The translations under genes and the position numbers were made by a program. A stretch of 24,000 bases of DNA from Desulfobacterales bacterium (GTDB taxonomy: Bacteria; Desulfobacterota; Desulfobacteria; Desulfobacterales; Desulfobacteraceae): positions 13,082 through 37,081 of the forward strand of contig JANNUH010000006.1 in the NCBI GenBank assembly GCA_031395015.1. The letters are read 5' to 3'. The notes under the pieces were generated by a model. The model was not told the origin of the DNA. It was given only the letters and a program-made list of their open reading frames with translations, and made no database searches. Of the stretch, positions 1 through 24,000 are shown in pieces; positions within the stretch are counted from its first letter, which is position 1; the number at the start of each line of letters is the position of its first letter.

Positions 1-2259
1 TCTGATATGATGATATATATCCATCCCGTTAATATCTCCGGGAAGCATATAGTCCAGGCTGACAAGATCATATTTATTTCTTTCTAACAAATCCATTGCA
101 ACCTGACCCTTATTGGCAATATCCACTCTGTGGTTGCAGGGCTCCTGGGTTAATATTCTATACTGCACATCGGCGATGGCCGGTTCATCTTCCACCAGAA
201 GGATATATTTTTCAAAATATGCTTTTCCTTTTCGGATTTCCGTTTTCTCTTCAGGTGTCAATTCTTTATTAATGATTGGCAGGCTGATTATAAATCTGGT
301 CCCTGAGCCGAATTTCGACTCAGTTGAAATACTGCCCTTGTGTTGCTCAATATATTTTTTGACGTTGGACATTCCATAACCGGTCCCTTTAATGCCGGTT
401 TTATATGAGCCTGTTAGATCCCTGCCTCCTTTTAAGGTAAAGGAAGGTTCATAAATATTCTCCAGGTTTTCCTGTGGAATCCCACATCCATTATCCTCAA
501 TTTCAAAGCAGATGAGGTTATCACGGCTGTAGGTTCTAACGGTGATTCTGGGGGATTCAACCCTGCTCAGGGCATGGATGGAATTTTGTATCAGATTCAC
601 AAGGGCGTGCTCGATCATTCCGGGATCGGCAAGCAGTTCCGGCACGCCCGGGCTTTCTTCCTTTTGCAGCTCAATGCCTTCCAGATCCTTTCTCATGAGA
701 TTTAAGACAAGGTCGATTTTTTCGCTGATTCTGAAAAACTCCTGTTTGGGTTCCTGGTCCTTGGCAAAGGCAACCAGGTTTTTGGTCAGGTTTTTACCCC
801 GCTGGGTCTGCTCATATATCAATTCCAGGGTCTTCTTTGTTCTGGGTTCCTGACAATCCAGCACAGCGAGTTCGGTATTGCCCATGATAATGCCCAGGAT
901 ATTATTAAAATCATGGGCCATTTTTCCGGCAATCTTTCCCACAAGGGCCTGCTTTTCATGTTCCCCTGCGGTTTTCTGGGCCATTAATTTCTCCGCCTCA
1001 GCCTTTTTGCGGTCGGTGATATCGATGGTATAACCGGCCAATAAGGTTTTGTCGCCCTGAACAATGGGGAATTTGAGGGTGGTATAGCTTCTGCCGTTCA
1101 GTTCCTCATCCTGTCTGAACAAGTCCCCCTTGGAAACAACAGCCCAGTCGTCGGCCGTTATCTTTGCAGCAAATTCAGGCGGGAATAGATCCTCCATTGC
1201 CCTGCCGATCATCAGGCTGCCTTTAATGCCGATCATTTCCTCAAAATTCTCACTTGCCTGCAGCACAACGCTTTGTGTGGGGCTCACCTCTTTGATATAG
1301 CAGTAAACCGGAGAGTGACGGATAAACAGCGTGAGCAACCCGTTGCTCATCCTGAGTCGATGAATAGCTCCCTGCAATTCAGAGGTTTTTGACCTGACGT
1401 TTCTTCGTAGGGTGATATTAAAAAGAGTGAGTCCTAAAAAAATCAACCCGACAAACAAAAGAAAAAGAAAAATATAATGGAAATATTCCGGCCGGAGAAG
1501 GGGTTCTCCCATCCATTTTTTGTTGATTGCATCGTGTTCCTTTTTAGTAATCAAGGCGAATCCATCCTCCACCATCTTTAGTGTATCGGTCCGGCCTTTT
1601 TTAACGGCCCGGTGAAATTTCCCGGTATAAAGGGTTAAGGAATAGCGGAATTCATTTTCAATATTCATTTTATAGAGATAATAAAGGGCCGGCGGCTTAT
1701 CAATGGAAAAAACTTTGATCTGACCGTCCACTGCCGCCTGAATTATATCTTCATAGCTGTTGAATGTCTTTATGCTGGTAATTCCATTCTTTTCCAATAC
1801 TTCGATACAGGCATCTCCGGCCTTTACTCCGATGGTAAGGCCTTGCAAAGATGCGATATTGACAATCCCCCCAATGTTTTTATTGAAAAAAACAGGAACC
1901 TCTAAGGTTGCATAGGGCTTTGTGAAATCATAAAGTTTCGCTCTCTTTTCCGTAAAAAAAATAGTATCAATCACATCAGCCTGCCCGTTGAGCATGACCT
2001 CCTGGGCTTTGCTCCAGTCCATGGCCATCAGGTTGACCTGTATTCCTGTTTTCTTTTCCCATAATGCCCACTCATCCACCAGAATGCCTTGAATAATTCC
2101 ATTGGAATTTCGGAAAATATAGGGGGGATAATTATCATCAGACACCACGGTAATGGAAGGACTCTTTTTCCCGGCATCTTCGGCTTGTCCGGAGAACGGA
2201 AAAAGGCAGTGCAGCAGTATGCACAGAACCATCAACCCTGAAATTTTATGAATATTCAT
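1..2259 (-). CDS. Hybrid sensor histidine kinase (signal peptide - periplasmic solute-binding SBP_bac_3/PBPb-type domain - TM - PAS - HisKA - HATPase_c - receiver); C-terminus truncated by the left window edge
   Basis: Absent from the supplied ORF track because it has no stop inside the window. I read all 753 plus-strand triplets in frame 1-3, 4-6 ... 2257-2259 and found no tta/cta/tca (minus-strand stops). ATG = cat at 2257-2259; in-frame stop upstream at 2275-2277. Translation starts MNIHKISGLMVLCILLHCLFPFSGQAEDAG (signal-peptide-like). It continues with an amino-acid-binding-protein-like domain (ITVVSDDNYPPYIFRNSNGIIQGILVDEW...), one TM (YFHYIFLFLLFVGLIFLGLTLF), a PAS domain, H-box KMAHDFNNILGII (His codon 913-915), ATP-lid motifs EDNGCGIP and GTGYGMS, and a receiver beginning KYILLVEDEP with acceptor Asp in LVSLDYMLPG (codon 52-54). 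No obvious Shine-Dalgarno before the ATG. Confidence 0.9.
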   Translation of the reverse strand, partial: MNIHKISGLMVLCILLHCLFPFSGQAEDAGKKSPSITVVSDDNYPPYIFRNSNGIIQGILVDEWALWEKKTGIQVNLMAMDWSKAQEVMLNGQADVIDTIFFTEKRAKLYDFTKPYATLEVPVFFNKNIGGIVNIASLQGLTIGVKAGDACIEVLEKNGITSIKTFNSYEDIIQAAVDGQIKVFSIDKPPALYYLYKMNIENEFRYSLTLYTGKFHRAVKKGRTDTLKMVEDGFALITKKEHDAINKKWMGEPLLRPEYFHYIFLFLLFVGLIFLGLTLFNITLRRNVRSKTSELQGAIHRLRMSNGLLTLFIRHSPVYCYIKEVSPTQSVVLQASENFEEMIGIKGSLMIGRAMEDLFPPEFAAKITADDWAVVSKGDLFRQDEELNGRSYTTLKFPIVQGDKTLLAGYTIDITDRKKAEAEKLMAQKTAGEHEKQALVGKIAGKMAHDFNNILGIIMGNTELAVLDCQEPRTKKTLELIYEQTQRGKNLTKNLVAFAKDQEPKQEFFRISEKIDLVLNLMRKDLEGIELQKEESPGVPELLADPGMIEHALVNLIQNSIHALSRVESPRITVRTYSRDNLICFEIEDNGCGIPQENLENIYEPSFTLKGGRDLTGSYKTGIKGTGYGMSNVKKYIEQHKGSISTESKFGSGTRFIISLPIINKELTPEEKTEIRKGKAYFEKYILLVEDEPAIADVQYRILTQEPCNHRVDIANKGQVAMDLLERNKYDLVSLDYMLPGDINGMDIYHHIR

Positions 2260-2523
2260 AATAAAAATAAGAGTTTAACTCTTTCATGTGGTCAAGTAGA
2301 TTCCCTTTTTAAATGCATTGGAACAAAGACCGTTAATCAATCACGCACGTCGCAGGGATAAATCATCTTATGGAAATATTTTATAGTTTATTCAATTGCT
2401 TTGTCAATTGAAAATATCAATCCATTCTGCTAACATTCATCCTGCCGGGGTCAGACTCGGCAGTGAATAATGCATTTGCAGATGGGAAGATCGAATTACC
2501 GGGTATTTTGGAGTAAAAACCTC
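2260..2523. promoter_or_regulatory. AT-rich divergent intergenic region between the minus-strand kinase and the plus-strand flavoprotein gene. Candidate sigma70-type promoter for the plus gene: TTGAAA (2408-2413), 17-nt spacer, TAACAT (2431-2436)
   Basis: 264 bp non-coding between divergent starts (2259 minus, 2524 plus). Hexamers and spacing read directly from the sequence. The -10 matches TATAAT at only 4 of 6 positions. Three phased TCAAT motifs overlap the -35 (see findings). No experimental support. Confidence 0.3.
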
Positions 2524-3087
2524 ATGTTTATTCTTGGAATCAACGGCAGTCCGCGACATAAAGGAAATTCAAATTTTCTCATGTCGCTTTTCATGGAAGA
2601 AATGAAGGAAAAAGGCCATGAGACAGAGGTCCTGAGTGCGGTCCGGCTCAAGATTAATCCCTGCATCGGGTGCGGCCATTGCGAAACTAAAGGGGTTTGC
2701 ATTTTCGACGATGATTTTACTCAAGTTTTTCTTCCGGCCGTTATCAGAGCAGATATTATTGTCCTTTCTTCCCCTGTTTATTTCTATGGGTTTCCCGCAG
2801 CTTTAAAAGCCCTCATCGACCGGATTCAGGTGTTATGGTCCAGAAAATACCGACTGAAATGGGATGAATTCAAGGGACGCAGCCGCAGAGGCGTGCTTCT
2901 GGCGGCAGGGGCAACCCAGGGAAAAGATCTGTTCGACGGATTGAAACTGACGGCCCGGTATTTTTTTGATGCGGCCGACATCCTTTATGCGGCCGACCTC
3001 TGCTACAGGGGCATGGATGAAAAAGGGGCAATGGAAAATCACCCCCTGGTCCATGAAGATGTAAAAAATCTGGTTAAAGGGCTTTAA
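2524..3087 (+). CDS. Iron-sulfur flavoprotein-like NADPH-dependent FMN reductase / flavodoxin-family protein
   Basis: ORF track gives 2470..3087. I prefer ATG 2524 (MFILGINGSPRHKGNS, the usual N-terminus of this family) with GGAG at 2510-2513, 10 nt upstream. Supporting motifs are GINGSPR and the compact Cys cluster CIGCGHCETKGVC, typical of Isf-type proteins, plus SSPVYFYG. Converges on pckG with a 6-bp gap. Confidence 0.8.
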   Translation: MFILGINGSPRHKGNSNFLMSLFMEEMKEKGHETEVLSAVRLKINPCIGCGHCETKGVCIFDDDFTQVFLPAVIRADIIVLSSPVYFYGFPAALKALIDRIQVLWSRKYRLKWDEFKGRSRRGVLLAAGATQGKDLFDGLKLTARYFFDAADILYAADLCYRGMDEKGAMENHPLVHEDVKNLVKGL

Positions 3088-3093
3088 TCATCC

Positions 3094-5052
3094 CTATCCT
3101 GCAAAAACATCGGGAGAAACAATGCAGCCGTGGGCCGCTTTTAATGCCAGAAGCTCTTTTTTCTGCTCTGCAAGGATTCTGGGCAGGGTTTCGGGTAGCC
3201 TTTTTTCCTTGGCATAGGCAGTTTCCTGAAGCTCAATCCGTTTGATGATATTGTCCAGATAAAGGGAGAACTGTTTCACATAAAGGTCTCTGGGATAGTC
3301 TTTATTGATGATATCTTTAAACAAGAATTTCAAATCTTCATATTTCGGGAGATTGCCGATGGGCGTGGACAGAAACCCGATTTCGTCATGGGCATATCTT
3401 TCAAGCCAGGAAAGCCAGACTTTTACATCCCGTTTTTCACCGAGAAGGCTGGAAGAATTCCCGCCCCTGGCCTGATCCGTCAGAAAATAATTGAGTCCGG
3501 CCAGGACGGGTTTATATTCGGGTTTGATCTTACTGCTGCCGAAGAATTTAAACTGGACCGCCATATAATCGGCCAGGGCGCCTGGAATGAACTGGCCATT
3601 GGCCCAGGGAGCCCTTTTGATTCCGGTGGCACCGACTTCCGTGGCTGTTGCGGCTGAAACAATACAGGCGCCGATGACGACACCGGCATCGGAGGTCTTG
3701 GCCACCCAGACCGGGGGCATGGTATCGGCATCCCTTCCGCTGTAGGTAAAAACACGGGTAATGACCCCTTCCGGGTTATCCGCTTCTCTGGAATAATTTT
3801 CAAGGGAGGTTGAGCTTACGGTACAGCGGGAATTGGGATGGGACAAGGGGATGGGTTTGCCCGCGTCATCGGTTTTGCCTTCATGCCAGTCACCTTGAAA
3901 ATTAATGCCTTTTTTCGGAGGGGTTTCATTGTTTCCCACCCAGTGGGGCACCTTGTTTTCATCAATGAGGACATTGGACCAGATCACTTCATGGCCGGGC
4001 TGCCGCAGGACTTTCATGAGCAGGGGATCTCCCTCCTGGTTGACATCCTCCACAATGCCGAAGATCCCGCATTCCGGGTTGATGCTCCGGATGGACCCGT
4101 CTTTGGCGATCCACATCTGGGCCAGGTCATCGCCGATGAACACATTGCCTGCCATGGCCGTGGTGGTTTTTCCGCACCCGCTGGGAGCAGCGCCTGCAAA
4201 CCAGGTGATGCGGCCACCTGGGCCATGAATCCCGGTGATAAACATATGCTCGGACAATTCATTGCCCGGATTGTCATAAACAGCCTTATCCACGGCAAAT
4301 CTGTGATTTCCCTTTTTCAAGAGCAGGGTATTGCCGGCATAGGTGCATTTCCAGGCATAGGTGGTCCGAAATTTACGATCCATGAAAACCCTTGCATCGG
4401 GAAGATCTTCGGTGCGGTTCAGACCTTCGCTGTGAACATTGGTGAAAAAATGTCCCAGGCTGGTGACTTCTTTATCAAAGGCTTCAAAGGCATTTCTATA
4501 AAGAAGTTCCGCACTGTGGGCCACATAGGCGGAGCTGGTGATTTCAAGGGCCGGGTTTGAGGCGGGAGATCCCACAGGACCCCTCATATAAAAGCCGATG
4601 ATCATGGTTTTGTCTTTCATGATATCCGTCAGATTGGATTTGACCTGCAGGAGGGCCGTGGGTCTGTCCATCCGGTTGGCCAGGGAAGAGACCTCATCTT
4701 CAGGGTTTGCAATATAAAATGTCCGGTCAACGATCCTGCCCTGTTCCCTGGCAAGGTCATAATGGATGGTGTGGCCGTCCATGGCAAGGGGTCTTTCTTC
4801 TTTTTTTTCAAGGGCAAGGGTTCTGATGAACTGTTTGTCGCCCAGGGACCCGGTGTTTATAAAAACCGAGCCGGGATTGCAAACAACAATAGAATTGGCA
4901 ATTCTTTTCAGGACTTCAGGATGTCTGATCCGAAGAAGCCGGCTCAGATTTTCTTTGTCCATATATTTTTTAAATATGTCCGCAGCGCTTTTTTCAGAAT
5001 CCACTTTTCCAAGTTCACTGATGATATCCATATCTTTTTCTGTAATCTGCAT
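3094..5052 (-). CDS. pckG: Phosphoenolpyruvate carboxykinase (GTP-dependent family)
   Basis: 660-aa ORF in the track. Family motifs: P-loop AAPSGCGKTT (cf. FPSACGKTN), IGDDLAQMW (cf. GDDIAWM), INPECGIFG and HPNSRCT. Start moved to ATG 5052 (MQITEK...) because GGAGGG (5063-5068 on the minus strand) lies 10 nt upstream. ATG 5076 is the alternative start. Confidence 0.85.
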   Translation of the reverse strand: MQITEKDMDIISELGKVDSEKSAADIFKKYMDKENLSRLLRIRHPEVLKRIANSIVVCNPGSVFINTGSLGDKQFIRTLALEKKEERPLAMDGHTIHYDLAREQGRIVDRTFYIANPEDEVSSLANRMDRPTALLQVKSNLTDIMKDKTMIIGFYMRGPVGSPASNPALEITSSAYVAHSAELLYRNAFEAFDKEVTSLGHFFTNVHSEGLNRTEDLPDARVFMDRKFRTTYAWKCTYAGNTLLLKKGNHRFAVDKAVYDNPGNELSEHMFITGIHGPGGRITWFAGAAPSGCGKTTTAMAGNVFIGDDLAQMWIAKDGSIRSINPECGIFGIVEDVNQEGDPLLMKVLRQPGHEVIWSNVLIDENKVPHWVGNNETPPKKGINFQGDWHEGKTDDAGKPIPLSHPNSRCTVSSTSLENYSREADNPEGVITRVFTYSGRDADTMPPVWVAKTSDAGVVIGACIVSAATATEVGATGIKRAPWANGQFIPGALADYMAVQFKFFGSSKIKPEYKPVLAGLNYFLTDQARGGNSSSLLGEKRDVKVWLSWLERYAHDEIGFLSTPIGNLPKYEDLKFLFKDIINKDYPRDLYVKQFSLYLDNIIKRIELQETAYAKEKRLPETLPRILAEQKKELLALKAAHGCIVSPDVFAG

Positions 5053-5076
5053 TTTGGGTAATCCCTCCAATATCAT

Positions 5077-5230
5077 AAAGGTTAAGGCTTTTTTTAATAT
5101 TAAATTAGTTTCATATAATTATTAGCTTCTTTTTTCAATAGAATAAAGTTCGATTGTGTTTTTGTGATAACCAGTATAAAAACAGGAGGATGGGAAAGGC
5201 GGTAAGAAGGTATTTTAAAAGAAGAGAGAT
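5077..5230. promoter_or_regulatory. AT-rich divergent intergenic region (pckG minus / PHP gene plus), presumed to carry both promoters
   Basis: About 150 bp non-coding and very AT-rich. It contains a TATAAT hexamer on the plus strand at 5114-5119 and a 10-bp palindrome TTAATATTAA at 5094-5103. I could not pair the -10 with a convincing -35, so only the region is called. Confidence 0.3.
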
Positions 5231-6139
5231 ATGAAACGAAAAATCGTTGCGGATTTACACAATCATACCACGTTATCGGACGGCGAATTCACCCCAATAG
5301 AATTGATTGAAAAGGCAAAAGCCATGGGGTTAAAGGCCATCGCCGTCACAGACCACGACACATTAAAGGGTTTGAAATCAGCAATGACCGCCGGGGAAAA
5401 ACTAGGGATCAAAGTGATTCCTGGAGTTGAAATTTCCATCCGTTTCAAGAGATCCTTTTTTACCGGGACCCTTCATCTCTTGTGTTATTTTTCTGTTGAT
5501 ACATTTTCCGATGAAGAATTGATGACGGAAATCACTCTTATCCTTGCCAGGGGAAGAGGGGAGGATCTTGTCCGGGCAAGAGTCAATGAAATCAATCGAT
5601 TTTTCGGCCCCAGGGGGATAACTCCCGTATTACCAAGGGTTATGGAATTTGAGGATATCGCCGGGCAGAGCAATAATGCCACCCGGCGTCATTTTGCCCT
5701 GGCATTGACGGAAACCTTGGGCATCAAAGACAAAAAAACGGTTCACTCGATCATTGGAAATGAAAGCCCTGCCTATCTTCCTTCGGGGGTGGAGCTGGAG
5801 GACGTCCGGGGGCTGATCCGGAAAAAAGGAATTCTTTGCGTCCTTGCACATCCTGCCGCAGGATCATTCCCGGGACCGGGGCATTATAAGGAAGTTCTTC
5901 CTCCCCTGGACACCGTGCTTCAGATTCTGCCGGAATTTCTTGAGGCAGGCATTCACGGCCTGGAGGTCTATTATCCCGGCCACACACAGGCACAGCAGGA
6001 TCATTTAAAAACCCTTGCAGCACAATATCATCTTCTCATCACCGGTGGATCAGACTGCCACGACGGCATGGATCGTCCGACAGGGGTGGAAGGGTTATCC
6101 GAATCAGAATACGAAATATTTAAGGCGGCATTGACATGA
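5231..6139 (+). CDS. PHP-domain metal-dependent phosphoesterase (TrpH/YciV-like)
   Basis: 302-aa ORF. PHP metal-ligand motifs DLHNHTTLSDG, AVTDHDT, GVEIS, LAHP and C-terminal GGSDCHD. Purine-rich stretch AGAAGAGAG directly upstream of the ATG. The stop overlaps the next start (ATGA at 6136-6139). Confidence 0.85.
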   Translation: MKRKIVADLHNHTTLSDGEFTPIELIEKAKAMGLKAIAVTDHDTLKGLKSAMTAGEKLGIKVIPGVEISIRFKRSFFTGTLHLLCYFSVDTFSDEELMTEITLILARGRGEDLVRARVNEINRFFGPRGITPVLPRVMEFEDIAGQSNNATRRHFALALTETLGIKDKKTVHSIIGNESPAYLPSGVELEDVRGLIRKKGILCVLAHPAAGSFPGPGHYKEVLPPLDTVLQILPEFLEAGIHGLEVYYPGHTQAQQDHLKTLAAQYHLLITGGSDCHDGMDRPTGVEGLSESEYEIFKAALT

Positions 6140-6588
6140 GAAGAAAAGAAAGAGAAATCAAGGGCAAAAAAGATATTGAACAGATTTTAATGGACAGCAG
6201 GGTCCTGCGTCTTGCCATGGTGGACAAGGATAAACCCTATCTTGTTCCCATGAATTTCGGTTACAGGGACGGAGCGCTTTATCTGCACAGTGCTTTGGAA
6301 GGAAGAAAAATCGATCTGCTCAAGAATAATCCCTTTGTCTGTTTTGAAGTGGACGAGATCGTCCATTTCAGGAAAGCAAAATCAGCCTGCGACTGGGGCC
6401 TGGAATACAAAAGCGTGATCGGAACCGGCAAAGCCGTTTTCCTTCATACCCTGGATGAAAAAAGGCAGGCCTTTGATATCATCATGGCAAACTATTCCGG
6501 CCGGGAATTTGAATATTCCGATGAAATGCTTGAAAAAACCCTTGCCATCAAGATTGAGATAGAGAATATGACAGGCAAACAATCCTGA
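6136..6588 (+). CDS. Pyridoxamine 5'-phosphate oxidase-family (NimA-like) flavin-binding protein
   Basis: 150-aa ORF. MRRKEREI...VLRLAMVDKDKPYLVPMNFGYRDGALYLHSALEGRKIDLLKNNPFVCFEVD matches the typical N-terminal pattern of the PNPOx-like split-barrel family. It overlaps the PHP gene by 4 nt. Confidence 0.75.
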   Translation: MRRKEREIKGKKDIEQILMDSRVLRLAMVDKDKPYLVPMNFGYRDGALYLHSALEGRKIDLLKNNPFVCFEVDEIVHFRKAKSACDWGLEYKSVIGTGKAVFLHTLDEKRQAFDIIMANYSGREFEYSDEMLEKTLAIKIEIENMTGKQS

Positions 6589-6660
6589 TCAGGGTTTAAA
6601 AGGCAATGTCGCCGGCTTTTTATTTGCTTGAATATTGGAAAATATGGACTGGAGTGCCCT

Positions 6661-7932
6661 ATGAAGATTTTGATTGCCGAAGATGATTATGTTTCAAGAC
6701 TTCTTGTGAAAAAAGCGGTCGAGAAAATCGGCCATGAAGTCATTGAGGCGGAAAACGGAAAGCTTGCCTGGCAATTATTTCTGGACCAGGACCCGGACAT
6801 GGTCATTTCCGACTGGATGATGCCGGAGATGGACGGAATCACCCTTTGCAAAAAGATTCGGTCTTCCGGGAAAAAAACCTATTCCTATATTATCCTGTTG
6901 ACGGCAAAGGACAGGATGACCGATCTTGTGGAAGTGTTTGACGCAGGGGCCGATGATTATATTATCAAGCCCTTTAACCCCGATGAATTGCGCTCACGGA
7001 TCAAGACCGGGGAAAGGATCATCCAACTGGAAGGCAGGCATTATCAATTGCAGGAAGAATTGACCCTCCGGAACAGCAAACTGGACGCAACACTCAAGGA
7101 ATTAAAGACAACCCAGGGCCGAATCCTTCAATCCGAGAAAATGGCTGCCGTTGGCCGGCTTGCCGCGGGTATGGCCCATGAGATCAATAACCCCATCGGA
7201 TTCATCGGCAGCAATCTGGATGCCTTGAAAGACTATATGGGCCATTTGGATGAACTTCTGTCCCGTTACCAGAAATTGTGTAGATTATTGATGGCCGCTC
7301 CGGAGGATAGTCTGAGTGCGGAAATAAAAAATGAAGTCAACGCCATCATACAATTTGAAGAACGGATTGAAATCGACTATCTTAAAAAAGATATTCCTGA
7401 ATTGCTCCATGACTGCAAGGAGGGAACCGAAAGGGTCGGAAAAATAGTTTCAGATCTGAAAAATTTTGCCCATCCGGGCAATGACAGGCAGATGCTGGTG
7501 GATATCAATAAGGGCCTTGAGTCTACCCTGAATATGGTTTGCAGTGAATTGAAATCCAAAGTCACCGTGACCCGTGAGTTCGGGGATATCCCCATGGTTG
7601 AGGGATTTCCCCAGAAATTGAACCAGGTATTCATGAATATCCTCGTCAATGCAGCCCAGGCCATAACGGAAAAGGGGGAAATCAGGATTGAGACAAAAAA
7701 AGAAGGGGATAATGTCATTGTTTCTATTTCAGATACCGGGTGCGGGATTGAGGAAGAACATCTTTCAAAGATATTCGACCCGTTTTTCACGACCAAGGAG
7801 ATTGGCAAGGGAACCGGTCTCGGCATGAACATCGCCTATAATATTATTGAAGAGCACAGGGGAAAAATCAGCATTCAAAGCACAGTGGGCAAGGGCACAA
7901 TATTTACCGTGAGTCTGCCGGGAAAATGTTAA
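6661..7932 (+). CDS. Receiver-histidine kinase (REC - coiled coil - HisKA - HATPase_c), no recognisable sensor domain
   Basis: The track ORF starts at TTG 6628. ATG 6661 (MKILIAEDD) with GGAG at 6651-6654 is preferred. The receiver is canonical: EDD, acceptor D in [14 protein letters not shown] in ILLTAKD, K in IIKPF. H-box [13 protein letters not shown]; N-box NILVNAAQA; G-boxes SDTGCGI and GKGTGLGM. Converges on the FapA-like gene with a 5-bp gap. Confidence 0.9.
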
Positions 7933-7937
7933 TAATT

Positions 7938-10379
7938 TCAGAAATTGCTGATCTGCATTTCGTAAAAAAGCATGCCGTTCAAGTTTTTTTCAACTTCTTT
8001 AATGCGGCATCGTAAGGCTGAATTGGAAAGGGTAAGCGAGGTATTTGGAGAAAAAATCCGGGTCTCTGATTCAGCCTTTCTCCCGATTTTGACTTCCGCA
8101 AGGGCCTCTGTCCTGCCGGAAAATTCGATCAGTAGCTTTTTTTCATCGGACAGGATTTGGCTATGGGCTTCAAATTCTTTGATCCGGCTGCTTTTCCGGG
8201 AAATTTCAGAGACGATCTGATCCTGGCGGTCAAATCCCTTATTAATTTTTTCTTCGGCTTTTTTTGCATTGATCCGGATCTCCTTGATCGTATTGGCGAT
8301 TTTCTGGTATGCGGCCATATCCCTGGAAGCCTTCAGTTCGCTCAGTTTTTTTTCCAGATCTTTGAGGTCAAGCTGTGCCCGGTCCTGGATATAGGCATAT
8401 TTGGAAATCAACCCATGCAGATCCTGATCTTCTTTTTCAAGTTTTTCAACCTCGGTTTTGAGTCCCAGGATTTCATTATCGTCGGTCATCAGCAGGGAAT
8501 CGATTCTTTCCGTTAACAGGCGGGTGTGATTATCCACACCCACCGTCAGGGTGGAGGGTTTTGAATTGGGACTTCCGATATTGCCGGCACGGATACCCAT
8601 TTTTGCAGAAATTTTAGAATTGAGGATGGAACCTCTTTCATTGATGCAGGCCCCGCTTAAATAAATTATCGAGTCAATGATTTCCTTTTGAACAATGAGG
8701 TCGCCAAAGGCGTTTATTTTTGAATTGTGAATATATTTGGCCTGAATCGATCCTTTGACCTTAATCAGCTCGGCATCAACAATGCCGAAGGAGACATTCA
8801 GATCTCCTGAAATATCAACTTCCGCACCATGAATTTCTTTGGCTGTCAATGAGGCGCATTTGACCTTGAATCCTCGTTTAACCGCGCCATCAATAATCAC
8901 ATTGCCGTTGAAATTGACATTGCCGGTTTCAAATCCGAGATCCCCTTTGATCTGAAATTCCGCGCAGACAGAGACAGTTCCAAGGGCATCCAGATGGGGT
9001 TGCCCTGATGCTGCGGCATAAATCCTTGCCCCGTCTTCAGACAACCGTGTCCCAATGCCCGATGAAAAAGCAAGATCAACCGCCTCTTCCACCGGGATTT
9101 TTTTCCCGAATACGTCAATCCCGTAGGCCCCCGGTTCCGGGTGAATTTTGGTGGCAAGTAAAGCCCCGTCTTTGATATAGGGGATCTCTCCCCGGTCCTT
9201 GAAATCAATGCTGCCGTCCTCGTTCACTTTGCCTGCATGAAGAAAACGGGTTGGGAAATAATAGCAGATATCGGCATTTTTTGGATATTTCGGCTCTCTT
9301 GCCTTTGCAACGACAAAGGGTTCATCTCCCGGTATGGCCCTGAAAAGCCAGGATTCAATCTCATGATCCTCTTTAATCCCGGTGATGATTTTGTTTTTTT
9401 CAAGGAATTGCCGGACATGGGAAGGATTCAGCGAATGGGTATCCTTTGTTTTAATCTTCAAAAAGGCCTCGGAATTGTCTTCTGAAAGCCTGACCTCAAA
9501 AAAAACATCCTGAATGATTTCTTTTATTCTTCCCCGGCTCTGGGGTTCGGGCGGTTTATCTTTCAGAAGAAGGGCAAACAGGAGCACCAGGATCTTGTCC
9601 ATCAGCTCCTTGACTTCAGGGTTCAATAGGGATGGGTCAAGAAGGGTCCTGGATGAAACCGGGGTCAGGGTGATATCGGGTGATAAGGCCACGACTTCAA
9701 GGATCTGTTTGATTTCATTTTTTATGGTGAGAAATTGAGAGCCAAAGGCATCCGGAGAAAAATCAATATTTCTTTTGGTCAGGATATCTTTCAGCAGCAA
9801 TGGTTTATCTGCATAAAGAGAACCGCCTGCAGAGCGAATCCTGGATTCAAGAATCCGGATTTCTTTTTTCTTTTGTTCAAGCTGGGCCAGATTCAGGGCA
9901 TCTTTTTTCTTTAAGCTGCTTGCCATCTCAAACAATTGCCTGTTCTGGTGCTGGGTCACCCGTTTAAAATGATTCTGTTTTTGGACCATATCATACTGCC
10001 GGCAGCACTGGTCCACCTGATATAAAAGATCCGGATCATCAAAGGGAAGGGTGAGGCAGGCGTGTATCCCGGCCAGATTGACGGCATTGACAAGGGTTTC
10101 GAGTTCAGCCGCATCGGCAATCAGAATTCTTTGCGTGTTGGGCGCAATCTCCCTTGCCTTTTTCAGGATCTCATCCCCTTTCATTTCCGGCATCATATAG
10201 TTCGAGATGATCAGCGTGTAAGGGACCGGCTTTGAAGCCTCAAGGGCTTCAAGGGCATCGGAAGAGATTGAAAAGCATTCCACCCCGTATCCTTCGGCGG
10301 ATAAGACGGATTTCATCCTGTTTTTCAAGGTGGTGGTGGATTCAACGATAAGAATTTTATGGGAAGTGTCGTTTAAAAT
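7938..10379 (-). CDS. FapA-family (DUF342) protein with an N-terminal degenerate (pseudo-)receiver domain and a C-terminal coiled coil; 5' boundary uncertain
   Basis: The 796-aa track ORF starts at TTG 10328. The DUF342/FapA beta-helix signature is clear: FETGNVNFNGNVIIDGAVKRGFKVKCASLTAKEIHGAEVDISGDLNV...SKISAKMGIRAGNIGSPNSKPSTLTVGVD. A long heptad-rich tail follows. The N-terminus is receiver-like, but its beta-1 strand (HKILIVESTTT) lies upstream of the first canonical start. I therefore extend to ATT 10379, which has AAGGA (10392-10388) 8 nt upstream. Stop TGA at 7938-7940. Confidence 0.8.
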   Translation of the reverse strand: MLNDTSHKILIVESTTTLKNRMKSVLSAEGYGVECFSISSDALEALEASKPVPYTLIISNYMMPEMKGDEILKKAREIAPNTQRILIADAAELETLVNAVNLAGIHACLTLPFDDPDLLYQVDQCCRQYDMVQKQNHFKRVTQHQNRQLFEMASSLKKKDALNLAQLEQKKKEIRILESRIRSAGGSLYADKPLLLKDILTKRNIDFSPDAFGSQFLTIKNEIKQILEVVALSPDITLTPVSSRTLLDPSLLNPEVKELMDKILVLLFALLLKDKPPEPQSRGRIKEIIQDVFFEVRLSEDNSEAFLKIKTKDTHSLNPSHVRQFLEKNKIITGIKEDHEIESWLFRAIPGDEPFVVAKAREPKYPKNADICYYFPTRFLHAGKVNEDGSIDFKDRGEIPYIKDGALLATKIHPEPGAYGIDVFGKKIPVEEAVDLAFSSGIGTRLSEDGARIYAAASGQPHLDALGTVSVCAEFQIKGDLGFETGNVNFNGNVIIDGAVKRGFKVKCASLTAKEIHGAEVDISGDLNVSFGIVDAELIKVKGSIQAKYIHNSKINAFGDLIVQKEIIDSIIYLSGACINERGSILNSKISAKMGIRAGNIGSPNSKPSTLTVGVDNHTRLLTERIDSLLMTDDNEILGLKTEVEKLEKEDQDLHGLISKYAYIQDRAQLDLKDLEKKLSELKASRDMAAYQKIANTIKEIRINAKKAEEKINKGFDRQDQIVSEISRKSSRIKEFEAHSQILSDEKKLLIEFSGRTEALAEVKIGRKAESETRIFSPNTSLTLSNSALRCRIKEVEKNLNGMLFYEMQISNF

Positions 10380-10391
10380 GGCTTTTATCCT

Positions 10392-11129
10392 TTATCTGTT
10401 CAGGTCTGATGAATCAGTTGGTTGCGGCATCATAAACCCGTATTGAGTGGAGATTTCCCGGAATTGTTCAAAGAGTTCGGCAATGATGGCCGCATAAAGC
10501 GAATTAAGCCTTCCCTTTTCCGTCATATTTTTTTGTTTCAAAAGGGCTTGTATTTCATTGATATAATTTTTGTTTTCAAACCCTTTTTCAAGGACGGCAT
10601 TCAAGTCGGTGATCTTTTGATCTTTATGAAGAAGGGCCTTCTGGTGAATTTCCGTACTCTTTTTAAGGTCAATATTGAGCTTATATAATTTTGCATTCTG
10701 TTCTTTGGCCAGGGCAAACAGCCTATGGCTTTCCATGATGAGTTCATACTGCCCAAGCCCGGCTTTGACGGATTCGACCAGAACTTTATTATCCCATGGT
10801 TTTGAAATATATCGGTGGATGGAGCCTTTATTGACCGATTCGGTCACTGCATCCGCATCTGCATAACCAGTGATGAGAAACCGGATGGTGTCGGGTGAGA
10901 TTTCCTTTGCCTTTTGAAGAAAAACAGAGCCCATCATTTCCGGCATCCGCTGATCCGAAAGAATCATGGAAAAAGGATGAGATGCTTTTTCCATGCAGTC
11001 AAGGGCTTCTCTGCCCGACGACACATAGACGTATTTCACACCCATCCCCCGCATCAGGCGGCCCAGTGCTTTGCCGATCTGTTCTTCATCATCCACAATC
11101 AATACGGTGTGGTCAAAGGGTTCCGACAT
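10392..11129 (-). CDS. Response regulator: canonical receiver plus a C-terminal region of about 110 aa, coiled-coil-like, with no recognised output domain
   Basis: The track ORF starts at TTG 11156. ATG 11129 (MSEPFDHTVLIVDDEE) is preferred because GGAGG lies 6 nt upstream. Receiver residues are intact: DD, acceptor D in MILSDQRMPEMMG, T in FLITGY, K in YISKPW. The C-terminal part (LAKEQNAKLYKLNIDLKKSTEIHQKALLHKDQKITDLNAVLEK...) is heptad-like, with no HTH or enzymatic motif that I recognise. Confidence 0.9.
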   Translation of the reverse strand: MSEPFDHTVLIVDDEEQIGKALGRLMRGMGVKYVYVSSGREALDCMEKASHPFSMILSDQRMPEMMGSVFLQKAKEISPDTIRFLITGYADADAVTESVNKGSIHRYISKPWDNKVLVESVKAGLGQYELIMESHRLFALAKEQNAKLYKLNIDLKKSTEIHQKALLHKDQKITDLNAVLEKGFENKNYINEIQALLKQKNMTEKGRLNSLYAAIIAELFEQFREISTQYGFMMPQPTDSSDLNR

Positions 11130-11152
11130 ATTCAGCCTCCAAAAGCCTTGCC

Positions 11153-12292
11153 TCAAACCGGTTCATGATCCAGCGTCTCCCGGATTTTTACGGCCAGCTC
11201 TTTTCTGGAAAAGGGTTTTGAAACAAAATGGACATCCTCCGGCAGCAGCCCCCGTTGAGCAATGATATCAGCCGTATAGCCGGACATGAACAGTATTTTA
11301 AGATCAGGATACAGGGCTTTCAGCTTTTTGGCCAGGTCCGGGCCGGTCATTTCCGGCATGATCACATCCGTCAGCACCAGATCGATTCCGCCGATATGGG
11401 TTTGGGCCAGGTTCATGGCCTGGCCCGGGGTCGCCGCCTCCAGCGCTTCATAGTCCAGCCCCTCCAGCATTCTCTTGACGAGATTCAGAATGGGGACATC
11501 ATCCTCAATGATCAGCACGGTTTCATGATGTCCTCTGGGTATTTCCGTTTCATCGGGCAGTTTCGATTGTTGGGGGTCTCCTGCATGACGGGGCAGGTAA
11601 ATTCTGAAAGTCGTCCCTTTTCCAGGCTCGCTGTAAACATTGATGAAGCCGTCGTTCTGCTTGACGATGCCGTACACTGTGGCCAAGCCTAAGCCGGTCC
11701 CCTGACCCAGGTCCTTGGTGGTGAAAAAGGGTTCAAAAATGTGGTCAAGGGTTTGCCTGTCCATGCCGCAGCCGGTGTCGCTCACCGCCAGCAATACAAA
11801 ATCGCCGGGAACATAGCCGGGATGGGCTGCGCAATAGGACCCATCAAAAATCACATTATCTGTCTCCAGGGTAACCTCCCCGACACCGGCAATGGCATCC
11901 CTTGCGTTGACGCAGAGATTGGCCAGGATCTGATCCATCTGGGAAGGGTCTATTTTGACTGGCCCAAGGCCTGACCTTGGCCGCCAGGTCAGATGAATAT
12001 CCTCCCCAATAAGGCGCCGAAGCATTTTCAGCATGGATTCCACGGTCTGGTTAAGGTCGAGCACCTGGGGGCTGACGGTCTGTTTTCTGGCAAAGGCCAG
12101 TAATTGCCGGGTGATGTCGACAGATCGCTGGGCAGCTTTGAGAACCTGCTGGAGATCATCGTGAACCGTCCCGGCCGGGTCTATTCTGTCTATGACCAGT
12201 TGGGTATAGCTCAGAATAATGGTGAGCATATTGTTGAAATCATGGGCCACCCCGCCGGCCAGCCGCCCTACGGATTCCATTTTCTGGGCCTG
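11153..12292. repeat. Direct repeat copy 1 (1140 bp) = 3' part of HK1 encoding HisKA-HATPase_c-REC
   Basis: Collinear with 17949-19088 at a constant offset of 6796 nt, so there is no net indel. It includes a 90-nt perfectly identical run (12060-12149 = 18856-18945). Similarity starts at the stop codon, is weaker over the last 8 codons, and ends just upstream of [14 protein letters not shown]. Confidence 0.9.
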
Positions 12293-13078
12293 ATGAAGCT
12301 GGGCCTGCAACAGAGTCTGTTCAGCTTCCGCCTGCTTACGCTCAGTGATGTCGCTGACGATGTGGACCGCGCCGGAAAGATGCTTGTCTGCATCCAGGAT
12401 GGGATCCACCGTCACCTTAAACCATCGATCGTCGGCCTGCAATTCCATACTTTCGCGCTTCAGGGTCTTGCGCATCCGCAGGATCGGGCATTCAAGGATC
12501 GGCGCCTGGGTGCCATGGACGATCTCCCAGCAGTGTTTGCCTATCATTTCATCCGTTGCCCGTTGAAATATCCGCTCCGCTCCCCGGTTGGAACGTACCA
12601 CGCGCTGGTCGGCGTCGAGAATCCAGACAGCGTCTGCCACTGAGTTGAAAGTCAGTTGCCACTCCCGTGCCAGTTGCTCATTTTCCTCCAATAGGAATTT
12701 GAGGCGTAGAAATGCGTTGATGGTGGCCACCAGGATTTTCGGGTACACCGGCTGGGTCAGATATCCGTCTGCGCCTTGCTCCAGGCCTGTCACCCGGTCG
12801 TCGTTGCTCATGAACACGGCGGACAGGTGCACGACGGGAATGGCGGATAGTCGTGGGTTGGCCCTGATCTGCTTACAAACCTCAATGCCGCTGATGTCGG
12901 GCAGTCGGACATCGAGCAGAATCAGGTCCGGGCACTCTTCGGCCAGGCGCAGTGCCTCCCGGCCAGTGGCGGCTTCACGTACTTCAAACCCTGCCTGCTG
13001 AAGGATGCGGGTGGTGGTATAGCGCATGGCCTCGGTGTCATCCACGTTCAGGATGACCGGCTTTCGGCTATTTTTCAT
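11153..13078 (-). CDS. Hybrid histidine kinase REC - PAS - HisKA - HATPase_c - REC (called HK1 in the findings)
   Basis: The track ORF (11153..13309) carries a 77-codon Arg/Pro-rich extension that overlaps the upstream gene. The real start is most likely ATG 13078 (MKNSRKPVILNVDD), with GAGGGGG 6 nt upstream. N-terminal REC: acceptor D56 (codon 12911-12913), and Gln in place of the conserved Lys (YLTQP, codon 12752-12754). One PAS domain. H-box [14 protein letters not shown]; G-boxes SDTGCGM and GQGTGLGL. C-terminal REC: [28 protein letters not shown]. Confidence 0.9.
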   Translation of the reverse strand: MKNSRKPVILNVDDTEAMRYTTTRILQQAGFEVREAATGREALRLAEECPDLILLDVRLPDISGIEVCKQIRANPRLSAIPVVHLSAVFMSNDDRVTGLEQGADGYLTQPVYPKILVATINAFLRLKFLLEENEQLAREWQLTFNSVADAVWILDADQRVVRSNRGAERIFQRATDEMIGKHCWEIVHGTQAPILECPILRMRKTLKRESMELQADDRWFKVTVDPILDADKHLSGAVHIVSDITERKQAEAEQTLLQAQLHQAQKMESVGRLAGGVAHDFNNMLTIILSYTQLVIDRIDPAGTVHDDLQQVLKAAQRSVDITRQLLAFARKQTVSPQVLDLNQTVESMLKMLRRLIGEDIHLTWRPRSGLGPVKIDPSQMDQILANLCVNARDAIAGVGEVTLETDNVIFDGSYCAAHPGYVPGDFVLLAVSDTGCGMDRQTLDHIFEPFFTTKDLGQGTGLGLATVYGIVKQNDGFINVYSEPGKGTTFRIYLPRHAGDPQQSKLPDETEIPRGHHETVLIIEDDVPILNLVKRMLEGLDYEALEAATPGQAMNLAQTHIGGIDLVLTDVIMPEMTGPDLAKKLKALYPDLKILFMSGYTADIIAQRGLLPEDVHFVSKPFSRKELAVKIRETLDHEPV

Positions 13079-15218
13079 GGTTGGCCCCCTCTTTTTTTTG
13101 CCTGTATAGTTCAGTAATCTTACACAATGCCTCCTGCACTGCTTCCAGGGCCTTTTCCCGGTTGGGTGCCGCTTTGGACAGAACCGCCAGGGCTTGTTGG
13201 TTGAGGAAGCGGCGCTCGGTTTCGTCAAGTGTTTTGGAGGTGCTGATAATAACCGGGATCGCGCGCGTGGCCGGGTTGGCCTTGAGCCGTTGAAGGACTT
13301 CAAAACCATCCATGCCGGGCATGGTCAGGTCCAGGAAGATGACGTCCGGCTGCTCTGCTTCCGCCAGGATCAGGTCTGCCGTGCCATCGGAGGCTTCCAG
13401 GCTGGTGTAGCCGGTTCCGGCCAGATGACCCTTTAGAATATAACGGGCCACCTCTTCGTCGTCTATGATCAAGATTTTTTTCAGTGGTGCACGCCTTGCA
13501 AGGTCGCTCAATTTTCCCAATAGCCAATTCCGTTCAATGGGCTTCACACAATAATCCTCCGCTCCCAGAGAGAGGCCTTTGTCCTGCTCCTCCAGCAAAG
13601 AGGCAACAATGACGGGGATGTCCCTTGTGGCAGGGTTGGCTTTGATTTCAGTCAGGAATGACCATCCATCCTCATTCTCGTCGGGCATTAAGATATCCAG
13701 CACAATGGCCGTGGGTTTCATGCGCTGTAACGTCTGCCGGGCCTCACGGATGGATTGGGCCGGAAAAACCTTAAACCCGGAATCTTTCAGATATGATTGG
13801 TATACGAGCTGGGTGGCTGCATCGTCTTCGACCACGAGCACTGGATGGCGGGTGATATCACCGGGAGCGAGTGCCGCGACCTGTTCGTCTTTGGCCGGTG
13901 CATAGCGCACAGGGATGGTAATGGTAAAGGTGGCGCCTTCCCCCGGGCGGCTTTGCACAGTCACATGACCGCCCAGCAGTTCGGCCAGTTTACGGGAGAT
14001 GGGCAACCCCAGACCAGTGCCTTTGGGCTTGCCCTGTTGGGCGGTCTCCACCTGGGTGTATTCGTCAAAGATGCGTTCATGGTCTTCAGGTGCGATACCG
14101 ATGCCGGTATCGGCCACGGAAAATAGTACGGTCTGCCCATCGTCGCCCGGCCGGGCCGACACCCGGATCTCGCCCTGATGGGTAAACTTGATGGCGTTGG
14201 ACAAAAAGTTCCGCAGGATCTGGACCAGCTTGGCATCATCGGTGAATAGCGGCGGGAGGCTTGCCATGGACTCAAAGACCAGCTCAATCGACTTGTCTGC
14301 CAGGAGTGGTTTGAGAATGCCTCGCAGTCCGCTGAAAATCTCCTCTGCCATGAATTCGCGCGGCTTCACATTGACCTTGTTGGCCTCGATCTTGGCAAGG
14401 TCCAGCAGGTCGTTGATCTGCGCAGAAAAAGCATCGGCTGCCTGGTGGATGAAGGTCACCTGTTTTTCCTGTTCCAGGGTGAGGTCGCCGTCCGTTCGAT
14501 CCAACAGCAGTCGGGAGAGGGCCAGGATGGAATTGAGTGGGGTGCGGAATTCATGGCTCATATTGGATAGAAATCGGGATTTGGTCTGGTCGGCCGAGCG
14601 TAGCTGGGTGACTTTTTCATCCAATTCCGCATAGAGCGCCAGCACCCCTTGATTGGTATTCTCCAGTTCTTCCCGCTGGCTGCGCAGTTCATCCAGTGCG
14701 CGCAGGAGTTCCTGATTTTGCACGCGGACTTCCTCCAGCGGTGATTCGGCGTCTGTGGTCGCCAGTGACTCTGCAATGCGCATTAAGACGTCCGGCGTTA
14801 CTGCCGGGGCTGTCACCGGGAGGGTCTTGCCGATGGTCACCTCGGTCCCCTTACCGGGTTCGGTGTTGATACGGAACTGGTCCATCAGCCGCCGGGTGCC
14901 GACAATGCCCCTGCCCATTCCGGTGGGTGAGGTGTAGCGCCCTTCCAGGATGGCCTGGATATCTTTGATCCCCGGCCCCTGGTCGCGCACCGTGATGGTA
15001 AAGACCTGAGCTGGAGTGGTACCCTCTATCATGAATTCAACCTCGCCGTCCCTGCCATACTGGTAGGCATTGCGGGCAATTTCCGATACGGCGGTACTGA
15101 TGCGTGTCTGATCGTTTCGGTCAAATCCCAGCAGGTCGGCAATCCGCCGGGCCCGCTGCCGGGCATAGACCACGTCCTGTTCGTAGCGGATTTCAACGCG
15201 GGTAATCGATGTTTTCAT
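13068..15218 (-). CDS. Soluble hybrid histidine kinase: N-terminal RsbT/RsbW-like GHKL module - coiled coil - HisKA - HATPase_c - REC - REC
   Basis: 716-aa ORF. ATG 15218 has AAGGAG 6 nt upstream and an ATGA overlap with the phosphatase stop. Residues 1 to about 133 (VSEIARN, RDQGPGI, GMGRGI, PGKGTEV) align with the stand-alone RsbT in this window. H-box MSHEFRTPLNSI (His222, codon 14553-14555); N-box NFLSNAIKFT; G-boxes ADTGIGI and GTGLGL. Two receivers: VLVVEDD...IVLDILMP...CVKP and ILIIDDE...IFLDLTMPGMDG...VIISTS. I saw no TM, PAS or GAF domain. Confidence 0.9.
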   Translation of the reverse strand: MKTSITRVEIRYEQDVVYARQRARRIADLLGFDRNDQTRISTAVSEIARNAYQYGRDGEVEFMIEGTTPAQVFTITVRDQGPGIKDIQAILEGRYTSPTGMGRGIVGTRRLMDQFRINTEPGKGTEVTIGKTLPVTAPAVTPDVLMRIAESLATTDAESPLEEVRVQNQELLRALDELRSQREELENTNQGVLALYAELDEKVTQLRSADQTKSRFLSNMSHEFRTPLNSILALSRLLLDRTDGDLTLEQEKQVTFIHQAADAFSAQINDLLDLAKIEANKVNVKPREFMAEEIFSGLRGILKPLLADKSIELVFESMASLPPLFTDDAKLVQILRNFLSNAIKFTHQGEIRVSARPGDDGQTVLFSVADTGIGIAPEDHERIFDEYTQVETAQQGKPKGTGLGLPISRKLAELLGGHVTVQSRPGEGATFTITIPVRYAPAKDEQVAALAPGDITRHPVLVVEDDAATQLVYQSYLKDSGFKVFPAQSIREARQTLQRMKPTAIVLDILMPDENEDGWSFLTEIKANPATRDIPVIVASLLEEQDKGLSLGAEDYCVKPIERNWLLGKLSDLARRAPLKKILIIDDEEVARYILKGHLAGTGYTSLEASDGTADLILAEAEQPDVIFLDLTMPGMDGFEVLQRLKANPATRAIPVIISTSKTLDETERRFLNQQALAVLSKAAPNREKALEAVQEALCKITELYRQKKEGANHEK

Positions 15219-16243
15219 GGCGTACTCCTTGATTCTTTGATGACCACCACCAGGCTGTCATCCCGCACCCGGTTGTAGTCTCGGAACAGCACCCCGGCGA
15301 TGAGGGCAGGGTGCCGCCCGCGCAACCCCGGGGAGTCATCCAGGTCCCAGCGGCTGGTCAGTCCGTCCGAATTCAAGACGAGCAGTCCGTTTTCCGGCCA
15401 TGGATAGGTGAATTCCATAATCTTGCGCGCTTCAAGGCCTACGGTGCCGTTGTGTGAGACCATGCTGCGGACGGCATCATTGGAAAAAATTCGCCCGGAG
15501 ATGTTGCCCACACCGGCATAGTGCACCAGTCGCCGGTCCCAAAGCACCTCGGTTACGGCCACTGCTGCCCCGCGGGTGCTGCGCAGGGCGGCGTGCATTC
15601 GTTCAATCATCTCCACGGGACCGGTATGGGGATGATTCTCAAAGATGTCAACTGCCGCGGCAGAGGCTTCGGCGGCGTACTGGCCGTGGCCCAGCCCGTC
15701 GGCCAGCATGATCAGTGCCCGCTCGCGGGTCTGATGCAAGGCCCAGGCGTCGCCGCAGGATTCTTCCGTCGGTATAGGCAGACACACCGCCCCCACTTCC
15801 ATCCACACCTCCGGCGGGTGCGGTGGCTCGAAGGCGGGCAGCGGGCGGCGCCAGATGCGGCTCAGTACTGCAGTGCCATGACCGGGCCGGGAATAGATGT
15901 CAAACAGGGCCGATAGTCTTTGGATTGCGCCCAGACCGCTCCCAGGACTACCCGTTGTGGAGTGGCCGTTACGCAGGCTCTCTCCTATGTTACGAATTCC
16001 AGGTCCCTGGTCCAGAGCGAGCATTTCGATGCCGGGCACCTTGTCAATCCCGAGAGCGTTCAGAATGAGGTCGCCGCCTCCGGCGTGTTTCAACAGGTTG
16101 GTGGCCATTTCAGACACCACAATGGAAACATGCTCGACGCTGACCGCATCGAGTCCCAGCTCCCTGCCCATGGACGCAGCTCGCCGCCGGGCTTCGCCCA
16201 CCTGACTCGATTCTTCCACCCGCAGCAGTGTCGTTTTTTTCAT
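15215..16243 (-). CDS. PP2C/SpoIIE-family protein phosphatase with an N-terminal RsbT/RsbW-like GHKL module (RsbX-position gene of the stressosome cassette)
   Basis: The track ORF starts at GTG 16249. ATG 16243 gives an ATGA overlap with the rsbT stop, and either start is possible. N-terminal module motifs: VSEMATN, LDQGPGI, GSGLG, PGHGT. C-terminal SpoIIE/PP2C motifs: GDAWAL, LADGLGHGQYAAEAS, VLNSDGLTS. Confidence 0.9.
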   Translation of the reverse strand: MKKTTLLRVEESSQVGEARRRAASMGRELGLDAVSVEHVSIVVSEMATNLLKHAGGGDLILNALGIDKVPGIEMLALDQGPGIRNIGESLRNGHSTTGSPGSGLGAIQRLSALFDIYSRPGHGTAVLSRIWRRPLPAFEPPHPPEVWMEVGAVCLPIPTEESCGDAWALHQTRERALIMLADGLGHGQYAAEASAAAVDIFENHPHTGPVEMIERMHAALRSTRGAAVAVTEVLWDRRLVHYAGVGNISGRIFSNDAVRSMVSHNGTVGLEARKIMEFTYPWPENGLLVLNSDGLTSRWDLDDSPGLRGRHPALIAGVLFRDYNRVRDDSLVVVIKESRSTP

Positions 16244-16644
16244 ATCCACCTTGTGATCGTGATGCGTGTGCCCTTACCGGGCAAAGACCAGATGTCGAAT
16301 TCGTTCACCAGCCGTTTGGACCCGCTCAGTCCCAGGCCTAATCCGTCGCCTGTGGTATAACCGTCTTTCAGTGCCAGATCAAGGTCAGGGATGCCTGGCC
16401 CGTGATCTTCGAAAACAAGCCGAATACCCCGGCGGGTATTGTTCTCCAGCTCTTCCAGGCGCGCACCCCCGCCGCCGCCATAGGAAATGGTGTTGCGGCC
16501 CAGCTCGCTTGCTGCCGTGACCATCTTGGTCTGGTCCACCAGGCTGAACTTCATCTCCACCATCCAGATGCGCACGGCCTTCCGGACATTCACGAGGTCA
16601 TCTGAATTGCGCAGAATGACGTATTCACTCCGGATAATATTCAT
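16240..16644 (-). CDS. rsbT: RsbT-like serine/threonine protein kinase (anti-sigma regulatory factor family, GHKL fold)
   Basis: 134-aa ORF with ATG at 16644. N-box ASELGRN; EDHGPGI; GLGLGL; PGKGTRI. It sits directly after two STAS genes and overlaps rsbS by 20 nt. Confidence 0.85.
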   Translation of the reverse strand: MNIIRSEYVILRNSDDLVNVRKAVRIWMVEMKFSLVDQTKMVTAASELGRNTISYGGGGGARLEELENNTRRGIRLVFEDHGPGIPDLDLALKDGYTTGDGLGLGLSGSKRLVNEFDIWSLPGKGTRITITRWI

Positions 16645-17017
16645 GGCGCACCCCCGCCTGGGTTTCGATCAGGGAAGTGAGCATCGCCATACCTTTGTCC
16701 ACGGTGAGTGCGGTGCGCACGTTTTCCAGCGAAAGTCCCAGTTCCACGATGGTGATGGCCACTGCCGGGCGCATGCCTACCACCACGGTTTCGGCACCCA
16801 GCGTCCGGGTCATGGCGGCAATATTGCCAAGCATGCGGCCGATGAAAGAATCCACCATTTCCAGAGAGGAAATGTCGATGAGTACTCCTTTTGCCCGGTC
16901 CTTCACCACCCGGCCGGTCAGATCATCCTGCAGGGCCATGGCCAGGCGATCGTGCATATCCACCTGGATGGTTATCAGCAGGAAATGACCCATTTTGAGA
17001 ATTGGAATTCTATCCAT
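16625..17017 (-). CDS. rsbS: RsbS-like single-STAS-domain stressosome scaffold protein
   Basis: 130-aa ORF. IPILKMGHFLLITIQVDMHD...GVLIDISSLEMVDSFIGRMLGNIA...GMRPAVAITIVELG follows the B. subtilis RsbS pattern. This includes the phosphorylatable Ser in the (I/V)DSF motif (Ser57, codon 16847-16849). GGAGAGGAG lies upstream of the ATG. Confidence 0.9.
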   Translation of the reverse strand: MDRIPILKMGHFLLITIQVDMHDRLAMALQDDLTGRVVKDRAKGVLIDISSLEMVDSFIGRMLGNIAAMTRTLGAETVVVGMRPAVAITIVELGLSLENVRTALTVDKGMAMLTSLIETQAGVRHEYYPE

Positions 17018-17032
17018 GATGTTCTCCTCTCC

Positions 17033-17902
17033 TCATGCCTGGGCCTGCTTGCGTATGACCGAAATACCGGCCTGTTTAAAGGCGTAGGCCAGCGCATCGG
17101 CCAGCGAGGCCTTGGTGACGATGTCGTTGAAGGCTACACCCAGATGCACCATGGTCTGGGCGATCTGGGGGCGGATGCCGCTGATGATGCACTCGGCGCC
17201 CATGAGCCGGGCCGCGGCAACGGTCTTGAGCAGGTGCTGGGCCACCAGCGTATCCACCGCCGGTACCCCGGTGATGTCAATAATGGCAATCCCGCTGCCG
17301 GTTTCTACGATGGCTTGAAGGAGGCTTTCCATGACAATCTGGGTGCGGGAGCTGTCCAGCGTGCCGATCAACGGCAGGGCCAGAATGCCGTCCCACAGCT
17401 TCACGACCGGAGTGGAGAGTTCGAGCATTTCCTCTTGCTGGCGTTTGATGATTGTCTCGCGGCTCTTTTGAAAGGTTTCGACGGTGAACAGGCCCAGGCT
17501 GTCAAGCAGGACGGTTACCGTCCACATATCGCCCGATAGTTCTGAGACATCCTTGTAGCCCATTTCCTGCAGGCGGTTGAAAAGAGGCTGTTTCAGAGAA
17601 AAGACAAAGGTGGCGGTCTCGGTTGGCGTAAAATTCATGGCGGCCCGGGTCCGGGAAATTCCGGATAGAAAATCCCGCACGGGCGACCATTCCGGGGCCG
17701 TGATGTCCGTCAGGTTGCCACCGGCAACCGCCGGGACTAAAAGCGCCATAAACTCAGTCGATTCACGGCGCAGATCGGCTTCGGACAACAGGTCTTTGCG
17801 CAGGGTCAACGCATTCACCTGTACCTTAAGCCATCTGTCGACAATTTCCTTTTCAAAGGTGGTGAAGATCTCCTGGATTTTGCTTGTGTGGGTTGCAGTC
17901 AT
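17033..17902 (-). CDS. rsbR: RsbR-like stressosome sensor protein (RsbRD_N-type non-haem N-terminal domain + C-terminal STAS)
   Basis: 289-aa ORF with AGGAGG 7 nt upstream of ATG 17902. The C-terminal STAS region ELSTPVVKLWDGILALPLIGTLDSSRTQ...IIDITGVPAVDTLVAQ retains both Thr positions equivalent to the RsbRA phosphosites (Thr181, Thr218). The N-terminal approx. 150 aa contain a single His (His5, near the extreme N-terminus), so a haem-globin sensor seems unlikely. Confidence 0.85.
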   Translation of the reverse strand: MTATHTSKIQEIFTTFEKEIVDRWLKVQVNALTLRKDLLSEADLRRESTEFMALLVPAVAGGNLTDITAPEWSPVRDFLSGISRTRAAMNFTPTETATFVFSLKQPLFNRLQEMGYKDVSELSGDMWTVTVLLDSLGLFTVETFQKSRETIIKRQQEEMLELSTPVVKLWDGILALPLIGTLDSSRTQIVMESLLQAIVETGSGIAIIDITGVPAVDTLVAQHLLKTVAAARLMGAECIISGIRPQIAQTMVHLGVAFNDIVTKASLADALAYAFKQAGISVIRKQAQA

Positions 17903-17948
17903 TGGGGCACCTCCTGTTTTATGGTATCAATAGAATCTCAATATTATT

Positions 17949-19088
17949 TCAGCCATTATTATGATTCAGCACTTCCCGGATTTTTACGGCCAGCTCTTTT
18001 ATGGAAAAGGGTTTTGAAATGAAATTTGTATCAGCAGCCAGAAGTCCCCGCTGGGCAATGATATCGGCCGTATACCCGGACATGAACAGTATTTTAAGAT
18101 CAGGATACAGGGCTTTCAGTTTTTTGGCCAGATCCGGGCCGGTCATTTCCGGCATGATCACATCCGTCAGCACCAGATCGATTCCGCCGGTATGGGTTTG
18201 GGCCAGGTCCATGGCCTGGCCCGCGGTCGCCGCCTCCAGCGCTTCATAGTTCAGTCCCTCCAGCATTCTTTTGGCAAGATTCAGGATGGGAACATCATCC
18301 TCAATGATCAGCACGGTTTCATGATGTCCTGTGGGTATTTCAGTTTCATCCGGCAGTTCAGCCCGTCCGGGGTCTCCTGCATGACGGGGCAGGTAAATTC
18401 TGAAAGTCGTCCCTTTTCCAGGCTCGCTGTAAACATTGATGAACCCGTCGTTCTGCTTGATGATGCCGTACACCATGGCCAGACCCAGGCCGGTCCCCTG
18501 GCCCAGGCCCTTGGTGGTGAAAAAGGGTTCAAAGATATGGTCAAGGATTTGCCTGTCCATGCCGCAGCCGGTGTCGCTCACCGCCAGCAATACAAAATCA
18601 CCTGGAACAAAGCCGGGATGGACTGCGCAATAGGCTCCATCAAGGGTCACATGATCCGTCTCAAGGGTGAGCGTCCCGATACCGGCAATGGCATCCCTTG
18701 CGTTGACGCACAGATTGGCCAGAATCTGATCCATCTGGGAAGGGTCTATTTTGACCGGCCAAAGGCCTGACCCCGGCCGCCAGGTTAAATGAATATCCTC
18801 CCCCATAAGCCGCCGGAGCATTTTCAGCATGTATTCCACGGTCTGGTTCAAGTCCAGCACCTGGGGGCTGACGGTCTGTTTTCTGGCAAAGGCCAGTAAT
18901 TGCCGGGTGATGTCGACAGATCGCTGGGCAGCTTTGAGAACCTGCGAAAGATCATCGTGAATCGTCCCGGCCGGGTCTATTCTGTCCATGACCAGTTGCG
19001 TATAGCTCAGAATAATAGTGAGCATATTGTTGAAATCATGGGCCACCCCGCCGGCCAGCCGACCCACGGATTCCATTTTCTGGGCCTG
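17949..19088. repeat. Direct repeat copy 2 (1140 bp) = 3' part of HK2 encoding HisKA-HATPase_c-REC
   Basis: See copy 1. My hand alignment of the two encoded segments gives 41 differences in about 378 residues (about 89% identity). The plus-strand shadow ORFs 12104..12643 and 18900..19472 in the track are near-identical too, as expected for a nucleotide-level repeat. Confidence 0.9.
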
Positions 19089-20642
19089 CGCAAACTGGGC
19101 CTCCAGTTGTATATGGGCCGTGACATCCCGTTTCACGGCCACAAAATTGACAATGCGGCCTTCAGGGTCGAAAACCGGGGATATGGTGGCATCTTCGGTA
19201 AAGAGGGACCCATCCTTTCGTTTGTTGAGGATGCGGCCTTTAAAGGTATTCCCTGCCAGCAGGGTTTTCCAGAGATTTTCATAAAAGGCCGGATCCTGTT
19301 TGCCGCTTTTCAGGATCCGGGGGGTCTGCCCGCATATTTCTTCTTTTTTGTATCCGGAAATCCTTTCAAAAGCCGGGTTGACATATTGAATGGTCCCGGA
19401 AGGGTCTGTGATGATAATGCTGTCATCGCTCTGCTCAATGGCGGCCAGGAGTCTTTCCCTATCGGCCTCTGATTGTTTTTTCAGGGTGATGTCCTCAATA
19501 ATGGCAATATACCCCGTCAGTCTGCCCTCATTATCAAAGATGCTACTGGTGGACAGATTGATGAAAATCGAGGCCCCGTCTTTTTTCCGGCGTTCCAGTT
19601 CAATATGGGTGAGAGTTTGTTTTTGGGTTACCCGTTCTTTCAGTATTTTCGATTCTTCCCGGGTCTCTTCAGACACAAAGGGCGGCAGTTTTCCCAGGAC
19701 TTCAGCTTCTGTCCAGCCGAAAATAGTTTCAGCCGCTTTGTTCCAGCTTTGAATGAGACCGTCCGGGGAATAGCGGATAAGGGCCAGAGGCGAGGCGCTA
19801 ACCATTGTGCTATACTGAGTTTCGCTGGTATGAAGATTCTGTTCGGCCCGCTTTCTCTCACTGATATCCTGAAACGAGCCCTGGACCTTGACGATTTTAC
19901 CGGTTTCATTCCTCACCGCCACCCCGTTGGTTCTTACCCAGACCCGTTTTCCCGACCGGGTGAGGATTTCCAGTTCTTCATCATAGGGGATACCGTTTTT
20001 TGCACAATTTTTAAACATTCTTGTAATCCGGTCCCGCCATTCGGGCGCATAAAAATTGATGGCGTCTTTTACAAGGGGTGAATAACCCCTGGGCATTTCA
20101 TGGATATCGGCTACCGTATCAGACCAGCGGGCCGTATATTCCGGGATATCAACGCTCCAGCCGCCGAATTTTGCCGTTTCACCGGCGATGCGGAGAAGGG
20201 TATAGTTATCCTCCAGGTCCTGTTCCGCCTGTTTGCCCGTTTTTTTCTGCTTTGCTTCATCCAGTGCCCGCTTTACAGCAAAAGGAAGTCGTTCCAGCCG
20301 GTCTTTCAGGATATAATCCACGGCCCCCTGTCGAATCAGATCAATGGCCGTTTCTTCCCCAATGGAGCCTGAGACAACGATGAAAGGCGCATCCGGGGCT
20401 ATTTCCAGGGATTTTTTCAGGGCGGCAAAGGCATCATATCCAGGCAATCTGAAATCAGCCAGAATCATGTCATATTTCTGTTTTTGCAGGTATGACACAA
20501 ATTCCGCTTCATTTTCAGCGTGATCCATTTTCAATTCATATCCTGCGGCGATCAGGGATTCACGGATGATTTCAAAGTCCCTGAAGGAGTCTTCAAGGGA
20601 CAGGACGGTTAATTGTTGATCGGAATTGATTCTGGTTTTCAT
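17949..20642 (-). CDS. Hybrid histidine kinase REC - PAS - PAS - PAS - HisKA - HATPase_c - REC (called HK2 in the findings)
   Basis: The track ORF starts at ATG 20672. ATG 20642 ([18 protein letters not shown]) is preferred because AAGGAGGGG lies directly upstream and it avoids a 20-nt overlap. N-terminal REC: [19 protein letters not shown]. Three PAS domains, each ending in an ERKRAE or LKKQSE type linker. The transmitter plus C-terminal REC is about 89% identical to that of HK1. Confidence 0.9.
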
Positions 20643-20652
20643 AATCCCCTCC

Positions 20653-21090
20653 TTATTCAGGCGGCAGTTCATTGATCAATGCCCAGAACATCCCTAAATT
20701 TTTTATGGCATCGATGAATTCCTTGAAATTGACAGGCTTTACCACATAGGCATTGGTGCCCAGAGCATAAGATTTTTTCAGGTCCGGAGCTTCACGGGAA
20801 GAGGTGAGCATCACCACCGGGATGGTCTTTAATTTAGGGTCACTGCGAACAGCCTTGAGGACCTCCAGGCCATCCATGCGCGGCAGCTTGATGTCCAGCA
20901 GCATGACGGCCGGGTTTTCCGGTTTTCGCCCTGCGTATGGGCCTTCACAGCGCAGATAGTCCATGGCTGCAACCCCATCGTTGACCACAATGACCTGGTT
21001 TGCCAGCTTATATTCGTTCAATGCCTCCAGAGTCAGTTCGACATCCATGGGATTATCTTCTACGAGCAGAATGGTTTTTAAAGCGTTCAT
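20653..21090 (-). CDS. Single-domain CheY-like response regulator (Rcp1-like type usually paired with the upstream kinase)
   Basis: 145-aa ORF with AGGAG 5 nt upstream of ATG 21090. Motifs: ILLVEDNPMD, acceptor D in VMLLDIKLPRMDG, VVMLTSS, YVVKPV, and a C-terminal FW...PP tail. It lies 12 nt downstream of the 7TM kinase stop. Confidence 0.9.
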   Translation of the reverse strand: MNALKTILLVEDNPMDVELTLEALNEYKLANQVIVVNDGVAAMDYLRCEGPYAGRKPENPAVMLLDIKLPRMDGLEVLKAVRSDPKLKTIPVVMLTSSREAPDLKKSYALGTNAYVVKPVNFKEFIDAIKNLGMFWALINELPPE

Positions 21091-21102
21091 GGCAGCTCCT
21101 GA

Positions 21103-24000
21103 TTATCGTTGTAATGTAAAATAGAATTTGGCGCCTTTGCCCGGCTCTGCCTCAGCCCAGGTCCGTCCGCCGTGCCGAAGGATGATTCTGCGGACATTGG
21201 CCAGCCCGATGCCGGTTCCTTCATAGTCTGCGGCGGAATGCAGCCGTTGAAATACACCAAAGAGCTTGTGAGCATATTGCATATCAAATCCTGCGCCGTT
21301 ATCATGGACAAAAAATATATAATCTTTTTTTTCTTCTGTAAACCCGATTTCTATCTTTGCACGGTCTTTATTTTTTGTGAATTTGACGGCATTGTCCAGT
21401 AGATTGATCCACACCAGTTTTAATAAGGCCGGATCACCTGAAACCACCGGCAGTTCAGTGGTTTCCCATTGGATGACACGTTCCGGATGATTCTGAATGA
21501 CGGTGTTGAGGGCTTCCTTGAAAAGATCATTCATATTGATCAAGGTTTTGCGCATTTCCTGTCGTCCGGTTCTGGAGAACTTCAGCAGGGAATCGATCAA
21601 TTCGCCCATTTCAGTGGCGGAATCCACAATATTTTTAAAATAGTGACGCCCTTTTTCCGGAAGGACTTCGGGGAGGCGATCGACCAGGAGATTGATATAC
21701 CCGTTGATATGCCGGAGCGGGGCCCGCAAATCATGGGAAACCGAATAGGTGAATGCCTCCAGCTCACTGTTGGCTGCTTCCAACTGATAGGTACGTTCAA
21801 TTACCCGCTGTTCAAGTTCGGCATTTAGCTTAAGCACTTCTGCCTCTGCTTTTTTGCGTTTGGTTATGTCTTCGACCACAGAAACAAAGTACTTCGGTGT
21901 CCCTGCCTCATTGCGCATAAGCCCGACTGTGAGATTGGCCCACACCAATGAGCGGTCTTTTCGGATATAACGTTTCTCCATCGAATAGGTCGAAATCTCC
22001 CCAGCCAGAATCTGCCGAACAAAAGATAGGTCGATGTCCAAGTCCTCTGGGTGCGTAATGTCTTGGAAACTACATTGCAGCAATTCTTCGCGCGTGCGCC
22101 CGACAATGACGCAGAGTTGTTGATTTACGAGCATCCAACTCCCGTCCAACCCCACCTGGGCGATGCCGACAGCAGCCTGCTCGAAGGTCGAGCGGAATCG
22201 TTCTTCGCTGGTTTTGAGATCTGCCTCGCTGATCCGCAAGGCTTCCAATGATTTTACCCGCTCTTTGTAATACCGCATCTGTTGTCGTCGTATGGCCAGC
22301 ATCAGACCTGTGCCGGGGAAGGCCATGAGGGCGCTGATGAAGAGAAAGGTTCGCCATAGCCTCTGCCGCAGAGGGGCATAAATTTCATCCTGATCCATGC
22401 GGGTTACGATGAACCAGGGGGAATCGGGAACCGCCCGCACAAAGCCGACTGCGGGGTCTCCTTTGTAATCCTTGCCTTCTACATAGCCGTTTTCCCCCAA
22501 TACGGCTTTTACTGCCAGGACCTTTGTCTCTGTCAGGGGAATGCGCAGATTGAGGGCTGTCTGTTGCTGAAAGCGGAGTTCATTGAGGAACAGGACATCC
22601 TCCTTATCTTGACGGACGAGAAGAATTTCAGCGGTTTTACTGGAAATGGGCCATTGCTTTAAAAAGGGGTAGAGGCTGAGGGCCGGATCGATCTCTAATA
22701 CCAGGATGCCTAGAGGGTGATTTATACTAGCGTCTGCATATATCGGTACCAGGAAGGCCAGACGGATTGTGTTTTCGATTGCATGGGAATGAAAGTCAAG
22801 AAACATTGTCTCACCTGAACTCAGGACTTTTGCAGCGTCCTGGATCAGGTGGGGCGCCAGGGGCTCCGATGCATGGGAAGAGGTGATCCGCTCCTGGCCA
22901 TTGATATCCATGAGAAAAACCCGGTCATATCGATATACCTTGTGAAGGCTGTCCAGCCAGGCCTGGAGCATATCGACAAAGGGCTTGTCCGTCGGGTTTT
23001 CAAGATAGGCTTGCACAAGGGCAGAAAAGCTTGGGCTGTTGCGCAGGAACTCGGCATCTCCCAATCGCTCCGATCGCCAATCCGTTAACCGGTTCACAGT
23101 CAAATCAGCCACGGCGGATAATTGATCCTCCACCTGGCTGCGGAAATGTTTTTCAAAATTGATATAGGAGAGATATCCGGCAGCCATGAGGGCAATGGCC
23201 AGCAGGCCGAAGATCAGGCCAAACAAGGCCTGGGAGGGCTTTGCCCGGTGATCTGCCGGCTGCATGGCATTCTCGTAGGACGCCAGCGCCTTTTTCAGGA
23301 AATCAAAGCGGAATATTGCCGCGGCGGCCAGCGCTGTCCCTGCGACCAGACTCGGAATGGTGGGGTTGAAACTCCCCGCCGGAAGGAGCTTGAAAAGGAT
23401 GAAGGCTGAAGCAATGACCGGGATGATGGCCGATGCAGACAGCAACACCGCCTGGAGCCGGTCGTGATTTGCCTTGCGCCGGGCCGTCAGCAGGAGAAGA
23501 ACGGAACCCGTCAGCATGGCCGCTTGTGTATAAAAAGTATGGATGAGATACCAGATTCCCGGAATGCGTGAGGAAATTTCAGCCATCCAGAAGGGGCCTT
23601 CCCTGTGGAACCCCACCTCCTGCTGCACCCACAGACCGTGGCGGCTGCTGGTTAAAACCATGGCACAGGTGATCAGAGGAACGACAAACAAGCCGACCCC
23701 CAGTTTCTTTGAAAGCCAGTGTCGCCGCCCGCTGTACTCAAGCACAAAGAGCAGCCAGAGCGGAGGAATTACGGCAAATCCCAGAAAGCGCGACTTGAAC
23801 CAGAAAAGGGATAGGGCCTCTGTAGAGACGGTCATGGACAGAGTTTCCCCCATTGAAATAAAACACAGGGCCAGGGCCAGCAAAAAATAATAGCCGGCTC
23901 CCGGCACTTCCCTCTGCCGCCAGGCCTGGAAGGCCAGGAATCCGGTCATACAAACGGCTGCCAGAATAATCCCGAAATATAGACCGGTCTGAAAACCCAT
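21103..24000 (-). CDS. Membrane sensor histidine kinase: N-terminal 7TM module (HisKA_7TM-like) - TM - Cache/PDC-like extracytoplasmic domain - TM - PAS - HisKA - HATPase_c
   Basis: 965-aa ORF whose ATG is the last triplet of the window (23998-24000). The N-terminus MGFQTGLYFGIILAAVCMTGFLAFQAWRQREVPGAGYYFLL looks like the usual start of the 7TM kinase module. The start is therefore probably genuine, although the ORF could extend beyond the window. A region of about 270 aa between TM helices (LIFGLLAIALMAAGYLSYI and FLFISALMAFPGTGLMLAI) ends in a Cache-like YKGDPAVGFVRAVPDSPWFIV. PAS domain; H-box VSHDLRAPLRHINGY; G-boxes HDNGAGF and GTGIGL. Confidence 0.9.
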   Translation of the reverse strand: MGFQTGLYFGIILAAVCMTGFLAFQAWRQREVPGAGYYFLLALALCFISMGETLSMTVSTEALSLFWFKSRFLGFAVIPPLWLLFVLEYSGRRHWLSKKLGVGLFVVPLITCAMVLTSSRHGLWVQQEVGFHREGPFWMAEISSRIPGIWYLIHTFYTQAAMLTGSVLLLLTARRKANHDRLQAVLLSASAIIPVIASAFILFKLLPAGSFNPTIPSLVAGTALAAAAIFRFDFLKKALASYENAMQPADHRAKPSQALFGLIFGLLAIALMAAGYLSYINFEKHFRSQVEDQLSAVADLTVNRLTDWRSERLGDAEFLRNSPSFSALVQAYLENPTDKPFVDMLQAWLDSLHKVYRYDRVFLMDINGQERITSSHASEPLAPHLIQDAAKVLSSGETMFLDFHSHAIENTIRLAFLVPIYADASINHPLGILVLEIDPALSLYPFLKQWPISSKTAEILLVRQDKEDVLFLNELRFQQQTALNLRIPLTETKVLAVKAVLGENGYVEGKDYKGDPAVGFVRAVPDSPWFIVTRMDQDEIYAPLRQRLWRTFLFISALMAFPGTGLMLAIRRQQMRYYKERVKSLEALRISEADLKTSEERFRSTFEQAAVGIAQVGLDGSWMLVNQQLCVIVGRTREELLQCSFQDITHPEDLDIDLSFVRQILAGEISTYSMEKRYIRKDRSLVWANLTVGLMRNEAGTPKYFVSVVEDITKRKKAEAEVLKLNAELEQRVIERTYQLEAANSELEAFTYSVSHDLRAPLRHINGYINLLVDRLPEVLPEKGRHYFKNIVDSATEMGELIDSLLKFSRTGRQEMRKTLINMNDLFKEALNTVIQNHPERVIQWETTELPVVSGDPALLKLVWINLLDNAVKFTKNKDRAKIEIGFTEEKKDYIFFVHDNGAGFDMQYAHKLFGVFQRLHSAADYEGTGIGLANVRRIILRHGGRTWAEAEPGKGAKFYFTLQR

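Follow-up and report, generated by a model that had tools for sequence, protein, structure and literature searches.

The window analysed here is a stretch of 24,000 nt of Desulfobacterales DNA, and the features discussed below all lie on its minus strand. A response-regulator (RR) gene is followed by a gene for a FapA-like protein that begins with a receiver-like (REC) domain. The features of this junction, each with the basis on which it was placed, are as follows.

10392..11129, minus strand: RR gene, REC plus coiled coil, 245 aa, start ATG at 11129 (ORF list and translation)
10395..10427, minus strand: deletion scar and retained paralogue tail (pairwise DNA alignments, ORF maps)
10394-10392, minus strand: TAA stop of the RR gene (read directly)
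10388..10394, minus strand: TAAAGGA, the RR stop overlapping the Shine-Dalgarno (SD) AAGGA (read directly)
10392-10388, minus strand: SD AAGGA (read directly)
10377..10379, minus strand: proposed ATT (AUU) start of the pseudo-receiver/FapA gene (orthologue alignment)
10344..10358, minus strand: beta-1 codons K-I-L-I-V, upstream of every canonical start (AlphaFold2 strand 8-12, synonymous codon turnover)
10326..10328, minus strand: TTG, the first canonical start codon, rejected as start (column not conserved, no SD)
7938..10379, minus strand: pseudo-receiver / linker / FapA_N / FapA beta-solenoid / coiled-coil gene, 813 aa from ATT (Pfam)

The two genes and their junction

The RR gene has a Pfam Response_reg match (E 2e-16) and its product is 76% identical to the RR of a related genome (G010) over the whole length up to ...MPQ; the final ~9 codons of the ORF are non-RR sequence. 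At its end the minus strand reads CTG AAC AGA TAA AGG ATA AAA GCC ATT TTA AAC GAC ACT, and after this ACT it continues TCC CAT AAA ATT CTT ATC GTT GAA TCC ACC ACC ACC TTG. The ATT at 10379-10377 lies 12 nt past the RR stop and 8 nt past AAGGA, the latter spacing being the one that an earlier, sequence-only reading of the locus had given. Positions 11129, 10379 and 10328 each leave a remainder of 2 on division by 3, so that the RR and FapA-like ORFs occupy one frame with a single TAA between them. On this point, and in the absence of any in-frame ATG, GTG or TTG from the RR stop down to TTG 10328, a direct reading of coordinates and letters agrees with the earlier account. A run of 21 codons without a canonical start is not improbable in one genome by itself.

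The downstream ORF is intact across 813 codons and retains every domain: FapA_N (PF20250; E 3e-33, 115 bits versus a curated cut-off of 27), FapA (PF03961; E 5e-32, 112 bits versus 31) and Response_reg (PF00072; E 8e-12, profile positions 1-109). Profile position 1 of PF00072 corresponds to residue 13 of the stop-to-stop translation, in the ILIVE segment. An AlphaFold2 model of the protein from the ATT (pLDDT 91) has a (beta-alpha)5 fold of five strands and five helices, in which residues 1-4 form a disordered tail, residues 8-12 are beta-1, the central strand of the fold, and residue 18 corresponds to TTG 10328. The profile and the model both uphold the identification of HKILIVESTTT as the first receiver strand and its loop. 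The receiver has no phospho-acceptor Asp at the end of beta-3, where the site reads LIISNYMMP; in the orthologues the position is occupied by S, N, G, A or D, with Asp only in G051. Since the acceptor Asp is absent and the acidic pair of beta-1 reads E-S in the orthologue alignment, the domain is best described as a pseudo-receiver. Judged from its sequence, the FapA-like gene is an intact signalling gene, neither fused nor broken.

The start of the FapA-like gene

The comparison covered orthologues from 22 species-level genomes of this genus, which are MAGs of uncultured bacteria. In 20 of the 22, the aligned codon is exclusively ATT, ATC or ATA (7/7/6), although the codon was picked by the analyst in each orthologue and the invariance of its A and T is partly by construction. 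None of these 20 has a canonical start before beta-1, and in 18 an SD (AAGGA, GAGGA or AAGG) precedes the codon by 5-9 nt. Two of the orthologues are less clear-cut: for G016 (L037) no SD emerged from the motif scan, with just GGGG visible by eye before the ATA, and in G054 (L047) the SD is 1 nt from the ATC, with a better-spaced CTG two codons downstream. Non-coding conservation among 21 orthologues is highest at positions -15 to -9. The recurrence of this arrangement in about 20 orthologues makes the start-less stretch more than a chance occurrence. Two further metagenome contigs have ATC and ATT at the start position, and a contig scan gave only one true relative, the Desulfobacterales MAG RIFOXYA12_FULL_46_15; an exact-sequence look-up of both proteins in the collection gave no match. 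The infC gene of the same genome, used as a positive control, has AGGAGG, 6 nt, and then ATA at the expected N-terminus.

When 7 candidates per genome were scored across the order, just two orthologues came to light beyond the genus. In these outgroups, G314 from another genus and G039 from another family, an ATG occupies this MAFFT column, and all paralogues examined begin with ATG. On the tree the non-canonical start is retained over long branches, with at least 9 start-codon changes in all, none of which yields ATG at the aligned position inside the genus. No third-position change to G was seen, an outcome with a chance of ~9% if there were about six third-position changes; selection against ATG at the start codon is at most weakly suggested.

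Alignment columns 9-16 keep K-I-L-V-V-E-S-T despite varying codons, the beta-1 Ile being encoded by ATT in 7, ATC in 7 and ATA in 9 sequences and the Val by GTG in 13, GTT in 3, GTA in 2 and GTC in 2. As its amino acids are kept through synonymous changes, beta-1 must be translated. Between the stop and the ATT, ATC or ATA, the in-frame codons show no conservation of amino acids and in one orthologue include a stop.

Initiation at a rare AUU was among the options raised by the sequence-only reading, and the orthologue comparison supports it strongly. We put at roughly 0.85 the probability that the FapA-like gene starts at ATT 10379-10377 under the direction of AAGGA, in a joint explanation that includes an inherited in-frame TAA. 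The initiator tRNA would read the ATT as a near-cognate start, guided by the AAGGA 8 nt upstream, and ATT, ATC or ATA would have taken the place of an ancestral ATG there, to be retained throughout the genus. A low output, possibly sensitive to IF3, would be the likely consequence. Actual AUU initiation and low expression are what we infer from these comparisons.

Two other sets of start codons must be weighed. Initiation at the first canonical codon, TTG 10328 or ATG 10316, would give a receiver-like domain without beta-1. These are the sole canonical starts, and the collection's gene call at the locus begins MKSVL..., i.e., at ATG 10316; but the TTG column varies among the orthologues (TTG 8, TTA 8, CTG 4, CTC 1, CTT 1), the ATG column holds Met in 8 and Ile in 12, and no purine-rich SD stands in front of either codon. 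Moreover, the gene calls of the orthologues begin at inconsistent internal sites (MVESTT, MLTAQ, MKSVL), as is typical of a missed start. A start at TTG 10328 would remove the central strand of the modelled fold, and the beta-1 codons upstream of it are under protein-level selection. We regard a canonical start as improbable. Marginally less probable again is initiation at another nearby non-canonical codon, for example ATA 10388-10386 or ATT 10355-10353, both of which are in frame and near-cognate. The ATA sits within the SD region and was found in just 2 of the orthologues examined, the ATT lies inside beta-1 without an SD and would truncate the strand, and the codon at 10379 alone aligns with the outgroup ATG. 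A GTG inside beta-1, found in 13 orthologues, was also considered as a start and rejected, since it lacks an SD and varies among the orthologues (it is ATC here).

A deleted paralogue and the in-frame TAA

In close relatives, ORF maps place a ~970-aa REC-FapA paralogue immediately upstream of the FapA-like gene. In alignments with G010, the RR sequence switches near CCGCAAC to the last ~30 nt of this middle REC-FapA paralogue, and no orthologue of the middle gene was found anywhere in the genome studied here (G000). These alignments show, at the level of sequence, that a deletion of ~2.9 kb took out the middle paralogue except for its last ~30 nt, to which the RR gene is now joined. The old TAA/SD/ATT junction, including the in-frame TAA, was inherited through this deletion. 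The retained tail carries two 1-nt indels that compensate each other; a reading of these as a mark of selection for the TAA stop was set aside, because all three frames stop there within ~30 nt.

The alignment of orthologous loci, which had been proposed as a check, revealed a recurrent TAA and no fusions. The TAA-AGG-A junction recurs in 12 other assemblies of the genus and one metagenome contig. Among the 21 orthologues having ATT, ATC or ATA, the gene shares the frame of its upstream neighbour in 14, three of which have two in-frame stops. The shared frame arises because the TAA overlaps AAGGA and is followed by an 8-nt spacer, summing to 15 nt. A single in-frame TAA without a function of its own simply follows from this spacing, of which it would be a by-product.

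Both of the remaining proposals for the TAA are very improbable. Read-through of the TAA, or other recoding, would make an RR-FapA fusion the functional product. The single TAA between two ORFs in one frame here, and the same layout with one stop in 11 of the 21 orthologues, could be cited in its favour; it is contradicted by the 7 orthologues and one metagenome contig in which the upstream gene is out of frame and by the three with two stops. The upstream partner also varies by genome (the RR here, the 970-aa paralogue in close relatives), the codons between stop and start are not conserved as amino acids, and the SD spacing accounts for the shared frame. The in-frame arrangement and a draft MAG assembly of 157 contigs would also agree with the recent splitting of one gene, with a pseudogene or with a mis-assembled TAA, but the RR matches free-standing orthologous RRs over its full length, the downstream ORF is whole, no relative examined has a fused gene and the same junction occurs in independent assemblies, which makes a sequencing error very unlikely; the two genes were never one, their junction having come from the deleted upstream neighbour.

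Coupling, dosage and known non-canonical starts

At the RR/FapA junction no terminator was found, promoter-like matches were at chance level, there was no Rfam match, and no unusual RNA fold was seen (fold z-score -0.72). The FapA-like gene is probably co-transcribed with the RR gene. From stop to start there are 12 nt here; in 16 of the 21 orthologues with ATT, ATC or ATA the distance is 11-15 nt, and the extremes among orthologues that retain such a codon are 4 and 52 nt. Termination-reinitiation coupling is plausible, being compatible with the 12-nt gap and the stop overlapping the SD, and given this arrangement ribosomes finishing the RR gene probably account for some of the initiation. 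At a UAA-GGU-AUU junction, about half of second-cistron initiation was attributed to reinitiation (PMC3592434). The gap varies from 4 to 52 nt while the ATT, ATC or ATA stays, and coupling is therefore not the conserved feature. Excess IF3 reportedly reduces reinitiation (PMC2268962), so coupling need not bypass the proofreading of the start codon. Gene pairs with an SD in an intergenic gap of +9 to +12 nt have been argued to be mostly initiated independently (Huber et al. 2023; PMC10666635), and the present pair resembles these in its 12-nt gap, in the overlap of SD and stop, in lying on the same strand and in having no terminator.

It is possible, if somewhat doubtful, that the weak start is a selected dosage device in a module of three genes (RR / REC-FapA / pseudo-REC-FapA), which would keep the third protein sub-stoichiometric and tie its synthesis to the level of IF3 or to upstream translation. 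Wherever the middle paralogue precedes the gene in the sampled genomes of the genus, ATT, ATC or ATA occupies the aligned position; in one genome (G057) there is an in-frame ATG two codons upstream of it. The outgroup G039 has kept the middle paralogue and starts with ATG. Lineages in which a deletion has placed the gene directly behind the RR gene's own start junction have changed to ATG, namely G064 and a Desulfobacula MAG, the latter with an ATGA overlap, and this fits a start codon tuned to its upstream context.

The proposed start resembles those of E. coli infC, which encodes IF3, and pcnB, where a near-cognate codon stands behind a normal SD, is shared by relatives and initiates weakly. 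In E. coli, AUA, AUC and AUU initiate at 1-2% of the level of AUG (bioRxiv 10.1101/063800), and infC, like the FapA-like gene, lies a few nt after an upstream stop (PMC3592434; bioRxiv 10.1101/063800). Unlike infC, the gene encodes a signalling/scaffold protein rather than a translation factor, and an autoregulatory logic is not apparent. In further contrast to infC and pcnB, the conservation here is that of one genus with ATG in the outgroups, and is known from sequence comparison. The GTC start of Streptomyces sigR is repressed by IF3 (PMC5472188), and ATC and CTG starts in Deinococcus deserti have been proven by proteomics (PMC2830850). These cases resemble ours as non-canonical starts of regulatory or ordinary genes that gene finders missed and that are thought to set or regulate expression; they differ in their codons and in being experimental, whereas the evidence here is comparative.

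The locus is almost certainly a solid but ordinary case in which gene finders overlooked a weak start codon; it would join, as a signalling/scaffold gene, the few bacterial genes whose AUU, AUC or AUA start has long been conserved. With a clear ATG ancestor and natural variants in the form of ATG-capturing deletions and differing gaps to the upstream stop, it could be used to ask whether starts of this kind fix the stoichiometry of operon products. A lone in-frame stop between neighbours can stem purely from SD spacing and a deletion, and need not signal recoding. Among the public gene calls seen for members without ATG at the aligned position, all start inside or after beta-1, and the databases therefore hold truncated receiver domains for this orthologue group.

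The junction between the two genes

In the 4.3-Mb draft assembly the window is contig 19; within it, the response-regulator (RR) gene begins at ATG 11129 on the minus strand. Its stop overlaps a Shine-Dalgarno (SD) sequence, and beyond this stop the same frame continues as R I K A I L N D T S H K I L I V E S T T T L K N R M K. The sequence-only reading had named initiation at an ATT within this stretch as one of several possible explanations; when the sequence was re-read, its coordinates for the stop, AAGGA, ATT and TTG all proved correct.

Features of the junction
10395-10427, minus strand: retained tail of the middle gene, a REC-FapA paralogue (compare loci L021, G010:C19, and L022, G006:C76)
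10394-10392, minus strand: TAA, stop of the RR gene
10392-10388, minus strand: AAGGA (SD), overlapping the RR stop TAA
10379-10377, minus strand: ATT, proposed start codon, 8 nt after AAGGA
10328, minus strand: TTG, first canonical start codon, downstream of the start of the Response_reg match

Position 1 of the Pfam Response_reg profile falls at ILIVE, 5' of TTG 10328, and FapA_N and FapA match the remainder of the protein.

The start codon among orthologues

We compared the orthologous N-terminal region across the genus in 22 species-level genomes, together with two outgroups (G314, another genus; G039, another family) and three metagenome contigs. Twenty of the 22 genus genomes lack any in-frame ATG, GTG or TTG from the closest 5' stop up to beta-1 (the first strand of the receiver-like domain), and have ATT (7), ATC (7) or ATA (6) at the aligned site; two additional metagenome contigs have ATC and ATT. 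This codon stands seven or eight codons (five in G018) before the K-I-L-V-V-E strand, with AAGGA, GAGGA or AAGG 5-9 nt on its 5' side in 18 of the 20 genus orthologues. When the orthologues are anchored on it, TAAAGG(A/G) at -15 to -9 is the most conserved non-coding feature. The ATG of both outgroup orthologues shares a MAFFT column with the genus Ile codons, and ATG is the start codon of every paralogue examined. In a maximum-likelihood tree, the base of which is poorly resolved, the ATT/ATC/ATA start is retained along long branches; at least nine start-codon changes are required in all, none of which, inside the genus, turns the aligned codon into ATG. The third position is never G, which might reflect selection for a weak start, although the number of independent changes is small. 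Judged from this conservation, a near-cognate start is well supported as real and ordinary in kind; it has an ATG ancestor state, has been retained genus-wide, and is of the same kind as those of infC and pcnB, but in a new gene family.

At the infC locus of the source genome (L057, G000:C47:3618-6875, locus coordinates about 1270-1290) no canonical start is convincing; AGGAGG is followed after 6 nt by ATA at the expected N-terminus, before ISTKRGKQDQVNVNRGIRSSQVRVIG, and this ATA is the probable start, in keeping with infC elsewhere. This putative control suggests that the source organism uses near-cognate starts in the classical case.

One alternative, initiation at a downstream canonical codon, has the public gene calls on its side, yet the sites at which these open are internal and differ from one another (MVESTT..., MLTAQ... 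and, at the window locus, MKSVL...), being either a GTG within beta-1 or an ATG in helix 1 (P0003-P0010). Such inconsistency has the look of a missed non-canonical start, and the resulting database entries lack the first strand. Along beta-1 the alignment keeps its amino acids while the codons vary (Ile: ATT 7, ATC 7, ATA 9; Leu: CTT 10, CTG 6; Val: GTG 13, GTT 3, GTA 2, GTC 2; Thr: four codons), a pattern indicating that the strand is translated. From the upstream stop to the ATT/ATC/ATA codon amino acids are not conserved, and G055 has a second TAA there. The TTG 10328 column (Leu) contains TTG 8, TTA 8, CTG 4, CTC 1 and CTT 1, the ATG 10316 column Met 8 and Ile 12, and neither codon is preceded by an SD in the window. 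An AlphaFold2 model from a 24-sequence alignment is a confident (beta-alpha)5 domain (pLDDT 91, pTM 0.87) in which, numbered from ATT, residues 1-4 form a disordered tail and residues 8-12 beta-1; on this model a start at TTG (residue 18) would delete beta-1 and the beginning of helix 1. The beta-1 acidic pair is E-S and the phospho-acceptor site (alignment A1 columns 58-62, window about 10200-10214) is N in the window gene; the orthologues have S, G, A or N there, with the single exception of G051 (D). By sequence, nearly all members of the group are pseudo-receivers.

In L036 (G066:C10), 45 nt 5' of its ATA, the motif CTGAAxCTxTAA is present twice, 15 nt apart (CTGAATCTTTAA AACCAGTGC CTGTAAAGGA); its first TAA is the upstream gene's stop, and TAAAGGA is retained as SD. 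G047 and G003 also retain TAAAGGA downstream of a different real stop.

A candidate mechanism of initiation

The RR-FapA junction shows neither a terminator nor an Rfam element, and its RNA fold is not unusual; the two genes are therefore presumably co-transcribed. In E. coli, initiation at AUA, AUC and AUU reaches 1-2% of that at AUG (bioRxiv 10.1101/063800); at a UAA-GGU-AUU junction de novo initiation and reinitiation contribute about equally (PMC3592434), reinitiation declines steeply with distance (PMC10666635) and excess IF3 lowers it (PMC2268962). Together with co-transcription, these precedents point to SD-directed initiation at AUU, to which terminating ribosomes would supply a part and from which a low output would result. 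AUU initiation, one of the options listed earlier, is strongly supported by the orthologue comparison; since the gap before the start varies from 4 to 52 nt while an ATT/ATC/ATA codon persists, it is the weak start, and not coupling, that is conserved.

The shared frame and the origin of the junction

The common frame had also suggested a recently split single gene. In the closest relatives (G010, G041, G021, G006) and most others three genes follow one another: RR (~245 aa), middle REC-FapA paralogue (966-988 aa, ending ...NPDNPKQL(I/V)HQTLNx-TAA), pseudo-receiver/FapA gene. The window RR is 76% identical to that of G010 as far as ...GF-MPQ, where its DNA changes to the final ~30 nt of the middle gene (CAACTGATTCATCAGA-CCTGAACAGATAAAGGA vs CAACTGGTTCATCAAACCCTGAACATATAAAGGA); its 3' end is the DNA of the paralogue's last ~9 codons, partly in a shifted frame. 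This switch, and the absence of any middle-gene orthologue elsewhere in the 95%-complete assembly, show that a ~2.9-kb deletion took out the middle gene. The breakpoint lies near a shared CCNCAA(A)C, and the old stop/SD/ATT junction has been preserved. The two open frames were thus never one, their junction being inherited from the deleted gene.

Read-through of the TAA into a fusion protein is not conserved: of the 21 orthologues with an aligned ATT/ATC/ATA, 7 have the upstream gene out of frame, as does one metagenome contig, through a spacer of 6, 7 or 9 nt or another upstream gene, and three in-frame orthologues have two stops. The first bases of TAA and ATT are 15 nt apart, a distance made up of the TAA overlapping AAGGA plus the 8-nt spacer; the frame is set by SD spacing and is a by-product.

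The middle gene was lost in other ways in G051, G016 and G054, where an ATT/ATC/ATA start is kept behind the RR, 26, 4 and 52 nt from its stop, respectively. Two other lineages without it, G064 (L039, G064:C33) and a Desulfobacula MAG (L061, JGI Ga0376277_0018412, 3490-3510), start with ATG, in the latter as an ATGA overlap with the RR. This ATG sits in an apparent RR-to-middle-gene junction (GGAGAATGAC-ATG; an ATGA overlap), which suggests deletions joining the middle gene's start region to the pseudo-receiver/FapA gene, so that both lineages apparently captured the RR-to-middle-gene start junction.

Further upstream in G010 (L021, oriented 1033-2870), ~1.8 kb with a 199-aa open frame separates a hybrid kinase from the RR; this stretch is missing in the window, whose kinase gene overlaps the RR gene.

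Follow-up and report, generated by a model that had tools for sequence, protein, structure and literature searches.

A near-identical output module in two hybrid histidine kinases that bracket a stressosome operon of foreign composition

The window considered here is the whole 24,000-nucleotide stretch that was analysed, positions 13,082 to 37,081 of contig JANNUH010000006.1 in the Desulfobacterales assembly GCA_031395015.1. Within it, two hybrid histidine kinases (HK1 and HK2) enclose a stressosome cassette. Identities in the following list refer to proteins of related genomes (G010, G021 and G041) or of L042, an independent metagenomic locus.

10392 to 11129, minus strand: resident receiver gene 3' of HK1 (its syntenic counterparts in G021 and G010 are 76-78% identical)
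11153 to 12292, minus strand: repeat copy M1: DHp-CA-REC module of HK1, up to and including its stop codon (Pfam HisKA, HATPase_c, Response_reg)
12293 to 13078, minus strand: HK1 input half, REC-PAS, compositionally foreign and assigned to the cassette type (GC3 0.70, matches, synteny)
13068 to 15218, minus strand: cassette kinase, an RsbT-like domain fused to HisKA-HATPase-REC-REC (Pfam; 78% identical to the L042 counterpart over residues 1-470)
15215 to 16249, minus strand: HATPase_c_2 plus PP2C/SpoIIE phosphatase (Pfam)
16240 to 16644, minus strand: RsbT-like switch kinase (Pfam; 79% identical to L042)
16625 to 17017, minus strand: RsbS-like STAS protein (Pfam; 84% identical to L042)
17033 to 17902, minus strand: RsbR-like protein, RsbRD_N plus STAS (Pfam; 81% identical to L042)
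17949 to 19088, minus strand: repeat copy M2: DHp-CA-REC module of HK2, up to and including its stop codon (alignment to M1, Pfam, tree)
19089 to 20672, minus strand: HK2 input half, REC plus three PAS, assigned as resident (Pfam; GC3 0.54)
20653 to 21090, minus strand: resident single-domain receiver upstream of HK2 (Pfam; 82-85% identical and in the same position in G041 and G021)
21103 to 24000, minus strand: resident 7TM-Cache-PAS histidine kinase that anchors the synteny on the upstream side (Pfam; syntenic in G041, G021 and G010)

The domain layouts given in the original prediction, REC-PAS-HisKA-HATPase-REC for HK1 and REC-PAS x3-HisKA-HATPase-REC for HK2, are recovered by Pfam with all domains above cut-offs. 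HK1 starts at the ATG at 13078, which has a ribosome-binding site ahead of it and is not the first ATG of the open reading frame; the protein is 641 amino acids long. Each kinase has the H-box histidine, ATPase domain and receiver aspartate of a hybrid kinase, and M1 and M2 agree fully in the motifs GGVAHDFNN and [11 protein letters not shown]. The genes between them have the composition of an rsbRST(X) stressosome operon (RsbRD_N plus STAS, STAS, HATPase_c_2/HATPase_c, and SpoIIE/PP2C_2) and overlap or abut one another. A promoter and terminator scan finds no terminator between HK2 and rsbR, which lie 46 nt apart. At the other end, 23 nt separate HK1 from the downstream receiver gene, which has its own, conserved ribosome-binding site.

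The output halves of the two kinases form a direct repeat. Positions 11153-12292 and 17949-19088 match at 1036 of 1140 nucleotides (90.9%), and a base-by-base comparison of the window with itself gives a single offset of 6796 and no indels. A repeat search of the window also recovers a family with this spacing. The longest exact run is 90 nt and ends at 12149, and the two modules differ at 41 of 379 aligned residues, so that the offset, the perfect run and the roughly 89% amino acid identity that had been read off by hand all hold. The next best copies of the DHp-CA-REC module in the same genome are 66-70% identical to the repeat, and therefore the likeness of M1 and M2 is not due to chance. 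Nucleotide differences are distributed 29/20/55 over the three codon positions. The dN/dS comparison that had been suggested gives dN 0.061 and dS 0.22, a ratio of about 0.27, and both frames are intact; from these sequences, M1 and M2 both appear to be maintained.

The repeat is a sharply bounded tract inside genes that are otherwise diverged. In windows of 60 nt, identity is 0.78-1.0 within it and 0.12-0.43 beyond; at either end it drops to the random level over about 60 nt, and the tract ends within the alignable region. The upstream border lies, as proposed, close to the DHp helix, four codons ahead of the conserved [19 protein letters not shown]-box. At the other border the repeat was said to begin exactly at the stop codons. 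Both TGA stops are indeed in register, but the last nine codons have already diverged (5/9 amino acids), and high identity thus effectively begins at about 11165-11180. The statement that the proteins differ completely upstream of the repeat appears slightly overstated: the inputs are REC-PAS versus REC-PAS x3, but the PAS domains that adjoin the module are weakly homologous (about 26-29% amino acid identity).

A mosaic structure, with a second conversion tract, was considered on account of the 90-nt run (P about 0.012 against a uniform spread) and the low dS of the DHp region (0.098). The run sits in the DHp. Orthologues, too, are most conserved in this part and show the same gradient of identity (DHp > CA > REC), and so the run gives no evidence for a separate tract. 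Derived sites polarised with three outgroups number 47 in M1 and 29 in M2 and have no clean block structure. The excess in M1 would suit a copy that was put in place recently, but patches of foreign sequence that survived the exchange could also account for it.

In principle, the contig could have been stitched together from two strain variants of a single kinase module, since the genome is a fragmented assembly of 157 contigs with an estimated contamination of 1.95%. Unique in-frame flanks on both sides of each copy mean that two independent misjoins would be needed, and variants of this kind fit poorly with a longest common exact run of just 90 nt or with a dN/dS of 0.27 in intact frames. 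The same architecture also occurs in the independent assembly L042, where a Logan contig extends over the phosphatase-kinase-HK1 junction. An assembly artefact is consequently very improbable.

The cassette and the input half of HK1 are compositionally foreign. Their GC3 values are 0.67-0.73, whereas the 1245 long open reading frames of the genome have a mean of 0.511 (sd 0.072) and exceed 0.67 in just 0.3% of cases. The phosphatase has no close match among 24 congeners; its closest relatives are 70-78% identical and come from metagenomes. A scan of genome contigs with the phosphatase alone found no relative, although alignment-based scans did succeed. The closest cassette is that of L042, whose proteins are 76-84% identical and which likewise ends with a REC-PAS hybrid kinase. 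Such an HK1-type kinase follows the RsbT-kinase in 41 of 105 cassette loci of other organisms, from several phyla.

Sequence comparisons assign the two input halves to different sources, that of HK1 probably to the cassette and that of HK2 to the resident genome. The HK1 input has no close full-length homologue in 50 congeners (best match 34-35%), and it is 47% identical to the cassette-terminal kinase of L042. Measured from DIT to MESVG, the linker between PAS and DHp has 24 residues in HK1 and likewise in L042, and that of HK2 is exactly seven residues, or one heptad, shorter. HK1 has thus kept a linker of cassette-type length, which indicates that an exchange of modules would have been in register.

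Related genomes carry this locus with one kinase. The comparison proposed in the original prediction could have revealed two anciently conserved kinases; instead, the congeners G021 and G010 have a single kinase and no cassette. Their gene order is 7TM histidine kinase, receiver, one kinase, a gene of 252 amino acids, receiver, FapA-like gene and REC-kinase. The 252-aa gene and 1.1-1.8 kb lie between kinase and receiver gene in these relatives, compared with the 23-nt gap here, and this gene is absent from the genome under study. G041 has a full-length HK2 orthologue (67% amino acid identity) with conserved upstream synteny. Dozens of copies of the DHp-CA-REC module are found per genome across the genus.

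Phylogenetic analysis pairs M1 and M2 as closest relatives with support of 100/100. They are 89.9% identical to each other in amino acids, compared with 70-71.5% for the nearest orthologues, which are the syntenic kinases of G010 and G021; these paralogous segments are therefore closer within the genome than to their orthologues. On one alignment of 377 columns, M1 and M2 fall in one clade (97/90) with the resident kinases found at the syntenic position in G010, G021 and G041, and their placement as sister to G010 plus G021 has moderate support (85-90/65-74). Cassette-type kinase modules from elsewhere are 45-63% identical to M1 in amino acids. By these comparisons both modules appear to be of resident type. 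Kinases of the HK1 type in other organisms come with a module of their own, either of this type or of a different one, and the earlier HK1 of this lineage may likewise have carried a homologous segment.

L042 contains a bracket of its own, a repeat of 1190 nt with 95.3% identity and no indels. Its two modules are 93.7% identical to each other in amino acids and 60-63% identical to M1 and M2. An AU test rejects a common clade of the two pairs (p = 0.0067; the clade was chosen after a first tree was in view), and the pairs look like the products of independent events rather than one long-lasting concerted pair. Self-BLAST of the fetched cassette loci of at least 5 kb, together with eight more contexts, identified a further bracket in L042 alone. 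One more cassette contig with upstream kinases is known by gene context alone. Two other kinase pairs in the genome under study also share sharply bounded module repeats of about 1.13 kb, with 85.9% and 93.5% identity.

The GC3 of M1 and M2 (0.62-0.63) lies above that of the HK2 input (0.54) and the genome mean (0.51), and this intermediate value had suggested that the modules were imported with the cassette. Such an origin is at odds with the phylogeny, with the AU test and with the GC3 values of the orthologous modules (0.57-0.67 in the resident clade). A related proposal is that the bracket arrived ready-made from a donor that had already homogenised both kinases. Recombination within the HK2 module would then have replaced the resident one and left two foreign copies. 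L042 offers a precedent in the form of a pre-existing bracket in another organism, and the raised GC3 of M1 and M2 would be accounted for. Yet the resident orthologue modules share this elevation, the cassette genes are clearly higher still in G+C, and M1 and M2 group with the syntenic resident kinases, apart from the L042 pair. Import of a finished bracket is accordingly quite improbable.

The original prediction had also pointed out that a Campbell-type single crossover or a segmental duplication would leave direct repeats of this geometry. The bracket is real, with copies at an offset of 6796 flanking the cassette and the HK1 input, but neither process in its simple form fits well. The ancestral DNA beyond the distal repeat is not unchanged, as seen from the absent 252-aa gene and the 23-nt gap. 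In addition, known cassette modules are not similar enough to the resident one: if the resident module had crossed over with a foreign one (45-63% amino acid identity to M1), the two resulting copies would not be 91% identical. Simple Campbell-type integration is therefore disfavoured. Homologous recombination between the two repeats might delete the enclosed stressosome cassette, as the original prediction suggested.

More elaborate schemes place a duplication first. HK2 or its module would have been doubled, either in tandem or by ends-in, Campbell-type or homology-facilitated illegitimate integration, and the foreign cassette would then have inserted between the two, with the HK1 input joining the distal module in frame. 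This order of events would explain why direct repeats exactly bracket the foreign block and why the compositional step falls at the border between HK1 input and M1. It also agrees with the resident type of both modules and with the position of M1, which adjoins resident DNA close to a receiver gene whose ribosome-binding site is conserved. The cost is an extra deletion to remove the ancestral 252-aa gene and, as HK1-type kinases elsewhere bring their own module, the precise loss of that module as well. Furthermore, the two borders do not fall at arbitrary points but where the homology between the paralogues ends and at the stop codon, and the same geometry exists with a different module in L042. 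A history that begins with duplication is possible but unlikely.

The best explanation, to which a probability of roughly 55% can be attached, is that the cassette was imported and the module of HK1 was then replaced in register by that of HK2 through gene conversion. A GC-rich stressosome operon comprising rsbR-rsbS-rsbT, the PP2C phosphatase, the RsbT-like histidine kinase and a terminal REC-PAS HK1 would have been acquired horizontally and inserted directly 3' of the resident HK2, displacing the 252-aa gene of the relatives. The DHp-CA-REC module native to HK1 would next have been overwritten by the homologous module of HK2 in a non-reciprocal homologous recombination event (interlocus gene conversion). 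The tract would have spanned the full alignable stretch of the paralogues, starting four codons ahead of the H-box and reaching the final codons of the gene, and M1 and M2 would then have diverged under purifying selection. Gene conversion would be inefficient if the modules were about 60-65% identical beforehand. The repeat and its borders, the single-kinase relatives, the foreign composition of the cassette and the resident affinity of both modules are observed; from them we infer in which order the events took place, which copy served as the template, how the sequences recombined and what this means for function. Module shuffling or gene conversion had already been put forward in the original prediction, and the pairing of M1 and M2 together with inputs of different origin supports that idea.

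After import and replacement, the imported REC-PAS input, translationally coupled to the stressosome genes, and the resident REC-3xPAS input would drive nearly the same kinase core and receiver. The DHp regions of M1 and M2 are identical at 72 of 75 residues, which makes it plausible that HK1 and HK2 share signalling partners, as had been expected. Judged from the same sequences, the two kinases probably signal to common phosphorelay partners and may form heterodimers. The genome encodes seven HPt-containing proteins. Two of the REC differences, V272A and D280N, fall in the region assigned to receiver helix alpha-1. A broader and rather doubtful proposal is that recurrent, selected capture of a neighbour's DHp-CA-REC plugs imported stressosome operons into the host phosphorelay. 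Capture would then have happened at least twice and independently, once in the lineage of this genome and once in that of L042, and the imported REC-PAS and a host input would drive one shared, possibly heterodimerising core.

The locus is an unusually clean natural case of sensor-kinase rewiring, with breakpoints defined to the codon, one in the linker between PAS and DHp and the other at the stop codon. Both halves can be traced, the resident gene as the putative donor and the imported operon as the recipient, and the register of the linker is kept. The junction marks a site that tolerates module swaps and could be of use in kinase engineering. If recurrence beside stressosome cassettes exceeds what proximity produces, it would represent a general route by which transferred sensory modules enter host signalling. 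Otherwise, it is one more documented case of hybrid-kinase expansion and shuffling.

Hybrid kinases have an apparent propensity for lineage-specific expansion, with Desulfovibrio vulgaris as one case (Alm et al. 2006, PMC1630713). As in that study, the closest kinase-core paralogue of HK1 and of HK2 resides in the same genome and has different upstream sensory domains, and the two further pairs conform to this pattern. Unlike the cases described there, the event here is recent (91% nucleotide identity), both breakpoints are resolved to the nucleotide, one partner is a horizontally acquired cassette gene, and the same outcome arose independently in a second locus. The main text of that paper does not use the term 'gene conversion'.

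Concerted evolution of prokaryotic genes by gene conversion has been surveyed (PMC6053082; the word 'kinase' does not appear in the main text). The present case resembles it in that within-genome paralogues are closer than orthologues, here in two lineages. It differs in that the output module alone is homogenised while the inputs are unrelated, and in that the modules of the two pairs do not form a clade of their own (AU p = 0.0067).

The operon itself can be compared with rsbRSTX of Vibrio vulnificus (PMC9237108). Both encode an RsbR with sensor and STAS domains, RsbS, RsbT and a PP2C phosphatase, followed closely by two-component proteins instead of a sigma-B cascade. In contrast to the Vibrio system, the RsbR studied here has an RsbRD_N domain rather than a globin, the phosphatase has an N-terminal RsbT/RsbW-like ATPase domain, and the kinase that follows is RsbT-like at its N-terminus. 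The last gene of the operon encodes a REC-PAS hybrid kinase, and the output half of this protein appears to have been swapped for that of its resident neighbour. Viewed against these systems, the locus is a clean case of the hybrid-kinase expansion and domain shuffling that were already known.

Every gene between 10392 and 24000 lies on the minus strand:

21103-24000, minus strand: 7TM-HK, a 7TM-Cache-PAS kinase
20653-21090, minus strand: REC_up, a single receiver
17949-20672, minus strand: HK2, 907 aa, with REC, three PAS and HisKA-HATPase-REC
17033-17902, minus strand: RsbR, RsbRD_N plus STAS
16625-17017, minus strand: RsbS, STAS
16240-16644, minus strand: RsbT, switch kinase
15215-16249, minus strand: phosphatase, HATPase_c_2 plus PP2C
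13068-15218, minus strand: RsbT-HK, RsbT-like-HisKA-HATPase-REC-REC
11153-13078, minus strand: HK1, 641 aa, REC-PAS-HisKA-HATPase-REC
10392-11129, minus strand: REC_dn, a receiver protein

HK1 begins at the ATG at 13078, with a ribosome-binding site ahead of it, and its reading frame overlaps the stop of RsbT-HK; 23 nt separate its own stop from the start of REC_dn. The 46 nt that separate HK2 from rsbR contain no terminator-like site. RsbT-HK (13068-15218) is 716 aa long with two fused receivers, and a similarly long form occurs in locus L137. In the closest cassettes compared (L207-L210 and the metagenomic locus L042, 11005-12456), this kinase has 451-483 aa; in L207-L210 it is followed by a separate 307-aa receiver protein.

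The direct repeat of the original prediction is real. A repeat search returns the spacing 6796 as a direct-repeat family in the window, and base-by-base comparison of 11153-12292 with 17949-19088 at this offset gives 1036 identical nucleotides of 1140 (90.9%) and zero indels. The longest perfect run, of 90 nt, ends at 12149. Nucleotide differences fall 29/20/55 by codon position, and 41 of 379 aligned residues differ. The copies, M1 in HK1 and M2 in HK2, are exactly the DHp-CA-REC portions of the two kinases, with the same catalytic histidine (GGVAHDFNN) and receiver aspartate ([11 protein letters not shown]). Both borders are sharp, because identity in 60-nt windows is 0.78-1.0 within the repeat and 0.12-0.43 beyond it. 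The TGA stops are in register in the alignment; over the final nine codons the copies have drifted apart, which puts the effective start of high identity at ~11165-11180. The similarity of the pair greatly exceeds that among other paralogues in the genome, where the next-best module copies are just 66-70% identical. At 869-920, within a third kinase of the window (1-2259, an SBP-PAS hybrid), the DNA is 75-79% identical over 52 nt to the H-box region of M1 and M2, which shows strong conservation of H-box DNA across paralogues. The window belongs to contig C19 of a 4.34-Mb genome in 157 contigs, and it is very improbable that the arrangement is an artefact of assembly.

No close match to the cassette phosphatase was found in 24 same-genus genomes. 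The relatives G021 and G010 have a single kinase and lack the cassette at the syntenic locus, which reads 7TM-HK, REC_up, one kinase, a 252-aa gene on the opposite strand, REC_dn, a FapA-like gene and a REC-kinase. Thus, the contrary pattern named with the original prediction, two ancient and independently conserved kinases, is not seen. A third relative, G041, carries a full-length HK2 orthologue (67% aa identity) behind the same upstream genes. The gene between kinase and receiver gene (252-263 aa; 3536-4327 in L040 of G021, 8412-9170 in L041 of G010) is conserved, with the N-terminus MKSIA(V/A)MAKDLNIS. It is absent from all of the genome studied here, including the vicinity of 11130-11152, the best tblastn match being 33% over 87 aa. 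Conservation of the REC_dn ribosome-binding region extends as far as the junction itself.

Two observations concern these orthologues. In G010 (L041, its contig C19, 9969-13616), one 1215-aa ORF joins 7TM-Cache-PAS to PAS-plus-module, combining residues 2-730 of the window 7TM kinase with residues 278-906 of the HK2 orthologue. The intervening receiver gene is missing, and the ORF looks like a deletion fusion of neighbouring kinases at a PAS domain. The halves of HK2 (17949-20672) disagree on its nearest relative among G041 (L039), G021 (L040) and G010 (L041). The G041 protein is closest in the input half (~70% aa identity) and just 62% identical in the module; G021 has 57% in the input half, and the module has 71.5% to both G021 and G010. 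The orthologues, too, may have a history of module exchange or of unequal rates.

The cassette genes and the input half of HK1 have GC of 0.56-0.62 and GC3 of 0.67-0.73. Genome GC is 0.456, and long ORFs (n = 1245) have a mean GC3 of 0.511 (sd 0.072), with 0.3% above 0.67; the HK2 input half has 0.54. The closest cassette, reached via phosphatase homologues, is that of L042, a contig assembled from a metagenome (NCBI; GC 0.62). Its RsbR, RsbS, RsbT, phosphatase and RsbT-kinase share 76-84% identity with their window counterparts, and the last gene of its operon encodes a 648-aa REC-PAS hybrid kinase. Of 105 cassette loci that span at least 7 kb and come from many phyla (L049-L198; proteins P0122-P0183), 41 have a REC-PAS gene resembling the HK1 input half directly after the RsbT-kinase, and the best full-length match to this half among 50 congeners searched is 34-35%. 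The HK1 input half belongs to the cassette. Across lineages, such inputs precede two or more different transmitter families, including the unrelated [17 protein letters not shown]-like type and, in Nostoc, the DEFLAVLSHELRSPLN-like type, which makes the PAS/DHp junction a site of repeated exchange. In L044 (14656-16753), another cassette locus with a rearranged gene order, the phosphatase and kinase lie ahead of rsbRST and two transposase genes adjoin, which hints that the cassette is mobile.

The GC3 of M1 and M2 (0.62-0.63) is in the range of the orthologous modules (G041, 0.63; G021, 0.67; G010, 0.57). In module trees they pair with support of 100/100, within a 97/90 clade that includes the syntenic kinases of G010, G021 and G041. 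Cassette-type kinase modules elsewhere are 45-54% identical to M1, and L042 modules have 60-63% aa identity to M1/M2. Because its input is of cassette type and its module groups with the syntenic kinases, HK1 is a chimera of imported input and resident-type output, which supports the module shuffling or gene conversion first proposed. Import of the bracket ready-made is made less likely by the module tree and GC3, and we regard it as unlikely.

We favor, with a probability of roughly 55%, a history in which the operon would have been inserted horizontally beside HK2, whose module would then have overwritten that of HK1 non-reciprocally and in register. At the junction, DITERKQAEAEQTLLQAQLH in HK1 and [13 protein letters not shown] in HK2 are each followed by QAQKMESVG. 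The linker from DIT to MESVG has 24 residues in HK1, equal to the L042 terminal kinase, and exactly seven fewer in HK2, so the exchange kept the register of the paralogue alignment. PAS-kinase linkers have a known periodicity, from which HK1 and HK2 would both retain a heptad-compatible signalling helix. The bracket geometry had been ascribed to a Campbell-type crossover or segmental duplication. The geometry holds, but neither process in simple form fits it well: the ancestral downstream gene is lost, a foreign module of 45-63% identity cannot give two 91% copies without later homogenization, and both borders fall at the limits of paralogue homology, not at arbitrary points. An initial duplication, or integration facilitated by homology, is a tentative alternative.

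M1 and M2 differ by dN 0.061 and dS 0.22 (ratio ~0.27) with both frames intact, and purifying selection has maintained both from the time when they were last the same. Along the module, identity declines from 0.96 in DHp through 0.91 in CA to 0.88 in REC. The 90-nt run has P ~0.012 against a uniform spread; orthologues show the same gradient (G021 versus G010: 0.83, 0.79, 0.72), so a second tract of conversion is not needed to account for the run. Polarized against three outgroups, derived sites number 47 in M1 and 29 in M2, a mild asymmetry.

The DHp regions share 72 of 75 residues (differences I34M, V43I and Q48S), and the receivers differ at 11 positions, of which V272A and D280N are assigned to helix alpha-1. 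Judged from sequence, HK1 and HK2 are expected to differ little in partner specificity. They may heterodimerize, because insulation of paralogues normally depends on DHp differences. HPt domains are absent from the window's contig, and seven occur elsewhere in the genome. Recombination between M1 and M2 would remove the cassette and leave a single-kinase locus again.

The L042 cassette has a bracket of the same kind: a REC-only hybrid kinase lies upstream of rsbR, and the REC-PAS kinase closes the operon. Their direct repeat of 1190 nt (6363-7552 and 13210-14399, offset 6847) is 95.3% identical without indels (dN 0.036, dS 0.09) and extends from the linker almost to the stops, ending a few codons short of them. 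These modules share 93.7% of residues with each other, just 60-63% with M1/M2, and lie elsewhere in the module tree; an AU test of one clade for the four modules, a group named after the first tree was seen, rejects it (p = 0.0067). Other close cassettes examined have no flanking kinases. In L132, a metagenomic cassette locus, a 707-nt stretch encoding the ATPase part of the RsbT-like kinase is repeated with 92% identity in a kinase 2.4 kb downstream (2634-3339 and 5078-5783).

Dozens of such modules occur per genome in the genus, and the genome studied here holds two further pairs of ~1.13-kb DHp-CA-REC repeats, in kinases with different inputs, with equally sharp borders and no stressosome involved:

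C109, 25228-26350 and 29741-30863: 85.9% nt identity, ORFs of 745 and 457 aa, flanking a third kinase gene (region 24130-30904)
C104, 24398-25522, and C99, 245-1369: 93.5% nt identity, ORFs of 774 and 921 aa

In this lineage, then, hybrid kinases commonly have their modules homogenized. The bracket is a well-resolved new case of a known kind of event, and the second, independent bracket adds interest. Module homogenization in this lineage fits a known pattern (PMC1630713) of domain shuffling together with lineage-specific expansion, which concerns hybrid kinases in particular.

What the first reader, a model, noticed from the sequence alone, without database searches (positions are those of the whole stretch)
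13068..17902. Stressosome (RsbR-RsbS-RsbT) cassette wired to a sensor-less hybrid histidine kinase, with the RsbT fold present three times in a row
Seen in sequence: five tightly coupled minus-strand genes.
- RsbR-like, with both Thr phosphosites conserved.
- RsbS-like, with Ser57 in MVDSF conserved.
- RsbT-like GHKL kinase.
- A PP2C/SpoIIE phosphatase.
- A soluble HK-REC-REC.
The window holds no sigma factor, no RsbV/RsbW pair and no GGDEF domain.

The RsbT-type module of about 133 aa has an N-box SE(L/M/I)xxN, D(H/Q)GPGI, a Gly-rich loop and PG(K/H)GT. It recurs three times: as stand-alone RsbT (16240-16644), as the N-terminus of the phosphatase (approx 15845-16243), and as the N-terminus of the kinase (approx 14820-15218). 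In the kinase, a coiled coil joins it directly to the H-box (His222). That kinase has no TM, PAS or GAF domain, so the RsbT-like module is its only candidate input.

Established knowledge: comparative genomics has shown that RsbRST modules couple to outputs other than sigma-B, including two-component and c-di-GMP outputs (studied for example in Vibrio and Moorella).

Inference: stressosome status could be read out by partner switching among three paralogous RsbT-fold modules that gate a phosphatase and a phosphorelay kinase. I am not aware of any experimental characterisation of the kinase-fused architecture.
Basis: partly seen in the sequence, partly recalled or inferred. Interest (0 to 1): 0.75.

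Follow-up and report, generated by a model that had tools for sequence, protein, structure and literature searches.

The report
Stressosome cassette with RsbT-headed outputs
This is a complete bacterial stress-sensing "stressosome" gene set whose reset phosphatase and output histidine kinase each carry their own copy of the stressosome's switch kinase (RsbT), a very widespread but essentially unstudied wiring that may explain how stressosomes signal in bacteria that lack sigma-B.

Summary
Five overlapping minus-strand genes encode RsbR, RsbS, RsbT, an RsbT-like+RsbX-like PP2C protein, and a soluble RsbT-like–coiled-coil–HisKA–CA–REC–REC kinase.

All three GHKL modules score strongly against a canonical Bacillales RsbT profile and fold like the STAS-binding kinases SpoIIAB/RsbW.

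Corrections:
- The first RsbR phosphosite equivalent is Ser184, not Thr181.
- The unit has six genes, because a REC–PAS–HK–REC gene (11153–13078) is conserved with it.
- The architecture is not rare. At least 589 species genomes across more than 10 phyla carry it, including Deinococcus radiodurans MP1. In 64 of 65 loci with enough flank the upstream gene set is the same.

The three modules are ancient, separately monophyletic paralogues with intact ATP-binding motifs. All phosphosites and catalytic residues are invariant.

Published stressosome outputs use an RsbU_N adaptor; here an RsbT paralogue takes its place. No paper I could search describes this.

Most likely mechanism (inferred): the fused heads read the STAS phosphorylation state directly, docking the phosphatase and kinase on the stressosome. 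An 80-residue helix then carries the signal to His222 and into a multi-kinase phosphorelay. RsbT–head heterodimerisation is the main rival. I rate this a new variant of a known kind, of moderately high interest.

The parts
17033..17902 (-). RsbR: RsbRD_N sensory domain plus C-terminal STAS. The phosphosite equivalents are Ser184 (17351-17353) and Thr218 (17249-17251).
   Evidence: Pfam gives RsbRD_N 6e-28 and STAS 1e-13. The best solved relative is V. vulnificus stressosome RsbR 7o0i_B, E 3e-35. Ser184 and Thr218 are invariant in 72 of 72 cassettes.
16625..17017 (-). RsbS: single STAS scaffold protein with phosphosite Ser57 (16847-16849).
   Evidence: STAS. It matches B. subtilis RsbS 6jhk at E 1e-29 and Listeria RsbS 6qcm at 3e-28, with Ser57 aligned to the known phosphoserine. 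Ser57 is invariant in 70 of 70 cassettes.
16240..16644 (-). Stand-alone RsbT, a GHKL Ser/Thr switch kinase of 134 aa.
   Evidence: HATPase_c and HATPase_c_2. It scores 104 bits against the canonical RsbT profile, and its group median is 118 bits. It forms its own monophyletic group and keeps the N-box, G1 and G2 motifs.
15215..16243 (-). Fused phosphatase of 342 aa from the ATG at 16243: an RsbT-like head (aa 1-133, nt 15845-16243) and an RsbX-type PP2C (aa 148-342, nt 15218-15802).
   Evidence: Pfam gives HATPase_c_2 and SpoIIE. The PP2C half hits MtX 3zt9 (1.5e-13) and RsbX 3w40 (1.3e-12) by sequence, and by fold with TM 0.90 and 0.81. The head matches SpoIIAB with TM 0.80. The AF2 model has pLDDT 88.9 and pTM 0.90. 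The metal-binding Asp/His residues are invariant or nearly so: D165 in 69 of 71 cassettes, the others in 71 of 71.
14823..15218 (-). RsbT-like head of the histidine kinase (aa 1-132).
   Evidence: HATPase_c_2 at 64 bits. It scores 110 bits against the canonical RsbT profile. Its fold matches SpoIIAB (TM 0.78-0.81) and RsbW (TM up to 0.84). The N-box E46/N50, G1 D79/G81/G83 and G2 G100/G102/G104 are invariant.
14502..14795 (-). Transmitter region of the kinase: a short helix (aa 142-154) and one continuous helix (aa 160-239). The long helix carries the conserved QNQEL junction and the LE(D/N)TN(R/Q)GV.ALYAELDEK motif, and runs through His222 (14553-14555).
   Evidence: AF2 secondary structure. 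Invariant residues are Q167, N168, E170, L171 and T188-L199. At the best heptad register 69% of a/d positions are hydrophobic, against 36% overall. The same head plus QNQEL junction is found on GGDEF proteins.
13068..14582 (-). Kinase output part: HisKA (aa 213-279), CA (aa 327-437), REC1 (aa 459-575, Asp508) and REC2 (aa 582-687, Asp630).
   Evidence: Pfam. His222 is invariant in 76 of 76 cassettes. Both REC domains keep the DD...D...T/S...K pattern, read directly from the sequence.
11153..13078 (-). Conserved sixth gene: a REC-PAS-HisKA-CA-REC hybrid kinase. Its start overlaps the stop of gene 5 by 11 nt.
   Evidence: Pfam. The gene call in an independent assembly agrees. In 61 of 68 related loci the next gene begins with REC, and 53 of these have a kinase core.
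10392..11156 (-). REC plus coiled-coil protein (254 aa) that overlaps gene 6 by 4 nt. It is a possible local downstream partner but is not conserved in other cassettes.
   Evidence: Pfam finds REC only. Its C-terminal part has no match in the 80 loci.
11165..12309 (.). Copy 1 of a 1145-bp direct repeat, 91% identical to 17961-19105. It covers the HisKA-CA-REC part of gene 6.
17961..19105 (.). Copy 2 of the direct repeat, in the upstream REC-PAS3-HK-REC gene (17949-20672). The two copies bracket the GC-rich cassette.
   Evidence: GC profile.

Best explanation
**What it is**
The locus is a member of a widespread six-gene cassette that couples a stressosome to a two-component relay. The genes are rsbR, rsbS, rsbT, a fused rsbT-like/rsbX gene, a fused rsbT-like/HK-REC gene, and a REC-HK gene.

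**Shown by homology**
RsbR and RsbS form the STAS core. Its state is written on RsbS Ser57 and on RsbR Ser184 and Thr218 by RsbT-type kinase activity, and erased by the RsbX-type PP2C.

**Proposed mechanism (inferred)**
- The RsbT paralogues fused to the phosphatase and to the kinase are ATP-dependent STAS-binding heads.
- These heads replace the RsbU_N adaptor used in Bacillus and Moorella.
- The phosphatase head tethers PP2C to its phospho-STAS substrates.
- The kinase head docks the soluble kinase on RsbS/RsbR, or releases it, according to their phosphorylation state.
- That change is passed down one continuous 80-residue coiled-coil helix to His222.
- It thereby sets autophosphorylation and transfer to the kinase's own REC domains and to the REC of the next hybrid kinase.
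- The final output of the relay is unknown.
For: **Identity and completeness**.

**All three heads belong to the RsbT family**: they score 69-110 bits against the canonical RsbT profile, where SpoIIAB scores about 21.

**The closest solved folds are kinases crystallised in complex with STAS partners**: SpoIIAB-SpoIIAA and RsbW-RsbV.

**ATP-binding motifs are under purifying selection** in each of the three monophyletic groups across 66 cassettes. This is what nucleotide-dependent STAS binding or phosphorylation predicts.

**Phosphosites and catalytic residues are invariant or nearly so**.

**Gene order is conserved**: 64 of 65 loci for the upstream genes and 61 of 68 for the next gene, across more than 10 phyla.

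**No RsbU_N on any protein**. The literature says most downstream proteins lack RsbU_N, and a two-hybrid test of VvRsbT against VvD1 was negative (PMC9237108).

**The head is modular**: together with the QNQEL junction it occurs in front of HisKA, HisKA_2, PAS-GGDEF-HD and GAF-HisKA outputs, and within a stressosome context.

**The kinase head diverges with the stressosome proteins** (r 0.51-0.59) rather than with its own kinase core (r 0.30).

**The phosphatase model has pTM 0.90**, meaning a fixed arrangement of head and PP2C.

**Probable Deinococcus orthologues** dtrA/dtrB give heat-, UV- and H2O2-sensitive mutants (PMC10778927; locus shown).
Against:
- Mirror-tree partial correlations do not separate STAS from RsbT as the partner of the head (0.20, 0.20 and 0.17).
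- A natural RsbT + head + PP2C fusion (L088) fits RsbT-head pairing at least as well as docking.
- Stoichiometry on the stressosome surface, with three clients competing for the same STAS sites, is unexplained.
- The Deinococcus locus-tag mapping is inferred from consecutive protein accessions. It is not proven.
Confidence: 0.45

Rival explanations
1. RsbT-head pairing. GHKL partner-switch kinases are dimers. RsbT released from the stressosome would heterodimerise with the head of the kinase and with the head of the phosphatase. The head would then play the role that RsbU_N plays in Bacillus, and binding would rearrange the coiled coil to switch the kinase on.
For: - The three modules are paralogues with the same fold.
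- SpoIIAB and RsbW, the closest folds, are homodimers (established knowledge).
- A natural protein fuses RsbT, head and PP2C in one chain (L088).
- RsbT distances correlate best with the phosphatase (partial r 0.34 with PP2C).
Against: - Conservation of ATP-binding residues in both heads is not needed for a passive RsbT receptor. RsbT activation of RsbU is independent of kinase activity (established knowledge: Kang et al. 1998, cited in PMC4976288).
- The only published test of RsbT against a downstream kinase was negative in V. vulnificus (PMC9237108), although that kinase's architecture could not be checked here.
- Nothing here shows heterodimerisation.
Confidence: 0.27
2. Division of labour among three active Ser/Thr kinases. 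Each RsbT-family module would be a catalytic kinase with its own target among the three invariant phosphosites, or on the relay proteins. The fused phosphatase would be a bifunctional kinase/phosphatase for STAS proteins. P. aeruginosa HsbR acts this way on HsbA, and M. tuberculosis Rv1364c carries similar domains.
For: - N-box, G1 and G2 motifs are intact in all three groups.
- There are three invariant phosphosites.
- PP2C and RsbW-like domains coexist in solved Rv1364c (3ke6 is among the fold hits).
- HsbR and OsaC precedents exist (from memory).
Against: - One RsbT phosphorylates all three sites in Bacillus (established knowledge).
- This model is compatible with the docking model rather than exclusive of it.
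- No catalytic test was possible.
Confidence: 0.18
3. The heads work independently of the stressosome. They would be ATP/ADP (energy-state) sensors, or plain dimerisation domains for the kinase and phosphatase, and the gene linkage would reflect only co-regulation.
For: - GHKL domains bind nucleotide.
- The kinase has no other input domain.
Against: - Linkage to rsbRST is near-universal in 64-65 of 65 loci across phyla, with translational coupling.
- The heads show specific affinity to the RsbT family.
- The kinase head co-diverges with the stressosome proteins.
Confidence: 0.07

Closest known systems
Bacillus subtilis / Listeria RsbRST-RsbU-RsbX stressosome pathway
   Same: - RsbR and RsbS STAS core with the same phosphosites.
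- RsbT kinase, 42% mean identity to the stand-alone RsbT group.
- RsbX-type reset phosphatase.
   Different: - No RsbU, RsbV, RsbW or sigma-B.
- No RsbU_N adaptor.
- The phosphatase carries an RsbT-like head.
- The output is a histidine kinase with an RsbT-like head.
Vibrio vulnificus rsbRSTX-D1-D2 locus (Heinz et al. 2022, PMC9237108; PMC10436020)
   Same: - Sigma-B-less RSTX module co-transcribed with a downstream histidine kinase (VvD1) and a second signalling protein.
- The window's RsbR STAS domain is most similar to VvRsbR (7o0i), including Ser at the first phosphosite.
   Different: - VvRsbR has a globin sensor, whereas the sensor here is RsbRD_N.
- VvRsbX is described as a single-domain PP2C.
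- Whether VvD1 has an RsbT-like head could not be checked.
Moorella thermoacetica MtR-MtS-MtT-MtX-MtG, and proteobacterial kinases with an RsbU_N domain (Quin 2012; PMC12143880)
   Same: - A stressosome coupled to a non-sigma output through an N-terminal adaptor and a coiled-coil linker.
- The PP2C half of gene 4 superimposes on MtX (TM 0.90).
   Different: - The adaptor there is RsbU_N, which binds free RsbT. Here it is an RsbT paralogue.
- MtX has no head.
Fused GHKL-PP2C partner-switch proteins: M. tuberculosis Rv1364c (3ke6), S. coelicolor OsaC, P. aeruginosa HsbR
   Same: An RsbW/RsbT-type kinase domain and a PP2C domain in one polypeptide, acting on a STAS partner.
   Different: - Different domain order and extra domains (PAS, GAF, REC, STAS).
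- Not part of an rsbRST cassette.
- OsaC and HsbR are cited from memory.
Deinococcus radiodurans MP1 DR_A0005-A0010, including dtrA/dtrB (PMC10778927)
   Same: Identical six-gene architecture. This is the only member with reported mutant phenotypes (heat, UV, H2O2).
   Different: - The kinase has one REC domain, and gene 6 lacks PAS and the C-terminal REC.
- It has been treated in the literature as an ordinary two-component pair, with no link made to the stressosome genes.
- The locus-tag mapping is inferred.

Membership tests
Stressosome RsbRST(X) module | [quoted passage not shown] | tested here: met
   RsbRD_N and STAS. It aligns over the STAS domain and linker to solved stressosome RsbR proteins. 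Ser184 (Thr in Bacillus and Listeria, Ser in Vibrio) and Thr218 are present and invariant in 72 of 72 cassettes.
Stressosome RsbRST(X) module | Single-STAS RsbS with the conserved phosphoserine. | tested here: met
   E 1e-29 to B. subtilis RsbS. Ser57 aligns to the phosphoserine and is present in 70 of 70 cassettes.
Stressosome RsbRST(X) module | RsbT GHKL kinase encoded directly after rsbS. | tested here: met
   It scores 104 bits against the canonical RsbT profile. It overlaps rsbS by 20 nt. ATP-binding motifs are intact.
Stressosome RsbRST(X) module | RsbX-type PP2C feedback phosphatase. | tested here: met
   It matches MtX and RsbX by sequence and by fold (TM 0.90 and 0.81). The metal ligands are invariant. 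It carries an extra N-terminal domain not present in RsbX.
Stressosome RsbRST(X) module | Assembly of RsbR and RsbS into a roughly 1.8-MDa pseudo-icosahedral complex that sequesters RsbT. | not testable with these tools
   This needs co-expression followed by SEC or cryo-EM.
RsbT / RsbW / SpoIIAB partner-switch GHKL kinases (both fused heads) | HATPase_c_2-type fold of about 130 aa with N-box, G1 and G2 motifs. | tested here: met
   HATPase_c_2 scores 38 and 64 bits, above the 27.4 cut-off. Fold matches have TM about 0.8 to SpoIIAB and RsbW. The motifs are conserved.
RsbT / RsbW / SpoIIAB partner-switch GHKL kinases (both fused heads) | Binding and phosphorylation of a STAS-domain partner. | not testable with these tools
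   This is inferred only from family membership and gene context.
RsbU_N-mediated RsbT outputs (RsbU, MtG, NreB-like kinases) | RsbU_N (PF08673-type) four-helix N-terminal domain on the output protein. | tested here: not met
   There is no RsbU_N hit on any cassette protein at E<=0.01. The N-termini are GHKL alpha/beta domains.
Hybrid histidine kinase (HisKA class) | H-box His, a CA domain with N, G1 and G2 boxes, and receiver domain(s) with the acceptor Asp. | tested here: met
   HisKA, HATPase_c at 153 bits and two REC domains. His222 is present in 76 of 76 cassettes. Asp508 and Asp630 are present.
Sigma-B partner-switching cascade | RsbV/RsbW pair and a sigB gene in the locus. | tested here: not met
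   None is found in the 24 kb.

The most novel reading that the evidence does not exclude
RsbT-paralogue heads would be a general and so far unrecognised adaptor class. Through them most sigma-B-less stressosomes would couple directly to histidine kinases, diguanylate cyclases and their own reset phosphatase. The output enzymes would themselves be clients docked on the megadalton STAS core, and would be released or switched by its phosphorylation state. This would answer the open question of how stressosomes signal when no RsbU_N-bearing target exists.
Probability: 0.35. Interest if true: 0.75.

Novelty: new variant of a known kind. Interest (0 to 1): 0.6.

Why it matters
Stressosomes are found in many phyla, but the way they signal is understood only where RsbT binds an RsbU_N domain. 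The field's own survey states that most downstream proteins lack RsbU_N and that their coupling is unknown (PMC9237108).

This cassette suggests a concrete and testable alternative: the outputs carry their own RsbT paralogue. It occurs in tractable organisms (Deinococcus radiodurans, Nostoc, Bradyrhizobium, Methylobacterium, Herbaspirillum, Phaeobacter inhibens).

It would also reinterpret the Deinococcus DtrA/DtrB 'two-component system' as the output arm of a stressosome.

It would add a protein-docking GHKL domain to the repertoire of histidine-kinase and GGDEF input modules.

Tried and rejected
- **PDB search for an RsbT chain**. No RsbT sequence is held, so canonical RsbT had to be recovered with a recalled sequence. 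That sequence proved 99% identical to a real cluster.
- **NCBIfam** has no RsbT-specific model. The best hits are SpoIIAB and RsbA, all below their cut-offs.
- **Papers**. Pané-Farré 2005 and Quin 2012 are not held. A search for 'stressosome' together with HATPase_c_2 returned nothing. The Ramlibacter papers and the Nostoc hcyA-D paper turned out to be unrelated.
- **Recovering V. vulnificus VvD1** with a published primer in metagenome contigs gave a chance hit to an unrelated glycosidase contig. The Vibrio papers and supplements give no domain detail.
- **Mirror-tree partial correlation**, meant to decide between STAS and RsbT as the partner of the heads, was flat and is treated as inconclusive.
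- **Promoter and terminator scan**. Terminator-like sites are at chance level and all lie inside coding regions, so the scan is uninformative.
- **Source organism** could not be named. The cluster look-up carries no name.
- **Rejected: the heads are degenerate remnants.** Conserved motifs and clean orthologous groups argue against it.
- **Rejected: the triple module is a local duplication.** Each module is closer to its orthologues in other phyla (44-61% identity) than to its neighbours in the same cassette (24-36%).
Full report
**1. What is in the window**

They are tightly coupled:
- a 15-nt gap between rsbR and rsbS;
- a 20-nt overlap between rsbS and rsbT;
- ATGA overlaps for rsbT/phosphatase and phosphatase/kinase.

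An independent metagenome assembly (Logan SRR20217207) carries the same cassette with the same gene calls.

Pfam confirms every domain:
- RsbR has RsbRD_N and STAS.
- RsbS has STAS.
- RsbT has HATPase_c, with HATPase_c_2 just below its cut-off.
- The phosphatase has HATPase_c_2 (aa 15-128) and SpoIIE/PP2C.
- The kinase has HATPase_c_2 (aa 16-129), HisKA, HATPase_c and two REC domains.

Further checks on these proteins:
- The kinase has no PAS, GAF, RsbU_N or transmembrane segment. Its maximum hydropathy is 0.90, against 2.45 for the 7TM kinase in the same window.
- The PP2C half of gene 4 is of the RsbX type. Its best solved relatives are Moorella MtX (3zt9) and B. subtilis RsbX (3w40), by sequence and by predicted fold (TM 0.90 with 1.7 Å rmsd, and TM 0.81).
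- RsbS Ser57 aligns with the known phosphoserine.
That position is Ser184 (LDS), as in V. vulnificus RsbR (IDS). Thr218 is right.
- The window has no sigma factor, RsbV/RsbW pair or GGDEF domain.

**2. Are the three modules really RsbT-like?**

The PDB holds no RsbT sequence and NCBIfam has no RsbT model. I therefore retrieved source-named RsbT proteins with a recalled B. subtilis sequence, which proved 99% identical to a real cluster. I built a profile from ten of them.

| Module | Window score (bits) | Median over 66 cassettes (bits) |
|---|---|---|
| Stand-alone RsbT | 104 | 118 |
| Kinase head | 110 | 99 |
| Phosphatase head | 69 | 69 |

SpoIIAB reaches only about 21 bits against RsbT. The AF2 models are confident: pLDDT 88.9 for the phosphatase and 84.5 for kinase residues 1-300. 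Both heads superimpose on SpoIIAB and RsbW with TM about 0.8.

**3. How common is it, and how old?**

They come from Cyanobacteria, Acidobacteriota, Nitrospirota, Planctomycetota, Verrucomicrobiota, Deinococcota, Actinomycetota, Bacillota, Spirochaetota and all proteobacterial classes.
- In 64 of 65 loci with enough upstream flank, rsbR, rsbS, rsbT and the fused phosphatase precede the kinase. The single 'miss' has a 1,197-aa RsbR that began outside my filter.
- In 61 of 68 loci the next gene begins with a REC domain, and 53 of these have a kinase core. The unit is therefore a six-gene cassette, and in the window it extends to 11153-13078.
- The fused phosphatase alone has more than 5,000 clusters at 90% identity. 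NCBI already names it 'ATP-binding SpoIIE family protein phosphatase'.
- The kinase head plus linker matches 412 clusters at 50% identity with E<=1e-30.
- In a tree of the modules from 66 cassettes plus canonical RsbT, the three kinds are each monophyletic, and canonical RsbT groups with the stand-alone and kinase-head lineages.
- Identity within a kind across phyla is 61% (stand-alone), 56% (kinase head) and 44% (phosphatase head). Identity between kinds is 24-36%. The triplication is therefore ancient, not local.
- Each kind keeps the N-box E...N, the G1 DxGPG and the Gly-rich G2 motif.
- Across about 70 cassettes the following are invariant or nearly so: RsbS Ser57, RsbR Ser184 and Thr218, kinase His222, and the PP2C metal ligands.

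**4. Anatomy of the couplings**

In the kinase, the head (aa 1-132) is followed by a short helix (aa 142-154). One continuous helix (aa 160-239) then runs through His222. It has heptad periodicity and strikingly conserved motifs: QNQEL at the junction and LEDTNRGVVALYAELDEK before the H-box.

The head plus QNQEL junction is a portable unit. It also precedes GGDEF, PAS-GGDEF-HD, PAS-HisKA_2 and GAF-HisKA outputs. A GGDEF example sits behind rsbR-rsbS-rsbT-PP2C.

In the phosphatase there is no coiled coil. The head and PP2C are joined by a short low-confidence loop, yet the model has pTM 0.90, which implies a fixed packing of the two domains.

**5. Comparison with what is known**

RSTX modules next to two-component or c-di-GMP genes have been known since Pané-Farré 2005 and were surveyed again by Heinz 2022 (PMC9237108). 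The established coupling device is the RsbU_N domain, which binds free RsbT. It is found in RsbU, in Moorella MtG and in some proteobacterial kinases (PMC12143880).

Heinz et al. state three relevant things:
- most downstream proteins lack RsbU_N;
- the RsbX of their clusters is a single-domain PP2C;
- VvRsbT did not interact with the downstream kinase in two-hybrid tests.

They suggest transient phosphorylation as the coupling instead.

I found no paper that notes an RsbT paralogue on the outputs. However, Pané-Farré 2005 and Quin 2012 could not be read, and the V. vulnificus VvD1 sequence could not be obtained.

D. radiodurans R1 carries the identical cassette on megaplasmid MP1 with only generic annotation. 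Genes 5 and 6 are probably dr_A0009 and dr_A0010, published as dtrA/dtrB, whose mutants are sensitive to heat, UV and H2O2 (PMC10778927). This mapping rests on consecutive protein accessions and on the KEGG listing of DR_A0009 as a two-component protein. It is not proven.

Phaeobacter inhibens plasmids carry a five-gene variant with a HisKA_2/HWE kinase.

**6. Mechanism**

*Shown:*
- a complete stressosome write/erase set;
- three ATP-competent RsbT-family modules;
- an intact hybrid kinase with no other input domain.

*Inferred.* Members of this GHKL family work by binding STAS partners in a nucleotide-dependent way. The most economical reading is therefore that the fused heads bind the RsbS and RsbR STAS domains directly.
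- The phosphatase would be tethered to its substrates.
- The kinase would be docked or released according to STAS phosphorylation.
- The coiled coil would pass that change to His222, and then to the REC domains and the next hybrid kinase.

*Weak supporting evidence.* The kinase head diverges in step with the stressosome proteins (r 0.51-0.59) and not with its own kinase core (r 0.30).

It is supported by a natural RsbT+head+PP2C fusion (L088). Partial correlations cannot separate the two models.

*Third option.* Each head is a catalytic kinase with its own target, which would make the phosphatase bifunctional, as in HsbR or Rv1364c. This option is compatible with either of the other two.

The terminal output is unknown. 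No HPt domain or effector response regulator is conserved. In this window a REC-coiled-coil protein and a REC-FapA protein follow, but they are not conserved elsewhere.

**7. Verdict**

The locus is an ordinary member of a very widespread cassette. The cassette itself is an uncharacterised variant of stressosome wiring, and as far as I could search an undescribed one. I rate it a new variant of a known kind, with interest 0.6.

Interest is held down by three things: the abundance of the family, the generic names already in databases, and my inability to read the 2005 survey. It is raised by the clear and testable answer the cassette offers to how sigma-B-less stressosomes signal.

Noticed in passing
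window 11165-12309 and 17961-19105: A 1145-bp ungapped direct repeat, 91% identical. It covers the HisKA-CA-REC halves of the two hybrid kinases that flank the cassette. It brackets a GC-rich block (54-62% GC) set in flanks of 44-50% GC. This suggests acquisition of the cassette followed by partial duplication or gene conversion. Recombination between the copies would delete rsbRSTX and the kinase.
   Followed up: partly
window 7938-24000, minus strand: One tight array of 11 signalling genes: 7TM-Cache-PAS-HK, REC, REC-PAS3-HK-REC, the five cassette genes, REC-PAS-HK-REC, REC-coiled coil and REC-FapA. Gaps are 63 nt or less, or the genes overlap. The window holds six histidine kinases in all, counting the partial SBP-PAS-HK-REC gene at 1-2274 but not a seventh kinase, the plus-strand REC-HK gene at 6628-7932.
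   Followed up: partly
L088 7001-8422 (ENA ERZ25039462, 4.66-Mb contig): A 473-aa protein that fuses RsbT, the phosphatase head and PP2C in one chain. The kinase that follows lacks the RsbT-like head. This is a Rosetta-stone-type hint that RsbT and the head act together. I did not check it for a frameshift or assembly artefact.
   Followed up: no
L082 3417-4541: The same RsbT-like head and QNQEL junction fused to a GGDEF domain, behind rsbR-rsbS-rsbT and a 260-aa PP2C that has no head.
   Followed up: partly
window 14600-14700 (kinase aa ~175-205): The window's kinase linker is exactly one heptad (7 aa) shorter than the family consensus, between the ELR..RQEEL and LEDTN motifs. A one-heptad change keeps the helical register.
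   Followed up: no
L084 (D. radiodurans MP1, 25219-31023 in NC_000958): The model organism D. radiodurans carries the identical six-gene cassette next to an IS4 (ISDra1) transposase and the plasmid's ParB gene. All six genes have only generic product names.
   Followed up: partly
P0242 (832 aa): A homologue in which the RsbT-like head lies internally (aa 248-469), after an extra N-terminal HisKA domain. This is an unusual architecture.
   Followed up: no
window 7938-10328, minus strand: A REC domain fused to FapA_N and the FapA beta-solenoid (flagellar assembly protein A family). It lies at the end of the signalling array, and only one of the 80 related loci has a FapA homologue nearby.
   Followed up: partly
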